The translations under genes were made by a program, and so were the position numbers. Below, one piece after another: positions 1 to 52,398 of a stretch of 52,398 bases of DNA. The notes beneath the pieces are model-generated. The model worked only from the letters and a program-made list of their open reading frames with translations. It did not search any database and was not told the DNA's origin. Within the stretch, counting starts at the first letter, position 1. Each line of letters begins with the position of its first letter. The DNA is from Clostridiales bacterium (GTDB taxonomy: Bacteria > Bacillota > Clostridia > Oscillospirales > CAG-272), in assembly GCA_004554105.1 (NCBI GenBank), contig SFNW01000001.1, positions 1 through 52,398 of the forward strand, read 5' to 3'.

Positions 1-1395
1 AAGCTGCAGGCGGAGCTGGAAAAAAGACGCAAGCATCATGTATCTCTTTGCATATCCGCAAAGAAAAAATACGATGATTTTTGTGCCAAGCGCCATACAA
101 TTCTTGAAAGGTTGCTTCCGAAGAAAAAGGCTGCCAATGATATACGCGCCGCAATATTGTTGGAGCAAGCCGAATGCTGCGCAAGAGAAGCAGAAGAATG
201 TTGTCGTCTGCTCAATGAAAAATGTTCGGAAACCGCCGCGCTTCGGAATGCGATTGCTGCTGAAAAACTGCCGGAGCAAAAACAAGCCTTACTTGATTTC
301 AAACACAGGGAAGGCTGCCCGCGGCAGCTTACCGCAGCCATTGTCGGCGTTCAATATGACGAAAGTTCTGCATTGCTGCACTGCCGCATAGACGATGCTA
401 TACTTGAAGCAATCCCTCCCGAAACAGTATATGAAGTTTCAACCGAAACACTCAAATACAGGTTGGCAGAATGCAAATCGCAGATTCATGTAATGGAGAC
501 GTGTCACAGCACTTTTGACTCCGCTCGTATTATCGCCGGAACACTTGACACCATCATAGGGAAATACGATTCTTTCTTGAAACGCAGCGGTGGGAATGTC
601 AGTCATGTGTTTATTGACGAGGCGGCGTATGCGCCGCTGACGAAAGGCATAGTCGCCTTTTCATTTGGCGCGCCCGTAACCTTTTTGGGCGACCATAAGC
701 AGATACCGCCCGTCTGTGAGATGGATGAGTACACCCTTTCTGCCGAAAACCAAAGTGTGGTCCTGTGGGCGCAGTCTGTTGTTCACTGCGAAGAGATTTT
801 CAGAAGTAGTATACCGCTTATTCTTGAAAATGCCCAAAGCAGAAAGCCGCCTGTATTGCCGGAAGGCTGTATGACCGCGCTCAATTATACGCACCGCTTC
901 GGTCAGAATCTCGCCGCCGTTCTTGCGCAATATGTTTACACCGGCGATTTTCACGGTGCGCCGAATGCAGATGTGAAAATCAAGGTTTTGAAATGCAGCC
1001 CGAAGCCGAAAGACATAAAAGATAAGATGAATCCGTGCGAGGCGAATGAAATTTCAAAATGTCTAAAAGAAAACAACTTTGAAGATGCTGCAATTTTAAC
1101 GCCCTATAAAGAGCAGGTCAAACTGCTGCAAAAGACAGTGCCTTTTGCGTATCGCGGCAACGTCATGACGATTCACGCATCGCAGGGAAGAGAATACGAC
1201 ACGGTAATCCTCAGTGTCCGTGACCGTATGCCGTGGTGGTTTACCGATTCCAACAATCTCAAATCAAACGGCAGAGCGGTTCTAAATACCGCGCTAAGCC
1301 GTGCGAAGAAGCAGCTGATTATCGCCTGTGACGAAGAGAGTTGGAAAGCATTTGACGGACAGTTACTTGCAGAGATTATTCGCCATGCTAATTGA
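1..1395 (+). CDS. Upf1/DNA2-like superfamily-1 helicase, C-terminal part (5' end lies outside the window)
   Basis: Frame 1 is open from base 1, so the track ORF 112..1395 starts at an internal TTG. Helicase motifs seen: FIDEAAY (motif II), GDHKQIPPV (motif III), TIHASQGREYDTVILS (motif V), LNTALSRAKKQLII (motif VI). No Walker A is visible, so the N-terminus must be upstream. Hand-counted GC is about 40-50% versus about 65% further right. Confidence 0.7.
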   Translation, partial: KLQAELEKRRKHHVSLCISAKKKYDDFCAKRHTILERLLPKKKAANDIRAAILLEQAECCAREAEECCRLLNEKCSETAALRNAIAAEKLPEQKQALLDFKHREGCPRQLTAAIVGVQYDESSALLHCRIDDAILEAIPPETVYEVSTETLKYRLAECKSQIHVMETCHSTFDSARIIAGTLDTIIGKYDSFLKRSGGNVSHVFIDEAAYAPLTKGIVAFSFGAPVTFLGDHKQIPPVCEMDEYTLSAENQSVVLWAQSVVHCEEIFRSSIPLILENAQSRKPPVLPEGCMTALNYTHRFGQNLAAVLAQYVYTGDFHGAPNADVKIKVLKCSPKPKDIKDKMNPCEANEISKCLKENNFEDAAILTPYKEQVKLLQKTVPFAYRGNVMTIHASQGREYDTVILSVRDRMPWWFTDSNNLKSNGRAVLNTALSRAKKQLIIACDEESWKAFDGQLLAEIIRHAN

Positions 1396-1573
1396 AAGAA
1401 AACCGCTCCCTTTGCTACTTGGTTCCGACAACCGAAAATCGACCGCCGCTCCGTCGGAGCGGCAGACAGAACGTCTGCATTTGTGCGGCGCTCTGCCTTT
1501 GCAAAATCAAAGTGCGACGCGGCGACAACCGTTACGTTCCGGTCGATTCGGGCGTAAAGGGCTCCGAGAGCAG

Positions 1574-1600
1574 AAAAACCACCCTGTCGGGTGGTTTTTC
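1574..1600. terminator. Bidirectional rho-independent terminator hairpin (aaaaaccaccc-tgtc-gggtggttttt)
   Basis: Perfect GC-rich stem flanked by an A-run and a T-run. It lies immediately 3' of tRNA-Val on the minus strand and downstream of the helicase ORF on the plus strand. Confidence 0.7.
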
Positions 1601-1603
1601 TGT

Positions 1604-1680
1604 TGGTGGAGACAACTGGAATCGAACCAGTGACCCCTTGCATGTCAAGCAAGTACTCTAACCAGCTGAGCTATGCCTCC
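1604..1680 (-). tRNA. tRNA-Val (anticodon GAC), CCA encoded
   Basis: The reverse complement GGAGGCATAGCTCAGCTGGTTAGAGTACTTGCTTGACATGCAAGGGGTCACTGGTTCGATTCCAGTTGTCTCCACCA folds by hand into a cloverleaf. It has a 7-bp acceptor stem, a D stem GCTC/GAGT, an anticodon stem CTTGC/GCAAG with loop TTGACAT, and a T arm ACTGG-TTCGATT-CCAGT. Confidence 0.93.
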
Positions 1681-1802
1681 GTTTTTCGCGTGGGTTTATT
1701 ATAACACACACAAAATGAAAATGCAACAGGAAATTTCGATTTTTTGAAAAAAGTTTCGGCGGGCGATTTTCTATCGACTTCTTGCAATTTTTTATCTTCC
1801 CC

Positions 1803-1830
1803 TTGCTTTTTCAAAAAAACCGAATATAAT
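1803..1830 (+). promoter_or_regulatory. Candidate sigma-A promoter for the MATE gene (TTGCTT-16-TATAAT)
   Basis: The hexamers were read directly in the AT-rich spacer upstream of the GGAGG SD at 1848-1853. Confidence 0.35.
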
Positions 1831-1863
1831 ATGGAATGATTTTTTCGGGAGGAGGTACATCGG

Positions 1864-3357
1864 ATGAAAACCGAAAAAACAAAATCGGGAACGCTGTCGC
1901 GCTTGCCGCGTCTGTCCCGTCCGGTCGACCTGACGCGGGGAACGCCGTGGAAGGTCATTCTGCTCTATGCCGCGCCGATTATGCTCTCCTACCTCTTGCA
2001 GCAAATCTATGTACTCACCGACGCCATCATCTGCGGGCAGGTGCTGCGCGCGGAGGAGGTCGCGGGCGTCAACGACACCTTTGCGCTGACCTTCATCTTT
2101 CTGCAATTCGCATTCGGCTGTACGGCGGGCTTCGGCGTCATCACCGCGAATTGCGTCGGCTGTGCGGACGACAAGGGCGTGCGCCGCTCGTTCGCCACGC
2201 AAATCTATCTGTCGCTCGGCATTTCGGCCGTGCTGACAGTCCTGTCCGTCGGGCTTCTGCCGCAGATGCTGCGGCTCATCAACGTGACGCCCGACAACAA
2301 AACGGTTTACGGCGCCGCCTATATCTACTGCCTGATTATCTTCATCGGCATTGCGGCGCAGGTCGGCTACAACTTCATCTGCGGCATTCTGCGTGCGCTC
2401 GGCGATTCGTTCACGCCGCTCCTCTTTCTCGTAATCTCCACCCTGCTCAACGTCGGGCTGGATATTCTGTTCCTCGTTCCGCTGCACATGGGACCCGCAG
2501 GCGCGGCGGCGGCAACCGTTCTCGCCCAGCTGCTCAGTTTTATCGGCTGCATGGTCTATTCCCTCATCAAATATGAAAAACTCCGCCCGACCGAAGAGGA
2601 CTTCCGCGTGCCCGCCTCCGCCGTCCGCGCACATCTGCGGCAGGGCGTGCCGCTCGGACTGCAATTTTCGATTTTGGCAATCGGCATCATCGTCATGCAG
2701 GGCGCGGTGGTGGAATTTGACCTCACGGCAAGCGGCGCAATGGTGGCGGGCACGCCCGCGCAGAACGGCTTCGGCGCGGCAAGTAAGCTCATCAATTTTC
2801 TGATGGCGGCATTTAACGGGCTCGGCACCGCCATTCTCGGCTACAATGCGCAAAACTTTGGCAAGGGCGACCGCGTGCGGATTCGCCGCGGCACTTTGCA
2901 GGCGTTTGTCATCATGCTGGTCATTTTCGGCGTCTGCCTTGCGGCGGGGGCTTCCCTTTCGGCGGGCGGCGCATACCAGTACATCTTCATGAGTGCGGAT
3001 AAGGTTTCGGAAGCGTCGATTCGCTTCGGCAACACCTATCTGCTCGTCGACCTCGCGCTCTATTGCATTCTCGGCTTTCTGTTTGTTGCGCGCAGCGCCG
3101 TGCAGGGCGTGTCCCGCCCGGGCTATGTCCTCGGTGCGGGCATCGCGGAGCTTTGCGCGCGAATGCTGATTTGCGCCTTTCTGCCCGAAATCGTCAACGG
3201 CGCTCCGATTGACGCTTCTGCGTCGCCGCTCGCCTTTGCCGCAGTCTGTGCGGGCGACCCGGGCGCATGGCTTGCGGCGTCGCTCGTTTTGACCCTGCCG
3301 CTGTTCCGCTTCATTCTCCGCATCCCGCCGCACACCTCCGACGCGCGGGAAAGCTGA
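1864..3357 (+). CDS. MATE family multidrug/toxin efflux transporter
   Basis: 497-aa polytopic membrane protein. The N-terminal signature LLYAAPIMLSYLLQQIYVLTDAIICGQVL is typical of the MatE fold. ATG is preceded by GGAGG. Confidence 0.85.
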   Translation: MKTEKTKSGTLSRLPRLSRPVDLTRGTPWKVILLYAAPIMLSYLLQQIYVLTDAIICGQVLRAEEVAGVNDTFALTFIFLQFAFGCTAGFGVITANCVGCADDKGVRRSFATQIYLSLGISAVLTVLSVGLLPQMLRLINVTPDNKTVYGAAYIYCLIIFIGIAAQVGYNFICGILRALGDSFTPLLFLVISTLLNVGLDILFLVPLHMGPAGAAAATVLAQLLSFIGCMVYSLIKYEKLRPTEEDFRVPASAVRAHLRQGVPLGLQFSILAIGIIVMQGAVVEFDLTASGAMVAGTPAQNGFGAASKLINFLMAAFNGLGTAILGYNAQNFGKGDRVRIRRGTLQAFVIMLVIFGVCLAAGASLSAGGAYQYIFMSADKVSEASIRFGNTYLLVDLALYCILGFLFVARSAVQGVSRPGYVLGAGIAELCARMLICAFLPEIVNGAPIDASASPLAFAAVCAGDPGAWLAASLVLTLPLFRFILRIPPHTSDARES

Positions 3358-3368
3358 AAATCTTCCTC

Positions 3369-3411
3369 AAAACAACAAAGGACAAGCAAATGCTTGTCCT
3401 TTGTTGTTTTT
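3369..3411 (+). terminator. Rho-independent terminator after the MATE gene
   Basis: 18-bp stem aacaacaaaggacaagca/tgcttgtcctttgttgtt followed by a T-run. Confidence 0.8.
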
Positions 3412-3547
3412 GAGAGCATCGGCAAAGCACCGAACAACCGTGCGCACATCGAAAAGCGTCGGTTTGCCCCCTATCCCGTCGGATATACCGAATCGGGATA
3501 TTTTAAGTATACCATATCGGTATACTGATGTCAAGGGGGGATTTTTC

Positions 3548-3754
3548 ATGCGGCTGAAAGAACTGCGAAAAGCGCGCGGCATCACACAGCTCAAACTGGC
3601 AATGGATTTGCACATGAATCAAAACACAATCTCCCGCTACGAAACCGGTGAACACGAAGCAGGCTACACCGAGTTGATTCGCATTGCCGACTATTTCGAC
3701 GTTTCGATTGACTACCTGCTCGAACGCACCGACAATCCGACCGTCTCCAAATAA
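3548..3754 (+). CDS. XRE-family helix-turn-helix transcriptional regulator (68 aa)
   Basis: MRLKELRKARGITQLKLAMDLHMNQNTISRYETGE is a classic HTH_3 motif. The ATG at 3548 follows AAGGGGGG. The upstream part of track ORF 3401..3754 is not needed. Confidence 0.85.
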   Translation: MRLKELRKARGITQLKLAMDLHMNQNTISRYETGEHEAGYTELIRIADYFDVSIDYLLERTDNPTVSK

Positions 3755-3765
3755 GCAACCGACTC

Positions 3766-3795
3766 AAAGGATTCCCTTTCCGGGAATCCTTTTTT
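3766..3795 (+). terminator. Rho-independent terminator after the XRE gene
   Basis: aaaggattccc-tttcc-gggaatccttttttt. Confidence 0.75.
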
Positions 3796-3866
3796 ACACT
3801 TTGCCGCGCCGAATTTGCCGCAATTTGCGAATTTTCGGCAGATTTCATAAAAGTGCCGCCGCGCTC

Positions 3867-3895
3867 TTGACAGGCGGCGGCTTTTGCGCTATCAT
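3867..3895 (+). promoter_or_regulatory. Sigma-A promoter of feoAB (TTGACA-17-TATCAT)
   Basis: Consensus -35, 17-nt spacer and a good -10, located 44 nt upstream of the feoA ATG. Confidence 0.6.
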
Positions 3896-3923
3896 CTATG
3901 AGTTAGTTAAGACAAACTCATAG
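3896..3923 (+). promoter_or_regulatory. Perfect 9-bp inverted repeat (CTATGAGTT-N10-AACTCATAG) abutting the feoAB -10; candidate metalloregulator operator
   Basis: Read directly from the sequence. Its position immediately downstream of the -10 fits a repressor site. Confidence 0.45.
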
Positions 3924-3938
3924 AAAAGAGGAAGCAGA

Positions 3939-4223
3939 ATGACGCTGAACGAGCTGAAAATCGGGCAGTCTGCCGTCATCGTCGCCGTCGGCGGCGAGGG
4001 GACGCTGCGCAACCGCCTGATTGACATGGGACTGATTCCGCACACCAAGCTGACGCTGCGCAAGGTCGCGCCGATGGGCGACCCGATTGAAATTCTGATT
4101 CGCGGCTACGAGCTGACGCTCCGCCTCGAAGACGCGGCGAACATCACCGTCGAGATTACGGAGGAGGCAGCCCCCGCCGCACGCGCCGACGCCCCCGCGA
4201 AGAAAGGGGCGGGCAAACGATGA
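3939..4223 (+). CDS. feoA: Ferrous iron transport protein A (FeoA)
   Basis: MTLNELKIGQSAVIVAVGGEGTLRNRLIDMGLIPHTKLTLRKVAPMGDPIEI matches the FeoA SH3-like domain. It has an ATGA overlap with feoB. Confidence 0.9.
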   Translation: MTLNELKIGQSAVIVAVGGEGTLRNRLIDMGLIPHTKLTLRKVAPMGDPIEILIRGYELTLRLEDAANITVEITEEAAPAARADAPAKKGAGKR

Positions 4224-6232
4224 AATTTGCACTGACCGGCAACCAGAACTGCGGTAAAACCGCGCTCTTCAACACGCTGACCGGTATGCGCTGCCATGTC
4301 GGCAATTTCCCCGGCGTGACGGTCGAGCAAAAGGTCGGCGAAATCCGCGGCAAGAGCGGCTGCTCGGTTGTCGACCTGCCGGGCATCTACTCGCTGCGCC
4401 CCTACACGCAGGAGGAAATCGTCACCCGCGATTACATACTGAACGAAAAGCCCGACGGCATCATCAACATCGTCGACGCGACCAACATCGAGCGCAACCT
4501 GTACCTGACCATGCAGCTGCTCGAGCTCGACGTCCCGATGGTGCTGGCGCTGAACATGATGGACGAGGTGCGCGCGGGCGGCGGCACGATCGACGTTGAA
4601 AAGATGAGCCGCGAACTCGGCATTCCGGTCGTCCCCATCAGTGCGCTCAAGGACGAGGGCGTCTCCGAACTGATTGACCGCGCAATCGAAGTGGCAAAGC
4701 GGCACATTCTGCCGGTGCGCGCCGACTTCTGCGCCGCCGACTCGCCCTGTCACCGCTGCATTCACGCGGTCATGCACCTCGTGCAGGACCACGCAGCCGA
4801 AGCGGGACTGCCGCTGCGCTTCTGCGCGTCGAAGCTGATTGAGGGCGACAGCGACATCGCCGACCGACTTGGGCTCGACGAAAACGAGCGCGAGCTGATT
4901 GAGCACTGTCTCGTACAGCTTGAAGCCGAATCGGAACTCGACCGCAACGCCGCACTGGCGGATATGCGCTATTCCTTTATCGAGAGCGTCGTCGCCGCCT
5001 CGGTCGTCAAATGTAGCGAGAGCCGCGAGCATCGCCACTCGGTGGCAATCGACAAAATCCTGACCGGCAAATATACCGCGATTCCCGTCTTTCTCGGCAT
5101 CATTCTGCTGATTTTTTGGCTGACCTTCAACGTCATCGGCGCGGGACTGCAGCAGCTGCTTGAACTCGGCATCGGTCGGCTCACCGACATTGTCGATGCC
5201 GCGCTGACGAACTTCGGGCTGAACCCGGTCGTCCACAGCCTGATTATTGACGGTATTTTCAACGGCGTCGGCAGCGTGCTGTCCTTTTTGCCGATTATCG
5301 TCACGCTGTTTTTCTTCCTTTCGATTCTCGAGGACACCGGCTATATGGCGCGCGTCGCCTTTGTCATGGATAAGCCGCTGCGCCGTCTCGGGCTGTCGGG
5401 GCGCTCGTTTGTCCCGATGCTGATCGGCTTCGGCTGCTCGGTGCCTGCCGTCATGGCGGCGCGCACCGTCTCCTCCGACCGCGACCGCAAAATGACAATC
5501 CTGCTTGTCCCTTTCATGAGCTGCTCGGCAAAAATCCCGATTTACGCGGTCTTCACGGCGGCATTCTTCCCGGGGCACGGCGCGCTCGTCATGTTCGCGC
5601 TCTACATCACCGGCATTCTGCTCGCCATTCTCTCGGCGCTCTTCTTAAAGCGCACCTCGTTCCGCGGCAAGCCGGTGCCGTTCGTCATGGAACTGCCAAA
5701 CTACCGTTTCCCCTCTCCGCACAGCGTGGCGCTGCTGCTGTGGGAAAAGGCGCGTGACTTCCTCGAGCGCGCATTCTCGGTCATCTTCATCGCGACCGTC
5801 GTGATTTGGTTCTTGCAGAGCTTTGACTACCGTCTCAACCCGGTCGCCGACTCGACCGAGAGTATGCTTGCCGCCGTCGGTCAGGCAATTTCAATCCTTT
5901 TCAAGCCGCTTGGCTTCGGCGACTGGCGCTTCTCGACCGCGCTGATTTCGGGCTTTATCGCCAAGGAGCAGGTCGTTTCGACGCTCGCCGTCCTTGTCGG
6001 CTGCGACGCAAGTCTGCTCTACACTGCGCTGCCCGCGCTCTTCTCGTCGACGCTCGCCGCGTGCAGCTTCCTCGTCTTTACCCTGCTGTACACGCCCTGC
6101 GTCGCCGCCGTTGCGGCGATTCGCCGCGAGTTCGGCTCGCGCCTTGCCACGGTCGGCATTGTGCTGACGCAGTGCTGTGTGGCATGGCTGGTCGCGTTTA
6201 TCGTCTATACGATCGGAGGGCTGTTTGTATGA
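4220..6232 (+). CDS. feoB: Ferrous iron transporter B (FeoB)
   Basis: N-terminal G-domain GNQNCGKTALFNTLTG, DLPGIYSL and NMMD, followed by a polytopic permease domain. 670 aa. Confidence 0.95.
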   Translation: MKFALTGNQNCGKTALFNTLTGMRCHVGNFPGVTVEQKVGEIRGKSGCSVVDLPGIYSLRPYTQEEIVTRDYILNEKPDGIINIVDATNIERNLYLTMQLLELDVPMVLALNMMDEVRAGGGTIDVEKMSRELGIPVVPISALKDEGVSELIDRAIEVAKRHILPVRADFCAADSPCHRCIHAVMHLVQDHAAEAGLPLRFCASKLIEGDSDIADRLGLDENERELIEHCLVQLEAESELDRNAALADMRYSFIESVVAASVVKCSESREHRHSVAIDKILTGKYTAIPVFLGIILLIFWLTFNVIGAGLQQLLELGIGRLTDIVDAALTNFGLNPVVHSLIIDGIFNGVGSVLSFLPIIVTLFFFLSILEDTGYMARVAFVMDKPLRRLGLSGRSFVPMLIGFGCSVPAVMAARTVSSDRDRKMTILLVPFMSCSAKIPIYAVFTAAFFPGHGALVMFALYITGILLAILSALFLKRTSFRGKPVPFVMELPNYRFPSPHSVALLLWEKARDFLERAFSVIFIATVVIWFLQSFDYRLNPVADSTESMLAAVGQAISILFKPLGFGDWRFSTALISGFIAKEQVVSTLAVLVGCDASLLYTALPALFSSTLAACSFLVFTLLYTPCVAAVAAIRREFGSRLATVGIVLTQCCVAWLVAFIVYTIGGLFV

Positions 6233-6390
6233 CCGCTGCCGACATTGTTGTGCTTGTTTTGGTGGGCGCGGCGCTCGTCGCCGCCGTCCTCTTCTCGATT
6301 CGCTCGCGCAAAAAGCGCGGCGGTGGCTGCGGCTGCGGCTGTTCGAACTGCTCGGGTTGTCCCTCGGCGTCCGAGAAGAATAAAAAATAA
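6229..6390 (+). CDS. FeoB-associated Cys-rich small membrane protein (53 aa)
   Basis: The ATG overlaps the feoB stop codon. It has one TM helix (IVVLVLVGAALVAAVLF) and then GGGCGCGCSNCSGC. Confidence 0.75.
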   Translation: MTAADIVVLVLVGAALVAAVLFSIRSRKKRGGGCGCGCSNCSGCPSASEKNKK

Positions 6391-6404
6391 AAGGAGTGCA
6401 GGCT

Positions 6405-7001
6405 ATGAAACAACTGCTCAAACTCACGCTCGGCGGCTTTCTTGCCGGTGCGTCGATTTCCATCGGCGCGGCAATCTACTTAAGCTGTCAGAGCAAAGTC
6501 GCGGGTGCGCTGCTCTTCTCCATCGGTTTGATTTTGGTCGTCACCTACGGCTTCAATCTCTACACCGGCATGATCGGCTTTGTGCGGAGCGGCAAGGAGC
6601 TGCTGCGCGCGCTCTATGCGCTGCTGGCAAACGCGCTCGGCTGCACGCTCTCGTTTCTGCTGCCGAACGGAGAAGCCGCCCGTGCGGCGGAGCTGTGGCA
6701 GGGCAAGCTCGCCAATGACCTCCCCACCGTGTTTATCCGCGCGGTCGTGTGCGGCGTGCTGATTTACGCCTGCGTCGCCTACGCCAAGAAAAACAGCGGC
6801 ATCGCCGCCTTTGCCTACATCGTTCTCGCCGTGGCGGCGTTCATTCTGTGCGGCGGCGAGCACTCGGTCGCCGACCTCTGCTTCCTGTTCGCCGCGCGCG
6901 GCTTCAGCCTGCAAAGCGTCGGATTTATCCTGATTGTCGCCGCGGGCAACGCCGTCGGCTCGCTCGCCCTGTCGGTTTGGGAAGAGCGGACGGGGAAGTG
7001 A
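6405..7001 (+). CDS. Small formate/nitrite-transporter-family-like membrane protein
   Basis: The ATG at 6405 lies 8 nt after AAGGAG. The protein is polytopic, with a segment ALLFSIGLILVVTYGFNLYTGM that resembles the FNT signature. At 198 aa it is shorter than classical FocA/NirC. Confidence 0.55.
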   Translation: MKQLLKLTLGGFLAGASISIGAAIYLSCQSKVAGALLFSIGLILVVTYGFNLYTGMIGFVRSGKELLRALYALLANALGCTLSFLLPNGEAARAAELWQGKLANDLPTVFIRAVVCGVLIYACVAYAKKNSGIAAFAYIVLAVAAFILCGGEHSVADLCFLFAARGFSLQSVGFILIVAAGNAVGSLALSVWEERTGK

Positions 7002-7021
7002 AAGAAGAAGAAAAAAAGCTC

Positions 7022-7100
7022 GGGGCGCCGCCCCGAACCCCGCACAAGGGGCTTTTTTGTAAAAAAGCCCCTTGTGAATCCGCAAAAAACTTTATAAGAA
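7022..7100. repeat. Intergenic hairpin repeat, family A (copy 1)
   Basis: ggggcgccgcccc...caagg(g/t)gcttttttgtaaaaaagc(c/a)ccttg(t/a)gaatccgcaaaaa..ctttataagaa. A near-identical copy lies at 12497..12575. Confidence 0.8.
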
Positions 7101-7106
7101 CAGAAC

Positions 7107-7137
7107 TGCGGCGCGTATCAACGCGCCGCGGTTTTTT
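7107..7137 (+). terminator. Rho-independent terminator after the FNT-like gene
   Basis: tgcggcgcg-tatcaa-cgcgccgcg(g) followed by TTTTTT. Confidence 0.7.
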
Positions 7138-7235
7138 CTATGTGTCCGCTCCGAAAAATCACGGCAAATTATGCTGCGCGGCGATTTGTCAAAGTCCCTT
7201 CGGGAAAAACAATAACCTCTCTGCGCAGAATCAGG

Positions 7236-7331
7236 CTAAATACTTGCCACGCCTGCGCCCAACACGCCGAATACAAGCATGAGAAGCACCAAAGCCGCAA
7301 GGACAGCGAATGCAAATACTTTTTTCTTCAT
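7236..7331 (-). CDS. Candidate 31-aa hydrophobic micro-protein (MKKKVFAFAVLAALVLLMLVFGVLGAGVASI)
   Basis: Not in the ORF track because it is under 60 aa. The ATG is preceded by GAGAGGAAAG and the product is a single TM-like helix. There is no homology evidence. Confidence 0.3.
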   Translation of the reverse strand: MKKKVFAFAVLAALVLLMLVFGVLGAGVASI

Positions 7332-7436
7332 CTTTCCTCTCCCGCAATCAAGCAGAATATCTTACAGGTATACTTTACCACACGCGCATACGTCTGTCAA
7401 GAGCGGGAAAGGGACGCAGAATTCAAGCCAAATCGA

Positions 7437-7492
7437 ATAGAAAAAAGGGGACGGTCTTTCGGTCGTTCCCTTTCGTTCTGCGCAATCTGCGG
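7437..7492 (-). terminator. Second (distal) copy of the duplicated rplL terminator module
   Basis: Minus-strand hairpin gggaacgacc-gaaa-gaccgtcccc followed by TTTTTT. The roughly 55-nt module is repeated at 7587..7640. Confidence 0.6.
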
Positions 7493-7586
7493 CTTCCGCA
7501 CGCAGCCGTCGGACTGCCGCAGATTGATGCAGAATCTTCGCGAATCGGCGCCGCTGTATACAGATACAGCAAGCCGACTCGCGGAG

Positions 7587-7640
7587 ATAGAAAAAGGAAC
7601 GGCCTTTCGGTCGTTCCTTTTCGTTCTGCGCAATCTGCGG
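7587..7640 (-). terminator. Rho-independent terminator immediately after rplL (proximal copy)
   Basis: Minus-strand hairpin ggaacgacc-gaaa-ggccgttcc followed by TTTTT, 7 nt after the rplL stop codon. Confidence 0.8.
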
Positions 7641-7646
7641 CAGTTC

Positions 7647-8021
7647 TTACTTAACTTCGACTTCTGCGCCGGCAGCAACAAGATCAGCCTTGATCTTCTC
7701 TGCTTCGTCCTTGGAAACGCCTTCCTTAATGGTCTTCGGAGCAGCCTCAACGAGGTCCTTTGCGTCCTTCAGGCCGAGGCCGGTGATCTCACGGACAACC
7801 TTGATAACGCCGAGCTTCTGAGCGCCTGCGCTCTTCAGAACAACGTCAAACTCGGTCTTCTCCTCAGCAGCGGGAGCAGCCGCACCGCCGACAGCGGCAA
7901 CAGCAACGGGAGCAGCGGATACGCCGAACTCCTCCTCGAGTGCCTTTACGAGATCCTTCAGCTCAAGGATCGTCAGGGTCTTTATTTCTTCCATAATGTT
8001 TGCGATCTTTTCGGTAGCCAT
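7647..8021 (-). CDS. rplL: 50S ribosomal protein L7/L12
   Basis: [37 protein letters not shown]...[19 protein letters not shown]. 124 aa. Confidence 0.97.
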
Positions 8022-8074
8022 TTTACTATCCTCCTGTTAAATATAAATATTTTTAATATTTTTACGCAATGGAA

Positions 8075-8650
8075 TTACGCCTCGGCGGGAGCCTCAGCGG
8101 GAGCCTCGGGCGCACTCGCTGCAGCAAGCGTTCCGCAAACGACGTCGTCGCTGCCCTCGCCTGCCTTGTCGATGATCGCCTGGAGACCGAAGCACAGTCC
8201 GTACAGCGGGGACTGGAGCGAGCCGAGAACCTTGCCGACCAGCACTTCCTTGGAAGGCGTGTCCGCGAGTTCCTTGACGGTGTTTACATCGACGACAGCG
8301 CCGTCAATGAAACCTGCGCAAAACTCAAAGGTCTCAACCTTTTCAACGTACTCTTTCAGAATCTTCGCGGGAGCGATGGGGTCCTCCGCGCTGATTGCCA
8401 GCGCGGTCATGCCGTGAAGGTGTTCCTTCATGGCGCCGTAGCCGACCTCATCACAAGCTCTGCCCGTGATGGAATTCTTGATGACCGAGTACTCGACGCC
8501 CGCCGCTCTGAGAGCCGCGCGCATCTTGGTGTCGTCCTCAACGGTGATGCCCTCGTACTTAACCAGTACGCCGGACGCCGCGTTTCTGAGTTTTTCGGCA
8601 AGTGCTGCTACCGTTGCCTGCTTTGCTTCAAGAATCTTCTTGCTTGGCAT
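8075..8650 (-). CDS. rplJ: 50S ribosomal protein L10
   Basis: MPSKKILEAKQATVAALAEKLRNAASGVLVKYEGITVEDDTKMRAALRAAGVEY. It lies directly upstream of rplL and has a C-terminal EAPAEAPAEA tail. Confidence 0.95.
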   Translation of the reverse strand: MPSKKILEAKQATVAALAEKLRNAASGVLVKYEGITVEDDTKMRAALRAAGVEYSVIKNSITGRACDEVGYGAMKEHLHGMTALAISAEDPIAPAKILKEYVEKVETFEFCAGFIDGAVVDVNTVKELADTPSKEVLVGKVLGSLQSPLYGLCFGLQAIIDKAGEGSDDVVCGTLAAASAPEAPAEAPAEA

Positions 8651-8803
8651 AAGTATTTCACCTCCGTTTAAAATGATAAAAAAAGAATCTTTCTACGGTA
8701 AGACACAGATATACCGAAAGAAAGATTACAAAACATTCGTTTATAAGCATCCCTCGGCAGGAAAGCGCACGCGCTTTTACCGTAACCTGCTGTCTTAGGT
8801 AAC
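8651..8803 (-). promoter_or_regulatory. rplJ 5' UTR, likely ribosomal protein L10 leader (autoregulatory) with a terminator-like attenuator hairpin
   Basis: A roughly 150-nt leader runs from the consensus promoter to the SD. Arms at 8686..8694 and 8719..8727 (aatctttct/agaaagatt) are followed on the minus strand by CTTTTTTT. The family call rests on position and knowledge of L10 leaders in Firmicutes and was not tested with a covariance model. Confidence 0.5.
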
Positions 8804-8809
8804 AAGGGG

Positions 8810-8838
8810 ATTATAGCAGACCGAGCCGGACTTGTCAA
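8810..8838 (-). promoter_or_regulatory. Consensus sigma-A promoter of rplJL (TTGACA-17-TATAAT)
   Basis: Both hexamers are perfect and the spacer is 17 nt (read on the minus strand). Confidence 0.75.
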
Positions 8839-9053
8839 GGGTTTTTTGAAATTTTTTTCGGCGGGGGCGCAAGCCCGCGCCCTGCGCGTGCGAAACGGTT
8901 TTTGCGAAGCACGGGCGGACACGGAAAGCCTCTGCGGAATGTGCGATGATATGCAGGGCAAAGACAAGCGTTTTCTCCCTTTTCTTCAAAGTCCTTTGAA
9001 GGGGGAACGGGGGGAACTTTCGTACACGAAAGTTCCCCCCGCCTCTTCTTATT

Positions 9054-10040
9054 TTATTTCACTTTCAGTACAACCTTGCCGACATTCTCGCCGCGCTGAA
9101 GGATTGCGTGCGCTTCCTCCGCCTCGGTGATGGGCAGAATCTTGTAAATCGTCGGACGAACCTCGTCGCTTTCGACCTTGGGCCATACGTTTTCGACCAG
9201 CGTCGCCAGCAGCTTTGCCTTGAATTCGGGGCTCTTGGAACGCAGTGTGCTGCCGATCAGACGGACGTTGAGGACGTAGAGCTTCTTCAAATCGACCTCG
9301 GTAATATCGCCCGCGAGCGTGGCAATCATAATCCAGCGTCCGCCGTAGCGCATATACTGGAGGCACTTGCCCTGAATGCTGCCGCCGAGGCAGTCGATGG
9401 CGACGTCAATCGGGTGTCCCGCATCGCGCTCTTCCTCGAGCACCTTGAGAATGTCCTCTTTTCTCGAATTGACGATGCGGTCTGCGCCGAGGTGCTTGAT
9501 GCGGTCAATGACGCTGTCCTCGATAACCGTGGTGATGACCCGCGCGCCGAACGCCTTTGCCATCGGGATAATGACGCTGGCAAGTCCGCTTGCGCCCGCG
9601 TGCATCAGCAGCGTGTCGCCCGCCTTGAGTCCGCCCTCGATAAAGAGGTTGAGGTATGCGGTGGCAAACGCCTCGGGGATCGCCGACGCTTCCTCAAAGC
9701 TGAGGTTCTTCGGAATAGGCATCAGCATATCGTACTTGACATTGGCGTATTCGGCATAGCCGCCGCCGCCGAGCAGTGCGCAAACCCGGTCGCCGATCTT
9801 CCACGAGGACTTCTTCTTTGCCTCCTCGCCGAGTTCGACGATTACACCGGCGATTTCGAGTCCCATCCATTCGGGGCAGCCGGGCGGGGGCGGATAGTCG
9901 CCGGCGCGCTGCATCAGATCGGCGCGGTTCAGTGCCGCGGCGTGAATCTCAACGAGCGCGTCCTCGGGTCCCACAACGGGATTCGGTACGTCGGACCAGT
10001 GCAGCGCATTTGTCTGCTTGTCAATCAGAATTGCTTTCAT
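9054..10040 (-). CDS. NAD(P)H:quinone oxidoreductase / zeta-crystallin-type MDR dehydrogenase
   Basis: ALVEIHAAALNRADLMQRAGDYPPPPG, LLMHAGASGLASVIIPMAKAFGA (Rossmann fold), 328 aa. Confidence 0.85.
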   Translation of the reverse strand: MKAILIDKQTNALHWSDVPNPVVGPEDALVEIHAAALNRADLMQRAGDYPPPPGCPEWMGLEIAGVIVELGEEAKKKSSWKIGDRVCALLGGGGYAEYANVKYDMLMPIPKNLSFEEASAIPEAFATAYLNLFIEGGLKAGDTLLMHAGASGLASVIIPMAKAFGARVITTVIEDSVIDRIKHLGADRIVNSRKEDILKVLEEERDAGHPIDVAIDCLGGSIQGKCLQYMRYGGRWIMIATLAGDITEVDLKKLYVLNVRLIGSTLRSKSPEFKAKLLATLVENVWPKVESDEVRPTIYKILPITEAEEAHAILQRGENVGKVVLKVK

Positions 10041-10070
10041 AATGTTCTATTCCTTTCTTTGAGCGGGGGC

Positions 10071-11090
10071 TTACAGAAGGGTCGGTGTCTTGAAATCAAT
10101 GTCAAAGCCGCAAGCGGCAAGCACCATCTTCTGAAGCTGAAGCTCGTAATTGTGGTCGTAGGGATTTTCCTTTTCGCCGCGAATGTAGGCAGCAAAATCT
10201 TTCAACATCACGTCGTAGCGTCCGGTCGGCTTCTGGAACGGAATCTCCGCCTTAACGTCGTTGTAGGCATTGGTGCCGGTCATGCGGCGGTCGGAGAAGG
10301 TCATCTTAATCGGGTTTTCGAGCGGTTTGATCTCGACCGAGCCCTCTCTGCCGCAGACGACAAGCTGACGGCGGCCGTAGCCGTTGACCTCGGTCGAATT
10401 GACGCGGACCGTCGCGACGAACTTGGGATATTTCAGCACCGCAAAGGTGTTGTCGAGGACATTGTCCATGATGAAATCCGAGTGGTTGTTCATCGGAACA
10501 ATCTCGTCGGGAATGCCCGCAACGCGGTAGATGAGGTCGATGAGGTGGCAGCCGAGCCAGAACATATTGCCGCCCTTGAAGTTGGAGAGCAGGCGGTTGA
10601 CGCGCAAATCATGCTGTGTGCTCATCTGGGCGTCGATTGCCGTAATCTCGCCGATTCTGCCGTCCTTGATGAGGTCGTGCAGATACAAAACGGCGGGGTT
10701 GTAGCGATACATATAGCCGAGCTGAACGACGAGATTCTTGCGCTTGGCGTCGCGCAGCAGCTTTTCGTAGGCGGCGATATCCTCTCCGCCCGGCTTGTCG
10801 AGGTGAACGTGCACGCCGTGGTCGACGCAGCGCTGCGCCGCCGCGACGCTGTCCAGCTCAAAGCCCTCGCAGAGCACGGCGTCAAGCCCGGGGACGGCGA
10901 ACAGTTCCTCTTCGGTCATGACCGGCACATCGCCGTAGACCTTGTCATTTTTGATTTTTTCGGCAACCTCTTTCGATTCGGGAACGATGCCGACGATTTC
11001 AAACAGCTCGGGGAACTTCTTCGCGCCCTCGAGCTTGGCACGGCTGTGGTCGTGCCGCGTGCCGATGTGACCGAGTTTGATCTTTTCCAT
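10071..11090 (-). CDS. Gfo/Idh/MocA family oxidoreductase
   Basis: The N-terminal Rossmann segment KLGHIGTRHDHS and the HVHLDKPGG (EKP-like) motif are present. 339 aa. Confidence 0.85.
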   Translation of the reverse strand: MEKIKLGHIGTRHDHSRAKLEGAKKFPELFEIVGIVPESKEVAEKIKNDKVYGDVPVMTEEELFAVPGLDAVLCEGFELDSVAAAQRCVDHGVHVHLDKPGGEDIAAYEKLLRDAKRKNLVVQLGYMYRYNPAVLYLHDLIKDGRIGEITAIDAQMSTQHDLRVNRLLSNFKGGNMFWLGCHLIDLIYRVAGIPDEIVPMNNHSDFIMDNVLDNTFAVLKYPKFVATVRVNSTEVNGYGRRQLVVCGREGSVEIKPLENPIKMTFSDRRMTGTNAYNDVKAEIPFQKPTGRYDVMLKDFAAYIRGEKENPYDHNYELQLQKMVLAACGFDIDFKTPTLL

Positions 11091-11105
11091 ATCGTACAGC
11101 CCTCC

Positions 11106-12131
11106 TCAGTCAATCTTCGACCAGTCAAACTGGACGACGAGCGGGAAATTTTTGTCGTTGACGAGGCGGGTGTAGACCTCGGGCGCTTCGGCGGGCGAAT
11201 GCGTCTCGGCAATCATGTCCGTAAAGTGCAGTCTGCCGCCGATGAGCAGCTTGAAAATGCCGTACAGCTCGTCGTCATAGCACCAGTATCCGGGCGAGGA
11301 CTCGGCGTTCGGACGCGCGACGGTGTGTGCGCCGACCAGCGTAATGCCCGGGAAGTGTATCTTTCTGTAGTAGTCGATGGTGAAGTCGGAATTTCTCGTG
11401 CAGCCGAGCAGCGAAACGCGGCCGAACTTTGCCATGCAGTCGAGCACCTGGTCAAGTGCCTTGCCGTTGCCGGTGACCTCGACGGCGACGTTGACGCCCT
11501 TGCCGTCGGTGACCTTCTTTACGTTCTCGACGAAGTCGGGCGCAAAGGGGTCAAAGGTGTAGTCCGCACCCATCTTCTTTGCATAGTCGCGACGCTCGGC
11601 AATCGGGTCGACCGCAATGACCGGCGCGCAGCCTGCCGCGCGGCAGAACTGCACCGCAAGCTGTCCGAGCAGCCCGAGACCCATGACGATTGCGCTCTCG
11701 CCGAATTCGGGGCGCGTCTTGCGCAGACCCGCCGCGGGGAAGGTCGCGATGACCGACATGGCGGCTTCCTCAAAGGAGACGCCGTCGGGAATCTTGATGG
11801 CCTTCTTCTCGTTGACGAGGCTGTATTTGGTATGTACGCCGAAGCAGACGACAACGCGGTCGCCGACCTTCACGCGGGTGACGCGCTCGCCGACCTTGAT
11901 GACCGTGCCTGCCGCGCTGTAGCCGAGCTTGCGCGGGAAGCCGTGCGTGTGCGCCGCGTCTTTCGCGGGGGAAATGTTCATGTCGCCGATGATGTTGGCG
12001 CGCTCGGTGCCGGGGCTGATGGTGGAAAACGCCACATCGACCAGCACGTCGAATTCGCCGGGTTCTCTCGTCGGTACGTCGACGAGCTCTGCCGTGTTCG
12101 GCGCGGTAAAGATAATCTGCTTGTTGCTCAT
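11106..12131 (-). CDS. Zinc-binding (MDR) alcohol/polyol dehydrogenase family protein
   Basis: FSTISPGTE, GYSAAGTVIKVGERVTRVKVGDRV and VMGLGLLGQLAVQFCRAAG are present. 341 aa. It is the first gene of a three-gene minus-strand operon. Confidence 0.85.
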   Translation of the reverse strand: MSNKQIIFTAPNTAELVDVPTREPGEFDVLVDVAFSTISPGTERANIIGDMNISPAKDAAHTHGFPRKLGYSAAGTVIKVGERVTRVKVGDRVVVCFGVHTKYSLVNEKKAIKIPDGVSFEEAAMSVIATFPAAGLRKTRPEFGESAIVMGLGLLGQLAVQFCRAAGCAPVIAVDPIAERRDYAKKMGADYTFDPFAPDFVENVKKVTDGKGVNVAVEVTGNGKALDQVLDCMAKFGRVSLLGCTRNSDFTIDYYRKIHFPGITLVGAHTVARPNAESSPGYWCYDDELYGIFKLLIGGRLHFTDMIAETHSPAEAPEVYTRLVNDKNFPLVVQFDWSKID

Positions 12132-12496
12132 GGTTTCACTCTCCTTGCCGTGTTCGGCGGCTCTCTCACCTGCCGCCTGTTCTCTCTCGAATCAATTATA
12201 TCGCCGCACGGCAAAGAATGTCAAGGTCGAGTGAAGAAATTTACTGCGTTTTCCGTGCAAAAAAGCATTTATTTTTTTCGAATTTTCGCACAAAACTTGC
12301 ACGGTTGTTTGATTTTTCTCAAGAGGTTTGCCTTTTCTGCCATGAGGCGAAGTGCAAAAAATTAAACAAAAAATCCGCGATTTCCGCGTTCTCGCCCGTG
12401 CGCTCTGCCTTGTGCGCTCGTGTAAAAAATTCTGTAGTATCGTTTTGCGTAAAAATACAAATTTGCAGGCGGCGGGAATCGCGGGAAGAGAAGCGG

Positions 12497-12575
12497 CGGG
12501 GCGCCGCCCCGCGCCCCGCTCAAGGTGCTTTTTGTAAAAAGCACCTTGAGAATCCGCAAAAACTTTTTAAGAAGA
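12497..12575. repeat. Intergenic hairpin repeat, family A (copy 2)
   Basis: Same module as 7022..7100, including the caaggtgctttttgtaaaaagcaccttg palindrome and the gaatccgcaaaaac tail. Confidence 0.8.
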
Positions 12576-12654
12576 AGAAATACGGTGCGTTGCGGTGCGC
12601 CGTGCGCCCGGTTTCAACAAAAATGCGAAAACCCTTATGCAAACGCAAACCCGG

Positions 12655-12699
12655 CCTCCCTCTCCGAGGGAGGTGTCGGCGAAGCCGACGGAAGGAGTT
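12655..12699. repeat. Intergenic hairpin repeat, family B (copy 1)
   Basis: cctccctctccgagggaggtgtcggcgaagccgacggaaggagtt. The second copy lies at 25012..25060. Confidence 0.8.
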
Positions 12700-12862
12700 C
12701 CCGCGAATTTGCGCGGGATTTCATTAAAATACGAAAACCGCCTTTCGGCGGTTTTCAACCTTTTCGATTAGGTCATGCCCGAACACTTCACGCGCCGAGG
12801 CGCACTTCACGGCGAAGCCGCTTCGCGTTCCCCAGAGGGGAATGCTTCACTTCTTGTGCGCC

Positions 12863-12917
12863 GCGCGATTTTTTCGCGCAGCTCGCTGCGCCAATAAAAA
12901 TTGTGTGGGACGAGGCG
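12863..12917. repeat. 55-nt direct repeat (copy 1) in the 1.1-kb non-coding mosaic
   Basis: gcgcgattttttcgcgcagctcgctgcgccaataaaaattgtgtgggacgaggcg. It recurs at 13042..13096 with a few substitutions. Confidence 0.8.
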
Positions 12918-13041
12918 CACCGCGAACCTAAAGGTTCGCCTGGAGTTTTTCTTCGTCGGCAGCACGCCGCCGATTTCGCTTTGCGAAACCGAAAAACTCC
13001 CCATCCTTTGAGCAAGGCGTGCCGAGGAGCAACGAAGTATC

Positions 13042-13096
13042 GCGCGATTTTTTCGCGCAGCTTGCTGCGCGAATAAAAATTGTGCGGGGCAAGGCG
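13042..13096. repeat. 55-nt direct repeat (copy 2)
   Basis: gcgcgattttttcgcgcagcttgctgcgcgaataaaaattgtgcggggcaaggcg. Confidence 0.8.
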
Positions 13097-13239
13097 TACC
13101 GCAGACTGCGGACGAAGCCGACCGCGGGGTCGGCGAGGTCGCAGGCGAGGAACAACGAAGCCCTGTGCGATTTTTATCGCGCAGGGCTTGCAATCGGCAG
13201 GGCTTTTTGCTAATATATATCTAAGGAAGTTTGTCGGCG

Positions 13240-13863
13240 CTACAGCAGTTCGAGCCGCACGTCGGGCGCAAGGGCATACCCCTCGCCGCGCAGGGCGCGG
13301 ATCACCTCGCCGCGGCAGACCGACGCAAGTTTTTTGCGCAGATAGCAGGCGTACACGTCAACGACGTTGCCCTCTGCGTGCGCAAACAGCGCGGCGGCAC
13401 GCTCGCGTGACAGAGCGCCGCCCTCTCCGAGTGCCGCAAGCAGTGCGCATTCGCGCGCCGACAGGCGCACCTCGCCCTCTGCGCCCGAAACCTTTCGCGC
13501 CGCGCGTTCGAGCAGCAGCCGCCGCTCTCCCGTCTCCTGCACGGGCGCAAGCCGCAAAGAAATCTGCGCACGAAACAGCTCCAAATCGAGCGGTCGCTGC
13601 AAAAACAGCGGCTCATCGCCGGCAGTTTGCGCAAGCCGGTGCGCGGCACGCAAGGTCTCCGCCTCGCGGGCAATGCAGATGCTCCCCGCCGAAAGGCCGG
13701 CAGGCACTGCAAAATCCAAGTCACACACGGTCAGCCGCGCGTCTGCGTCGACCGTGCCGTACCCCGCCGAAAATCCCGCCGCCCGCGCTTCAAGCGCGAG
13801 CGCGCGTCCGAGCCGCGCATCGTTTGTGCGGATATAGACGTCGATGTTAACCGCCCCTTTCAT
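13240..13863 (-). CDS. OmpR/PhoB-type winged-helix regulator with a degenerate receiver-like N-domain
   Basis: The C-terminus (LSARECALLAALGEGGALSRERAAALF...VVDVYACYLRKKL...IRALRGEGYAL) matches Trans_reg_C. The N-domain lacks the usual acidic DD pocket. No kinase gene is adjacent. Confidence 0.7.
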   Translation of the reverse strand: MKGAVNIDVYIRTNDARLGRALALEARAAGFSAGYGTVDADARLTVCDLDFAVPAGLSAGSICIAREAETLRAAHRLAQTAGDEPLFLQRPLDLELFRAQISLRLAPVQETGERRLLLERAARKVSGAEGEVRLSARECALLAALGEGGALSRERAAALFAHAEGNVVDVYACYLRKKLASVCRGEVIRALRGEGYALAPDVRLELL

Positions 13864-13924
13864 TTGGCACTCTCTTTTCTATCAGTTTAATGCTTTTTGC
13901 TGTCCTTGTCAAGGAGGTTCGCTT

Positions 13925-14749
13925 ATGGAAAAAATCATCACATTGCCCGAAGAAGCCGATGAAGCGCGCGAGCGGCTGCCCATCGTGCCGGTCGCGTTCG
14001 GCAGCGGAGACAAATTCCCCGCAGCCGAGGAAGCGCACCTGCTCCTTTCGGTCAGGGAGGGCGGCTTCACCTACACCGACGACGCAGGCGAGGAAACCGT
14101 CGACCGCGGGCAAATGCTGTTCGTCCGACGCGGAAATTCACTCGCCGAGCTGCAAAAGAGCGACGGTTTCGACTGTGAATTTGTCCTGTTTGAAGCGTCG
14201 GAGGACTTCCTCTGCCACCTCGAGCTGCCCGACGTCGCCGTCGGCGAGGTCGGCGAGGGCTGCGGGCTGACGACGGTCGCCAAAATGAGTGCCTACGCGC
14301 TCGAATACTACCACGACTGCCTGAAAATCTGCGCGGCGGTCTATTCCTCACTGGCGAAAATCGCGCGCGACCGCATGATTTCACAGCTGGAACGCTTTGA
14401 CAACCTTGCCGAGCGGCTCTCGCCCGCCCTGCTCCAAATCGAGCAGCGGTACGGCGAGGCGCTGACCGTCCCGATGCTGGCGCACGCCTGCGCCATGGGC
14501 GAAAGCCACTTTGCGCGCGTGTTCAAGCAGGTCTACGGCTGCTCGCCGATCCGCTACCTGATTCGCGTGCGCATCGAAAAGGCAAAGGCACTGCTCGCCG
14601 ACACCGACCTCCCCTTTGAGGAGATTGCCAAGCAGTGCGGCTTCGGCACGACGAAATACTTCGGCGACGTCTTAAAAAAGCACGAGCACGTCTCGCCGCG
14701 CGAGCTGCGCGCGATGTACCGCAGCATGACGCAGGTCAGCTTTTTCTGA
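13925..14749 (+). CDS. AraC family transcriptional regulator
   Basis: The ATG at 13925 lies 7 nt after AAGGAGG. The C-terminal HTH_18 region reads LAHACAMGESHFARVFKQVYGCSPIRYLIRVRIEKAKALLADTDLPFEEIAKQCGFGTTKYF. Confidence 0.9.
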   Translation: MEKIITLPEEADEARERLPIVPVAFGSGDKFPAAEEAHLLLSVREGGFTYTDDAGEETVDRGQMLFVRRGNSLAELQKSDGFDCEFVLFEASEDFLCHLELPDVAVGEVGEGCGLTTVAKMSAYALEYYHDCLKICAAVYSSLAKIARDRMISQLERFDNLAERLSPALLQIEQRYGEALTVPMLAHACAMGESHFARVFKQVYGCSPIRYLIRVRIEKAKALLADTDLPFEEIAKQCGFGTTKYFGDVLKKHEHVSPRELRAMYRSMTQVSFF

Positions 14750-14807
14750 TTTGCCTGAAAATGCGCGTTCTTCCGCGGATTTTCTGCAAAAAAAGCGTCA
14801 TTATCCC

Positions 14808-14836
14808 TTTACAACGACACGCGCAAATGCTATAAT
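14808..14836 (+). promoter_or_regulatory. Sigma-A promoter of the PFOR gene (TTTACA-17-TATAAT)
   Basis: Hexamers read directly from the sequence. The 5' UTR before GGAGG-ATG is about 50 nt. Confidence 0.6.
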
Positions 14837-14892
14837 ATTAGACTGGAGTACAACTAAAAATACAATAAATTTTTTTCGGAGGTATATTCCAA

Positions 14893-17800
14893 ATGGCAAG
14901 ACAAAAACTTTCCATGGATGGCAACACTGCCGCGGCGCACGTAAGCTATGCGTTTACCGAAGTCGCAGGCATTTACCCCATCACCCCCTCCAGCCCTATG
15001 GCAGACTATGTCGACCAGTGGTCGGCGTCGGGCAAGAACATTCTCGGCAAGCCCGCGCTGAACATCTTCGGCACGCCCGTCAAGGTCATGGAGATGCAGT
15101 CTGAGGCAGGTGCGGCAGGCACCGTTCACGGCAGCCTTGCTGCCGGTGCGATGACCACCACCTACACCGCTTCTCAGGGTCTGCTTCTGATGATCCCGAA
15201 TATGTACAAGATCGCGGGCGAGCTGCTCCCCTGCGTCTTCCACGTATCGGCACGCTGCGTCGCGTCCCACGCGCTGAACATCTTCGGCGACCACTCGGAC
15301 GTTTACGCCTGCCGCCAGACCGGCTTTGCAATGCTGGCTGAGACCAACCCGCAGGAAGTTATGGACCTCTCCGCCGTCGCACACCTCGCGACGATCAAGG
15401 GCAGAGTTCCGTTCCTCAACTTCTTCGACGGCTTCCGCACCTCGCACGAGATTCAGAAGATCGAGGTCTGGGACTTCGACGACCTGAAGGAGCTGACCGA
15501 TATGGACGCCGTTGCGGCATTCCGCGCGCGTTCCATCAACCCCGAGCACCCGGTTCTCCGCGGCTCGGCTGAAAACGGCGATATCTTCTTCCAGCACAGA
15601 GAGGCCTGCAACAAGTACTACGAGGCGCTTCCCGCAATCGTCGAGGAGTACATGGACAAGGTCAACGCGAAGATCGGCACCGACTACAAACTCTTCAACT
15701 ACTACGGCGCACCCGACGCCGACCGCGTCATCGTTGCGATGGGCTCGGTCTGCGACGTCGCCGAGGAAGTCATCGACTACCTGACCGCCAAGGGCGAGAA
15801 GGTCGGTCTTGTTAAGGTCAGACTCTACAGACCCTTCTGCGCAGACAGACTCGCAGCGGCTCTGCCGAAGACGGTCAAGAAGATTGCCGTTCTCGACAGA
15901 ACGAAGGAGCCCGGCTCGCTCGGCGAACCGCTCTACCTCGATGTTGTCGCAGCACTGGAGCGCGAGGGCGTCAAGGCACAGGTCGTCGGCGGACGCTACG
16001 GTCTCGGCTCGAAGGACACCACCCCCGCAAGCATCTTCGCGGTTTACGACAACCTCGCGAAGGAGCAGCCGAAGGGCGACTTCACCATCGGCATCGTCGA
16101 TGATGTAACCGGTCACTCGCTCGAGGAGAAGCCCGCACCGAACACCGCGCCCGAAGGCACGATTTCCTGCAAGTTCTGGGGTCTCGGCGGCGACGGTACG
16201 GTCGGCGCAAACAAGAACTCCATCAAGATTATCGGCGACCACACCGACAAGTACATTCAGGCGTACTTCCAGTACGACTCCAAGAAGACCGGCGGCGTCA
16301 CGATTTCGCACCTGCGTTTCGGCGACAAGCCCATCAAGTCTCCTTACTACATCAACAAGGCAAACTTCGTTGCCTGCCACAACTCGTCCTACATTCTGAA
16401 GGGCTACAAGATTGTCGAGGACGTTATCCCCGGCGGCACCTTCATGCTGGACTGCCAGTGGACGCCCGAGGAGCTTGACGCGCACCTGCCCGCATCGGTC
16501 AAGTCCTACATTGCAAAGAACAACATCAAGTTCTACATCATCAACGCAACCTCGATTGCCGCAAAGGACATCGGCAACGCAAAGGTTAAGAATACGGTGC
16601 TGCAGTCCGCATTCTTCGCACTCGCCAATATCCTGCCGAAGGACGAAGCGGTTGAGTACATGAAGAAGATGGCGTACAAGTCCTATATCAAGAAGGGACA
16701 GGCGATGGTTGACCTCAACTACAAGGCAATCGAAGCCGGCGCAAACGCCATGGTCGAGGTTAAGGTTCCCGAGGCTTGGAAGACCATTGAAGTCAAGCCC
16801 GTCGAGAGCGCCGTCACCGGCACCCGCCCCGAGCTTGTCAAGTTCGTCAAAGAGGTTGTTGAGCCCGTCTCCAAGATGGACGGCGACTCGCTGCCCGTTT
16901 CGGCGTTCATGGACTACGTCGACGGTACCCTCCCGCAGGGTGCTGCTGCCTACGAGAAGCGCGGCGTCGCCGTCAATGTTCCCGTATGGCACCCCGAAAA
17001 CTGCATTCAGTGTAACAGCTGCGCATTCGTCTGCCCGCACGCCGCTATCCGTCCGTTCGCAATGACCGAGGAAGAGGCTGCAAAGGCACCCGCGCAGACC
17101 AAGTTCACCGAGAAGCCGGTCGCAAAGACCCCCTACAAGTTCACCATGGCGATCTCGCCGATGGACTGCATGGGCTGCACGCTCTGCGTCAAGGCTTGCC
17201 CCGTTTCGAACAAGGCGCTGGCAAACAACACGCCCGAGAAGGTCGCTATCGAGATGACCTCGCAGAGCAGCCAGCTCGACCAGCAGGCTCCGTTCGACTA
17301 CGCAGTCGCAAATGTCGCCGAGAAGCCCGAGCTGATCAACACCACCATCAAGGGAAGCCAGTTCAAGCAACCGCTGCTTGAGTTCTCCGGCTCCTGCGCA
17401 GGCTGCGCCGAGACCTCTTACGCAAGACTGATCACCCAGCTCTTCGGCGAGAGAATGTACATCTCGAACGCAACCGGCTGCTCCTCGATTTGGGGCGGTT
17501 CCGCACCGGCTACGCCTTACACGGTCAACCGCGAGAGCGGCAGAGGTCCCGCATGGGCAAACTCGCTGTTCGAGGATAACGCCGAGCACGGTCTCGGTAT
17601 GGCACTCGGTCAGAAGGCAATCCGCACGAAGTTGATTGACCTCGTCCGCGAACTTGCCGAAAAGACCACCGACGAAGCGAAGAAGGCGGCTGCCGAGAAG
17701 TATCTCGAAACCGTCGACGACGGTCCGAAGAACGAAGTAGCAACCAAGGAACTTGTCGCTCTGCTCGAAGCAGATCCCTGCTGCGACCTCGCAAAGCAGA

Positions 17801-18483
17801 TTCTCGCCGAGAAGAACTACCTCTCCAAGAAGTCGATTTGGATCTTCGGCGGCGACGGCTGGGCATACGACATCGGCTTCGGCGGTCTTGACCACGTCAT
17901 CGCTTCGGGCGAGAACGTCAACATCATGGTCTTCGACACCGAGGTTTACTCCAACACCGGCGGACAGGCGTCCAAGGCGTCCAACATCGGTCAGGTCGCG
18001 CAGTTCGCGGCAGCAGGTAAGGCAATCGGCAAGAAGAACCTCGCCGAGATTGCCATGTCCTACGGCTACGTTTATGTCGCACAGATCGCTATGGGCGCGG
18101 ATATGAACCAGACGCTCAAGGCACTGACCGAAGCAGAAGCCTACAACGGTCCTTCGCTCATCATCGGCTACGCGCCCTGCGAGATGCACGGCATTAAGGG
18201 CACGATGGCAAACTGCCAGCTCGAGATGAAGAGAGCGGTTGAAGCCGGCTACTGGCAGATGTTCCGCTACAACCCGACGCTCAAGGCAAAGGGTCAGAAC
18301 CCGCTGACGGTGGACTCCAAGGCGCCCACCGCGTCCTACCGTGACTTTATCACGAGCGAGACGCGCTACAGCCGCCTGGCACAGCAGTTCCCCGAGAGAG
18401 CGGAAGTCCTCTTCGCAAAGGCAGAGGAAGCCGCAAAGGCAAAGTACGAAAGACTTGTCAAGTACGGCGAGCTCTTCAACTAA
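14893..18483 (+). CDS. nifJ: Pyruvate:ferredoxin (flavodoxin) oxidoreductase
   Basis: 1196-aa single-chain PFOR. It has two ferredoxin-type clusters (CIQCNSCAFVCPHAAIRP and CMGCTLCVKACP) and a TPP domain (GGDGWAYDIGFGGLDH). Confidence 0.97.
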   Translation: MARQKLSMDGNTAAAHVSYAFTEVAGIYPITPSSPMADYVDQWSASGKNILGKPALNIFGTPVKVMEMQSEAGAAGTVHGSLAAGAMTTTYTASQGLLLMIPNMYKIAGELLPCVFHVSARCVASHALNIFGDHSDVYACRQTGFAMLAETNPQEVMDLSAVAHLATIKGRVPFLNFFDGFRTSHEIQKIEVWDFDDLKELTDMDAVAAFRARSINPEHPVLRGSAENGDIFFQHREACNKYYEALPAIVEEYMDKVNAKIGTDYKLFNYYGAPDADRVIVAMGSVCDVAEEVIDYLTAKGEKVGLVKVRLYRPFCADRLAAALPKTVKKIAVLDRTKEPGSLGEPLYLDVVAALEREGVKAQVVGGRYGLGSKDTTPASIFAVYDNLAKEQPKGDFTIGIVDDVTGHSLEEKPAPNTAPEGTISCKFWGLGGDGTVGANKNSIKIIGDHTDKYIQAYFQYDSKKTGGVTISHLRFGDKPIKSPYYINKANFVACHNSSYILKGYKIVEDVIPGGTFMLDCQWTPEELDAHLPASVKSYIAKNNIKFYIINATSIAAKDIGNAKVKNTVLQSAFFALANILPKDEAVEYMKKMAYKSYIKKGQAMVDLNYKAIEAGANAMVEVKVPEAWKTIEVKPVESAVTGTRPELVKFVKEVVEPVSKMDGDSLPVSAFMDYVDGTLPQGAAAYEKRGVAVNVPVWHPENCIQCNSCAFVCPHAAIRPFAMTEEEAAKAPAQTKFTEKPVAKTPYKFTMAISPMDCMGCTLCVKACPVSNKALANNTPEKVAIEMTSQSSQLDQQAPFDYAVANVAEKPELINTTIKGSQFKQPLLEFSGSCAGCAETSYARLITQLFGERMYISNATGCSSIWGGSAPATPYTVNRESGRGPAWANSLFEDNAEHGLGMALGQKAIRTKLIDLVRELAEKTTDEAKKAAAEKYLETVDDGPKNEVATKELVALLEADPCCDLAKQILAEKNYLSKKSIWIFGGDGWAYDIGFGGLDHVIASGENVNIMVFDTEVYSNTGGQASKASNIGQVAQFAAAGKAIGKKNLAEIAMSYGYVYVAQIAMGADMNQTLKALTEAEAYNGPSLIIGYAPCEMHGIKGTMANCQLEMKRAVEAGYWQMFRYNPTLKAKGQNPLTVDSKAPTASYRDFITSETRYSRLAQQFPERAEVLFAKAEEAAKAKYERLVKYGELFN

Positions 18484-18494
18484 GCAAATACGCA

Positions 18495-18530
18495 AAACCC
18501 CGCAAGGCAAATGCCTTGCGGGGTTTTTTG
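18495..18530 (+). terminator. Rho-independent terminator after nifJ
   Basis: aaaaccccgcaaggca-aat-gccttgcggggtttttt. Confidence 0.85.
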
Positions 18531-18559
18531 CGTGCGCGGCGCAAGCCGAATAAAATTTC

Positions 18560-18607
18560 TTGGCAGCGGGGACGGTGTGCCGTATAATGTATTTGTATCT
18601 GATACAA
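18560..18607 (+). promoter_or_regulatory. Promoter (TTGGCA-17-TATAAT) plus perfect inverted repeat TTGTATC-T-GATACAA upstream of the Rrf2 remnant
   Basis: Hexamers lie at 18560-18565 and 18583-18588. The palindrome lies at 18593-18607, just downstream of the -10. Confidence 0.55.
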
Positions 18608-18657
18608 GCACAACATAGAAAATATTACACCGCGCTTTGACGAAACAAGGAGGAAAA

Positions 18658-18897
18658 ATGGATACAAAGTTTTCGGTCGCTGTCCATGTGCTGATTCTGA
18701 TTTCGGCGTCTCCGAATCCGATAAACTCCGACCAAATGGCAGAGAGCGTCGGCACGAATGCCGGCTATATCCGCAAAATACCGGCGCTTTTGAAAAAGGC
18801 GAGAATTGTTGACAGCCCCAGGGGGATCGGCGGTTACAGTCTGTCTGTCGCGCCGGAACAGCTTACGCTGCTTCAGGTCTATCAGGCGGTTACGGTA
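18658..18897 (+). pseudogene. YwnA-type Rrf2 family regulator, N-terminal wHTH only (C-terminal ~55 aa missing)
   Basis: The ATG follows AGGAGG. MDTKFSVAVHVLILISASPNPINSDQMAESVGTNAGYIRKIPALLKKARIVDSPRGIGGYSLSVAPEQLTLLQVYQAV resembles Rrf2 N-domains. The resemblance stops where the terminator hairpin at 18897 begins. The frame then runs with no stop until 19158, antisense to copA. Confidence 0.55.
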
Positions 18898-18943
18898 AAA
18901 CAGGCACCGATGCGCTGCAATGCGCCGTCGGTGCCTGTTTTTT
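18897..18943. terminator. Bidirectional terminator hairpin between the Rrf2 remnant and copA
   Basis: aaaacaggcaccga...tcggtgcctgtttttt. It lies 18 nt beyond the copA stop codon. Confidence 0.75.
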
Positions 18944-18960
18944 ATGCTGTATGGGGCGAT

Positions 18961-21489
18961 TTATCGAATATCGGTTACCCGATAGCCCTGATCGGCAACG
19001 GTCTGCTTCAGAACGTCATCAGAAATTTCTTTCTCCAGCGTTACAACGGCATTTCCGGTCTTGTGGCTGACTTCGGCTTTCTTCACGCCGTCAAGCGCTT
19101 CAAGTGCCTTTTTTGTGTGCATCTCGCAATGTCCGCACATCATACCTTCGATTTTTAATGTCTTCTCCATTGTTTTTGTCTCCTTTTCGGTTGTGATTTT
19201 TAATTTGTTTTTGAGTTTGTGATCCCGCCCCGAATCATACATTCTGAAGAAATTCAAGCGCAGTGCGTTGGTGACTACGCTGAAGCTGGACAAGCTCATT
19301 GCCGCCGCAGCAAACATGGGATTTAACTGCCAGCCGAGCACACCGATAAATACGCCGGCTGCCAAAGGAATACCGATAATGTTATAGATAAACGCCCAAA
19401 ACAGATTTTCGTGAATGTTGCGCAGCGTTGCGCGGCTCAAGCGGATTGCCGCAGGAACGTCGGACAGGCGGCTTTTCATCAGCACCACGTCCGCCGCGTC
19501 AATCGCGACATCTGCGCCCGCACCGATGGCAATGCCGATATCGGCGCTTGTCAGCGCCGGAGCATCATTGACGCCGTCGCCGACCATGACGACGGTTCCT
19601 TTTTGCCGTAGCGCACGGATTACGCTTTCCTTGCCGTCGGGGAGCACACCGGCAATGACTTCGTCGACGCCCGCCTTTGCGCCGATGGCTTTCGCTGTGC
19701 GCTCGTTATCGCCTGTCAGCATCACCACATGAATGCCCATGTTCTGCATTTCTTTGATCGCCTGCGGGCTGTCCGCTTTGATCATATCCGCGACGGCGAT
19801 AATCCCGCAAAGCGTTCCGCCGCGGGTAAAGAACAGCGGCGTTTTTCCTTCTTCCGAGAGCCGCTCGGATTTTGCTTTTATTTCATCGGGTACGGGGACT
19901 TGCTCGCTGATAAATTTATAGCTGCCGCCAAGCAGGACCGCACCGTCAAGAGAAGCGGTAAGCCCATTGCCCGGCAAGGCTTTGAACTGCTCTGTCTCAC
20001 CGGCTGTCAGACCCTCCTGCTCCGCCCTTTCATTGATCGCCCGCGCTAGCGGGTGCTCGCTTTTCTTCTCGAGCGCATAGGCGACAGACAAAAGCGCCTG
20101 TTCGCTGCTGCCGTTTACCGGAACCATATCCGTGACGCTCGGTTTTCCCTGCGTTATCGTCCCGGTCTTATCGAGCGCTACAATCTGCGTTTTCCCCGTT
20201 TTTTCCAGAGATACCGCCGTCTTGAAGAGAATGCCGTTCTTTGCGCCCATTCCGTTGCCGACCATAATCGCTACGGGCGTGGCAAGACCAAGCGCACAGG
20301 GACAGCTGATCACCAATACCGATATGCCCCTCGCCAAAGCAAAGCCCACTGTCTGACCGGCAATCAGCCATGCCGAAACGGTGATCACCGCAAGGGCAAT
20401 AACGACAGGGACAAATACACCCGACACCTTATCTGCAACCTTGGCAATCGGCGCTTTTGTTGCAGCCGCATCGCCGACCATCTGAATAATCTGCGCGAGC
20501 GTGGTGTCCTCGCCGACTCTTGTCGCTTCGCAGCGGATAAATCCCGACCGATTCAGCGTTCCGGCGGAAACCGTGCTTCCCTCTGTTTTGTCTACCGGAA
20601 TGCTCTCCCCCGTCAGGGTAGATTCGTCCACTGCGCTGTTTCCCTCCAAAACGATTCCGTCCACGGGGATATTTTCACCCGGACGCACGACAAAGACATC
20701 CCCCTTTGCCACCTGTTCAATCGGCAGGGTGATTTCGGCACCGTCCCGAACGAGCGTGGCAGTCTTGGGCGCCAGCTTCATCAGCCCCTTCAGCGCGTCG
20801 GTGGTTTTGCCTTTTGAGCGTGCCTCCAGCATTTTTCCGAGGGTAATCAGCGCAAGAATCATGGCGGCGGATTCAAAGTAAAACTCATGCATATAGGACA
20901 TTACGGCATCTGCATTGCCCTTAACCTGGGCGTCCGTCATGGCAAACAGGGCAAAGGTGCTGTAAACAAAGGCGGCGGCAGACCCCAGCGCAACCAATGC
21001 GTCCATATTCGGCGCACGGTGCCACAGGCTCTTGAAGCCGCTGATGAAAAACTTCTGATTGATAACCATGATTGCAACCGTCAGCAAGAGCTGCAAAAGT
21101 CCCATTGCCACATGGTTGCCGTTAAAGAACGGCGGCAGCGGCCAGCCCCACATCATGTGCCCCATAGAAACATACATCAGCACGAGCAAAAAGCCGAGCG
21201 ACGCAATCAGCCGCTTTTTCAGCAAGGGCGTTTCTCTGTCCTTCAGCGCGTCCTCGTCGGAAGACGACGGTCTGCCTTGCTCTTTATTTCCTTTTTTCGG
21301 GGCGGCGCCGTAACCTGCGTCACGAACCGCCGCTATAATCGCCTCGGTAGAGGCAGTTCCCTCCACGCCCATGGAATTGGTCAGCAGGCTGACCGAGCAG
21401 GAAGTTACGCCTTTCACGCCCGATACCGCTTTTTCCACCCGGGCGCTGCAGGCGGCGCAGCTCATACCGGTTACTGTATATTTCTCCAT
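18961..21489 (-). CDS. copA: Copper-translocating P1B-type ATPase with one N-terminal and one C-terminal heavy-metal-associated domain
   Basis: N-terminal HMA (GMSCAACSARVE), TM CPC motif (SCPCALGLATP), DKTGT, GDGVNDAP, and a C-terminal HMA (MEKTLKIEGMMCGHCEMHTKKALE). 842 aa. Confidence 0.95.
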   Translation of the reverse strand: MEKYTVTGMSCAACSARVEKAVSGVKGVTSCSVSLLTNSMGVEGTASTEAIIAAVRDAGYGAAPKKGNKEQGRPSSSDEDALKDRETPLLKKRLIASLGFLLVLMYVSMGHMMWGWPLPPFFNGNHVAMGLLQLLLTVAIMVINQKFFISGFKSLWHRAPNMDALVALGSAAAFVYSTFALFAMTDAQVKGNADAVMSYMHEFYFESAAMILALITLGKMLEARSKGKTTDALKGLMKLAPKTATLVRDGAEITLPIEQVAKGDVFVVRPGENIPVDGIVLEGNSAVDESTLTGESIPVDKTEGSTVSAGTLNRSGFIRCEATRVGEDTTLAQIIQMVGDAAATKAPIAKVADKVSGVFVPVVIALAVITVSAWLIAGQTVGFALARGISVLVISCPCALGLATPVAIMVGNGMGAKNGILFKTAVSLEKTGKTQIVALDKTGTITQGKPSVTDMVPVNGSSEQALLSVAYALEKKSEHPLARAINERAEQEGLTAGETEQFKALPGNGLTASLDGAVLLGGSYKFISEQVPVPDEIKAKSERLSEEGKTPLFFTRGGTLCGIIAVADMIKADSPQAIKEMQNMGIHVVMLTGDNERTAKAIGAKAGVDEVIAGVLPDGKESVIRALRQKGTVVMVGDGVNDAPALTSADIGIAIGAGADVAIDAADVVLMKSRLSDVPAAIRLSRATLRNIHENLFWAFIYNIIGIPLAAGVFIGVLGWQLNPMFAAAAMSLSSFSVVTNALRLNFFRMYDSGRDHKLKNKLKITTEKETKTMEKTLKIEGMMCGHCEMHTKKALEALDGVKKAEVSHKTGNAVVTLEKEISDDVLKQTVADQGYRVTDIR

Positions 21490-21509
21490 TCTTGATTTGC
21501 AATCTCCTT

Positions 21510-21818
21510 TTATTTCATCAGTTTTTGCAGCGTTGCCACCAGCTCGTCAATCACTTCGTCCTTGCCGGCACGAATATCCCTGGCAATACAGCCCCGAATA
21601 TGACTTGCCAGCAGCTCCTTATTAAAAGCGTTGACCGCAGCGTTCACGGCGGCGGACTGGACCAGAATATCCGCACAGTAAGCATCTTTCTCGACCATTC
21701 CGCGAATCCCGCGAATCTGCCCTTCAATTCGATTCAGGCGGTGAATCAGTTTTTTGCGTTCTTCCGCCGAACGGTCTGTTGTTTTTCCGCAGCAACCGCA
21801 TTCTTCTTTATCCGACAT
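21510..21818 (-). CDS. csoR: CsoR-family metal-sensing transcriptional repressor
   Basis: The ATG at 21818 follows AGGGAGG. LIHRLNRIEGQIRGIRGMVEKDAYCADILVQSAAV...H...C is the CsoR/RcnR fold signature. The upstream part of the track ORF covers the operator and is not coding. Confidence 0.9.
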   Translation of the reverse strand: MSDKEECGCCGKTTDRSAEERKKLIHRLNRIEGQIRGIRGMVEKDAYCADILVQSAAVNAAVNAFNKELLASHIRGCIARDIRAGKDEVIDELVATLQKLMK

Positions 21819-21834
21819 TGTCACGCCTCCCTTT

Positions 21835-21884
21835 ATACCCCTCTGGGGTATTATGATTATATACCCCCACGCGGTATATGTCAA
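21835..21884 (-). promoter_or_regulatory. csoR-copA promoter (TTGACA-17-TATAAT) with two CsoR-type operators
   Basis: -35 at 21879-21884 and -10 at 21856-21861. A perfect inverted repeat ATACCCC-TCT-GGGGTAT lies at 21835-21851. A second repeat, ATATACC-N7-GGTATAT, lies at 21859-21879 across the spacer. Confidence 0.7.
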
Positions 21885-22040
21885 TAGGAAATCGAAAAAT
21901 TTGCGAATCGTTTATTATTATGTGAATTCCGCGTCAAGAGATACGCCGCAAGCGGCCGACCGACGGCATTTTCTGTGCCACCCCCGCAAATCACCCGCAG
22001 ATTGCGGCAATGCGGCTCTCGGGTGTCGTGCAGCGCCTTC

Positions 22041-22075
22041 AAAAAAGCAGAAAACCGCCTTTCGGCGGTTTTCTG
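22041..22075 (-). terminator. Rho-independent terminator after uvrA
   Basis: Minus-strand hairpin cagaaaaccgcc-gaaa-ggcggttttctg followed by CTTTTTT. Confidence 0.8.
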
Positions 22076-22114
22076 CCTCACGGCTTCACGATATACGCTT
22101 ACCGATTGCCTGTT

Positions 22115-24949
22115 TTACTGTTCAAACAGCTTCGTTCTTAAATATTTCCCCGTATACGACCCCTCGACTGCGGCAACCTCCTCGGGCGTCCCCTCGGCGA
22201 CAATTCTGCCGCCGCCCTCGCCGCCCTCGGGACCGAGGTCGATGATGTGGTCGGCGACCTTAATCATATCGAGGTTATGCTCAATGACAACGACCGTATT
22301 GCCCGCGTCGACCAGTCGGTCGAGGACGGTAATCAGTTTTGCGACGTCCTCGGCGTGCAGTCCCGTGGTCGGCTCGTCGAGAATGTAGATCGTCCTGCCG
22401 GTCGAGCGGCGCGCGAGCTCGGTCGCGAGCTTAACGCGCTGTGCCTCGCCGCCCGAAAGCGTGGTCGAGGACTGCCCGATTTTGATATAGCCAAGCCCGA
22501 CGTCGCAGAGCGTCTGCAGCTTCCGCTTGACCGAGGGAACGCCCGAGAAGAACTCGACGCCCTCCTCGACCGTCATCTCGAGCACCTCGTAAATGTTCTT
22601 GTCCTTATATTTAATTTCCAGTGTCTCACGGTTGTAGCGTCTGCCGCCGCAGACATCGCATTTGACGTAAACGTCGGGCAAAAAGTGCATCTCGATGCAC
22701 TTCACGCCGTCACCCTCGCACGCCTCGCAGCGTCCGCCCTTGGTGTTGAACGAGAAGCGCCCCGCCTTGTAGCCGCGCGCCTTCGCCTCGCGCGTCTTGG
22801 CGAACAGCTCGCGGATTTCGGAGAAGACGCCGGTATAGGTCGCGGGATTCGAGCGCGGCGTGCGCCCGATGGGGCTTTGGTCGATGCAAATCACCTTATC
22901 GAGCGCCCCCGTGCCGTCGATGCCGTCATGCTCGCCCGGGAAGGTCACCGCGCGGTTGAGCGTCGCCGCAAGGCTCTCGTACAGCACCGAGTTGACCAGC
23001 GACGACTTGCCGCTGCCCGAAACGCCGGTGACCGCGATGAATTTGCCGAGCGGGAAGGTGACGTCGATGTTCTTCAGATTGTGTTCGCGCGCACCGCGCA
23101 CGGTCAGAAACGCGCCGTTGCCCGCGCGCCGCGTCTTCGGCACGGGAATGCGGCGTCTGCCCGCAAGATAATCGCCGGTAATCGAATTTTTATTCTTCGC
23201 GACCTCCTTCGGCGTACCCGCCGCGCAGATATGCCCGCCGTGAATGCCCGCGCCGGGGCCGATGTCAACGAGATAATCGGCGGCGCGCATCGTGTCCTCG
23301 TCGTGTTCGACGACGACAACCGTATTGCCGAGGTCGCGCAGCTTTTTCAGCGTGGCAATCAGCTTGTCGTTGTCGCGCTGATGCAGACCGATGCTCGGCT
23401 CGTCGAGGATATAAAGCACGCCGACGAGCGAAGAGCCGATTTGCGTGGCAAGCCGAATGCGCTGCGCCTCGCCGCCCGAAAGCGTCCCCGCCTTACGCGC
23501 GAGATTGAGGTATTCCAGCCCGACGCTGCACAAAAAGCCGAGCCGCGCACGGATTTCCTTGACGATTTCGGACGCGATCTGCTTATGCTCGTTGTCGAGT
23601 TCGAGATTTGTGATAAAGTCGAGCATTTTGTCAATCGGCATCAGGCAAAGTTCGTAAATATTCACGCCGCCGACCGTGACCGCGAGCATCATTTTGTTCA
23701 GCCGCCCGCCGCCGCACTCGGGGCAAATCTGCTCCTCGAGCAGGCTCTCGTAGTAATCCAGCCCGTAGGACTCGCGGCGGCGATCAATCATCGGGATAAT
23801 GCCCTCAAACACAGCAGTCTGCCGATGCGCCGCGCCGCCGAAATAGCGCGTGACCGTGTAGGTCTCCCTGCCCGTGCCGTAGAGCAGCGCACTCATCGCG
23901 GTGCGCGTGAACTTTTCGAGCGGCATATCGAGCGTGAAGCCGAACTTTTTGCCGACCGCCTCAATCAGCGGTCCGTTCCAACTCTCCTCCTCGAGCGACT
24001 TGAAGCCGTTGCAGGCGATGCCGCCCTCGCGCAGCGACAAACTCTTGTCGGGCATGAGTTTTTTCTCGGACACGCGGGTCAGCGCGCCGAGTCCCGCGCA
24101 GCGCGGGCAGGCGCCGTCGGGGGCGTTGAACGAGAACATACGCGGCTCAAGCTCGCCGAAACTGATGCCGTGCTCCTCGCAGGCGTATTTGAGCGAATAG
24201 TCGCGCTCGGTCTCGGCTTCGTCCGCCTCGCGCGGCACCGTGACCACGCGCACAAGCCCGTCGGTCAGCGCGACGGCGGTCTCGACCGAGTCGCCGATGC
24301 GGGTATGCGCGTCTGGGCGGCTGACAAGACGGTCGACGACGATTTCTACCGTGTGCTTGAGATTTTTGTCGAGCGTGATCGTCTCGGACAGGTCGTAGAG
24401 ACTGCCGTCGACGCGCACGCGCGAATAGCCGCTGCGCCGCGCGTCGGAAAGCACCTTTTCATGCGTGCCCTTGGCGTTTCGCACGACCGGCGCAAGCACC
24501 ATGAAGCGCGTCCCCTCGGGCATGGACAAAATGCCGTCGATAATCGAATCGACCGTCTGCTGCTTGATTTCCCTGCCGCAAATCGGGCAGTGCGGCACAC
24601 CGCAGCGCGCGTAGAGCAGACGCAGATAGTCGTAGATTTCGGTCACCGTGCCGACTGTGGAACGCGGGTTCTTCGAGGTGGTCTTCTGGTCGATGGCGAT
24701 GGCGGGGGACAGCCCCTCGATGGAGTCGACGTCGGGCTTGTCCATCTGCCCGAGGAACTGCCGCGCGTAACTCGACAGCGACTCGACAAAGCGGCGGTGT
24801 CCCTCGGCGTAGAGCGTGTCAAACGCCAGCGACGACTTGCCGCTGCCCGAAAGTCCGGTCAGCACGGTCAGTTTGTCGCGCGGAATCGTCAAATCAATAT
24901 TTTTGAGATTGTTGACCCGCGCGCCCTTAATGATAATATCCTTTGCCAT
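22115..24949 (-). CDS. uvrA: Excinuclease ABC subunit A
   Basis: 944 aa. It has two ABC ATPase modules ([12 protein letters not shown] and [11 protein letters not shown]) and zinc-finger Cys pairs. Confidence 0.98.
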
Positions 24950-25011
24950 GGTTTTCTCCTGTTATGCTTCGGTTGGTCTGCCTTCCCTTAGAGAAGGCTT
25001 TCGGAAAGATG

Positions 25012-25060
25012 CCTCCCTCCCCGAGGGAGGTGTCACGGCAAAGCCGTGACGGAAGGAGTT
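25012..25060. repeat. Intergenic hairpin repeat, family B (copy 2)
   Basis: cctccctccccgagggaggtgtcacggcaaagccgtgacggaaggagtt, located between uvrB and uvrA. Confidence 0.8.
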
Positions 25061-25143
25061 TCACTCTCTGCAATACTCCCTCAGTCACCTTCGGTGACAG
25101 CTCCCTCAAAGAGGGAGCCTGTTTTGGCAATTCTTCGGCAGGC

Positions 25144-27111
25144 TTACAGTCCGCGCAGCTCGCGGATTTTATCGCGCAGATACGCCGCCTTTTCAAATTC
25201 GAGCTTGGCGGACGCGGCGCGCATTTCCTTGGTGTACTGTTCGATGAGGTTTTCGCGCTCGGTGCGCGTGAGCTTTTTCCGCTCTGCGGCGGCTTCCTTC
25301 TTGTTCTTGCCGCCGAGTGAAATGACGTCGCGGACTTCCTTTTTGATTGTCTTCGGCACGATGCCGTGCGCGACGTTGTACGCGTCCTGCAAGCCGCGGC
25401 GACGCTCGGTCTCCTCAATCGCGCCGCGCATCGAATCGGTAATTGTGTCGGCGTACATCACGACCTTGCCCGAGGCGTTGCGCGCCGCGCGCCCGATGGT
25501 CTGAATCAGCGAGGTCTCGCTGCGCAAAAAGCCCTCCTTGTCGGCGTCGAGAATCGCGACGAGCGACACCTCGGGAATGTCGAGCCCCTCGCGCAAGAGG
25601 TTAATGCCGACCAGCACGTCAAACACGCCGAGCCGCAGGTCGCGCACGATTTCCATGCGCTCCATCGTCTCGACATTGTGGTGAATGTACTTGACCTTGA
25701 TGCCGTTGGCGTCGAGGTAGCCGCTGAGGTCCTCCGCCATTTTCTTGGTCAGCGTGGTGACGAGCACGCGCTCGCCGCGCGCCGCGCGGGTGCGGATTTC
25801 GCCCATCAAATCGTCGACCTGCCCCTCAATCGGGCGCACTTCGACCAGCGGGTCGAGCAGTCCGGTCGGGCGAATGAGCTGCTCGACAATCTGCCCGCTG
25901 CGCGTGCGCTCGTATTCGCCGGGCGTGGCACTGACGTAAATGACCTGATTGATGCGCTTTTCAAACTCATCGAAAAAGAGCGGGCGGTTGTCGTAGGCAC
26001 TCGGCAGGCGGAAGCCGTACTCAACGAGGTTGGTCTTGCGCGCGCGGTCGCCGCCCGACATACCGCGCACCTGCGGCAGCGTGACGTGCGACTCGTCGAT
26101 GAACATTAAAAAGTCCTTCGGGAAGTAGTCGAGCAGCGTATAGGGCGTAGACCCCGCAGGGCGGCGCGACAGCACGCGCGAATAGTTTTCGACGCCCGAG
26201 CAGAAGCCGACCTCGCGCAGCATTTCGAGGTCATAGCGCGTGCGCTGTTCGATGCGCTGTGCCTCGATGAGCTTGCCCTGCGACTTGAAGAACTCGATGC
26301 GCTCCTCAAGTTCGTCCTCGATTTCCTTTAAGGCTTCCTCGCGCTTGTCGTCGGTGACGGCATAGTGCGTCGCGGGGAAGATGACCGTCACGTCGAGCGG
26401 GCGAAGCAGCTCGCCGGTCAGCACGTTGATTTCGCTCAGGCGGTCGATTTCGTCGCCGAAAAACTCGACGCGAACCGCCTTTTCGCTCTCCGAGGCGGGG
26501 AAAATTTCGACCGTGTCGCCGCGCACGCGGAATTTGCCGCGCTCAAAGCCGACGTCATTGCGCTCGTAGCCGATGGCGACAAGGCGGCGCAGCAGCTCCT
26601 CGCGCTCGAGCGGCAGACCGCGCCGCAGCACGATTTGCAGTTCCTGATACTCGGACGGGTCGCCCAAGCTGTAGATGCAGGACACGCTGGCGACAATAAT
26701 CACGTCGCGCCGCTCAAACAGCGCACTGGTCGCGCTGTGGCGGAGCTTGTCGATCTCGTCGTTGATCATCGCGTCCTTTTCGATATAGATATCCTTGCCC
26801 GGGATATACGCCTCGGGCTGATAATAGTCATAGTAGGAAACAAAATATTCGACCGCGTTATTCGGGAAAAACTCGCGGAACTCGGTGCAGAGCTGCGCGG
26901 CAAGCGTCTTGTTGTGCGCAAGCACAAGCGTCGGACGGTTGACGTTGGCGATGATGTTCGCCATCGTAAAGGTCTTGCCCGAGCCGGTGACGCCGAGCAG
27001 CGTCTGCTCGGACAGCCCCGCCTCGACGCCCGCGGTCAGCTTATCTATCGCGTCCGGCTGATCGCCGGTCGGCTTGTACGCCGAATGCAGTTCAAATTTG
27101 TTCTTCTGCAT
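25144..27111 (-). CDS. uvrB: Excinuclease ABC subunit B
   Basis: 655 aa. It has [16 protein letters not shown], and the C-terminal UVR domain [17 protein letters not shown]. Confidence 0.98.
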
Positions 27112-27125
27112 ACAGGCTTCTCCCT

Positions 27126-27983
27126 TCAGAGAGTCAATTCACGGACGGGCTGCGCGGTATAGCCGCCCGCCTTGCGGGAAACTTTGAGCGGGTAGGGCGC
27201 GTGCCCGAAAAACAGCAGCGTACCGTTTGCCGCCGCATCGGCAAGCACGCGAAGCCGCGTGGCAAGCAGCGTTGGATTGGTCTTTGCGCCCCAGTCGGGG
27301 TGCTCGATTTGGCAAGCATGGTAGAATAAGTCGCCGCAAAACAGCACCGACTTTTCCCCGCACAGCGAAACGGCGAGGTGATGCGCCGTATGCCCCGGCG
27401 TCGGCACAAGCCTGACCGAGGAGGTCAAAGCCGCGTCGTCCGCGACGAGCCTTGCCTGTCCCGACTCTAAAATCGGCTCGACCGAATCGCGCCACACGGC
27501 AAAACCGGTCGCATCAAGACGGGGCAGAATCGCGCGAATGCGCTCGATTTCGGCGGCGGAAAAGATGTACGCCGCATTCGGAAAGGCGGGAATCCACCTG
27601 CCGTCGACAAGGCGGGTGTTCCAGCCGACATGGTCGCCGTGAAAATGTGTGCAGATAACAAAGTCAATATCTTCGGGCGGCGTCAGCGCCGACAGGCGCT
27701 CGAAAAAGTCGGTGTGCAGATTGCCCCAAATGCCGCCGATCGGCTTTTCGTTGCCGCTGCAGGCGTCAATCAAAATCCGCTTGCCGTCAGCAAAGAGCAG
27801 AAAGCTCTGCACAGGCGCAAGCACATTTCCCGAAGCGTCAACGCATTCGGGAAAATCCGCCGCGTAAGGCCGCATCGCTTCGGGCGTCATTTCACCGACA
27901 ATTTTCACAATCACACCGCCCGCATCGGTCGTTTCAACAAGCCGCGTAAAGCGCGCGTCCCCCGCTGTCCGAAATTCTGTCAT
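27126..27983 (-). CDS. MBL-fold metallo-hydrolase
   Basis: [11 protein letters not shown] (the HxHxDH motif) and PTPGHTAHH are present. The start was chosen at the ATG (MTEF...) after GGGGGAGA. The 99-codon upstream extension in the track crosses terminator hairpins and is rejected. Confidence 0.8.
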
Positions 27984-28235
27984 ACCGTCTCCCCCGCCCC
28001 CGCCGCGCGGAAGCATTTCCTGTTTTTGCATCAGTCGGCAGATTTTCCCGTCCGAAACGCCTATGCAAAACGGGCGAATCATACCGAATATAGTATTATA
28101 ACATATTTCTTTTATCCTGTAAAGAGCAAAGCGGCGGCAAGCTGCAAAATCCCCTCGCAACAATGAGAAAACCGCCTTACGGCGGTTTTCAACCTCATCT
28201 CTTCTCTTTTCACTCTTCGCGCTTCTCTTTTCCGC

Positions 28236-28264
28236 AAAAAACCGCCCCGAAGGGCGGTTTTTTC
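28236..28264 (-). terminator. Rho-independent terminator after GH43 paralog 1
   Basis: aaaaaaccgccc-cgaa-gggcggtttttt, 7 nt beyond the stop codon. A second hairpin lies at 28166..28190. Confidence 0.8.
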
Positions 28265-28270
28265 GTTTAC

Positions 28271-30415
28271 TTATACGCAAGCTTTGAGAATATAAAGAAC
28301 ATCAAGCAGACCCGCATCGGTCGTCTGACCGCTCAGAATATCGGTGAGCAGAATCAGCGCGTCGGCAATCGTAATCGCCCCGTCGCCGTTCATGTCGCCG
28401 TAGGACGTGACCGTCACCGCGGCACTCGCGTCACCGATGCAGGCACCGTTGACATAGCCCGCAACCGTGTAGGACTTGGTGTCGCCGAGCGTGTAGGTCG
28501 TATCGACAAAGCTCGTCGTATCGCTGTAGCCGACAAGGTTGCCCTCGCCGTCGCAGATACGGTACTTGAGCGCATACTTGATTTCGGGATAGGTGAGGAC
28601 CGCGCCCGCGCTCGTAGCCGAAGCACTGACCTTACCCATCTTTGCCGGACGAATCTTCGCGTCCACGCCGAGCGTCAGCGTCGCGTTCGGCGCGGAACTG
28701 CCGAGCTGCGTCGTGTTGCGAACGCTGCCCGCAGTGACGATGCTCCAAGTGCCGCCGAGAACCGTCAGGCTGTACGCCTTATCGGTCGTCAGCGTCGAAT
28801 CGGGGCGCACAGAGGGCGAATAATACTTGTAGGGAGAGGTTGTCGCCTCGGTGTTGTACTGCCAGTAGCCGCCGACGAGAACCGGGAACTGCTCGGAGTT
28901 CGGGCGTGCCGTGCAGCTGACGCCTTCGCCGAAGACGACATTATTCTGACCGCACTCAATGACCGAAATACCGCTTGATACCGTACCGGTCGTACGGGGC
29001 TGAAGAACGATGTTGTCAAGATAGGTATCCGACTGAATCGACCAGAACTTGAAGAGAACCGGAACTGCGGAGAACTCGCCGCGAATCATGATAGGACCGT
29101 TAACCTTCGGCGAAACATAGTAAGCACTGTCGGTGGCAAAACCGTTGTCAACCGAGCTCTGCATATCGTACTTCTGACGCAGAACGATGGTACCGCCGTT
29201 CGGCAACGCTTCGTATGCCTTATTCAGCGTGCGGAAAGGCGCGGTCTTCGAGCCGTCGTTCGTGTCCAGTCCGTCATACATCGAAACATAGACGGTCGGC
29301 AGGGTTGCCAGTGCGGCAAAGTTGTCGTCAACCGTGACCGAGCGTGCCGCCGACTCACCCGTCGGTGCGACGTCCGCCGTTACGGTCGGGTGACCGACGT
29401 TGTTTACATCGCCTGCGCGCAGGACGCCGTTTTCGTCAAACCATGCCTTGTCAATGCAGATACGACGCTCCTCAACATAGGTTGCAGCAGCATCGGTCAG
29501 CAGGTCGGACGACGTGCCCGAACGGTGCGCGTGATAAACAATCATCAGCGTGCCGTCGGCAAGCTGCGTAAAGCAGTGGTGCGCCGTGCCGTAGAGGTTG
29601 TTATTGGGGTCATTGCGGTTCGGGTCGGCGGTCACGAGAACGGGATTGTTCTCGGACTTTGCGAACGTACCGAGCGGGCTGCTCGAGGTCGCATAGTGAA
29701 CCCGATAGCTCGGAGAACTGTAGCCCATGACCGAATAGGTCAGATAGTAGGTGCCGTTATGCTTCAGCATTTCGGGACCTTCGTTGACGTTCCATTCGCC
29801 GCTGCCATACTGAATCAGCAGCTGGGGACCCGAAACGAACGTGCAGGTGTCGAGGTCAAACTCGCCGCCCCAGATGTTGTTGCCGGTCGTGACCGAGTCG
29901 CCGTTCAGCGTCCACGCGCCGCACGAGACAAAGTAGAGATAAATCTTGCCGTCGTCGTCGCGGAAGAGGTGACCGTCGATCGCCTTGTTCTCAAACAGTC
30001 TGCCGCTCTTATCCTTGAAGGGGCCGAGCGGGCTGTCGGACGTTGCGATGCCGAGATGCTCCTGCGCGGTGTAGACCATGTAGTAGGTGTCGCCGTCCTT
30101 AAAGACTTCGGGCGCCCACAGGCCTGCGTAAGCGGTAGAGTCAACGAGCGGCACGTCGGTCTTGCGCAGCGCGTAGCCCTGCGCCTTCCAGTCGACGAGG
30201 TTGTCCGACGTGTAGACGATGTAGCCCCAGCTGCCGTCGTTGGTAGCATACAGATAATATGTGCCGTTGTCATAAAGGACGAACGGGTCTGCGCCGTTGA
30301 CAACGGGGTTCGTGAACGTATCGTTATACGTAATCACGGTCTCCGCCGAAGCGCCGACGACGCATGCCGCGCAAAGCAGTGCGGCAATCAGCAAAAACAA
30401 GTAGCATTTTTTCAT
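28271..30415 (-). CDS. Secreted multidomain glycoside hydrolase family 43 protein with a C-terminal dockerin-like Ca-binding repeat (paralog 1)
   Basis: Signal peptide MKKCYLFLLIAALLCAACVVGASA. GH43 hallmarks: NGADPFVLYD, GLWAPEVF, NEGPEMLKHNGTYYLTYS. The central region has a beta-helix-type cap (DGLDTNDGSKTAPFRTLNKAYEALPNGGTIVL). The C-terminus carries GDMNGDGAITIADALILL. Confidence 0.85.
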   Translation of the reverse strand: MKKCYLFLLIAALLCAACVVGASAETVITYNDTFTNPVVNGADPFVLYDNGTYYLYATNDGSWGYIVYTSDNLVDWKAQGYALRKTDVPLVDSTAYAGLWAPEVFKDGDTYYMVYTAQEHLGIATSDSPLGPFKDKSGRLFENKAIDGHLFRDDDGKIYLYFVSCGAWTLNGDSVTTGNNIWGGEFDLDTCTFVSGPQLLIQYGSGEWNVNEGPEMLKHNGTYYLTYSVMGYSSPSYRVHYATSSSPLGTFAKSENNPVLVTADPNRNDPNNNLYGTAHHCFTQLADGTLMIVYHAHRSGTSSDLLTDAAATYVEERRICIDKAWFDENGVLRAGDVNNVGHPTVTADVAPTGESAARSVTVDDNFAALATLPTVYVSMYDGLDTNDGSKTAPFRTLNKAYEALPNGGTIVLRQKYDMQSSVDNGFATDSAYYVSPKVNGPIMIRGEFSAVPVLFKFWSIQSDTYLDNIVLQPRTTGTVSSGISVIECGQNNVVFGEGVSCTARPNSEQFPVLVGGYWQYNTEATTSPYKYYSPSVRPDSTLTTDKAYSLTVLGGTWSIVTAGSVRNTTQLGSSAPNATLTLGVDAKIRPAKMGKVSASATSAGAVLTYPEIKYALKYRICDGEGNLVGYSDTTSFVDTTYTLGDTKSYTVAGYVNGACIGDASAAVTVTSYGDMNGDGAITIADALILLTDILSGQTTDAGLLDVLYILKACV

Positions 30416-30652
30416 AAAACTGTCCCTCCTGCGCGATCTCTCCACCGCGCGCAATTTACAAGAGAAGTGTAACAATTTTTACGGATAAAGTCAAGCGAAA
30501 TCAAAGTTTTTTGTAAAATCCGTAGAATTTTGGGATAACTTTTGCCAAAAGAGGTGTGTTTTTTTGCTTCTCGCCCGCCGCCGCTTCTCCGAAAAAGCAA
30601 ACGGAAAAGGAGACGGAAACGCCGTCCGCGGTTCCGTCTCCCCGTGGCTTTT

Positions 30653-32806
30653 TCAGTTTTCCGTGCAGGCAAGTGCCGTCAGAACGGCGCACGCGCCGTC
30701 AACCGTTGCCCCCTGCTTGCCGTCCCGTACATCGGCGAGCAGCGTCAGCGCGTCGCGCAGCGTGAGCCTGCGGTCGCCGTCAAGGTCGCCGATTACGGCT
30801 TTGCCCGCAGTCAGCTTGTCGCCCATGCAGGCACCGTCGCGGTAAGCTGTTACCGTATAGGTCACGGACGTGCCCGGCGTGCGGCCGGTATCGGTAAAGC
30901 TCGTCGTGTCGCTGTAGCCGATGAGGTTGTCCTCGCCGTCGCAAATGCGGTAGGTCTGTGCATTCTCCGCGGCGGAGTAAGTAATCACCGCGCCGTCAGC
31001 CGTCGGCGTTATCTTGGCAGACGAGACTTTGCCGGGGCGAATCGCCGCGCCCTCTCCCAGCGTGAGCTTCGCGTTCGGCGCAGAGGCGTCAAGCGGCGTC
31101 GTGTGCTTCATGCTGCCCGGCACAACGGCGTCCCATGTGCCGCCGAGAACAGTCAGGCTGTACGCCTTATCGGTCGTCAGCATCGAATCGGGACGCGCCG
31201 ACGCCGTGTAATACTTGTAGGGCGAGGTCGTCGACTCCGCGCCGTACTGCCAGCAGCCGCCGACAAGCGTCGGGAACTGCGCGCTGTTCGGGCGTGCCGT
31301 GCAGCTGACGCCCTCGCCGATGACGATATTGTTCTGCCCGCATTCGATAAACGCGTTGCCGCCCGCGAGACTGCCGGTCAGGCGGGGCTGCAAAACGATG
31401 TTGTCAAGATAGGTATCCGACTGAATCGTCCAGAATTTGAACAGCACCGGCACGGCGGAAAATTCGCCGCGAATCAGGATAGGGCCGTCAACCTTGGGCG
31501 AGACATAGTACGCATTGTCGGTGGCAAGACCGTACTTTTTCGACTGTGCGCTCTGCATATCGTACTTCTGCCGCAGAACAATCGTGCCCCCCTTCGGCAG
31601 CGCGGCATAAGCCGCGTCCAGCGTGCGGAAAGGCGAGAGCTTTGAGCCGTCGTTCGTGTCCAGTCCGTCGTACATCGAGACATAAACGGTCGGCAAGGTC
31701 GCCAGCGCGGCGAAGTTGCCGTCGAGCGTGACGGTTTTTGCCGCAGACGCGCCTGTGGGCGCGACGTCCGCCGTTACGGTCGGGTGTCCGGGATTGTTCA
31801 CGTCGCCGGCACGCAGAACGCCGTCCTCGTCAAACCAGGCGCGGTCAATGCAGACGCGGCGCTCCTCCACAAAACTGAGACCGAGACTCCTGCCCGCGGC
31901 CACCAGAATTTCGGACGACCTGCCCGAGCGATGCGCGTGGTAAACAATCATCAAATCGCCGTTCGGCGCGGTGGTGAAGCAGTGGTGTCCCGTGCCGTAC
32001 AGATTGGCGTCGGGGTCGGTGCGCCCGGGGTCTGCGGTCACAAGCACCGTGTTGTCGGCAGGCTTGACAAAGGTTCCTATCGGGTCACCCGAGGTCGCAT
32101 AATGCACCGAATAGGTCGTAGAGCCGTAGCCCTGCACCGAAAAGGTCAGGTAGTACGTCCCGTTATGCTTGAGCATCTCCGGTCCCTCATTGACCAGCCA
32201 CTCGCCCTCCTCCCATTCCACCAGCAGATTGGGACCCGATACAAATTGAAAGGTCGCGAGGTCAAACTCGCCGCCCCAGATATTGTTCTGGTGTTTGGCG
32301 GTAAAGCCGTTGTAGCTCCAGTCGCCGGTCGAGACGAAGTAGAGATAAACCTTGCCGTCGTCGTCGAGGAAAAAGTGACCGTCGATGGTCTTGATTTCTT
32401 CAAGCAGCCGTCCGCTCCGGTCGATAAAGGGACCGAGCGGGCTGTCCGCCGTCGCAATACCGATATGCTCTTGCGCGGTATAGACCATGTAATAGGTGTC
32501 GCCGTATTTGAAGACCTCGGGCGCCCACAGGCCGCCTGCGGCGGCGCCGTTCTTTTTCAGCGCGTAGCCGCGCGCCTTCCAGTTGACGAGGTCGTCCGAC
32601 GTGTAGACGATATAGCCGTAGTTGCCGTCGTTTGTGGCATAGAGGTAGTAAGTCCCGCCGTCATAGAGGACAAACGGGTCTGCGCCGTTCGCTACGGGAT
32701 TGGTGAACGCCTCGGTATAGGTGAGCGTCGTCTGCGCCGAGGCGCCGACGGCAAACACCGCGCAAAACAGGGCGGCGCAAAGCAAAAGAACTGTGCGTTT
32801 TTTCAT
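30653..32806 (-). CDS. Secreted multidomain GH43 protein, paralog 2 (same architecture)
   Basis: Signal peptide MKKRTVLLLCAALFCAVFAVGASA. It looks roughly 70% identical to paralog 1 by eye, with long identical DNA runs. The C-terminus carries GDLDGDRRLTLRDALTLL. Confidence 0.85.
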   Translation of the reverse strand: MKKRTVLLLCAALFCAVFAVGASAQTTLTYTEAFTNPVANGADPFVLYDGGTYYLYATNDGNYGYIVYTSDDLVNWKARGYALKKNGAAAGGLWAPEVFKYGDTYYMVYTAQEHIGIATADSPLGPFIDRSGRLLEEIKTIDGHFFLDDDGKVYLYFVSTGDWSYNGFTAKHQNNIWGGEFDLATFQFVSGPNLLVEWEEGEWLVNEGPEMLKHNGTYYLTFSVQGYGSTTYSVHYATSGDPIGTFVKPADNTVLVTADPGRTDPDANLYGTGHHCFTTAPNGDLMIVYHAHRSGRSSEILVAAGRSLGLSFVEERRVCIDRAWFDEDGVLRAGDVNNPGHPTVTADVAPTGASAAKTVTLDGNFAALATLPTVYVSMYDGLDTNDGSKLSPFRTLDAAYAALPKGGTIVLRQKYDMQSAQSKKYGLATDNAYYVSPKVDGPILIRGEFSAVPVLFKFWTIQSDTYLDNIVLQPRLTGSLAGGNAFIECGQNNIVIGEGVSCTARPNSAQFPTLVGGCWQYGAESTTSPYKYYTASARPDSMLTTDKAYSLTVLGGTWDAVVPGSMKHTTPLDASAPNAKLTLGEGAAIRPGKVSSAKITPTADGAVITYSAAENAQTYRICDGEDNLIGYSDTTSFTDTGRTPGTSVTYTVTAYRDGACMGDKLTAGKAVIGDLDGDRRLTLRDALTLLADVRDGKQGATVDGACAVLTALACTEN

Positions 32807-32852
32807 TTTTCTTTCCTCCGCGGCAAACTGCCGCACGGTTTGTCCCGTAGGC

Positions 32853-33641
32853 TCAGCCCGCCTCGGTCGTCGTCTCGGACGTCGTCTCGGGCTCGGTCAC
32901 AACCTCGGTATCTGCCGTCACCGTCTCTGCGGGCGCGACCTTTTCGGTGCCGAGCAGTGTTACCATGCGGTCGGCGAGAATCGCAAGGTCACTGCACCGC
33001 ATATCTTCGCCCTTGCTGCCGGTCAGCCCGTCGAGCAGTCCGTTTTGCTCGGCGCAGTAGAGATATGCGCTCGACCAATCCTCGGGGTCTATCCACAGTT
33101 CGTCGTCCATGCCGACCATGCAGACAAAGACCTTGATCGCGTCCTCAAACTTCACCACCGAATCGGGGTTGAAGTTCCCGCTTTTGTCGCCGTCCATGAT
33201 GCCGTTCTGCGCAGCATAATTGATATAGCCGCTCGCCCAATAGTCTCCCGGCACGTCGGCAAACGACGTCTCGCCCTTCAGTGCCGCCGCCTCCTCGAGT
33301 GCGCCCGATACATCGCAGACAATCGCCGCAAGGCGCGCACGCGTAAACTTGGCGTTGGGGTTGAAATTTGCGGGGAGAAGCCCGCGCTCGGTCATGCGGC
33401 GCACTGCCCCGTCATAGATGGATTCGGTCGTCTCCGCCGTCTCCTCTGTCGGCTCGGTCGTTTGCGCCGATTGCACCGGGTCGGTCGGTATATAGCCGCC
33501 GAGCGACTCGGACACCAGATTCCCGTCATTGTACTTCCGCATACCGTGTTCAATCTGAGAGAGCGGGGCAGAATAGGCAAATGCCGCCACCACCAGCACA
33601 ATGATCAGCAATGCAAGAATCCCTGTCAAAATCTGTCTCAT
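32853..33641 (-). CDS. Membrane-anchored SLH-domain protein
   Basis: The ATG at 33641 lies 6 nt after AAGGAGA. It has an N-terminal TM helix (ILTGILALLIIVLVVAAF) and an SLH-like segment (FADVPGDYWASGYINYAAQNGIMDGDKSGNFNPDSVVKFEDA). Confidence 0.75.
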   Translation of the reverse strand: MRQILTGILALLIIVLVVAAFAYSAPLSQIEHGMRKYNDGNLVSESLGGYIPTDPVQSAQTTEPTEETAETTESIYDGAVRRMTERGLLPANFNPNAKFTRARLAAIVCDVSGALEEAAALKGETSFADVPGDYWASGYINYAAQNGIMDGDKSGNFNPDSVVKFEDAIKVFVCMVGMDDELWIDPEDWSSAYLYCAEQNGLLDGLTGSKGEDMRCSDLAILADRMVTLLGTEKVAPAETVTADTEVVTEPETTSETTTEAG

Positions 33642-33703
33642 TCGTCTTCTCCTTTTCGCTTTTGCAGGCAAAAGCGTCCTTTCTTTTTCTCTTTCCGCTT
33701 ACG

Positions 33704-34510
33704 TTAAATTGCGATGACCGCCGTCATTGTACCGCGCTTTTCGCCCATGCGGCGGTGCGAATAAAACAAATCGGCGTTTTCGTAGGTGCAGAGCGTGCAG
33801 ACATCAATGTGTTCGGGGAGCAGCCCCGCGCGCAGCAGCAGCGTTTCGTTGACCGCGCCGAGCCCGCAGAGGAATTTCCCCTCTTCGGCGGCGGGACGCA
33901 GGTGGCGCAGGGTCAATGCCTTTTCGCCGACAACGTCGAGCACCGCGCGGGCGACCTCCTCGCCGACCTCATAGTTTGCCATCGAGATGTGCGGTCCGAT
34001 TGCCGCGCGAATGTCCTCCGCGCACGCGCCGAGATAGCACATTTTTTTGACGGTCTTGCCGACAATGTCGCCGACCGTGCCGCGCCAGCCCGCATGAACG
34101 GCGGCAATCACCTTTGCGCCCGGGTCGGCAAGCAGAATCGGCACGCAGTCCGCGATGCGGACGCCGAGCGCCGTCCCCGCCGAATCGGTGACGAGCGCGT
34201 CGCACTCAAAGGTCGGCGGCGTGTAAATGCCGTGTCCGCCCATCGTGCGGTCGACGACGCGCACCTCGGTCGAGTGAATCTGCGGCATCACCACGAGCGT
34301 GTGCGGGTCGACGGCGATTGCCTCGCAGAACCGTTCTATATTCTTCTGCACGATAATATCCTTGTCCCCGCGGTAAAAGCCGGTGTTGAGCGTCGCCGTG
34401 TGCGGCGTCTTCGACAGTCCGCCGAGACGGGTGGAAAAGCCGTGACGCACCGGGTAAAGCCCCTCGGAGTAAAAGTAGGTCACGCCGTTATAATCCGTGC
34501 GTTTCTGCAT
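33704..34510 (-). CDS. pgeF: Peptidoglycan editing factor PgeF / YfiH (DUF152, laccase-domain) family protein
   Basis: VRHGFSTRLGG, QIHS, DALVT, ADCVPIL and AVHAGWRG are present. 268 aa. Confidence 0.9.
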   Translation of the reverse strand: MQKRTDYNGVTYFYSEGLYPVRHGFSTRLGGLSKTPHTATLNTGFYRGDKDIIVQKNIERFCEAIAVDPHTLVVMPQIHSTEVRVVDRTMGGHGIYTPPTFECDALVTDSAGTALGVRIADCVPILLADPGAKVIAAVHAGWRGTVGDIVGKTVKKMCYLGACAEDIRAAIGPHISMANYEVGEEVARAVLDVVGEKALTLRHLRPAAEEGKFLCGLGAVNETLLLRAGLLPEHIDVCTLCTYENADLFYSHRRMGEKRGTMTAVIAI

Positions 34511-34584
34511 ATTGAAAACGTGTCATTCCTTTCGCGAAAATCAGGTTTGTTTCCCTCTCTCGGGGAATTCTGCGAATGCCGACG

Positions 34585-34655
34585 GCGGGCGGATATGGAA
34601 TCCGCCCCTACGATTTGCGCGCATATACGGCGTAGGGCGGGGGCTTGCTCCCGCC
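34585..34655. repeat. Structured ~72-nt repeat, family C (copy 1)
   Basis: The flanks gcgggcggatatggaatccgcccctacg and cgtagggcgggggcttgctcccgcc are identical to those at 43248..43320. The centre differs. Confidence 0.85.
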
Positions 34656-34680
34656 GTCTCCTGCCGGTCCATCTCACATT

Positions 34681-35581
34681 CTATTCCAATCTGAACTGCT
34701 TGATCGGCTTTATCGCGCTGCCGTCCGCGTAGTCCCGCACCTCGCCGAGGGCGAAGAAGCCGTCCGCGTCCGCAAGCGCCACGCGCGTACCGGCGGCAAA
34801 CGCCGTGCCGATTTTTTTCTGATAAATTTCACAGCCGCTCTTTGCCAGCCGCGCAAAAAAGGGTGCAAGCGTCACGCAGGCAAGGTCGCCGAACGCTTCT
34901 TCAAGCGGCAGAAGCAGCGCGGCGCGCGCGTCTGCGTCCAGTCCCTCGAGTTCTTCAAGCGTATGGCTTCCCGCGAGCGAAAAGCAGCCGCTTTCGGTTC
35001 GGCGCAGCGCGGTCATCACCGCCCCGCAGCCGAGCCGTGCGCCGATTTCCTCAATCACGGTGCGCACATAAGTGCCCTTCGACACGCGCAGCGAAAGCGC
35101 GTATTCGCCGTCCGCGGCGGGTGAGGCGGCAATCTCATAAATCTCAATCTCGCGCGGGGGGACTTCGACGGTCTGTCCCGCGCGGGCATAATCGAGCAGT
35201 TTTTTGCCGCCGATTTTCACCGCGCTGGTCATCGGCGGGGTTTGCAGCTGCCTGCCGCGCATCGACGCGGCGGCGGCAAGCACCGCGTCCGCCGTCGGCA
35301 GCGGTGCACCGGTCTCGGTTAACTGTCCCGTCACGTCGCCGCTGTCGCTGACAACGCCGAGGCGAAAGCGTGCCTCGTACGCCTTGTCGTGCGCGGTCAG
35401 GTATTCGGACGCCTTGACCGCCCTGCCGCACAGCACCGGCAGAACGCCGGTGGCAAGCGGGTCGAGCGTGCCGGTGTGTCCGACCTGCCGCGTGCCGTAC
35501 AGGCGGCGAACGCGGTTGACAACGTCGTGCGAGGTCATGCCCGTCGGCTTATCGACGACGAGAATGCCGCAGGGGGATTCG

Positions 35582-35589
<8 letters not shown>
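34681..35589 (-). CDS. truB: tRNA pseudouridine(55) synthase
   Basis: GILVVDKPTGMTSHDVV and GHTGTLDPLATGVLPV are present. The start is ambiguous between the ATG at 35589 and the TTG at 35613. Confidence 0.93.
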
Positions 35590-37378
<1,789 letters not shown>

Positions 37379-37413
37379 GTCTGTTCTCCTTATATCGAGT
37401 CCGTGTTTTTATT

Positions 37414-38820
37414 TTAATTCTGTGCCGCCGCGAGTCGCTTTTCGACGATCGACAGCGCCTTTTCACAGAGGGTCTTCCGTTTATAATACTCCATTTCGAG
37501 CCGCGCCGTGCCGTTCTTCGCCACCGAAGAAAGCCAGCCGGGCAGGTCTCCGTAGCCGTAGAGGTTTGCCGACTCGCACGCCGCGCCGTCGAAAATCAGG
37601 CGCAGGACCGCGCCGTCGTCCGCGTCGCCGCCGTCAATCTGCTCGCGCATGAGCGGCTCGACATACCCGTAAGACAAGAACGCCATGCGTTCGACGAGGT
37701 ATTCCGCCTTGCCCGCCGACGGGACGCCCGCGGGAATCGCCGTCATCGGCGTGCCGCCAAGGTCGATGTAGGAGCGGTATGCGTCGCTCGCGGCGGCTTT
37801 CGGCAGCGGCAGAATGCCGAGCGTGCCGCCGTCGCCGCGATTTTGCAGATCCGAGAGCTTCATCAGCGTAAAGAGCGCTTCGCCGCGTTCAAAGGCGGCG
37901 GTGCTGTCGGTGACGCTCGCCTCGCCGTAAAACGCAAGCACGCTCGCGAGTTTTTCGGCAAAGGTCTCGTATTCGACCGCCGTCCCGCTTCCTGCGTCGA
38001 TAAAGTCGCCGCCCGCGCCGAAATACAGCGCAAAAACGTCGTCTGCGTCAAATGCAAAACCGTAGGATACCGGCTTCTCGCCGTCGGTTACCGCGGCGGC
38101 GGTCTGTTCCGCGCCCGATGCGCGGGACGCCGAAAGCAGATATTCGAGCGTGAACGCTCCTTCGAGCGCGACCGCCGTCATCGCCGCGCTCTCGTTGACG
38201 CCCGTTCCGCCGTCCTCGAGCGCGCGGCGGTAAACCACCGCGACTGCGCCGAGGCGCGCGTCGACCGCCGAGGACGAAATCAGGTAGCGTCTGCCGCCGA
38301 CCGCCAGCTCGTCCATGACCTTTCGGTCAAACCACGGCTCGTCCGTGCGGAGATACGCGCTGTCGGTCACGTCGTGCAGCGACGCCGAGGCGAGCAGCTT
38401 TGACAGGCTGCCGCCCGCGTCGGCGGTGTATAGATTGTAGGTATATGCGCCCGAAAGCAGGTCGGCTTTCGCCGCCGCGAGAAAGTCGGACACCGCCGAT
38501 TCGACTAAAACCGCGCCGGTCTCTTCTTCGAGATGGCGGTCACGCGCGTATACGCGGTGCGAAAGCGCGGTTGTACCGGTCTCGTCGGCGAGGAAAAATT
38601 TCTCCGCCCGCGCATCGCACAGCGTATGCAGGACAAACCCCTCGGTGTCCGGCACGTCAAAGGCGACAAGCGCGCCGCTTTTCAGTGCCGCCCGCGCACC
38701 GTTGATTTCGTCGATGTTGTTCTTGTCGACGCGGGAGACGGCAAGCAGGATCGCGGCGCCGCCGAGAAGCCCGACAAGGACCGCGCAGAGCAGCCACAGA
38801 TAATTTCTTCGGGTTTTGAT
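37414..38820 (-). CDS. Membrane-anchored protein of unknown function; probable non-canonical ATC start
   Basis: Track ORF 37414..38655 starts at a GTG. The same frame is open for 55 more codons back to the alr stop codon. That extension encodes IKTRRN-YLWLLCAVLVGLLGGAAILLAV, a signal-anchor. AGGAGA lies 6 nt upstream of the ATC at 38820. The extension contains no ATG, GTG or TTG. Confidence 0.6.
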   Translation of the reverse strand: MKTRRNYLWLLCAVLVGLLGGAAILLAVSRVDKNNIDEINGARAALKSGALVAFDVPDTEGFVLHTLCDARAEKFFLADETGTTALSHRVYARDRHLEEETGAVLVESAVSDFLAAAKADLLSGAYTYNLYTADAGGSLSKLLASASLHDVTDSAYLRTDEPWFDRKVMDELAVGGRRYLISSSAVDARLGAVAVVYRRALEDGGTGVNESAAMTAVALEGAFTLEYLLSASRASGAEQTAAAVTDGEKPVSYGFAFDADDVFALYFGAGGDFIDAGSGTAVEYETFAEKLASVLAFYGEASVTDSTAAFERGEALFTLMKLSDLQNRGDGGTLGILPLPKAAASDAYRSYIDLGGTPMTAIPAGVPSAGKAEYLVERMAFLSYGYVEPLMREQIDGGDADDGAVLRLIFDGAACESANLYGYGDLPGWLSSVAKNGTARLEMEYYKRKTLCEKALSIVEKRLAAAQN

Positions 38821-38859
38821 GCCGTCTCTCCTCGCTTTCGTTTGATTTGTGCGCCCGAC

Positions 38860-40026
38860 TTACAGGGCGACGCGCGGCACGCGCTTGCTGACGAGGCAGA
38901 GTGCCTCGTAGTTAATCGTCCCCGCCGCACGGCAGAGCCGCTCGATGTTCCCGCCGCTCGCGTCGAAGATATAAACATAGTCCCCGACCTTGGCGTCGCA
39001 GTCGGTCACGTCGACCATGCACTGGTCCATGCACACTCTGCCGAGCAATTTGGCGGCTTTGCCGCCGACCATGACCGTGCCGCCGTTTTTATAGGCGCGG
39101 AGAAAGCCGTCGGCATAGCCGATGGGAATCGTGGCGACCCGCATTTCGCCGCTTGCGCGGAATTCCGCGCCGTAGCTGATGCAGTCGCCCGCGTGTACCG
39201 TGTGGATATGCGCGATGCGGCTTTTGAGCCGCATGACCGGAATCAGCGCGGGGTCTGCGGCGGCGGGAGAGGGCGAAAGCCCGTACAGCACGATGCCGAG
39301 CCGCACAAAATCCTGATACATGGCGGGGAAACGCAGTGCGCCCGCGCTGTTGCAGATGTGCTTTTTATCGAAATGCACGCCCGCCGCCTCACAGGCGTCG
39401 ACCACGCGCCGATAACGCGCAAACTGCGCCTCGGTCATCGCGATGTCCTCCTCGTCCGCGCAGGCGAAGTGCGAAAACACACCGTCAATGCGCAGTCCGG
39501 GCAGCGAGGCAAGTGCGCGGATTTCGCGCACGGTCTCGTCCGCCGCCGCCTCGTGCGTGTCGAATCCGAGGCGGTTCATGCCGCTGTCAAGCTTGATGTG
39601 ACAGCGAACGATGTCGCTGTCGTCGAGAACGCCGCCTGCCCGCAGTGAGCAGAGCATATCGGAGAGGGCGCGCGCATATTCGAGCGAGTAGACCGCCTGC
39701 GTGATGTGTTCGCGCGCGAGCGCCTTGACGTTCTCGCTCTCGGGCGGCGTGTAGCCGAGAATCAGCACGGTTTCCGCCGCGCGGTCTGCGGCGTCGAGTA
39801 TGCCGTAAATCTGCTCCGCCTCCTCGATGCTCGAGACGGCGAAGTGCCGTGCGCCCGCCTCATAGAGCGCGGGAACGCAGAGCGCGACCGAATGCCCATA
39901 GGCGTCTGCCTTGACAACGCACATCGGCTCGGTCTCTGCCGAAACGGCGCGCACGCGCCCGCGCAGGTGCGTGAAATTCTGCTTCAGCGCGGAAAGGTCG
40001 ATTTCCGCGATGTTTTTTTCGTTCAT
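38860..40026 (-). CDS. alr: Alanine racemase
   Basis: The PLP-lysine motif VVKADAYGHS is present. 388 aa. ATGA overlap with the upstream lipoprotein gene. Confidence 0.95.
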   Translation of the reverse strand: MNEKNIAEIDLSALKQNFTHLRGRVRAVSAETEPMCVVKADAYGHSVALCVPALYEAGARHFAVSSIEEAEQIYGILDAADRAAETVLILGYTPPESENVKALAREHITQAVYSLEYARALSDMLCSLRAGGVLDDSDIVRCHIKLDSGMNRLGFDTHEAAADETVREIRALASLPGLRIDGVFSHFACADEEDIAMTEAQFARYRRVVDACEAAGVHFDKKHICNSAGALRFPAMYQDFVRLGIVLYGLSPSPAAADPALIPVMRLKSRIAHIHTVHAGDCISYGAEFRASGEMRVATIPIGYADGFLRAYKNGGTVMVGGKAAKLLGRVCMDQCMVDVTDCDAKVGDYVYIFDASGGNIERLCRAAGTINYEALCLVSKRVPRVAL

Positions 40027-40769
40027 GCCGATTTCCTCTCCCGTTCCGTCCCCTCGGACGGCGTGTCAAACTCAAATTTCGTCACCGTGACGCCGATTTC
40101 CTCGCCGCCGACGTTGCCCTCCAGCCGCACGGGTCGTCCCGCCGCGTCGACCGCGACGCGGAAGCGTTCCTCGCCGCGCGTCCCCTCGTATACGGTCAGC
40201 CCGTTTTCCTCGCGGCTGCCCGTGAGACTGCCCTCGGGCAGGTCAAAGAGCGTAAACGGCGTGAAAAACGCCGCCGCATCGGGGGATTCCACCGACAATT
40301 CGCCGAGCGAGAGCCTGCAAACGCCGCCCGCGTCGGTCACGGTCAGCCCCGCAAGCGTTTCGGGCGCAAGAAAGGTCAGCGTCCGCGCACCGTCCCGCCG
40401 CGAAAATTCGGCGGCGTAGGCAAGGTCGCCGCGCGTCACCTCCGCCGTCACGGTCAGATTGCCGTCCGAAAAGCGGGGTGCGCTCGGCGCTTTTGCGCCG
40501 CAGGACGCGAGCGAAAGCAGCAGGGCAAGAATGGGTAAGATCAGCAGGCGTCGCCCGCGCCGTCTCTTCGGCTTCCCCTCGGGGAAGCTGCCGCCGAACG
40601 GCGGCTGATGAGGGACTGCGCAAAGCAACCCGCCGCACCGTGCTGTGCCAGCACGCATAAATCCCTCATCCACCGCTATCGCGGTCCCCCTTCCCCAAAG
40701 GGGAAGGCCTCGGGCCAGCCCCCTGCGAAGCAGGCTGTCGTTCTCCGCTGTTAAACTCGGTTTTTTCAT
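40023..40769 (-). CDS. Putative lipoprotein with an unusually long pre-lipobox region
   Basis: The ATG at 40769 follows GAGGAGGTGG. The lipobox LSLASC is preceded by KRRRGRRLLILPILALLL. About 65 codons between the start and that signal core are made of family-D hairpin repeats. Confidence 0.6.
   Translation of the reverse strand: MKKPSLTAENDSLLRRGLARGLPLWGRGTAIAVDEGFMRAGTARCGGLLCAVPHQPPFGGSFPEGKPKRRRGRRLLILPILALLLSLASCGAKAPSAPRFSDGNLTVTAEVTRGDLAYAAEFSRRDGARTLTFLAPETLAGLTVTDAGGVCRLSLGELSVESPDAAAFFTPFTLFDLPEGSLTGSREENGLTVYEGTRGEERFRVAVDAAGRPVRLEGNVGGEEIGVTVTKFEFDTPSEGTERERKSA
40569..40735. repeat. Family D hairpin-repeat modules lying inside the lipoprotein ORF 5' region
   Basis: ggcttcccctcggggaagc, ctgatgaggg...ccctcatcc and ccttccccaaaggggaagg are present. 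The same modules recur at 52055..52398. Confidence 0.75.
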
Positions 40770-40812
40770 GCGTCCACCTCCTCTTTGCAGAGTATGATGA
40801 ACCCCGTCTGCC

Positions 40813-41352
40813 TTATTCCTCGGGCAGCCCGTCCGCAAGCACCGTCACCGACGGCACCTGATGCCGGATATTTTCAATCATGCGCGCCGTCGCGTCAAAG
40901 AGCAGAGCCTCGGTGCCGTTCTCGGTCTCGTAGACGATGATATAGGCGTTTGCCGCATCGGGCGATGAGCGCAAATCAAGAATGCGCCGCGGCGAATACC
41001 CGCCCTCGATGCGCCCGTCCTTGTAGGGCGCGACCAGCCGCGCCGACTTCTTCAAGTCGACCGAGACGCGCTCCTTGCGGTACTGCTTGCAGTAGACCGA
41101 CGCCGCGTCGAAAATCCCCGCAGTCTGCGTATACTCGTATTCAATGAAAGAAAAGCGCGACAGATACCAGACAAGCGTGCCGAACAGCGTCAGCACAACT
41201 GCGCCGATGAACAGCCCCGCCGCGGGCAGGATAAACAGGAAAAAACAGACGACAAAGGCGAGCAGCGCAACCGAGACACACACAAGCAGCGCAAGATAGC
41301 GTCCGGCGCACGCTTTTTTGACCGCGTATTCGCAAAAATCGTGTTCGTACAT
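40813..41352 (-). CDS. Two-TM membrane protein of unknown function
   Basis: The ATG at 41352 follows GGGAGGG. The hydrophobic segments are LALLVCVSVALLAFVVCFFLFIL and LFIGAVVLTLFGTLVWYL. It is the first gene of the long minus-strand operon. Confidence 0.7.
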   Translation of the reverse strand: MYEHDFCEYAVKKACAGRYLALLVCVSVALLAFVVCFFLFILPAAGLFIGAVVLTLFGTLVWYLSRFSFIEYEYTQTAGIFDAASVYCKQYRKERVSVDLKKSARLVAPYKDGRIEGGYSPRRILDLRSSPDAANAYIIVYETENGTEALLFDATARMIENIRHQVPSVTVLADGLPEE

Positions 41353-41523
41353 GATTCCCTCCCGATTCGGAAAAGTCGAATTCATACACTTATCCCATTA
41401 TGAACAATTTAGTATACCATAAGAGCGAAGCAATTTCAATTATTTTTAGCAAATCTTCTTGAAACACAGCGGGTTTTATAGTATTATAAAATTGTATAAT
41501 TATGAAAAGAGGATAAAACCCAC

Positions 41524-41793
41524 ATGAAAGCAGTCATTACGGTCATCGGCAAAGACCAGGTCGGTATCATCGCCGCAGTCAGCGCAAAATGCGCCGAGTA
41601 CGACGTCAACATTCTCGAAATCACGCAGAGCGTCCTTGACCGCTACTTCGCCATGATTATGATCGCGGACATCGACGCGCTGAAGAGCAACTTTTCCGCA
41701 TTCTCCGACGCACTTTCCGCGCTCGGCAAGGAAAAAGGTCTCGAAATCCGCTGTATGCACGAGGACATCTTTGACTCGATGCATACTATCTGA
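41524..41793 (+). CDS. ACT domain-containing protein (UPF0237 family)
   Basis: MKAVITVIGKDQVGIIAAVSAKCAEYDVNILEITQSVLDRYFAMIM. 89 aa. It shows the canonical pairing with a UPF0210 gene. Confidence 0.9.
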   Translation: MKAVITVIGKDQVGIIAAVSAKCAEYDVNILEITQSVLDRYFAMIMIADIDALKSNFSAFSDALSALGKEKGLEIRCMHEDIFDSMHTI

Positions 41794-41814
41794 GCGCTGA
41801 AAGGACATTTTTCC

Positions 41815-43173
41815 ATGATTAACACCGCAGATATTCTCGAAACAATCAATATGATTCGCGAGGAAAACCTCGACATTCGCACGGTCACAATGGGCATTTC
41901 GCTCTACGACTGCGTCAGCGACAGTGTCGACCGCCTCTGCGATAACATTTACGCAAAGCTGATGCGCTGCGCGAAAAACCTCGTCTCCTGCTGCGAGGAG
42001 ATTGAAAAGCTCTACGGCATTCCGATTGTCAACAAGCGCGTGTCGGTCACCCCGATTTCGCAAATCGGCGGTGCCTGCACAAGCGAGGACTACATCAAGA
42101 TTGCCAAGACGCTCGACCGCGCCGCGCACGACCTCGGCATCAACTTCATCGGCGGCTTCTCCGCCCTCGTGCAGAAGGGCATGACCGTCGGCGCGGACAG
42201 GCTGATTGACGCGATTCCCGAAGCCCTTGCCGAGACCGACATGGTCTGCTCGTCGGTCAACGTCGGCTCGACGCGCGCGGGCATCAACATGGACGCCGTC
42301 GCGCGCATGGGCAGAACCGTCAAAGCGACGGCTGAGCTGACGCGCGACCGCGACGCCATCGGCTGTGCAAAATTCGTTGTCTTTGCCAACGCGGTGGACG
42401 ACAACCCGTTCATGGCGGGCGCGTTCCACGGCACGGGCGAGGGCGACTGCGTGATCAACGTCGGCGTCAGCGGTCCCGGCGTCGTCGAAAAGGCGATTCG
42501 CCGCGCGGGCGACTGCGATTTTTCGGCGCTCGCCGACGTCATCAAGAAAACCGCGTTCAAAATCACGCGCGTCGGTCAGCTCGTCGCCTGCGAAGCGGCA
42601 AAGCGGCTCGGCGTCCCCTACGGCATCGTCGACCTCTCGCTCGCGCCCACGCCCGCAATCGGCGACAGCGTCGCCTGCATTCTCGAATCCATGGGACTTG
42701 AGACCTGCGGCGGTCCGGGTACGACGGCGGCACTCGCCATGCTCAACGATGCGGTCAAAAAGGGCGGCGTCATGGCGTCGAGCCATGTCGGCGGCCTCTC
42801 GGGCGCGTTTATCCCGGTCAGCGAGGACGCGGGCATGATTGCCGCGGCGGAACAGGGTGTGCTCACGCTTGAAAAGCTCGAAGCCATGACCGCAGTCTGC
42901 TCGGTCGGGCTTGACATGATTTGCATTCCCGGCGACACCACCGCCGAAACCATCAGCGGCATCATCGCCGACGAAATCGCCATCGGCATGGTCAACGGCA
43001 AAACCACCGCCGTGCGCGTGATTCCCGCGCCCGGCAAGTCGGTCGGCGACCGCGTCGAATTCGGCGGTCTGCTCGGCTATGCACCGGTCATGCGCGTAAG
43101 CCCCGTCTCCTGCGAAAAATTCATCGCCCGCGGCGGACGCATTCCCGCGCCGATTCACTCGCTGAAGAACTAA
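41815..43173 (+). CDS. UPF0210 (DUF711, PFL-like) family protein
   Basis: [24 protein letters not shown] is present. 452 aa. It is adjacent to the ACT partner. Confidence 0.9.
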
Positions 43174-43247
43174 ACAGGGGAGACCGTCGGTCGCCCGCCC
43201 TGTCTTGCGAGAGACCAACGGTCTCCCCGCCAAGGTCTGCGTTGTCC

Positions 43248-43320
43248 GCGGGCGGATATGGAATCCGCCCCTACGGGTTGGCGCACACATTCCGCCGTAG
43301 GGCGGGGGCTTGCTCCCGCC
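43248..43320. repeat. Structured ~72-nt repeat, family C (copy 2)
   Basis: Same orientation and same flanks as 34585..34655. Confidence 0.85.
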
Positions 43321-43361
43321 GCGATAACCGCCGAATATCACGGTCGTAAAGGAGGCTCAAT

Positions 43362-44477
43362 ATGGACGTCAAAATCTACGTCAACCCCGAATACAAGGAC
43401 GCGCTGTGGAGCACGCTTGCGATTCGCGCCATCAACATCGAAATCATGCGCAAGCGCTACACGCCTGTCTTTATCGACGCGCCCGAGGTCGGCGACATCG
43501 ACTTCGACCACCTCTACGCGCCGGGCGAAAAGCGGCTGATGATTTACATCGGCGCGTCGATTGCAGTCACGCCTGCGGTACTCGCCCGCTTCAACGACTG
43601 CGGCGTACACGTCGTCTTTCTCAATTACGAGTCGCCGAAATTGGTCAGCGGACACTCGAAGATTCTGCTCAACTACAAGGACGGTATGCGCAAGGCGATC
43701 AACTACCTCGTCGCCTGCGGCAGGGAAAACATCGCGCTCTACGGCATCAATCCCAATTCCTCGACCGATATGATCAAGGACGCGTTTTTCGCCGACTATC
43801 TCGGTCAGCGCGGCGGTAACCCCTCGCGCGACATTTACTACAACTACGCATCGCTGCGCGGCTGCTACGCCCGCTTTACCGAGAACTGCCACAGCTACAA
43901 CGCGGTCATCTGCGCCAACGACGTCGTCGCGCTCGCGCTTATCTGCCATCTGCGCGAAGCCGGCGTGCGCGTACCCGAGGACCTGTTCGTCGTCAGCTTC
44001 GGCTCAACCGTTCTCGCCTCGATGTCCAATCCCACAATCACCACGGTGGCGGTCGACCACGAGGAGCTGGGCAAGCAGGCAATCCTCGCCTACGCCTATC
44101 TCTACAAAAACCCCGGCGACATCACGCTGACCGCCAAGGTCGACGCCAAGCTGAATATTCGCGCCTCCACCGCCAATATGGAGAATCACGGCAAGGACAT
44201 TTTCGCCTCGTTCCTGCCGCAGACGCCAAACGTCAACTTCTACGACGACCCGGTTACACAGCGCGTTTTTGAGGCGGAAAGCCTGCTGCTCGGCTGCGAC
44301 GAGCTGGACCACGGCATTCTCGCGGGCATTCTCGCAGGCGAAACCTATCCGAGCATCGCAGAGCGGCTGTTCACCTCGGAAAACGTCATCTCCTACCGCA
44401 TCAAGCGAATGTGCAAAGCCACCGGCTGCAACAAAAAATCAGAGCTGGTCGCCCTGCTTTCGCCGTATATCAAATAA
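43362..44477 (+). CDS. Hybrid regulator: LacI-type periplasmic-binding-fold sensor domain with a C-terminal LuxR/GerE-type HTH
   Basis: No N-terminal HTH is present. The central region resembles the Peripla_BP fold (NIALYGINPNSSTDMIKDAFFADY, NAVICANDVVALALICHLREAGVRVPEDLFVVSFG). The C-terminus LDHGILAGILAGETYPSIAERLFTSENVISYRIKRMCKATGCNKKSELVALL is LuxR-type. Confidence 0.7.
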   Translation: MDVKIYVNPEYKDALWSTLAIRAINIEIMRKRYTPVFIDAPEVGDIDFDHLYAPGEKRLMIYIGASIAVTPAVLARFNDCGVHVVFLNYESPKLVSGHSKILLNYKDGMRKAINYLVACGRENIALYGINPNSSTDMIKDAFFADYLGQRGGNPSRDIYYNYASLRGCYARFTENCHSYNAVICANDVVALALICHLREAGVRVPEDLFVVSFGSTVLASMSNPTITTVAVDHEELGKQAILAYAYLYKNPGDITLTAKVDAKLNIRASTANMENHGKDIFASFLPQTPNVNFYDDPVTQRVFEAESLLLGCDELDHGILAGILAGETYPSIAERLFTSENVISYRIKRMCKATGCNKKSELVALLSPYIK

Positions 44478-44485
44478 GTTTTCTT

Positions 44486-44530
44486 ATATGTGTAAAAAAG
44501 TGCCCCGCAGGGCACTTTTTTTACACATAT
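44486..44530. terminator. Bidirectional terminator between the convergent regulator and radical SAM genes
   Basis: 45-nt palindrome atatgtgtaaaaaagtgccc-cgca-gggcactttttttacacatat. Confidence 0.85.
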
Positions 44531-44535
44531 ACTTT

Positions 44536-45942
44536 TTATTTTTTGCTTTCCGCCGCAGCGTCTTTTTCCGCCGCTTCATTGGCAAGCCGCTCCTTTGCCG
44601 CGCGATAAGTCGCCTCCACGCGCCGCTTGAGCGCAGTCTCCTCGATTAAACGCTTTGCCTCGTCGCAGGCGTCGTGCCCTTCGTCCGGGCATTTCTTCAA
44701 CCGGATACAGCGCGGAAAAACGGGACACCCGCCGCACAGCGCTCGACTGTTCAGGTATGCGGAAAACTCCGTAACCTTCTCGGCGTTATTGACGCCGCTG
44801 TAGATGTCCCCGACGAACTCACTTTCCGCAAAGTGCTCACACTTTCCGATTTTCCCGCTCGGCAAAATCGTGACGGCACGCGGCGAATCCGCCATGCAAT
44901 GATTGATTTTGATTTCGTTTTCAATCGGTGCCGCTCGCAGCAGCCCCTTGTCCGCGCAATACTGCTCAAACGCAAGCAGTTCCTGCGCACGCGCAAGCCT
45001 TGCCGCAGAATCCTGCGCGACAATCCGATTCTGCGTATAGTCGAACAAAAGATGCGGATAAGCGGAAAGCAGCTCTCGCTCCGAATAACGCTCGCAGAGC
45101 CAATCAACCAGCGCGTACAAATCCTCTTTATTATGTTCGCCCATATTCATACGGACCGAGACGCGAATGCCGCTTTGCAGCAAGCGTTCGATATTATCGG
45201 TTACGACGCGAAACGCACTGCGCCCGTCTTTATAAATAAACGCTTTCGCTTTGTTATAAACGGCTTCGGTTCCGTCCAGCGTAATCTGCACACGGCGCAG
45301 CCGCCAAAGTTCTTTCGCCCGTTGAATCATCTCACTGTCAAACAGATAGCCGTTCGAAACCATTGCCGAACTGTATTCGGCGCCCGCCTCCCGCAAAGCG
45401 GTACAGATGATGTCAATCACGCCCGCATTGTACAGCGGCTCTCCGCCGAACCAATGCAGCGAAATCTTCTCCGAGCCGTGCGTGCGAAGAATAAAATCCG
45501 CAACGTCCCGCGCGGTCTGCTCCGACATGGGGACACGCGCCGTGCCCAGCTCATAGCAGTAAAAGCACCGTGCGTTACAGTCTGTGGTTGTGAAAATCGT
45601 GTAGCCGGACAGCCCCTTGTTTCTCTGCAAATCCCGCGCCAGCGCCCGCGCCTCGCAGGAAAGCTCAATGTCATCATGGTCGGTCGGCACCAAAAACCAT
45701 TTGCGGATAAGCGGCACGGCTGCCCCCTCCGCCGCCACCGTCTCTTTGCGAAGTACGGCGGCTTCGTCGGGCTCAAGCTCAAGCATTTCGCCGGTCAGCG
45801 TATTGTATGCGATGTCCGCGCCGTCCGCTTGGGTTAAAATGCTAAAGGAAATCGGGCGATAGATTTTATCTGTTTCAACCGGCTGCTCGCCAAGCAATTT
45901 TAAAAACAGTTTATCCTGCTGAACCAGTTCAAGCATCCGCAT
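44536..45942 (-). CDS. Radical SAM/SPASM-domain peptide maturase with an N-terminal ~100-aa (RRE/PqqD-like?) extension
   Basis: CNARCFYC (CX3CX2C), FGGEPL and ITLDG are present. SPASM-type Cys pattern HC-X13-G-X4-C followed by CGGCPVFPRCIRLKKC. SD GGAAAGGAAGGAA. The start overlaps the upstream ORF by 14 nt. Confidence 0.85.
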   Translation of the reverse strand: MRMLELVQQDKLFLKLLGEQPVETDKIYRPISFSILTQADGADIAYNTLTGEMLELEPDEAAVLRKETVAAEGAAVPLIRKWFLVPTDHDDIELSCEARALARDLQRNKGLSGYTIFTTTDCNARCFYCYELGTARVPMSEQTARDVADFILRTHGSEKISLHWFGGEPLYNAGVIDIICTALREAGAEYSSAMVSNGYLFDSEMIQRAKELWRLRRVQITLDGTEAVYNKAKAFIYKDGRSAFRVVTDNIERLLQSGIRVSVRMNMGEHNKEDLYALVDWLCERYSERELLSAYPHLLFDYTQNRIVAQDSAARLARAQELLAFEQYCADKGLLRAAPIENEIKINHCMADSPRAVTILPSGKIGKCEHFAESEFVGDIYSGVNNAEKVTEFSAYLNSRALCGGCPVFPRCIRLKKCPDEGHDACDEAKRLIEETALKRRVEATYRAAKERLANEAAEKDAAAESKK

Positions 45943-46654
45943 TTCCTTCCTTTCCGTGCGCTTTCATCCCGTCATACGCAACATGCGCCGCCTCGGGATT
46001 TATAGTACAGAAGAGCAAATAACACGGCACGGCTTGAATCAGGGCGTCTGCAAGTTCCATTTGACGTGCGAGATTGGTAGAATCGCTTACCATGATCTGA
46101 CCAAACAGTTTGGGAACAGCCTCCTCGGCGGAAATACGGCGGATTCCGTTCTCTGTTCCGCGCTTGAGAAAACAAAGACCGCAAAGCGGCACGCGGGTAT
46201 TGACATTATACCCCTCCTTGCCGCACCACGGCGTACCGTAAGCATAAATCTTGCCGTCGATTGCGCGCAGAATCGGCTTGTCCCCGTTGACAATCGTCAC
46301 CTTATCCTCGCCGAAAGCCTTTTGCCATAGGCGAATGTGTGTCGTCTTTCCGGTGCCGCTCGGCGCAGAGAACGCATAGCCGCGCCCCTCATATTCGATG
46401 ACCGCGCAATGCATCAAAAAAGCGTCGTGTGCAAGCGCATAGGCGCAAATTTTACGGTAAACGGCAAGCGATTCGCGCTCTTCATTCGGGATAACCGCGG
46501 TGCCGTCCCCCTCTGCCTGCATATCCGACGCTGTTACGCGAACGCAAAGGTCGACGCGCGGTGCGCTATCGCAGCGATATGTCTCGCACATTCTCTCCAG
46601 CTTCCGATACTGCGGCTCTATATCTATATAAAATCCCGCAATCTGATATACCAT
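45929..46654 (-). CDS. HPr kinase C-terminal-domain-like P-loop protein (putative peptide kinase/accessory protein)
   Basis: 241 aa. It has the Walker A motif SAPSGTGKTT followed by VNGDKPIL and YGTPWCGKEG. It is translationally coupled to the radical SAM gene. Confidence 0.65.
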   Translation of the reverse strand: MVYQIAGFYIDIEPQYRKLERMCETYRCDSAPRVDLCVRVTASDMQAEGDGTAVIPNEERESLAVYRKICAYALAHDAFLMHCAVIEYEGRGYAFSAPSGTGKTTHIRLWQKAFGEDKVTIVNGDKPILRAIDGKIYAYGTPWCGKEGYNVNTRVPLCGLCFLKRGTENGIRRISAEEAVPKLFGQIMVSDSTNLARQMELADALIQAVPCYLLFCTINPEAAHVAYDGMKAHGKEGNADA

Positions 46655-46736
46655 CGTGTTTTCCCCTGTAAATCTATCCTTTTATGCAGCAGAAATACTC
46701 TGTTATCGGTTTCGGTATATAAGCTCCTTAGAAGAA

Positions 46737-46778
46737 CAAAGGAGTGGAAAGACTCCACTCCTTTGCTTTCGGGCAAAA
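46737..46778 (-). terminator. Two adjacent stem-loops between the precursor ORF and the modification genes (partial terminator / mRNA-stabiliser)
   Basis: Minus strand: cttttgc-ccgaaa-gcaaag, then aaaggagtgga-gtctt-tccactccttt followed by GTTCTTCT. They begin 4 nt after the peptide stop codon. Confidence 0.55.
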
Positions 46779-46781
46779 GCC

Positions 46782-46907
46782 TTATGACATTTCTTCTTCG
46801 CCCATATCGGTGGGGCAGCTGGGGTTGTACGTGGGGCAAGTAGAAGAAGCGATGATCTCTACAGTCTCGACGCTAACGAGCTCTGCAGCAGGTGCAACAT
46901 ACTTCAT
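46782..46907 (-). CDS. 41-aa candidate RiPP precursor peptide MKYVAPAAELVSVETVEIIASSTCPTYNPSCPTDMGEEEMS
   Basis: Hand-translated and absent from the ORF track. GGAGG lies 11 nt upstream of the ATG. It has a dedicated promoter and sits directly upstream of the HprK-like and rSAM/SPASM genes. The sequence reads as a leader-like N-half and a Cys/Pro/Thr core. Confidence 0.7.
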   Translation of the reverse strand: MKYVAPAAELVSVETVEIIASSTCPTYNPSCPTDMGEEEMS

Positions 46908-46945
46908 GGTTATGTAATCCTCCAATGTAAATATCCGCATCATGT

Positions 46946-46980
46946 ATGTATACATTACCACATATTTGCCGCTTTGTCAA
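46946..46980 (-). promoter_or_regulatory. Sigma-A promoter of the precursor gene (TTGACA-17-TGgTAATGT, extended -10) overlapped by palindrome ATGTATACAT
   Basis: -35 at 46975-46980 and -10 at 46952-46957. A 10-bp perfect palindrome lies at 46946-46955. Confidence 0.65.
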
Positions 46981-47047
46981 TACAAATCTGTAAGTTTTTT
47001 ATAAATCGCGGCTCATGCAGAGCCGCTGTCCCGAGCGTCCCCTGCGC

Positions 47048-47076
47048 AAAAAAGCACCCCGAAGGGTGCTTTTTTG
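47048..47076 (-). terminator. Rho-independent terminator after the 429-aa ORF
   Basis: aaaaaagcaccc-ttcg-gggtgctttttt (minus strand), 9 nt after the stop codon. It insulates the peptide cassette from upstream transcription. Confidence 0.85.
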
Positions 47077-47084
47077 TATTGGGA

Positions 47085-48374
47085 TTACTGCGCCAAATAA
47101 GCCTTTGCCATGTCGCTGTAATGCATGATCGAGTAGTACAATACGCGAAGGGCTTCGGGATTGCTCAGCGCCTGTCCCGTCGTCGCCGTGTACTCAAAGC
47201 CGTCAAGGTAGTGCGTCTTCAGTACGCGCGACTGCGCTTCCGTGCCGTATCCGCTGTAGATGTTGATCGTCAGCTTCTGTCTCAGGTTCGCCGCCGACAA
47301 CCGATCCAGCTTGACAATCGGCATACTGCCGCTCGTGTTCCACTCGCTGCTCGGAATGACAACCGTCTGCGCTGCGCCCAGATAGTCGGTATACTCGCAG
47401 ACAAACGTAAGGTCGCTGTAGTCCTTGTTCGCTGTATCCGCAGGTCTCAGCGTGATGTTGAGAACGATCTTATCCAGCAGTTCACCCGTGATCTTCGTCG
47501 CCGTGAAGACTGCCGTCTCGCCCTCTACCAGTTCGTCAATCGTTCTCGTTCCGGCCAGCACCGTATCGCTGCTGTAGTCTGCAAGGCTGCTTCTCTGCAG
47601 CTCTGCAGCAAGGCTTGCGTTGACGAGGTTCGCCGTGTTATAGCCGAAATTGGTCTGCGCCGCCGCACCGTAGTTCAACAGTGCCGCCGCGAGATTCATC
47701 TCCGCATCGCCCGTCGCGCCGAACTCATACAGCTTCGCCGCTATCGAGTTGTCGCTCAGCGTTCTGTAATCGACCGTGCCGTCCGCATTGATGCCGTAGA
47801 ATGTTACGCGGATTGTGTTACCCATGCAGGACGCCGGTATGCCGTCCGCAACATAGATATACGTGCTGCCTTCCAAAACCTTATCCGTAATAATCAGGCG
47901 TCTTGCCTTCGCATCCGCCGTCGGGGACGTGATATCGCTTCCGTCCGCGCTGCAAAGGTCAATGACCGCATAGAACGCTTTATACGCATCTACAGTCGCC
48001 TGGCGTGCCTGAATCTTATACTCGACCGAAGACTTCAGTACCAGCGTCTGCTTTGAGAGAATCGCGCTGTTCTCGGTCACCGCATTCGGGCGAACGATTG
48101 CCATGACGGCTGCGGGCGTATACTTTACGATCGTGTCTTCAACGATTGCATCGCCGGAGCGCATATATCTGCCCGTGACGTCGAGCGTGTACTCGCCCGA
48201 AACCGTGATGCCACTGTAGTCGCCTGCGAGGTAGCAATTTTCCGCCGTATAGGTATGCGCGCCGGAGGAAACCTCAAACGTCCCGCAATACCGGCAATTC
48301 TTGCACAAAGTCGGGCTTTTGCGCCTTTTTCGCCGAATTTCGCCGCAAATCGCCCCGCAAGTCGGGCTGCGCAC
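47085..48374 (-). CDS. Hypothetical Thr/Ala/Ser-rich protein with a Cys-rich N-terminus; start uncertain
   Basis: Long ORF whose composition resembles cell-surface proteins. The N-terminus reads TCGAICGEI...LCKNCRYCG. No signal peptide and no strong SD are present at the GTG at 48374. Confidence 0.5.
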   Translation of the reverse strand: MRSPTCGAICGEIRRKRRKSPTLCKNCRYCGTFEVSSGAHTYTAENCYLAGDYSGITVSGEYTLDVTGRYMRSGDAIVEDTIVKYTPAAVMAIVRPNAVTENSAILSKQTLVLKSSVEYKIQARQATVDAYKAFYAVIDLCSADGSDITSPTADAKARRLIITDKVLEGSTYIYVADGIPASCMGNTIRVTFYGINADGTVDYRTLSDNSIAAKLYEFGATGDAEMNLAAALLNYGAAAQTNFGYNTANLVNASLAAELQRSSLADYSSDTVLAGTRTIDELVEGETAVFTATKITGELLDKIVLNITLRPADTANKDYSDLTFVCEYTDYLGAAQTVVIPSSEWNTSGSMPIVKLDRLSAANLRQKLTINIYSGYGTEAQSRVLKTHYLDGFEYTATTGQALSNPEALRVLYYSIMHYSDMAKAYLAQ

Positions 48375-48419
48375 GGCTTCTTCGGGACAGTGTGCCCTGC
48401 CCGCGCTGCCGTCAGGCGC

Positions 48420-48454
48420 AAAAAAAGAAGAGAGCCGAAGCTCTCTTCTCTTTT
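48420..48454 (-). terminator. Rho-independent terminator after the S-layer-type gene
   Basis: Minus-strand hairpin gaagagagc-ttcg-gctctcttc followed by TTTTTTT. Confidence 0.85.
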
Positions 48455-48469
48455 AATTGGTTTGTTCGA

Positions 48470-51400
48470 TTACTTTACAATCTTGTAAACCGTCATCTCG
48501 AGCGCGCCGTTCGAGTAGGTTGCGGTAGCGGTAAGCTCAACCGTAATCTCCTCGTAGTCAGCTTCTTTCTCGAAGGTTGCAAGGTCTGCATAATCGCCGT
48601 ACTCAACGTCTGCGGCAGGAACGATAATCGTCTTGCCTGCGAACTCGTTGACGAAGTTATCGAATACGCCTGCAGCAGGCTCGACAACATCTACAACCTC
48701 ATCTGCAGCAAGTGCATAGAAGAAGTAGCTGTCTGCGTATTCCTGCATCAGAGCGACATCCTTGTAGGTCTCCTGATCCTCTTCGGAAGCGGAATCAGCA
48801 AGGATTGCGTTCTCGTAGTCGTATGCCTTCGTGTCAATACCGGTAACATCGAGCGTTACAACCTTGATATTGATCTTCGTGACATCGTCTGCGCTGATTT
48901 CGGGATCAGCAAGGCCGATCGACTCACCGTCAACGAAGTTCATGCCCTTGAGGTCAACAACCTTGACATTCTCGTCGTCAGCGAGCTTCTTTGCTGCCTC
49001 GGCAACAGAGAGGACGCCCTCTGCGGCAAGAACACCGTTGTCGTTGAGGTACAGGAGGTCGCCGCCGACAACCTTGTTGAATGCGTCAGCATCCTTGTAG
49101 GTCTCAACGTTAACCGTAACGGCGTCAACCTTCTTCAGGGTTCTGAGGTCGAACAGGTTAGCAACGGTTACATCGTAGGTCTCATCGTCAGCGATGTTGA
49201 TATCGACGTCAACATCGGCAAGAGCTACATAGTAGGTAGCATCTGCGCTTGCGCCGACAGACTTGCCCCAGTCAGCAAGCTTCTTGATCTCATCGTTCTT
49301 GAAGGTCGTCTTTGCGCCCGTGATATCCATCAGGATCAGCGAGGAGTTCGCGGAGAGAACCTTAACCTTGTCGAAGCTTACGGATCTGCTTGCCTTCTGT
49401 ACGCCGGTGCGAACTGCAACGGTCGTGCCGTCAACGAGGACGATAACCGTGTCGCTAGCGAGCGATACACGAGCAGCATCAACATCGTTGTCGGTCGTGA
49501 GCATGTTGGTCTTAACGCTGGTATCCGAGAAGGTCAGAGCCTTGTTGGAAGCAACTGCTTCGGTACCGAATGCGAGGAAGTTGCCGGAGTAGATGTCAAC
49601 ACCGGGGGTGTCTTCAAAACCGTCGGTGTTGCCGGCGAGGTCATATACGCCGTTCTTCTCGTCAACTACGAGGAAGATTGCAGCGCCGGTCAGAGCGCCC
49701 TTGATGTCAACAAGCGCTTTATGATCCTTGTACGAAGCACCGATCATGTCTTCATACTTTGCGAGGGTTGCAACGTCCTTGCTCGTCTCGAAGACTTCGT
49801 CCTCAGCGTCAAATGCGCCGTAGTGGAAGTTCTTCAGCGAAGCAAGCTTCCAGTTGCCGGTTGCCTTGTCGAGAACTGCGATAGCAACGTAGCCGTTGTC
49901 ATCGATGTACAGACCCGAGGTCAGCGAAGCGTTGTACTTGGAAACGGTCAGGCCGAGCAGGTCTGCCATGGTCTCCTCATCAACCGTTACAACTGCGTAA
50001 TCGAAGATTGCGCCGTCGCTCGAAGAAGAGCCGTCAACAACTTCCATGTAGACGACGTTGCCGTCAGCCTCAATGTACTTAACGTTGTTCTTGCCTGCGG
50101 TCAGAGCAGCGGTGAACTCGGTTACGTCGAACGCAGCCAGCTTGTCAGCCAGGTCGCCCGCGAACGCGCCCTTGAAGCCGACAGTCTTGTTTGCACCGTC
50201 GATCTTAACGGTCGAGTTCTTGGAGTTCGCGCCGGTCAGTCTGCCTTCCTTGAAGGCACCGTTGTTCTGCGCAACGGTCAGAATGTTATCAACAGCGTTG
50301 TAGCTGTAGAATACGAAGTCGCCGGACTTAACCGATTCGCCCTCGAGCGTAACGGCCATAGCCTTTGCACCTGCATTCTTGGAAACCGAAGTGGTGGACT
50401 CGCTGACCTTTGCAGCCGACTTCGTCGTTGCACCTACGAGGTACTCAACAAAGTTGGTCGACTCGCCGTCGAGGTTCTTATAAGCGGTCGCATCATACTC
50501 ACCGATGGTCGTGAAAGCCACATCCTTGCTGGTGGTCTGATAACGGAGCGTACGGGTGAAGTACTGACCGAACGAATAGGGCGTGTAGAGAACAACTACA
50601 ACGTCGGCAACGACGTCGTCCTTCGTGTCATCGGTGCCCTTGTCGTCAATGGTAACGTCCTCTTCAACGTAGTACTGAACCTTACCGTTGGAGTTGGTAG
50701 CGTTATCGTAGCCGTCCTTGGAGTCATAGACAAATGCGTCAAAGAACGCATCGGCAGCGGTGTTGGAGAATGCCCAACCATCCTCGGTGAAGGTTGCAAC
50801 GACCACAACCGTGTTCTTTGCGGTGAACTTCGTGCCGCCGAGCGTCAGCGTGTCTTCGGTAGCCTTGATGTTGCCTGCGTTGCCGAGGTTTTCAACCGTG
50901 GTAAAGGTCTTGAACTCAGCGTAAACGACAGCAGCCTCAGACTCGTCTGCATCGGTGCTGTACTTCGCCTCGAAGTCCTTAGCAGCGACGTCAACAAGCA
51001 GAGTTACGGGCAGACCCAGGTAACCTACCTTCGGGGTCTTTGCCGTGATGCCGAGGTCAGCAGCTGCGAGCGTCAGAGTGCCGACTTCGGACTCGACGAC
51101 AACGGTATCGACCTCGTCGTCGTTCTCAGCCTCAACGAACTCGGTGATAACGCCTTTGATCTTGCCCGAAGCGTAGCCCGCGTCCTCAAGGAGGGTAACG
51201 CGCTCAATCGGCTTAGCGTTGGGGTTGCCGGAAAGAAGCGTATCAGTCAAACCGGTTTCGCCGGGGTACAGGATCTTGTCGCTCAGCGGATCGACAACTG
51301 CGATCTCGGTGTTGAGCATGTTCCACATGATCTGCGAGGTCTCACCTCTGGTCAGAGGAGCGGTGTAGTTGACCGTCTTTGCAACATCGTCGGTCAGACC

Positions 51401-51871
51401 CAGCTTCTGAGCAGCGAGGATGTAGCCGTAAGGATAGGACATATCCTCGGTCTCGTAGCCGAGCGCGCGGACTGCCATAACGAGCATATCCTGATAGGTG
51501 ATCGGGTCGTTGTAGCCGAAGATACCGTTGCCACGACCTACGACAAGCTTTCTGCCGTAAGCGTAGTCAATCGCGGTGCCGTACTCAACGACATCCTTGA
51601 AGTATGCGCTCGTCTTCTGTGCGTTCCAAACGTCTACCGAAGTCTCTCCGGAAAGCGCCTGAACGAAGAACAGAGCCGCCTGATAACGGGTAACGCCATT
51701 ATCAAGCATCAGATTACCGTTGTCACCCTTCATAATCTTGAGGGCAACAAGGTGCTGCGCAGCGTCGGTATAATCAGCCGTCGTGTCCGCAGCGCCGGTC
51801 GTAATGACTGCTACGCTCAGGATCATGAGCGTCGCCATTACGAGCGAGAGAAATTTCTTGAAGTTTCTCAT
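48470..51871 (-). CDS. Large SLH-domain cell-surface (S-layer-type) protein
   Basis: Signal peptide MRNFKKFLSLVMATLMILSVAVITTGAA. Three N-terminal SLH-like repeats (FKDVVEYGTAIDYAYGRKLVVGRGNGIFGYNDPITYQDMLVMAVRAL and others). About 900 aa of Thr/Val/Asp/Ala-rich sequence follow. Codon usage is strongly biased. Confidence 0.85.
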   Translation of the reverse strand: MRNFKKFLSLVMATLMILSVAVITTGAADTTADYTDAAQHLVALKIMKGDNGNLMLDNGVTRYQAALFFVQALSGETSVDVWNAQKTSAYFKDVVEYGTAIDYAYGRKLVVGRGNGIFGYNDPITYQDMLVMAVRALGYETEDMSYPYGYILAAQKLGLTDDVAKTVNYTAPLTRGETSQIMWNMLNTEIAVVDPLSDKILYPGETGLTDTLLSGNPNAKPIERVTLLEDAGYASGKIKGVITEFVEAENDDEVDTVVVESEVGTLTLAAADLGITAKTPKVGYLGLPVTLLVDVAAKDFEAKYSTDADESEAAVVYAEFKTFTTVENLGNAGNIKATEDTLTLGGTKFTAKNTVVVVATFTEDGWAFSNTAADAFFDAFVYDSKDGYDNATNSNGKVQYYVEEDVTIDDKGTDDTKDDVVADVVVVLYTPYSFGQYFTRTLRYQTTSKDVAFTTIGEYDATAYKNLDGESTNFVEYLVGATTKSAAKVSESTTSVSKNAGAKAMAVTLEGESVKSGDFVFYSYNAVDNILTVAQNNGAFKEGRLTGANSKNSTVKIDGANKTVGFKGAFAGDLADKLAAFDVTEFTAALTAGKNNVKYIEADGNVVYMEVVDGSSSSDGAIFDYAVVTVDEETMADLLGLTVSKYNASLTSGLYIDDNGYVAIAVLDKATGNWKLASLKNFHYGAFDAEDEVFETSKDVATLAKYEDMIGASYKDHKALVDIKGALTGAAIFLVVDEKNGVYDLAGNTDGFEDTPGVDIYSGNFLAFGTEAVASNKALTFSDTSVKTNMLTTDNDVDAARVSLASDTVIVLVDGTTVAVRTGVQKASRSVSFDKVKVLSANSSLILMDITGAKTTFKNDEIKKLADWGKSVGASADATYYVALADVDVDINIADDETYDVTVANLFDLRTLKKVDAVTVNVETYKDADAFNKVVGGDLLYLNDNGVLAAEGVLSVAEAAKKLADDENVKVVDLKGMNFVDGESIGLADPEISADDVTKINIKVVTLDVTGIDTKAYDYENAILADSASEEDQETYKDVALMQEYADSYFFYALAADEVVDVVEPAAGVFDNFVNEFAGKTIIVPAADVEYGDYADLATFEKEADYEEITVELTATATYSNGALEMTVYKIVK

Positions 51872-51941
51872 GGTGTGTTCTCCTTTTCAAAATTTTTTGG
51901 ATACCGCCGCCACCTGTCGGTATCGGTTTTATCCTGATGCT

Positions 51942-51970
51942 ATATTAAGCGATGGCGGATTTTTTTGCAA
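51942..51970 (-). promoter_or_regulatory. Sigma-A promoter of the S-layer-type gene (TTGCAA-17-TAATAT) with a ~65-nt structured 5' UTR
   Basis: Hexamers read on the minus strand. The UTR contains the hairpin gataccg-acaggtggcgg-cggtatc. Confidence 0.55.
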
Positions 51971-52054
51971 GTGTTTTTCCCAAGATGTAACCAAACTGTA
52001 ATATTAAACCCTGTTTAGTAATTATTTGCCGCGTTTTTTGTCAGGTTGGCGAAA

Positions 52055-52398
52055 GAAATGGGGGGGAAGGCTTCCCCTCGGGGGGAGAACGCGAAGCGTT
52101 CTTTTAGGCTTCCCCTCGGGGGAGAACGCAAAGCGTTCTCCCTGAGTTTCATGACACTGCCCCAAAATCTTTCTCTGTAAAGAGAAACTCCGTCGCGCTT
52201 AAAAAAGCGCGACGGAAGCATGTCGCGGGACGCGACTGATGAGGGGTAGGACGCGTAAGCGTCCGTCTGCTCGGTTTCGGTCGAGGCTGCGGCAACGCCG
52301 TTCTGCGAACGGCTACCCCTCATCCGGTGCTGACGCACCACCTTCCCCCAAGGGGGAAGGCTTTGCACTCTTTAGGCTTCCCCTCGGGGGGAAGCTGT
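52055..52398. repeat. Array of family D and related GC-rich hairpin modules at the window edge
   Basis: ggcttcccctcggggggagaacgc(g/a)aagcgttct occurs twice. Also present: gcgcgacggaagcatgtcgcg, ctgatgagggg...cccctcatcc, ccttcccccaagggggaagg and ggcttcccctcggggggaagc. Confidence 0.75.

Follow-up and report, generated by a model that had tools for sequence, protein, structure and literature searches.

Several described peptide-modification systems share parts of their make-up with the locus analyzed here. In the CteB/SCIFF and PapB/freyrasin systems, the enzyme combines a radical SAM (rSAM) core, a seven-Cys SPASM region and an additional N-terminal domain, and the gene beside it encodes a short precursor whose core contains Cys; in the case of PapB, an acidic partner lies near the Cys (C-x3-D). 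The rSAM/SPASM enzyme QhpD forms Cys-to-Asp/Glu thioethers in a small polypeptide, QhpC, which then works with larger secreted proteins as the small subunit of quinohemoprotein amine dehydrogenase. SynChlorMet cassettes combine two rSAM/SPASM peptide maturases (ScmE, ScmF) with an HprK-like protein belonging to PF27840 (Pfam “ScmC”). To our knowledge, this cassette has no known function, and we know of no paper demonstrating an activity for ScmC proteins. Proteins of HPr-kinase fold are also encoded in lasso peptide clusters of the paeninodin type, where they phosphorylate the precursor. Finally, the tapA-sipW-tasA operon encodes SipW, a signal peptidase I of the ER/archaeal type, beside its likely substrates.

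Here, we describe a locus within a stretch of 52,398 nucleotides (the 52-kb “window”) from a Clostridiales bacterium (assembly GCA_004554105.1, contig SFNW01000001.1, positions 1 to 52,398). It is a three-gene unit on the minus strand encoding a peptide (p, 41 aa), a kinase-like protein (K, 241 aa) and an iron-sulfur enzyme (R, 468 aa), with a hairpin and U-tail between p and K and an overlap of 14 nt between the K and R ORFs. We consider it fairly probable that this unit belongs, in reduced form, to a large RiPP-type peptide-modification family, in which R and K act on p as proposed below. The features are the following:

47085..48374, minus strand: U, conserved upstream partner, corresponding to the C-terminal portion of a family of secreted surface proteins (family profile E = 7.5e-82)
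47047..47076, minus strand: intrinsic terminator downstream of the U gene and ahead of the p promoter (-23.7 kcal/mol, z = -5.9)
46952..46980, minus strand: candidate promoter, -35 TTGACA, 17-nt spacer and TGn-extended -10 TAATGT (read from the sequence)
46782..46907, minus strand: precursor gene p, 41 aa (ORF, Shine-Dalgarno and profile match)
46731..46770, minus strand: hairpin and U-rich tail between p and K (intergenic fold -37.6 kcal/mol, z = -3.5)
45929..46654, minus strand: K, 241-aa ScmC-family P-loop protein with HPr-kinase/PEPCK-like fold (AF2, Foldseek, PF27840 homologs)
44536..45942, minus strand: R, peptide maturase of the radical SAM/SPASM type, 468 aa, of which ~115 form an N-terminal domain (Pfam, NCBIfam, PDB match)
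44485..44531, minus strand: bidirectional intrinsic terminator at the cassette end (-29.3 kcal/mol, z = -8.4)

The three ORFs and the strong terminators on both flanks agree with the first-pass annotation of this DNA; the terminator at the cassette end is common to the cassette and a convergent regulator gene. Following the peptide stop, a 14-bp hairpin precedes a U-rich tail. This region had been described as two stem-loops, and while a structure 3' of p is indeed present, its minimum-energy fold is a single nested one. A hairpin with U-run was found 3' of p in 19 of 20 other loci, and it is likely a partial terminator (attenuator) leading to an excess of precursor mRNA. The promoter had been called near-consensus, which overstates the case: the -35 element at 46975..46980 is perfect and TGgTAATGT provides an extended -10, but the latter matches TATAAT by eye at only 3/6 positions. 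Since a consensus scan detected no sigma-70-like site at this position, 46952..46980 represents a plausible candidate and a weak call. The reported drop in GC content was likewise only partly borne out. The cassette (53.3%) is below the window as a whole (57.9%) and the left flank (62-64%), and GC3 is clearly reduced in K (0.58) and R (0.65) relative to genes nearby (0.81), but the right flank with the U and SLH genes is low as well (53-56%).

The precursor gene p is preceded by a Shine-Dalgarno sequence GGAGG at 46919..46923, 11 nt upstream, and encodes the peptide MKYVAPAAELVSVETVEIIASSTCPTYNPSCPTDMGEEEMS, consisting of the leader MKYVAPAAELVSVETVEIIASS and the predicted core TCPTYNPSCPTDMGEEEMS. 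According to an exact-sequence look-up, p has never been annotated as a gene. It matched a profile of equivalent ORFs with E = 6e-12, p itself being among the profile's 31 seeds, and was the sole match within the window. An equivalent short ORF with the same leader was identified in 56 of 80 related loci (49 at profile E < 1e-3); in 56/56 it adjoins R, and only five of these ORFs lie on the opposite strand. The co-occurrence of a conserved short ORF with the enzyme homologs, suggested earlier as a check of the peptide-modification reading, is therefore found. Nine precursors, those of the window and of eight other loci including Bacteroidales, gave no meaningful match in an NCBIfam search, and the family leader differs from ranthipeptide leaders.

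The leader consensus is KYxAPxAELVxxExxxxxxxS, its end following the pattern small-x-Ser, and is succeeded by a short acidic core with a median net charge of -4. Core statistics were calculated for 53 distinct cores with 109 Cys positions and compared to 5000 shuffles. Cys is present in 51/53 cores (absent from two) and the motif C-x-x-[D/E/N] in 42/53. At position Cys+3, Asp, Glu or Asn occurs in 58/109 cases compared to 28.5% in the shuffles, and Pro occupies Cys+1 in 22/109; none of the 5000 shuffles reached either observed value. Tyr is found at Cys+3 in 12/109. The core of p contains C31-P-T-D34, with Asp at +3, as well as C24-P-T-Y27-N28, where +3 is Tyr and +4 is Asn.

The maturase R carries CNARCFYC at residues 122-129 (CX3CX2C), matches the Pfam models Radical_SAM (E = 5.9e-17) and Fer4_12, and shows the SPASM-type pattern C349-x13-G-x4-C368 ... 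C403-x2-C406-x5-C412-x5-C418-x7-C426 (C403GGC406PVFPRC412). All ten Cys (three rSAM and seven SPASM positions) are invariant in 30 homologs, confirming both Cys motifs read from the sequence earlier, while the Pfam SPASM model itself gave no match to R at E <= 0.1. The closest PDB entry is CteB (5wgg, E = 1.8e-20), to which the G-x4-C hairpin aligns. The best NCBIfam matches are all peptide maturases (TIGR04463, Clo7bot, CefB, PapB), in support of the proposed RiPP-like rSAM/SPASM maturase, and no score reaches the curated cut-off of a named family (best 137 bits vs 525), in line with the earlier view that no named RiPP family applies. This holds for the models of PapB (NF047865, 96.1 bits, cut-off 340), the SCIFF maturase (TIGR03974, 46.6 bits, cut-off 425) and QhpD (TIGR03906, 56 bits, cut-off 453). 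Among the best 25 of 62 matched NCBIfam families there was neither an anaerobic sulfatase-maturase nor ScmE/ScmF; together with the presence of a small precursor, this speaks against a grouping of R with sulfatase maturases, which had been named as a possible refutation. R is the only rSAM gene in the window.

The ~115-aa N-terminal domain of R is conserved and can be aligned with the N-terminal ends of the TIGR04463, Clo7bot and CefB models, and some R homologs bear an extra PF05402 domain. We presume that it represents the leader-recognition element; the assignment stays inferred, as ten isolated R-type N-terminal domains showed no PqqD/RRE match in a Pfam search at E <= 10.

From these sequence relationships, R most likely forms Cys thioether rings, in which the linked position may be an alpha, beta or gamma carbon or something else. 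For a thioether to a beta or gamma carbon, as in ranthipeptides, the supporting observation is the enrichment of C-x-x-[D/E/N]. It appears quite unlikely that R instead installs a non-thioether modification (e.g. epimerisation or cross-linking through C-C or C-O bonds). R falls into no characterised family, two precursors contain no Cys, and Tyr is common at Cys+3, as might be expected in that case; however, Cys is found in nearly all cores and has a strongly favoured partner at +3, thioethers are the products of all the nearest characterised relatives (CteB, PapB, QhpD, SkfB), and the seven-Cys SPASM pattern of R is complete, like that of CteB. With thioether formation as the preferred reading, the family motif C-x-x-[D/E/N] would resemble the C-x3-D of PapB in having an acidic partner near the Cys and differ from it in the preferred spacing, and the product is probably a small cross-linked acidic peptide.

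The AF2 model of K (pLDDT 93.6) had HprK/P and PEPCK as top Foldseek matches with a probability of 1.0 (against 1kkl/1jb1: E = 5e-7, TM 0.54-0.58 on the target), which bears out the HprK-like accessory proposed in the first-pass annotation. In sequence searches, Pfam returned no match to K, Hpr_kinase_C included, and a comparison with PDB profiles reached E = 0.024 only. In the alignment to the HprK signature H..G.G....SGxGKS, K retains the His and the P-loop (Walker A SAPSGTGKTT), whereas its N-terminal 75 residues are unrelated to the N-terminal HprK domain. Conservation is complete or almost complete in the Walker A motif, N-G-D-K-P and G-x-P-W-x-G-K-E; of these, N-G-D-K-P occupies the position of the catalytic Asp-Asp of HprK. 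The link to ScmC made in the first-pass annotation proved correct: K homologs carry PF27840 “ScmC”, with K itself scoring 22.6 bits against the NCBIfam ScmC model (TIGR04249, cut-off 125). In contrast to SynChlorMet, the locus has one maturase rather than two, and the precursor, the host range (here gut Clostridia) and the neighbouring genes all differ. Unlike lasso clusters, neither the window nor the related loci contain lasso cyclase or B-protein genes.

K was found in 40/80 loci and adjoins or lies near R in all but one of these (L025), where it is located ~4 kb downstream of R on the opposite strand. Since one in two loci with precursors of this kind has no K, the protein is an accessory. 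Natural fusions tie the parts of the system together: maturase and kinase are joined in P0398, kinase and peptidase in P0285, P0304, P0363 and P0385, and K is fused to a Tyr/Ser phosphatase-family domain in P0319.

Two targets for a kinase activity were discarded. Phosphorylation of a C-terminal Ser is not a conserved role of K, as just 2/53 cores end in Ser, which also sets the family apart from the lasso clusters; and a core hydroxyl is not a universal target, as seven cores are devoid of Ser, Thr and Tyr, six of them from K-containing loci. It is possible, if doubtful, that K is a nucleotide-dependent scaffold or chaperone presenting p to R and the peptidase, or that it phosphorylates another target. 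Such a role would fit with its dispensability, the cores without a conserved hydroxyl acceptor, the fusions to peptidase or R, as expected for a docking module, and the ScmC proteins, for which, as stated above, we know of no demonstrated activity. Against it, the invariant P-loop, HprK His and N-G-D-K-P argue for catalysis by K, and the phosphatase fusion P0319 suggests a phospho-product. Because several K-linked cores contain no Ser, Thr or Tyr, we propose that K, acting as an enzyme on p, would do so at the leader-core junction.

A scan of 185,579 species-representative genomes confirmed 476 loci of this type; maturase homologs number more than 3,600, and the K-type protein forms ~1,750 clusters at 50% identity. 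Nearly all sources are gut metagenome genomes from humans, livestock and wild animals, the closest relatives of the window locus being uncultured Eubacteriales/Oscillospiraceae MAGs. The family is large and uncharacterised; its members reside in Clostridia of the gut and rumen, and Bacteroidales harbor relatives. In fuller loci, a SipW-like signal peptidase (X) and an ABC exporter (T) are present in addition. The kinase-like partner and, in these relatives, the peptidase distinguish the family from the CteB and PapB systems. X matches archaeal/SipW-type signal peptidase I in 20/21 members, as well as TIGR02228 and SEC11A. It shares the G-x-S-M-x-P, H-R and G-D-N motifs with SipW and is likewise encoded beside likely substrates, but has no N-terminal membrane anchor and is sometimes fused to K. 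The exporter comprises ABC_membrane and ABC_tran domains. Because unrelated ABC importer ATPases from the wider clade of the window (L006-L011, L081) were captured by the T profile as well, exporter linkage was counted only where ABC_membrane and ABC_tran proteins follow X. Neither a protease nor an exporter of this kind was found in the 52-kb window; their absence had been noted before as unusual for the unit, but is a trait of the clade. Since fuller relatives carry both, we regard the window locus as a reduced version. A literature search, including work on Bacteroidales, Hungate1000 and RaS-RiPPs, yielded no description of the system; the fuller loci with peptidase and exporter, the natural fusions and the linkage of U and p are newly described here.

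The earlier description of the unit as insulated holds insofar as terminators flank it. It is, however, not functionally isolated, because the family of the upstream gene U is found directly 5' of the precursor gene in 24/45 loci across distant genera. The gap between the U C-terminus and p amounts to 15-125 nt, in many loci with no terminator noted within it, which suggests co-transcription. The link persists in the clade of the window, where in the closest relatives the U stop is followed by a terminator-like hairpin, as in the window. In U, analyzed by AF2 and Foldseek, an FN3/Ig-like sandwich and a long helix that ends in ...YGxAAxxYF occur in succession twice. The window copy has no signal peptide and diverges from its 97%-identical relative P0241 upstream of “LAGDYS”, and looks 5'-truncated. 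The Foldseek matches of U did not go beyond generic sandwiches of the FN3/cytokine-receptor-like kind, at low TM scores, and the fold was set aside as uninformative.

This linkage raises the question whether the cross-linked peptide could, by analogy with QhpC, be a partner of U, as a ligand, small subunit or surface-bound factor, rather than a free bacteriocin or signal. We regard this as unlikely, although the conserved position of U, its retention in the window's clade and the recurrence of SLH or other surface proteins near related loci would agree with it, and QhpD-type Cys-Asp/Glu thioethers would fit C-x-x-[D/E/N], considering the 56-bit match of R to the QhpD model. On the other hand, some complete-looking loci occur without U (e.g. 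L004, L035, L053, L057), its domains are generic with no recognisable peptide-binding site, and the window's U looks truncated and has a strong terminator between it and p. In contrast to QhpD/QhpC, no dehydrogenase subunits are encoded, and the substrate is a leader-bearing peptide of 30-60 aa.

Returning to p as the common substrate of R and K, we propose the following mechanism. The precursor would be transcribed from its own promoter, with the hairpin allowing only part of the transcripts to reach K and R. The N-terminal domain of R would bind the leader KYxAPxAELVxxExxxxxxxS, and R would link core Cys to a nearby residue by means of the radical SAM cluster and a pair of auxiliary clusters in its SPASM region. 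The likeliest acceptor would be the Asp, Glu or Asn at Cys+3 (in p, C31-P-T-D34), so that the product would carry small thioether rings, like those of CteB, PapB and QhpD. K would act on the same peptide as an ATP-using ScmC/HprK-type P-loop enzyme, its likeliest reaction being phosphorylation at or near the conserved Thr/Ser of the leader-core junction. In fuller relatives, the SipW-like peptidase would cut after small-x-Ser and the ABC exporter would release the acidic product, whereas in the genome of the window cleavage and export would have to be supplied from elsewhere. A joint and highly tentative reading, which we rate as improbable, would combine a thioether-bridged peptide made together with U and acting with it as a ligand or small subunit in the manner of QhpC, K as a peptide kinase, and phosphorylation by K at the Thr-Thr-Ser of the leader-core junction gating cleavage by the SipW-like peptidase to which K is fused in some cases. 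If true, the system would be a surface-protein-linked peptide module instead of a stand-alone bacteriocin and would provide the first function for ScmC.

Neither the maturase nor the precursor is covered by a curated model, a name or a publication. Radical SAM maturases recurrently have partners from the ScmC/HprK-like family, a family with no assigned function, for which the compact cassette and the natural fusions offer an entry point. The steady pairing of precursor and surface-protein genes hints at a role of a RiPP on the cell surface of abundant gut anaerobes, which would be unusual.

The minus-strand genes that the first-pass annotation had placed in a RiPP-like cassette at 44.5-47.1 kb of the window were recovered as open reading frames carrying the motifs described for them. 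The genes discussed below are as follows:

44536..45942, minus strand: R, the rSAM/SPASM maturase (468-aa ORF with the motif CNARCFYC)
45929..46654, minus strand: K, the HprK/ScmC-like protein (241-aa ORF with the motif SAPSGTGKTT)
46782..46907, minus strand: p, the precursor peptide (41-aa ORF), which reads MKYVAPAAELVSVETVEIIASSTCPTYNPSCPTDMGEEEMS
47085..48374, minus strand: U, a member of a surface-protein family just past the upstream terminator (family profile E = 7.5e-82)

A GGAGG motif lies 11 nt 5' of the ATG of p, the reading frames of R and K overlap by 14 nt, and the cysteines of R follow the pattern C-x13-G-x4-C ... C-x2-C-x5-C-x5-C-x7-C. The proposed flanking terminators are much more stable than shuffled sequences (-23.7 kcal/mol, z = -5.9, and -29.3 kcal/mol, z = -8.4), and folding of the spacer between p and K yielded a 14-bp hairpin with a U-rich tail. 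The suggested near-consensus promoter is weaker than described: its -35 element is perfect and the spacer measures 17 nt, but the TG-extended -10 element (TAATGT) is poor and a consensus scan detected no promoter for the cassette. Likewise, the GC content of the cassette is lower than the window mean (53.3% versus 57.9%), but the dip is modest and extends to the genes to the right. At the third codon position, K (0.58) and R (0.65) show a clearly lower GC fraction than the neighbouring genes (0.81). On the opposite strand, a convergent regulator gene (43362..44477, plus) shares the downstream bidirectional terminator with the cassette; its product combines a periplasmic-binding-protein-like domain with a C-terminal LuxR-type helix-turn-helix recognized by eye. 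This gene is kept beside the cassette in the four closest relatives (L001-L004), which may reflect plain synteny or a dedicated regulator.

The maturase R contains a Radical_SAM domain, and its best NCBIfam matches are exclusively peptide maturases, each scoring far under its curated cut-off: TIGR04463 ranks first with 137 bits, and Clo7bot, CefB, PapB, geopeptide, FlmE/OhkG, nif11-type, QhpD and SCIFF maturases are also found. A sulfatase-maturase identity had been named beforehand as the alternative that would speak against a peptide-modifying role; no such family appears among the best matches listed (best 25 of 62 families). Among solved structures, R is closest to CteB, a thioether-forming enzyme (5wgg; profile E = 1.8e-20), and matches SkfB more weakly. 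Three rSAM cysteines and seven C-terminal cysteines are invariant in a set of 30 homologs with identities as low as 40%. In total, more than 3,600 homologs of R were found.

Related loci were collected by scanning one genome per species, which gave 476 confirmed loci, 80 of which were kept for analysis. All 80 derive from metagenome-assembled genomes of human, ruminant and other animal guts; the hosts belong mostly to Oscillospiraceae, Acutalibacteraceae and other Clostridia, but also to Bacteroidales and Prevotella. A short ORF of the same design as the window peptide adjoins the maturase gene in 56/80 loci (profile E < 1e-3 in 49), answering in favour of a RiPP the question whether a conserved short ORF accompanies the enzymes. 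It lies on the strand of R in all but five loci, and some loci carry two to five precursor copies. The leader takes the form (K)Y-x-x-P-E-M-E-V-V-E-F-x-x-E-D-V-I-T-T-S, and M-K-Y-T/V-A-P-x-A-E-L-V-x-x-E in the window's own clade. None of the nine precursors tested (that of the window and those of eight loci) is recognized by an NCBIfam model, and a collection of some 15 billion predicted proteins does not contain the peptide of the window. In three loci from Prevotellaceae and Bacteroidaceae (L032, L072, L076), relatives of the maturase stand beside different precursors whose long acidic leader ends in a double glycine; L032 also has a gene for a SpoIIE-like phosphatase, flanked by two maturase copies.

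Core peptides were obtained by splitting the precursors after the conserved junction serine, a residue that is set by the splitting rule and is also visible in the alignment. The 53 distinct cores are mostly 11-26 residues long with a median net charge of -4, and all but two (51/53) contain cysteine, usually one to three. Position Cys+3 is occupied by Asp, Glu or Asn in 58/109 cases, compared with an average of 28.5% in within-core shuffles (0/5000 reaching the observed value), and Cys+1 is proline in 22/109 cases, which again none of 5000 shuffles equalled; as the core sequences are interrelated, though very diverse, these statistics overstate independence. The resulting C-x-x-[D/E/N] signature is present in 42/53 cores, and the window core contains C-P-T-D and C-P-T-Y-N. 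By its sequence, this signature fits thioethers from cysteine to acidic residues, as made by PapB and QhpD. Some multi-precursor loci also encode cores without cysteine behind a retained leader (L016, 6631..6750; L068, 7051..7233; L020, 7151..7291).

K found no match in the local Pfam copy and scored only weakly against the NCBIfam ScmC model (22.6 bits; cut-off 125); a newer Pfam family, PF27840 or 'ScmC', is found in nearly all of its homologs. The HPr-kinase-like reading of K proved correct. An AlphaFold model based on 38 homologs is confident (pLDDT 93.6), and the PDB entries that it matches best are those of HPr kinase/phosphorylase and PEP carboxykinase (probability 1.0). In a profile alignment, the invariant His82 and the P-loop fall on the HprK signature H-G-x-x-v-x-x-x-G-x-G-x-l-x-x-G-x-S-G-x-G-K-S. 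Little or no variation is seen in two further motifs, N-G-D-K-P and G-x-P-W-x-G-K-E. Based on the fold matches, the aligned signature and these conserved motifs, K appears to be an active enzyme that uses nucleotides and belongs to the HprK/PEPCK P-loop class. A word-indexed search yielded over 1,600 homologs of K; the exhaustive search returned 1,751 clusters with a limit of E <= 1e-30 and 6,933 with a limit of E <= 1e-10.

K is encoded near R in 40/80 loci, adjacent or nearly so and in either order, except for L025, where it lies about 4 kb downstream of R on the opposite strand. Since half of the loci whose leaders are similar lack it, K is an accessory and not a core enzyme. Among the best 150 K relatives of the exhaustive search, we found one R-K fusion (P0398), four fusions of K to the SipW-like peptidase X (P0285, P0304, P0363, P0385), two to an NTP_transf_5 nucleotidyltransferase (P0281, P0289) and one to a Y_phosphatase3 domain (P0319). 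These natural fusions support the view that R, K and X share one substrate, and the phosphatase fusion lends some support to a phosphorylated product. Phosphorylation of a C-terminal serine, in the style of the lasso-peptide kinases, is excluded as a conserved role of K, since just 2/53 cores have serine as their last residue. A core hydroxyl as the universal acceptor is likewise ruled out, as seven cores lack Ser, Thr and Tyr, six of them from K-containing loci. A single conserved peptide target of K, if there is one, must therefore be either part of the leader or else a carboxylate or thiol, and within the leader the invariant Thr/Ser-rich junction is the obvious candidate. Because of the K-X fusions we favour, with low confidence, a scheme in which K would phosphorylate the leader-core junction in a step coupled to cleavage.

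The peptidase X (about 155 aa) occurs in 22 loci (L015, L017, L019, L021, L024, L027-L030, L035, L039, L041, L043, L047, L049, L053-L055, L057, L058, L065, L070), 21 of which also encode K. Its motifs G-x-S-M-x-P, H-R and G-D-N are invariant; the model of archaeal-type signal peptidase I (TIGR02228) is matched by 20/21 members and SipW by 10, and the top PDB match is SEC11A. As X has no membrane anchor at its N-terminus, the active site probably lies in the cytoplasm. Where X is encoded, the leaders end in T/A-x-S, which fits the signal-peptidase preference for small residues at -3 and -1. X is encoded downstream of the maturase genes, usually followed by an ABC exporter (T; ABC_membrane and ABC_tran domains), and clustering of neighbouring ORFs gave the recurrent Clostridial order U, p, R and K (either order), X, T. 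Some loci of the wider clade to which the window belongs instead encode a VCA0040-like membrane protein together with an M50 peptidase; in the subclade nearest the window (L006, L008-L010, L081 and L082), genes for a VCA0040-like membrane protein, a protein of about 100 aa and a short M50-family peptidase follow the cassette and may take over export and cleavage. Only p, K and R, followed by the convergent regulator, are present in the window and in L001-L004, which are its closest relatives. The reported lack of protease and exporter thus holds for the window, where X is absent, but it is not a trait of the family: with fuller relatives carrying X and T, the window locus is a reduced version of the family layout.

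The most unusual feature of the family is the linkage of U to p. In 24 of 45 loci with a plus-strand precursor, the first precursor gene is directly preceded by the sequence encoding the C-terminus of U (L005-L010, L012, L015, L019-L021, L028, L029, L033, L041, L043, L047, L049, L054, L058, L065, L066, L070, L077), and U is present in 17/23 K-containing loci with at least 900 nt upstream of p. The gap between both genes is often just 15-55 nt and a strong hairpin with a U-run lies 3' of p in 19/20 loci; the transcription unit in many species is therefore likely U-p, with read-through into the enzyme genes. In the window's clade, as in the window itself, a terminator-like hairpin is found 3' of U. 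The family is a secreted one: full-length members carry a signal peptide, which frequently includes a lipobox-like L-x-G-C, as well as a cohesin-like region and repeated C-x-x-C modules. Their C-terminal part consists of two repeats, each ending in ...YGxAAxxYF. No Pfam assignment was obtained for the family; in the AlphaFold model of U, a long helix comes after each of two FN3/Ig-like sandwiches, and Foldseek returned generic FN3 pairs only.

The window copy of U, which begins past the terminator of an SLH gene (region 47085..48470, minus), looks like a 5'-truncated remnant of a rearrangement: a signal peptide is missing, the model shows the first 97 residues as disordered, and the agreement with P0241, a relative of 97% identity, breaks off exactly upstream of 'LAGDYS'. 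In L001-L003, L006-L008, L010, L023, L029, L081 and L082, contigs from independent assemblies break 170-370 nt upstream of p, in or just past the 3' end of U, and contigs carrying P0049 extend at most about 1.2 kb upstream at every place returned. The recurrence of these breaks suggests that the C-terminal module of U is multi-copy or strain-variable. The SLH-domain protein encoded just upstream of U (48470..51871, minus; 1133 aa) has a signal peptide and its own terminator. In L005 and L007-L009, genes for SLH-domain proteins separate p from K/R, so that genes of the cell envelope recur around the cassette.

Like CteB/SCIFF, PapB and QhpD, the cassette would work as a thioether-type rSAM/SPASM RiPP system. 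It shares with the SynChlorMet cassette the pairing of an rSAM/SPASM enzyme with a ScmC-family protein, but the second Scm maturase is missing, and unlike lasso-peptide clusters it contains no lasso genes. No named family, PapB, SCIFF and ScmC included, is matched at its curated score, in agreement with the initial failure to assign a named RiPP family, and literature searches found no paper on this system. Overall, the finding is real and widespread, and the core chemistry is probably conventional. The cassette offers a good experimental entry to the ScmC family and may also give access to a connection of a RiPP with the cell surface.

Follow-up and report, generated by a model that had tools for sequence, protein, structure and literature searches.

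On balance, the evidence tips towards an HprK-like protein that is a competent phosphotransferase and a dedicated tailoring enzyme on a co-encoded 41-residue peptide, acting apart from the radical SAM (rSAM) enzyme encoded next to it, and that is part of a large, unnamed Clostridial family with a distant likeness to ScmC. Its gene lies in a stretch of 52,398 nucleotides, called the window in the following. In the mechanism we propose, the HprK-like enzyme would take a phosphoryl group from ATP (or PPi) and place it on a peptide oxygen, giving O-phosphorylation at Ser22 or in the acidic tail motif, the candidate acceptors, and the CteB/PapB-like rSAM/SPASM maturase would most likely cross-link both Cys of the CPx(x)[DN] motifs.

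The operon consists of three genes on the minus strand, in the order precursor, HprK-like and rSAM/SPASM (Table 1). The HprK-like frame begins with an ATG, is preceded by an AGGGGA 8 nt upstream of this start, and is not a chance frame, since it has 1619 homologs in a 90% clustered database, belongs to a wider family that, at E<=1e-3, counts 8199 representative clusters and extends over more than 590 species genomes, and yields a confident AF2 model. As originally predicted, it is translationally coupled to the rSAM gene: the two overlap, and the ribosome-binding site of the latter, GGAAAGGAAGG, sits within the 3' end of the former. In relatives, the overlap measures 1-8 nt or gives way to a gap of 4-13 nt, with the gene order inverted in one locus (L108). 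The hairpin that separates the precursor gene from the enzyme genes (dG -27.7 kcal/mol, z = -4.86), which none of 200 shuffled sequences equaled in stability, was also picked up by a terminator scan and looks like an attenuator or partial terminator. A consensus promoter scan reported no promoter, the site that we read by eye upstream of the precursor gene included. The surroundings of the HprK-like gene in the window further comprise a LacI-type regulator, an X-domain protein and an SLH-domain protein; no protease, transporter or PqqD gene was found in the window.

Table 1. Features of the operon and its surroundings, with positions in the window
Feature	Position	Strand	Basis
Radical SAM/SPASM peptide maturase, 468 aa	44536..45942	(-)	Pfam Radical_SAM 5.9e-17
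CxxxCxxC motif of the rSAM enzyme	45556..45579	(-)	sequence
Overlap of HprK-like stop and rSAM start, 14 nt (ATGCGGATGCTTGA)	45929..45942	(-)	read as translational coupling
Predicted HprK/P-fold, ScmC-like P-loop phosphotransferase, 241 aa	45929..46654	(-)	ORF list, homologs, AF2 model, Foldseek, weak ScmC/HprK_rel matches
N123-G-D125-K-P127 motif, invariant	46274..46288	(-)	42-homolog alignment
Walker A / P-loop, A97-P-S-G-T-G-K-T104	46343..46366	(-)	sequence; aligns to HprK P-loop GDSGVGKS
His82 (LMH motif), invariant, aligned to the HprK 'MHG' His preceding the P-loop	46409..46411	(-)	alignments
Strong hairpin followed by U-rich tract, between precursor gene and enzyme genes	46731..46770	(-)	folding and terminator scan
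Precursor peptide gene, 41 aa; leader residues 1-22 MKYVAPAAELVSVETVEIIASS, core TCPTYNPSCPTDMGEEEMS	46782..46907	(-)	sequence, RBS, peptide family
Promoter-like site TTGACA, 17 nt spacer, TG-n-TAATGT, 5' of precursor gene	46952..46980	(-)	by-eye reading, weak
ORF of 429 aa with conserved ~385-aa 'X' domain, directly upstream of precursor gene	47085..48374	(-)	no Pfam/NCBIfam match
SLH-domain surface protein, 1133 aa, upstream of X-domain ORF	48470..51871	(-)	Pfam SLH E=1.8e-5, 25 bits vs cutoff 20.8

What can be discerned from the protein itself? Its AF2 model (pLDDT 93.5, pTM 0.89) has the HprK/P-PEPCK fold: the nine best Foldseek matches in the PDB are chains of L. casei HprK/P (E about 2e-6, probability 1.00, TM scores of 0.46-0.57 on target length), the HprK/P matches including 1kkm, 1kkl, 1jb1, 2qmh, 3tqf and 1ko7, and ATP-dependent PEP carboxykinases (PEPCK) rank next. 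Structure-based identity to HprK/P and PEPCK is 13-15%, and no unrelated P-loop family appears among the best 50 matches. The original prediction had called the protein HprK-like and proposed a comparison of its predicted structure with the HprK kinase domain; run here, this comparison returns that very domain as the best match, with weak support at the sequence level. In NCBIfam, the closest model is ScmC (TIGR04249; E=5.8e-5, 22.6 bits vs a cutoff of 125), followed by faint matches to HprK_rel_B (0.011) and HprK_rel_A (0.018), with none to HprK/P (TIGR00679). The view of the protein as ScmC-type thus holds insofar as ScmC is its best HMM relative, but the score falls far below the cutoff, and the relatives of the protein reach 22-36 bits against the same model. 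A scan with a local copy of Pfam, which lacks the PF27840 model, gave no meaningful match, Hpr_kinase_C (PF07475) included; PF27840 (ScmC) is assigned in precomputed annotation only, to the protein and nearly all homologs, by matches that vary between 'faint' and unmarked across loci. A single-sequence search of the PDB yielded chance P-loop matches (guanylate kinase, BmrA), which we discarded, and in a profile search HprK came up with an E of no better than 0.78. Similarity to any characterized kinase, at this E value for HprK in the PDB and at 22.6 bits for ScmC, is marginal, and speaks against the explanation preferred here. HPr kinase/phosphorylase has a MurE-like N-terminal domain and about 310 residues in total. 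This domain is absent from the window protein, as had been noted: the kinase core begins after only about 75 residues.

The Walker A motif, described as intact in the original prediction, is so, and its key residues are invariant in 42 homologs. Across these sequences, with identities down to 47%, H82, S99, G102, K103, T105, H106, the stretch N123-G-D125-K-P and a GTPW.GKE motif do not vary, nor do about 35 positions besides H82, K103, T105 and D125. An MH..G.G..SGxGK stretch aligns to HprK in a profile alignment, and, by manual alignment, the catalytic Asp of 'ADD' in HprK presumably has its counterpart in D125. Judged by this conservation, the enzyme is probably catalytically competent and no mere scaffold. 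Peptide-handling genes are its frequent companions: in about 66 of about 90 distant relatives, a PqqD-type peptide chaperone and/or a signal-peptidase-like S24/S26 protease lies 3' of the gene, with NTP_transf_5 also present in 10 of these loci, and some relatives are fused to PqqD (P0254), Peptidase_S24 (P0160) or NTP_transf_5 (P0147, P0178). A further fusion, to a Tyr/Ser-type phosphatase (P0170), argues for phosphoester chemistry. By analogy, the pairing of a putative kinase with a nucleotidyltransferase parallels the K/N pair of lasso peptides, in which phospho-Ser is the product of K and its phosphate is glycosylated by N (PMC8498205). Literature searches on ScmC, SynChlorMet, HPr kinase in radical-SAM RiPPs, ranthipeptide kinases and the leader sequence retrieved nothing relevant besides lasso-peptide papers.

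The partner maturase has its best NCBIfam matches in TIGR04463, Clo7bot, CefB and PapB, and represents a new subfamily, as all of them stay below their equivalog cutoffs; ScmE and ScmF models are not among the 25 best matches listed. Among solved structures, CteB comes closest (5wgg, E=2e-9). Matches to RiPP maturase models begin at about residue 35, so that the enzyme carries its own N-terminal extension of the leader-binding type, and we presume its first ~110 residues to be an RRE. The tight pairing of HprK-like and rSAM/SPASM proteins that was originally noted holds in the window's subclade, but not across the wider family, most members of which have no rSAM neighbor; rSAM coupling as a family-wide trait was therefore rejected, being confined to the subclade at an identity of at least about 50%. 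The peptides contain Cys in 10 of 10 distinct loci bearing an rSAM gene. The locus L105, which is syntenic with L006 (X protein, peptide, SLH protein, HprK-like protein and then a convergent aminotransferase), has no rSAM gene, a peptide without Cys and an intact HprK-like gene; it is the one unambiguous case of rSAM loss, L107 being cut 82 nt after the HprK-like gene. Since L105 keeps the gene without either rSAM or Cys, the HprK-like enzyme appears to act independently of Cys cross-linking. On a single peptide, phosphorylation and rSAM cross-links are a possible, putative combination.

Which residue of the peptide might then accept the phosphoryl group? The precursor reads MKYVAPAAELVSVETVEIIASSTCPTYNPSCPTDMGEEEMS, with a GGAGG 11 nt before its ATG, and belongs to a family of 36 peptides with near-identical leaders. 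A precursor of the MKY[VT]APVAEL... type lies just upstream in every locus of the subclade at 50% identity or more that has enough flank, and about ten more distant relatives have similar peptides with an E..F[ED].[ED]DVI[TA][TA]S leader nearby. Ser22 is invariant and is the sole universal hydroxyl residue in the associated peptides; the only core feature common to all of them is acidic residues beside [L/M]-[P/G], and the conserved tail motif is [D/E/N/S]-[L/M]-[P/G]-acidic. A Ser or Thr of the core, which the original prediction had considered as an acceptor, is not universal: beyond the junction Ser, hydroxyl residues are missing from the P0282 peptide and from the Cys-less peptides of the relatives L032 and L070. 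As best candidates, the alignment offers either Ser22, invariant and placed where leader and core meet, or a residue of the acidic tail motif, although the invariance of Ser22 could equally reflect the -1 position of a leader-peptidase site.

Its tail may also connect the peptide to the cell surface. A homologous X domain is found directly before the precursor gene in seven related loci (L001, L085, L086, L089, L105, L108, L006), and in a sub-branch of relatives a small SLH protein is syntenic with the cassette. The C-terminal tail of the SLH protein matches the tail of its own operon's peptide in five of five related loci; among the window proteins, a search for a C-terminus matching the peptide tail found none. 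Recent gene conversion was rejected as the source of this likeness, since synonymous differences separate the matching codons and the likeness does not extend past the stop codon. We would speculate, as an idea that we hold to be rather unlikely, that the HprK-like enzyme and not the rSAM enzyme defines a widespread, so far undescribed class of short, phospho-modified acidic peptides in gut and rumen Clostridia, whose tails co-evolve with the SLH tails and mimic or compete with the tail of the surface protein, for instance for binding to the X domain. If true, such mimicry would tie a RiPP-like pathway to cell-envelope assembly or signaling.

The same synteny and the same matching tails would also fit an enzyme with a target other than the peptide, be it the SLH tail, the X-domain protein, the rSAM enzyme itself or a small molecule, with the peptide merely co-regulated. 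Many distant relatives indeed have no recognizable precursor nearby, and this applies to most non-rSAM relatives within 4 kb, so that the substrate across the family might not always be a small peptide. We nevertheless regard this reading as rather unlikely for the window: it contains no tail-matching protein, the SLH and X proteins are exported while the HprK-like enzyme has no signal peptide, and the commonest partners in the family are PqqD-type leader-binding chaperones, which point to leader-bearing peptides.

In a further scenario, which we judge unlikely, the peptide is the substrate and a carboxylate the acceptor: phosphorylation would fall on an Asp or Glu side chain in the acidic tail or on the carboxylate at its C-terminus, and an intramolecular or external nucleophile would resolve the acyl-phosphate. 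The outcome would be cyclization, imide formation, ligation or cleavage, with no stable +80 Da product. Such chemistry would suit the acidic residues by [L/M]-[P/G], present even in the P0282, L032 and L070 peptides with no hydroxyl beyond the junction Ser, and PEPCK, an enzyme of the same fold, acts as a phosphorylating enzyme on an enolate or carboxylate-derived oxygen. However, it has no precedent known to us within the HprK branch, the operon encodes no partner enzyme that would deliver a nucleophile, and the fusions to NTP_transf_5 and to a Tyr/Ser-type phosphatase fit a stable phosphoester better.

The original prediction had proposed phosphorylation of the C-terminal Ser, after the manner of HprK homologs in lasso clusters, which phosphorylate precisely this residue and make few demands on the remainder of the peptide (PMC8498205). 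The fold of the window protein is of this kind and the window peptide does end in Ser, as had been noted. Yet among the 36 family precursors it is the only one to do so, the others ending in D, E, L, I, N, G, M, F or A, and the active site of their partner enzymes is invariant all the same, whereas a C-terminal Ser common to the precursors, serving as phospho-acceptor, is what defines the lasso-peptide kinases (PMC8498205). With no lasso cyclase or B protein nearby, we consider a lasso-type kinase very unlikely here, and phosphorylation of Ser41 is not, from the peptides aligned, a family-level rule. Least probable, and scarcely credible, is a role without catalysis, as the originally proposed scaffold or as a chaperone, in which the protein would offer the peptide to the rSAM enzyme or stabilize it. 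Such a role would suit the tight translational coupling of the two genes and the company that ScmC-type proteins, with no activity known to us, keep with rSAM/SPASM pairs. Against it, the catalytic residues (Walker A Lys/Thr, His82, Asp125) are invariant along with many more polar residues, and the gene is kept in L105 despite the loss of the rSAM gene; moreover, the rSAM enzyme has a leader-binding-type extension of its own, and rSAM neighbors are absent from most of the family.

To our knowledge, HprK-fold kinases are proven as RiPP tailoring enzymes only in lasso peptides, at the C-terminal Ser. The window locus sits in a much larger family in which no member has a name or known reaction, and identification of the acceptor would define a new logic of post-translational modification as well as give ScmC-type proteins their first function. 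The product could be a phosphorylated, maybe further glycosylated, thioether peptide, or one with a phosphorylated junction Ser, and the co-evolving tails of peptide and SLH protein suggest a role at the cell surface of abundant gut Clostridia.

How does the phosphotransferase that we propose compare with known systems? With the lasso kinases PadeK, ThcoK, SyanK and PsmK, whose partner nucleotidyltransferase is PsmN, it would have in common that they are stand-alone HprK-fold tailoring enzymes of RiPPs, acting on linear, leader-bearing precursors (PMC8498205), and its wider family adjoins or is fused to PqqD and NTP_transf_5. It differs from them in its rSAM/SPASM partner, in lacking a lasso cyclase (Asn-synthetase-like) or B1/B2 protein, in precursors without a shared C-terminal Ser (1/36) and in falling below the Pfam Hpr_kinase_C threshold, the two groups being set apart here by gene context, precursor ends and HMM score. 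ScmC of SynChlorMet (TIGR04249, PF27840) is the best HMM relative and is likewise HprK-like and encoded beside rSAM/SPASM maturases; unlike it, the window protein stays at 22.6 bits against the equivalog cutoff of 125 and comes from gut Clostridia. In the SynChlorMet cassette, ScmC stands beside the paired rSAM/SPASM proteins ScmE and ScmF, whereas the window has a single rSAM enzyme and no such pair. For ScmC itself, we know of no function. The C-terminal domain of HprK/P and ATP-dependent PEPCK are the best structural matches; common to them and the window protein are the MH..G.G...SGxGK[ST] stretch and, as aligned by hand, an Asp at the place of the HprK catalytic Asp. In contrast to HprK/P, the window protein has no MurE-like N-domain, only 13-15% identity and no HPr or PTS context, and its GTPW.GKE and TH..W motifs are specific to its family. 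Similar in design, too, are the ranthipeptide/SCIFF systems of CteB and PapB, with their K-x-x-x-P...E...E leader, a short acidic core rich in Cys and Asp/Asn/Glu, and a SPASM-type maturase, that of the window being nearest to CteB. By its sequence, the window operon has the ranthipeptide-type layout, a CteB/PapB-related SPASM maturase together with a Cys/Asx/Glx core behind a conserved leader. We know of no HprK-like partner in established ranthipeptide clusters, whereas here, of the two enzyme genes, the HprK-like one is the more constant, as L105 illustrates.

The gene of the HprK-like protein is real and conserved: it has 1619 homologs in a 90%-clustered database, an exhaustive search at E<=1e-3 returned 8199 representative clusters, of which 4939 remain at 1e-10, and relatives are present in more than 590 species genomes. 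The hosts with a name are all Clostridia MAGs from gut or rumen, and the protein is labeled hypothetical in every source. The ORF is as originally predicted, with an intact Walker A motif (APSGTGKT) and without the N-domain of HprK, and its proposed fold is borne out by structure comparison. The top 50 Foldseek matches in the PDB of an AlphaFold2 model (alignment of 42 homologs; pLDDT 93.5, pTM 0.89) comprise only HprK/P kinase domains (L. casei 1kkm, 1kkl, 1jb1 and 2qmh, Coxiella 3tqf, S. xylosus 1ko7, M. pneumoniae 1knx) and ATP-dependent PEP carboxykinases, all at a probability of ~1.00, and no unrelated P-loop family. A family profile reaches HprK in the PDB only at E=0.78, in a diagnostic alignment (MHGavieyeGkGYlFtAkSGtGKT versus MHGvlvdiyGlGvLitGdSGvGKS in HprK). 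Some 40 positions do not vary among 42 homologs with identities down to 47%, among them H82, S99, G102, K103, T105, H106, W110, N123-G-D125-K-P127, R130, G140-x-P-W-x-G-K-E147, R165, N169, Q186 and D191; D125 falls, in a manual alignment, at the presumed position of the HprK/P catalytic Asp pair, with residue roles in HprK likewise assumed. From model and sequence, we predict a phosphotransferase with the HprK/P-PEPCK fold and an intact catalytic site.

It belongs to a three-gene unit bounded by the terminator of the upstream gene and the promoter-like site. The anticipated translational coupling to the rSAM gene is evident, as the final 14 nt of the HprK-like ORF (ATGCGGATGCTTGA) overlap the rSAM start and the rSAM RBS (GGAAAGGAAGG) is located within its 3' end; the candidate substrate does end in Ser. 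In RiPP operons, a terminator-like hairpin after the precursor gene is the usual route to an excess of precursor over enzymes, and the hairpin found here is probably an attenuator setting this ratio. A convergently encoded regulator, which has the periplasmic-binding fold of LacI-type proteins (Peripla_BP_3) and weak LuxR/GerE-type HTH matches at its C-terminus in place of the N-terminal LacI HTH, is syntenic with the cassette in the window and in the loci L001, L002, L106 and L089 of relatives, followed in each by DUF711 and ACT genes.

Features of the window and of relatives' loci (L-handles); positions without a handle refer to the window
Feature	Position	Strand	Remarks
HprK-like ORF	45929..46654	-	241 aa, ATG start, purine-rich RBS AGGGGA 8 nt upstream
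Walker A	46343..46366	-	A97-P-S-G-T-G-K-T104, in HprK-like ORF
Radical-SAM/SPASM gene	44536..45942	-	468 aa
Precursor gene	46782..46907	-	41 aa, GGAGG 11 nt before ATG, encodes MKYVAPAAELVSVETVEIIASSTCPTYNPSCPTDMGEEEMS
Hairpin and U-rich tract	46731..46770	-	very stable; precursor gene/HprK-like gene interval; dG -27.7 kcal/mol, z = -4.9
Terminator of upstream gene	47047..47070		clean
Promoter-like site	upstream of precursor gene		TTGACA-17-TGnTAATGT, by eye
Convergent regulator	43362..44477	+	
DUF711 and ACT genes	41524..43173		
Predicted membrane protein	40813..41385	-	190 aa
X-domain ORF	47085..48374	-	429 aa
SLH protein	48470..51871		1133 aa, precedes X-domain ORF
X-domain genes, relatives	L001:27-1694, L085:2-2548, L089, L105:3-1670, L108:2-499, L006		
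Small SLH gene	L105:1982-2773		tails: peptide GNNMGGSDDL, SLH GNNMGGSDDL
Small SLH gene	L006:~715-1549		tails: peptide NNNSMGDEEL, SLH DNNSMGDVEL
Small SLH gene	L107:447-1274		tails: peptide NELPPVEEE, SLH NSLPFIEEE
Small SLH gene	L108:885-1637		tails: peptide NELPSYEEE, SLH NSLPPIYEE
Small SLH gene	L109:569-1363		tails: peptide EDMLEEF, SLH EDELEEF
HprK-like/PqqD/S24 loci beside CcpM-like rSAM	L040:5457-7196, L042:~3935-5404, L045:2343-5653		Cys-rich peptides, leader ...AEV.LFDNSDVITTSG...
Tandem rSAM genes	L109:2131-4924		two, 453 aa each
Conserved 39-aa ORF	L108:3845-3964, L109:5056-5175		MGDGSLADGNLREN.FYI..FE..LKP.LFRFLQTCLIS

What would the two enzymes do to the peptide? In the rSAM partner, a CxxxCxxC motif (C122, C126, C129) is combined with a SPASM C-terminus rich in Cys. 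The family models that it matches best are the RiPP maturases TIGR04463, Clo7bot, CefB, PapB and geopeptide, all far under their equivalog cutoffs; these alignments begin at about residue 35 and so take in its N-terminal extension of the leader-binding type. Among solved structures, only the thioether synthase CteB matches (5wgg, E=2e-9). A profile from six precursors retrieved 36 peptides with a near-invariant leader, MKY[VT]APVAEL[VL].[VL]E.[VI].V.L.S, an invariant Ser22, and cores of 10-30 residues; in most cores, C-[P/A/G]-x-[D/N/E/Q]-type motifs hold one or two Cys and precede [L/M/T]-[P/G] and an acidic tail, the pattern expected for a putative ranthipeptide-like Cys-to-Asx/Glx cross-link. 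We lean towards a four-step reading, in which the leader would probably bind the precursor to the N-terminal domain of the rSAM enzyme and/or to the N-terminal subdomain (75 residues) of the HprK-like protein, the rSAM/SPASM enzyme would cross-link the precursor Cys, the HprK-like enzyme would independently move a phosphoryl group onto a peptide oxygen, and both would work in a complex, as the tight translational coupling suggests. Ser22, the sole hydroxyl common to every associated peptide, is a candidate acceptor; it could equally be invariant as position -1 of a site where the leader is cleaved off in signal-peptidase fashion; A/T/L at -3 and S at -1 suit rSAM-type and PqqD/peptidase-type peptides alike. 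Alternatively, the acceptor would lie in the [D/E/N/S]-[L/M]-[P/G]-acidic tail, on a hydroxyl, if any, or on a carboxylate. The end of a predicted membrane protein of the window (...LADGLPEE) loosely resembles the [D/N]-x-L-P-acidic tail of the peptides, which may be coincidence.

Coupling to rSAM is confined to a subclade of at least ~50% identity to the window protein (window, L001-L007, L085-L089, L106, L108, L109), with overlaps of 1-14 nt or gaps of 4-13 nt and an invertible gene order (e.g. L108). Two tandem rSAM genes past the HprK-like gene in L109 recall the paired maturases of ScmC cassettes; a conserved 39-aa ORF between cassette and CNNM/CorC gene in L108 and L109 may mark a regulatory RNA over which an ORF was called, and not a protein. 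Relatives at 36-50% identity (L009-L104; e.g. L047:817-5329, L039:3991-5444, L070) have distant-type operons, usually with the HprK-like gene followed by PqqD and an S24/S26 (signal-peptidase-I-like) protease, sometimes then by an ABC transporter and NTP_transf_5. Among ~90 such loci, 32 have both PqqD and peptidase, 10 PqqD alone, 14 the peptidase alone and 26 none of these genes, and 10 more have NTP_transf_5 as well. The HprK-like domain also occurs naturally fused to PqqD (P0254), Peptidase_S24 (P0160), NTP_transf_5 (P0147, P0178) and a Y_phosphatase3 phosphatase (P0170). In about 10 distant loci, peptides encoded close by have a related leader, E..F[ED].[ED]DVI[TA][TA]S; some are Cys-less and acidic (L032, L047, L070, L065 and L081), others are Cys-rich, of a different peptide family, and lie beside a CcpM-like rSAM (L040, L042 and L045), three loci that constitute a second, independent link of the enzyme family to rSAM maturases. 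In some of the operons, the Cys-less acidic peptide is encoded upstream (L047, ...DVITTSDDDDITMPEI; L070, ...DVVTASDAAPDDMGMIVP; L032, ...DIITASDGGGLDEDELPPVVIG). These neighbors, fusions and peptides argue for leader-bearing peptides as substrates of the family, and the HprK-like/PqqD/S24-S26 operons look like an undescribed, kinase-defined peptide system.

That the enzyme instead acts on a non-peptide or surface-protein substrate seems unlikely to us, yet surface proteins accompany the cassette. In one subclade branch (L006, L105, L107, L108 and L109 complete, L110 cut), a 250-280-aa SLH protein with signal peptide is encoded between peptide and enzymes, and in 5/5 complete loci its C-terminal tail matches that of its own operon's peptide. 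Cognate pairs score above shuffled ones: of 120 permutations, just two attain the sum of the cognate pairing, and these differ solely by a swap of the closely related L107 and L108. Selection on the protein, and not recent gene conversion, maintains the match, because the tail codons shared by the two genes vary at synonymous sites and the likeness stops at the stop codon. Among the proteins of the window, neither a small SLH gene nor a tail match was found. In eight loci (window, L001, L085, L086, L089, L105, L108, L006), the peptide gene is directly preceded by one for X, a conserved ~385-aa domain without Pfam or NCBIfam match, C-terminal in large surface-type proteins. The window X-domain ORF starts 96 nt past the stop of the 1133-aa SLH protein, and in relatives X ends longer, incompletely sampled ORFs (761-849 aa or more), so that in the window both ORFs may form a single gene or the halves of a split one. 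Together, this suggests that the peptide tail may be a recognition element that a cell-wall-anchored protein also carries and that is read by the HprK-like enzyme or by a surface partner such as X.

Activation of a carboxylate, which we consider rather improbable, would suit P0282 (QVEECNPDCPNELPEE), a precursor with no hydroxyl past Ser22, and the Cys-less peptides adjoining L032 and L070, likewise without one past the junction Ser; the phosphatase fusion P0170 would favor a phosphoester product. These peptides also show that core Ser/Thr, the other acceptor originally proposed, is not a universal target. Phosphorylation of the C-terminal Ser, as performed by lasso-peptide HprK homologs on precursors that otherwise share little (PMC8498205), is weakened as a hypothesis and most improbable here: it is unsupported at the family level because only one of 36 precursors, the window's own, ends in Ser (D 12, E 7, L 6, I 4, N 2, G 2, M/F/A/S 1 each). 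Ser41 may be modified in the window organism alone; nothing demands such modification.

L006 and L105 share their gene order (X-domain protein, peptide, small SLH protein, HprK-like protein, convergent aminotransferase). In L006, an rSAM gene follows the HprK-like gene and the peptide has Cys (...DCPNNNSMGDEEL); in L105 (contig JAZSKM010000125.1), only 73 nt occupy this position, no rSAM was found across 9.5 kb, the peptide is Cys-less (...DNSGNNMGGSDDL), and the HprK-like protein (P0033) keeps all invariant residues. L107 has a Cys-less peptide and no rSAM between the SLH and HprK-like genes, its contig stopping 82 nt past the latter, and in 10/10 distinct loci with rSAM the peptide contains Cys. 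Cys thus appears to follow rSAM and the HprK-like enzyme to follow the peptide, with L105 as the one unambiguous locus; this is the main reason why we reject a non-catalytic scaffold for rSAM, which is hardly tenable given the intact P0033, and why we hold the enzyme to act on a non-Cys feature.

How does this system compare with known ones? Nearest in working are the lasso-peptide kinases, which share HprK-fold RiPP tailoring on a linear precursor, often with a paired nucleotidyltransferase; the pairing with NTP_transf_5 would mirror the lasso K/N pair, in which N glycosylates the phospho-Ser produced by K (PMC8498205). Unlike there, we find neither a conserved C-terminal Ser nor a lasso cluster. 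By sequence, the protein is distantly ScmC-like: its precomputed annotation is PF27840, named 'ScmC' (a scan with a local Pfam copy gave no match), yet it scores far below the equivalog cutoff of the ScmC model in NCBIfam (22.6 bits versus 125; HprK_rel_B and HprK_rel_A at E ~0.01-0.02), and the window lacks the ScmE/ScmF context. Having no N-domain, HMM match or PTS context, it is not an HPr kinase. Our literature searches brought up no work on ScmC, the leader sequence, or HprK-like proteins in combination with rSAM RiPPs. New here would be a predicted HprK-like RiPP kinase that is partnered by an rSAM enzyme and follows another target logic, and the locus gives entry to a large uncharacterized family whose connection to SLH surface proteins is unusual.

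Follow-up and report, generated by a model that had tools for sequence, protein, structure and literature searches.

The DNA analyzed here is a 52,398-nt contig stretch from a Clostridiales bacterium (hereafter the window), which carries a three-gene operon on the minus strand. Its first gene is a 41-codon open reading frame (46907..46782), followed by the genes of a 241-aa P-loop protein (45929..46654) and a 468-aa radical SAM/SPASM protein (44536..45942), with the start of the latter overlapping the 241-aa gene by 14 nt. Translation of minus-strand positions 46907..46782 gives MKYVAPAAELVSVETVEIIASSTCPTYNPSCPTDMGEEEMS and a stop codon (TAA, 46782..46784), and the plus-strand reading of 46782-46907 runs into stop codons. 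The features described for this frame in an earlier sequence-only reading are all present on the minus strand: residues 1–22 contain no Cys, the following residues include the two core units S-T-C24-P-T-Y-N28 and P-S-C31-P-T-D34, and the peptide ends in the tail GEEEMS, with Ser41 as the last residue. That reading was silent on the strand, on the HPr-kinase-fold partner, and on the Y-x-x-P motif of the leader.

As for the start codon, an N-terminally extended 57-aa version of the frame (ATG at 46955) is present in public protein collections as an unnamed entry. Since the extension is unconserved in the nearest relative (locus L081), this longer start was rejected; homologues also have MKY, MEKY, or something very similar at their N terminus, and the 41-aa start is thus the likely one. 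Several DNA elements around the gene can be read directly from the sequence. A ribosome-binding site, GGAGG (46919..46923, minus strand), lies 11 nt before the ATG, the corresponding AGGAGG of L081 being located 9 nt before its start. Further upstream, TTGACA (46980..46975), a 17-nt spacer, and TAATGT (46957..46952) form a possible promoter (46952..46980, minus strand), whose TTGACA and TAAT(G/A)T block is kept in L081 while the flanks diverge; it stays a candidate only, because a strict sigma-70 scan of the locus did not call it. The hairpin AGCACCCTTCGGGGTGCT followed by TTTTTT at the end of the upstream gene (47047..47070, minus strand) would mark the upstream boundary of the precursor transcription unit. 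On the 3' side of the precursor gene, a stem-loop (46731..46770, minus strand) is followed by UUUGUUCUUCU. Its folding energy is −30.3 kcal/mol (z = −4.63, with 0 of 200 shuffled sequences folding as well), a terminator scan reports a match within the same region (46756..46741), and the stem sequence is kept in L081 while the flanks diverge. It is likely a partial intrinsic terminator (attenuator), the role of which would be to raise the precursor-to-enzyme ratio. Rfam provides no match near the locus.

According to the comparison with related loci, the 41-codon frame is a real precursor-peptide gene. Orthologous small frames occupy the equivalent position beside homologous enzyme pairs in many loci, and orthologous peptides next to homologous ScmC-like and radical SAM genes are found in L001-L009, L017, L020, and L081-L090. 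Within leader codons 2-22, pN falls below pS in 135 of the 136 pairs compared (mean values 0.29 and 0.63, respectively), and the two other frames of the same region nearly always contain stop codons. Synteny with enzyme pairs and purifying selection, which the sequence-only reading had put forward as checks, are therefore both observed, and its division of a RiPP precursor into a leader of about 22 and a core of about 19 residues is supported as well, with the gene adjoining that of a thioether-type radical SAM/SPASM enzyme. An untranslated chance frame in an intergenic region, which would fit with the shortness of the frame, the lack of a family-model match, and a single-sequence search that returns only the peptide itself, deserves next to no credence. 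Position, leader sequence, ribosome-binding site, and terminator are kept over dozens of loci in two phyla, which, together with the strong excess of pS over pN, the peptides recovered by the leader HMM in related loci, and the number of profile matches given below, contradicts this explanation.

The set of 80 related loci used throughout is defined by the radical SAM gene and was obtained with a profile built from a radical SAM alignment, which was needed because a genome scan with the single radical SAM sequence found no relatives. The layout of precursor, ScmC-like gene, and radical SAM gene is found again in dozens of metagenome-derived genomes of Clostridia and Bacteroidales. A leader HMM yields 52 peptides in the 80 loci, and a profile made from 34 family peptides matches 1061 clusters of unnamed peptides in public data sets. 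Neither Pfam nor NCBIfam (E ≤ 0.01) matches the peptide or six other family peptides, and relaxing the NCBIfam threshold to E ≤ 10 adds only two spurious peptide matches, in agreement with the earlier remark that leader and core resemble no described family. Judged by sequence, the precursor is a member of a large unnamed peptide family of gut and rumen bacteria. A literature search on the string DVITTS, on SynChlorMet, and on HPr kinase/HprK combined with radical SAM, SPASM, RiPP, or ranthipeptide found nothing relevant.

The leader, delimited by the leader HMM, the alignment, and pN/pS, comprises codons 1-22 (46842..46907, minus strand; MKYVAPAAELVSVETVEIIASS) and follows the pattern MKY-x-x-P…S22, which is under purifying selection; its boundary with the core (22/23) is approximate, and the exact cut position may differ. 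Its motif Y3-x-x-P6 reads Y3-V-A-P6 in the window peptide. Among 34 aligned peptides, Ser22 is invariant, and K2 and E9 are conserved in at least 90%. The more general form [YFW]xxP occurs in 35 of 58 genome-locus peptides, with a large subfamily carrying Y-x-x-A instead.

The core (codons 23-41; 46785..46841, minus strand; TCPTYNPSCPTDMGEEEMS) was assigned from the translation and from family enrichment. It is hypervariable across the family, with 1 to 4 Cys residues per peptide, and what is retained is a Cys that has Asp, Glu, or Asn three or four positions behind it (+3 or +4) and, in many cases, Pro directly after it (+1); no core residue other than Cys comes close to invariance in the alignment. 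Among 46 unique genome-locus cores, D/E/N is found at Cys+3 in 56 of 86 cases, where about 30 would be expected (z = 6.1), and there is a similar excess of Pro at Cys+1 (z = 6.6), while 116 further database cores give D/E/N z-scores of 10.5 at +3 and 9.5 at +4; these z-scores take no account of how closely the peptides are related, which inflates them, those of the database set especially. The motif C-x2-3-[DEN] is present in 51/58 genome-locus and 113/119 database peptides. In the MAFFT alignment C31-P-T-D34 falls into the family C-P-x-D column, C31 being conserved in at least 90% of the 34 peptides; the first window motif has Tyr at Cys24+3 and Asn only at +4. Both window motifs fit the family pattern, with Cys24 and Cys31 as the predicted donors and Asn28 (+4) and Asp34 (+3) as the predicted acceptors.

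With respect to the earlier claims on the core, the Cys-to-Asn/Asp spacing has turned out to be a family-wide signal, and two others did not hold. The family does not conserve the duplicated S/T-C-P-T unit in that form, and close-clade cores rule it out as the conserved unit: the precursor beside the closest radical SAM protein (83% identical) has the core LCPEEIDGCPDDWS. Conservation of the terminal Ser fails likewise, as only 2 of 8 close-clade peptides have it (the window and L081). The remaining 6, from L001, L085, L086, L087, L089, and L090, lack it though the partner gene is present, which excludes it as a universal feature; it recurs in 26/116 database cores, and a large subfamily ends in …CPTDLS.

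The 468-aa protein is a CteB-like radical SAM/SPASM peptide maturase with a putative N-terminal RRE-like domain, based on Pfam, NCBIfam, and structure comparison. It matches PF04055 (62.8 bits) and PF13353. Its CxxxCxxC motif (C122, C126, and C129) is invariant in 44 homologues, as are the SPASM cysteines C349, C368, C403, C406, C412, C418, and C426, which together with G363 give the pattern C-x13-G-x4-C. The score stays below the cut-off of every NCBIfam family, with TIGR04463 the best (137 bits vs 525), PapB family NF047865 at 96.1 bits vs 340, and SCIFF-maturase family TIGR03974 at 46.6 bits vs 425; the best matches are maturases of Cys-containing peptides, PapB included. Among solved structures, the nearest in sequence is CteB (5wgg/5why, E = 3.4e-22), and a Foldseek search with the structure model (pLDDT 90.8) also retrieves CteB (1.2e-14 over 454 columns), as well as SkfB, SuiB, and anSME, with CteB, SuiB, and anSME being SPASM enzymes. 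As for the N-terminal domain, a Pfam search with the first 114 aa finds no match. In the model, residues 34-105 form three strands and then three helices at high pLDDT, which is the topology expected of an RRE, and the domain may be called RRE-like on this ground. For the six active-site-proximal positions of CteB named in PMC10288494, a hand-counted alignment sets Y130, F165, V195, T221, E369, and H370 against F, F, T, S, H, and Q, so that they are only partly shared.

The similarity of the enzyme and the motif statistics point to thioether chemistry, in which each Cys would be linked to the carboxylate or amide residue behind it. At the level of sequence, thioether formation and other radical SAM outcomes, attachment at C-alpha and at C-beta/gamma, and both directions of the link look alike. 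With precursor and enzymes unchanged, the maturase might instead form C-alpha thioethers of the sactipeptide type, a reversed beta-thioether of the NxxC type between Asn28 and Cys31, or a C-C cross-link, or it might epimerize residues. This appears rather unlikely, though it is the most serious of the competing explanations. The fold matches include SkfB (a sactisynthase), SuiB (Lys-Trp C-C), and anSME, no family cut-off is reached, and the CteB active-site positions are shared in part, all of which is compatible with another chemistry. So is the NxxC string N28-P-S-C31 of the window core, along with an enrichment of D/E/N at Cys-4 (z = 2.2 for genome-locus and 6.7 for database cores, inflated in the same way). 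However, a side-chain acceptor predicts a marked preference for residues with a carboxylate or amide at a fixed distance (+3/+4) from Cys, as is observed, and Cys is the sole near-invariant residue of the core. To our knowledge, sactipeptide acceptors show no carboxylate or amide preference of that kind.

Regarding the 241-aa protein, its AlphaFold2 model (pLDDT 95.2) has an HPr-kinase/PEPCK fold, with the HprK/P catalytic domain and PEPCK as top Foldseek matches (E about 7e-6). Its sole NCBIfam match is a weak one to ScmC (TIGR04249, 22.6 bits vs cut-off 125). A local Pfam search of the window protein returns no match; PF27840:ScmC is on record for its orthologues in L081-L091, and PF07475 weakly matches 4 of 49 partner members. 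The ScmC-like profile finds only generic P-loop matches among PDB sequences, and no bona fide HprK gene for a direct alignment occurs among the sequences searched. Invariant positions of the partner alignment, which include the Walker A motif, are H82, G100, G102, K103, T105, H106, N123, D125, and K126. Lasso-peptide kinases carry a His-Lys-Asp-Asp motif (PMC9266682), of which only H82, K103, and D125 are clearly retained here, the last within N123-G-D125-K126. At E ≤ 1e-3, 8199 representative clusters match the partner. The gene is detected in 41 of the 80 related loci and is therefore not obligatory for the wider family. Its product is a candidate peptide Ser kinase using ATP, as the fold would suggest, or else an accessory protein.

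A different use of the P-loop protein would be to activate the Asp/Glu carboxylate as an acyl phosphate, so that the Cys three residues upstream attacks it and closes a thiolactone ring, leaving some other role to the radical SAM enzyme. The coincidence of a Cys-x-x-acid motif with an ATP-binding partner fits such a scheme, as does the membership in the fold family of PEPCK, an enzyme that phosphorylates an enolate derived from a carboxylate; nothing further speaks for it. It is very improbable nevertheless, given that Asn, which cannot be activated in this way, is accepted at the acid position, and that about half of the related loci have an unchanged motif and no P-loop gene. We know of no carboxylate kinase with the HprK/PEPCK fold.

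Taken together, the minus-strand precursor, the HPr-kinase-fold partner, and the radical SAM/SPASM maturase suggest a product with ranthipeptide-like thioether rings and possibly a phosphorylated Ser, a reading to which we give a probability of roughly 0.6. The maturase would bind the leader through its RRE-like domain and, for each Cys, remove a side-chain hydrogen from the residue located 3-4 positions further on. Joining of the Cys sulfur to the carbon concerned would then produce two small thioether rings, from C24 to N28 and from C31 to D34, in ranthipeptide-type chemistry as carried out by PapB (Cys-Asp/Glu), at a tighter spacing. The ScmC-like protein would most likely phosphorylate a Ser of the precursor at the expense of ATP, by analogy with LppK of the linear polyphosphorylated peptides (LPPs) and with PadeK/ThcoK of paeninodin-type lasso peptides, candidates being the invariant junction residue Ser22 and, in the window peptide, also Ser41. 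Removal of the leader and export would use genes outside the 52-kb window, since a SipW-type peptidase, PqqD, and an ABC exporter are absent from it; tblastn finds in the window no discrete RRE, SpI-like peptidase, MsbA-like exporter, or NTP transferase.

PapB (freyrasin) and CteB (thermocellin/SCIFF) are radical SAM/SPASM maturases that are guided by a leader, as is proposed here, and that have an N-terminal RRE-like domain to which the putative one of the 468-aa protein would correspond; CteB is the nearest solved relative by both sequence and fold, and PapB is among the best NCBIfam matches. According to PMC9413430, PapB joins Cys to Asp (or Glu) residues by thioether links, and the cores are alike in that a Cys is followed by Asp/Glu at a fixed short distance. 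They differ in spacing: the family motif is C-x2-3-[D/E/N] with Pro at +1, whereas freyrasin reportedly has six C-x3-D repeats. In contrast to both systems, the leader here is of another family and an HPr-kinase-fold partner is present. The links of CteB thermocellin/SCIFF are Cys-Thr. A SCIFF assignment was rejected for the window peptide, which has 2 Cys residues and no TIGR03973 match, and whose maturase is far under the TIGR03974 cut-off. NxxC peptides share a small i to i+3 thioether ring with an Asn side chain, for which the window offers N28-P-S-C31; the streptococcal enzyme NxxcB reportedly forms an Asn C-beta to Cys thioether (Caruso et al. 2019). The orientation of this link is opposite to the family signal, where the acceptor comes after the Cys. 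The target of anaerobic sulfatase-maturase-type enzymes is C-x-P-x-R, which was also rejected, as Pro is found here at +1 and not at +2, and no Arg follows.

Another set of likenesses concerns the LPPs (Popov et al., Nat Commun 2026, PMC13381572), whose leaders carry a [Y/W]xxP RRE-binding motif and whose HprK-like kinase phosphorylates a conserved junction Ser. The family shares the Y-x-x-P leader and the conserved Ser that ends a conserved block, and the window has a P-loop partner whose fold is HprK-like. More distant family loci additionally contain a lasso-type PqqD/RRE (NF033536, 5e-10), an archaeal/SipW-type signal-peptidase-like gene (TIGR02228, 1e-8), an ABC exporter, and, in some cases, a nucleotidyltransferase of PF14907. 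Over the 80 related loci, PqqD is found in 43, SpI-like genes in 24, and ABC genes in 16; PF14907 is detected in L092 and L093, and tblastn adds matches in L049 and L066. By analogy, the presence of the LPP gene set in distant family loci makes the partner probably a Ser kinase. There are also differences. As described (PMC13381572), LPP clusters have no radical SAM enzyme, come predominantly from Bacillota, and encode long, Cys-independent cores, whereas every locus of the present family has a radical SAM/SPASM gene, cores are short and built on Cys and acidic residues, and the hosts are Clostridia and Bacteroidales. The LPP product is linear, with no cross-linking enzyme, unlike the window operon with its radical SAM/SPASM maturase; the window cluster also lacks the RRE, peptidase, exporter, and transferase, and its partner is of the ScmC type (PF27840).

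These likenesses bear on the question of which step defines the class. Phosphorylation of Ser by the HPr-kinase-fold protein might be the defining step, as in LPPs, with the radical SAM enzyme adding a secondary modification. The Y-x-x-P motif and the conserved Ser that closes the conserved block recall the LPP motif YxxPxVLxHQxIxFETxxS, the more distant loci carry the full LPP accessory set, and the window peptide and the …CPTDLS subfamily end in Ser like the substrates of paeninodin-type kinases. However, the radical SAM gene defines all 80 loci and the ScmC-like gene is detected in only 41, the conserved core feature is a Cys with an acidic residue rather than a Ser, and the terminal Ser is missing from 6 of 8 close-clade peptides. 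This reading is improbable.

Paeninodin-type kinases (PadeK, ThcoK) are HPr-kinase-related, act on the precursor, and phosphorylate its C-terminal Ser (PMC9266682). The window resembles their clusters in the HPr-kinase-fold partner and the terminal Ser of the peptide, but lacks both a lasso cyclase and a B2 protease; close-clade peptides do not conserve the terminal Ser, and the His-Lys-Asp-Asp motif is recognizable only in part. The predicted SynChlorMet (SCM) cassette combines the same trio of protein kinds: an HprK-like ScmC, a PqqD-like ScmD, and radical SAM/SPASM ScmE/F. Scores are, however, far under the cut-offs, not only for ScmC (22.6 vs 125) but also for the weak matches of the related-locus PqqD to ScmD (30 vs 100) and of the L092 radical SAM protein to ScmE (36 vs 400), and both the taxa and the precursor are different.

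A broader proposal can be made only tentatively, and is itself somewhat doubtful. It would treat the family as an undescribed RiPP class, abundant among gut and rumen anaerobes and with the window operon as a founding example, in which a lasso/LPP-type Y-x-x-P leader recruits two enzymes, one of the radical SAM/SPASM type and one kinase with the HPr-kinase fold, to make phosphorylated, acidic peptides bridged by i to i+3/i+4 thioethers from Cys to Asp, Glu, or Asn, which may act together with the large protein encoded upstream or on the cell envelope. If the interpretation given here is correct, more than 1000 unnamed small peptides from Clostridia and Bacteroidales of the human gut and the rumen are members of a single biosynthetic family, along with thousands of function-unassigned ScmC-like proteins, for which a testable function would be available. 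Thioether-ring chemistry would extend to a tighter Cys-x-x-acid motif, and radical SAM cross-linking would be linked with the HprK-kinase/SipW-peptidase/lasso-type RRE toolkit of the LPPs (2026), so far a separate topic. In Table 1 of a Hungate1000 mining study (PMC13289728), the rule for ranthipeptides is TIGR03973, and a rule in the form given there would miss this precursor family. The three-gene version in the window is minimal, and convenient for heterologous reconstitution.

Directly upstream of the precursor gene lies the gene of a function-unassigned 429-aa protein (47085..48374, minus strand), which has no Pfam or NCBIfam match and whose membership in the system is uncertain. Relatives of its C-terminal domain (about 300 aa) are also encoded just ahead of the precursor gene elsewhere: tblastn and jackhmmer link the protein to others that end 16-126 nt before the precursor (L008, L011, L017, L028, L036, L038, L039, L047, L053, and L066).

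The 41-aa ORF proposed by the sequence-only reading exists: the minus strand from 46907 to 46782 translates exactly into MKYVAPAAELVSVETVEIIASSTCPTYNPSCPTDMGEEEMS followed by a stop, and the plus-strand reading of 46782-46907 is interrupted by stop codons. A ribosome-binding site, GGAGG, lies 11 nt 5' of the minus-strand ATG, and the stop codon is followed by a stem-loop (−30.3 kcal/mol, z = −4.6, with 0/200 shuffles as stable) and a U-rich stretch. Public protein collections hold a nameless 57-aa version of the ORF with an extra N-terminus; this extension has diverged in the nearest relative, and homologues start with MKY, MEKY or near variants. The next two genes on the minus strand encode a 241-aa P-loop partner (46654..45929) and a 468-aa radical SAM (rSAM) enzyme (45942..44536), with an overlap of 14 nt. 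Because a hairpin with a T-run (47070..47047, minus strand) terminates the gene upstream of the precursor and the downstream neighbor is a convergent regulator gene, the unit comprises three genes. The latter gene (43362-44477, plus strand), convergent to the rSAM gene, encodes a 371-aa regulator-like protein with a LacI-type ligand-binding domain (PF13377), no match for an N-terminal LacI helix-turn-helix, and a C-terminus resembling, by eye, a LuxR/GerE-type helix-turn-helix. It occupies the same position in the related loci L001, L002, L085-L087, and L089-L091.

An alignment-based genome scan yielded 80 loci, nearly all in Clostridia and Bacteroidales genomes recovered from gut and rumen metagenomes, and in 41 of them a ScmC-like gene adjoins the rSAM gene. 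Searching these loci by peptide tblastn and then with an iterated leader HMM gave 52 small ORFs, mostly directly adjoining the enzyme genes. All 52 share a conserved leader of ~22 residues with a final Ser and a short acidic, Cys-bearing, highly variable tail; six more close relatives, obtained by exact protein look-up, have the identical design. For 17 genes of the close clade, leader codons 2-22 show pN below pS in 135 of 136 pairs (pS 0.63, pN 0.29), and the other two frames of the region are nearly always closed by stops. Conservation beside homologous enzyme pairs and purifying selection in this frame, whose absence the sequence-only reading had named as refuting it, are both present and favor a real gene; the precursor gene is conserved and under selection. 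Among 34 aligned peptides, S22 never varies, and K2, E9, and C31 each reach at least 90% conservation. The corresponding profile retrieves 1061 peptide clusters from a collection of 5.8 billion proteins, none with a name other than "hypothetical protein" or with a Pfam domain. No description of the family was found in the literature, nor any among curated family models, and the TIGR03973 rule of a recent rumen mining study (PMC13289728) would miss it. We consider the peptide a RiPP precursor with a probability of about 0.93. Two to five precursor genes with one leader and different cores occur in L014, L017, L046, L055 (five), L073, L074, and L079.

Next to the closest rSAM, which is 83% identical, the precursor core reads LCPEEIDGCPDDWS; in other close relatives the cores are TCPEEIDGCPDNWE, SCPYEIDGCPDNWE, SCRLDCLTDMGEIEM, GCSRDNTLPVDPEGCTDD, GNTQPPRPNCPNELPQEEI, and STCPDDYVICSCIEFEE. 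Because these cores differ, the duplicated S/T-C-P-T motif, initially seen as the hallmark of the core, lacks conservation; the terminal Ser, also expected to be kept, is rare (2/8 close-clade peptides). The proposed spacing from Cys to Asn/Asp, by comparison, fits a family rule, with C31-P-T-D34 as the canonical form and C24-P-T-Y-N28 as the +4 form. Enrichment was tested by shuffles with Cys positions held fixed, which disregard relatedness. Among 46 unique genome-locus cores, D/E/N at Cys+3 (56/86 vs ~30 expected, z = 6.1) and Pro at Cys+1 (24/86, z = 6.6) are enriched, both z-scores being inflated by kinship. For 116 further unique database cores the D/E/N z-scores, inflated most by kinship, are 10.5 at +3 and 9.5 at +4, and the likewise inflated value for Pro at Cys+1 is 7.6. 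The pattern C-x2-3-[DEN] is present in 51/58 genome-locus and 113/119 database peptides; the rule persists across very different cores despite the inflated z-scores. The terminal Ser of the window peptide recurs in 26/116 database cores. A populous database subfamily (including peptides P0303, P0314, P0331, P0339, P0349, P0355, and P0367) shares the core pattern …DWCP-x-Y-x-x-PHPCP-x-[DE]-LS, with Ser last.

The 468-aa enzyme has a radical SAM domain, and its CxxxCxxC motif and seven C-terminal Cys are kept without exception across 44 homologues. It reaches no NCBIfam family at the curated cut-off; the best matches are Cys-peptide maturases, namely TIGR04463 (137 bits vs 525), then Clo7bot, CefB, and PapB (96 bits vs 340). 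The thioether synthase CteB is the nearest solved protein by sequence profile (E = 3.4e-22) and also the best fold match of the confident AlphaFold2 model (pLDDT 90.8; 1.2e-14 over 454 columns), followed by TigE, SuiB, SkfB, and anSME. The operon contains a CteB-like rSAM/SPASM enzyme. The modeled N-terminus forms a three-strand, three-helix domain, whose predicted topology is that expected of an RRE. PF05402 (PqqD) is recorded for the rSAM homologues P0089, P0099, P0107, P0111, and P0113 (530-533 aa); in P0089, the sequence inspected, it is a C-terminal fusion besides the N-terminal domain. Two or three tandem rSAM paralogues occur in L009, L020, L027, L059, L074, and L077.

In the proposed pathway the rSAM N-terminal domain would bind the precursor leader, and radical chemistry would link each Cys, through a thioether, to the side chain found 3-4 residues downstream, as PapB does between Cys and Asp/Glu (PMC9413430). 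The logic is ranthipeptide-like, yet the window system falls outside the PapB, SCIFF, and SCM families. The main rival keeps the same parts and changes the chemistry, to C-alpha links, a reverse N28-C31 link or non-thioether products. We lean slightly towards ranthipeptide-like thioethers.

Among NCBIfam models, the 241-aa partner matches only ScmC, from the predicted SynChlorMet cassette, and that weakly (22.6 bits vs 125); its orthologues carry PF27840:ScmC on record. The closest folds to its model (pLDDT 95.2) are those of the catalytic domain of HPr kinase/phosphorylase and of PEP carboxykinase (E about 7e-6). Walker A residues G100, G102, K103, and T105 are invariant in 49 homologues, as are H82, H106, N123, D125, and K126; the partner is an HprK-fold P-loop protein with an intact nucleotide-binding site; its family spans 8199 representative clusters at E <= 1e-3. 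Lasso-peptide kinases with an HprK-like fold phosphorylate their precursors on a conserved C-terminal Ser (PMC9266682), and the kinase of linear polyphosphorylated peptides (LPPs), described in 2026, adds several phosphates to a conserved Ser three residues past the cleavage site (PMC13381572). By analogy, the partner might phosphorylate Ser at S22 or S41, although we hold its assignment as a Ser kinase only tentatively.

LPPs and the window system have leader logic and an HprK-fold partner in common. The LPP leader motif is YxxPxVLxHQxIxFETxxS (PMC13381572), and the window leader similarly has Y3-x-x-P6 and the invariant S22 closing the conserved block; 35/58 genome-locus peptides carry [YFW]xxP, a large subfamily having Y-x-x-A instead. 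LPP clusters are housed in capsular polysaccharide loci, and the LPP paper makes no mention of radical SAM enzymes (PMC13381572). Since an rSAM is present and LPP accessory genes are absent from the window, the system is not an LPP.

Distant loci are richer in accessory genes: a stand-alone PqqD-like protein (43/80 loci; best model a Bacillota lasso-peptide PqqD chaperone, 5e-10), a ~150-aa peptidase (24/80; best models archaeal-type signal peptidase I, 1e-8, and SipW), and an ABC exporter (16/80). L092 and L093 also encode a PF14907 nucleotidyltransferase, to which tblastn finds matches in L049 and L066. Together these correspond to the accessory genes of LPP clusters (PMC13381572). The gene order in L092 is ScmC-like, rSAM, peptide (…HPCPTDLS), PqqD, SpI-like peptidase, ABC exporter, an unknown gene, and PF14907. 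None of PqqD, SpI-like peptidase, ABC exporter, and PF14907 was found within the 52-kb window, and its clade therefore represents a minimal three-gene version. P0314, from the Ser-terminated subfamily, sits in a full cluster with PF14907. DUF6462, TnpV, and a weak MobV-relaxase match flank the full-set cluster in L092 (488-1181 and 9771-11216) and L093, which points to carriage by a mobile element.

Directly upstream of the precursor, a minus-strand gene (47085-48374) encodes a 429-aa protein without a family match. Its ~300-aa C-terminal domain also closes larger proteins, some of which begin with a signal-like sequence; these proteins stop 16-126 nt before the precursor in L008, L011, L017, L028, L036, L038, L039, L047, L053, and L066. 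This synteny in divergent taxa suggests that the domain may be functionally linked to the peptide system. The window copy has no obvious signal peptide and starts with GTG, in another frame, 96 nt past the stop of the gene for a 1133-aa SLH protein (48470-51871, minus strand), two genes upstream of the precursor. A gene for a ~260-aa SLH-domain protein lies between precursor and enzymes in L006-L009 and L017, and a 43-48% identical match to these proteins is located at about 32907-33422 of the window. SLH proteins alongside the peptide system hint at a cell-envelope connection.

The GC-rich window also holds very long antisense ORFs at 41500-43341 (minus), 48392-51937 (plus; 1181 aa opposite the SLH gene), and 44674-45837 (plus; 387 aa opposite the rSAM gene), which look like composition artefacts, not genes. 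Rfam matches across the window are a tRNA gene (1607-1680) and a ribosomal protein L10 leader (8672-8817) only, both on the minus strand.
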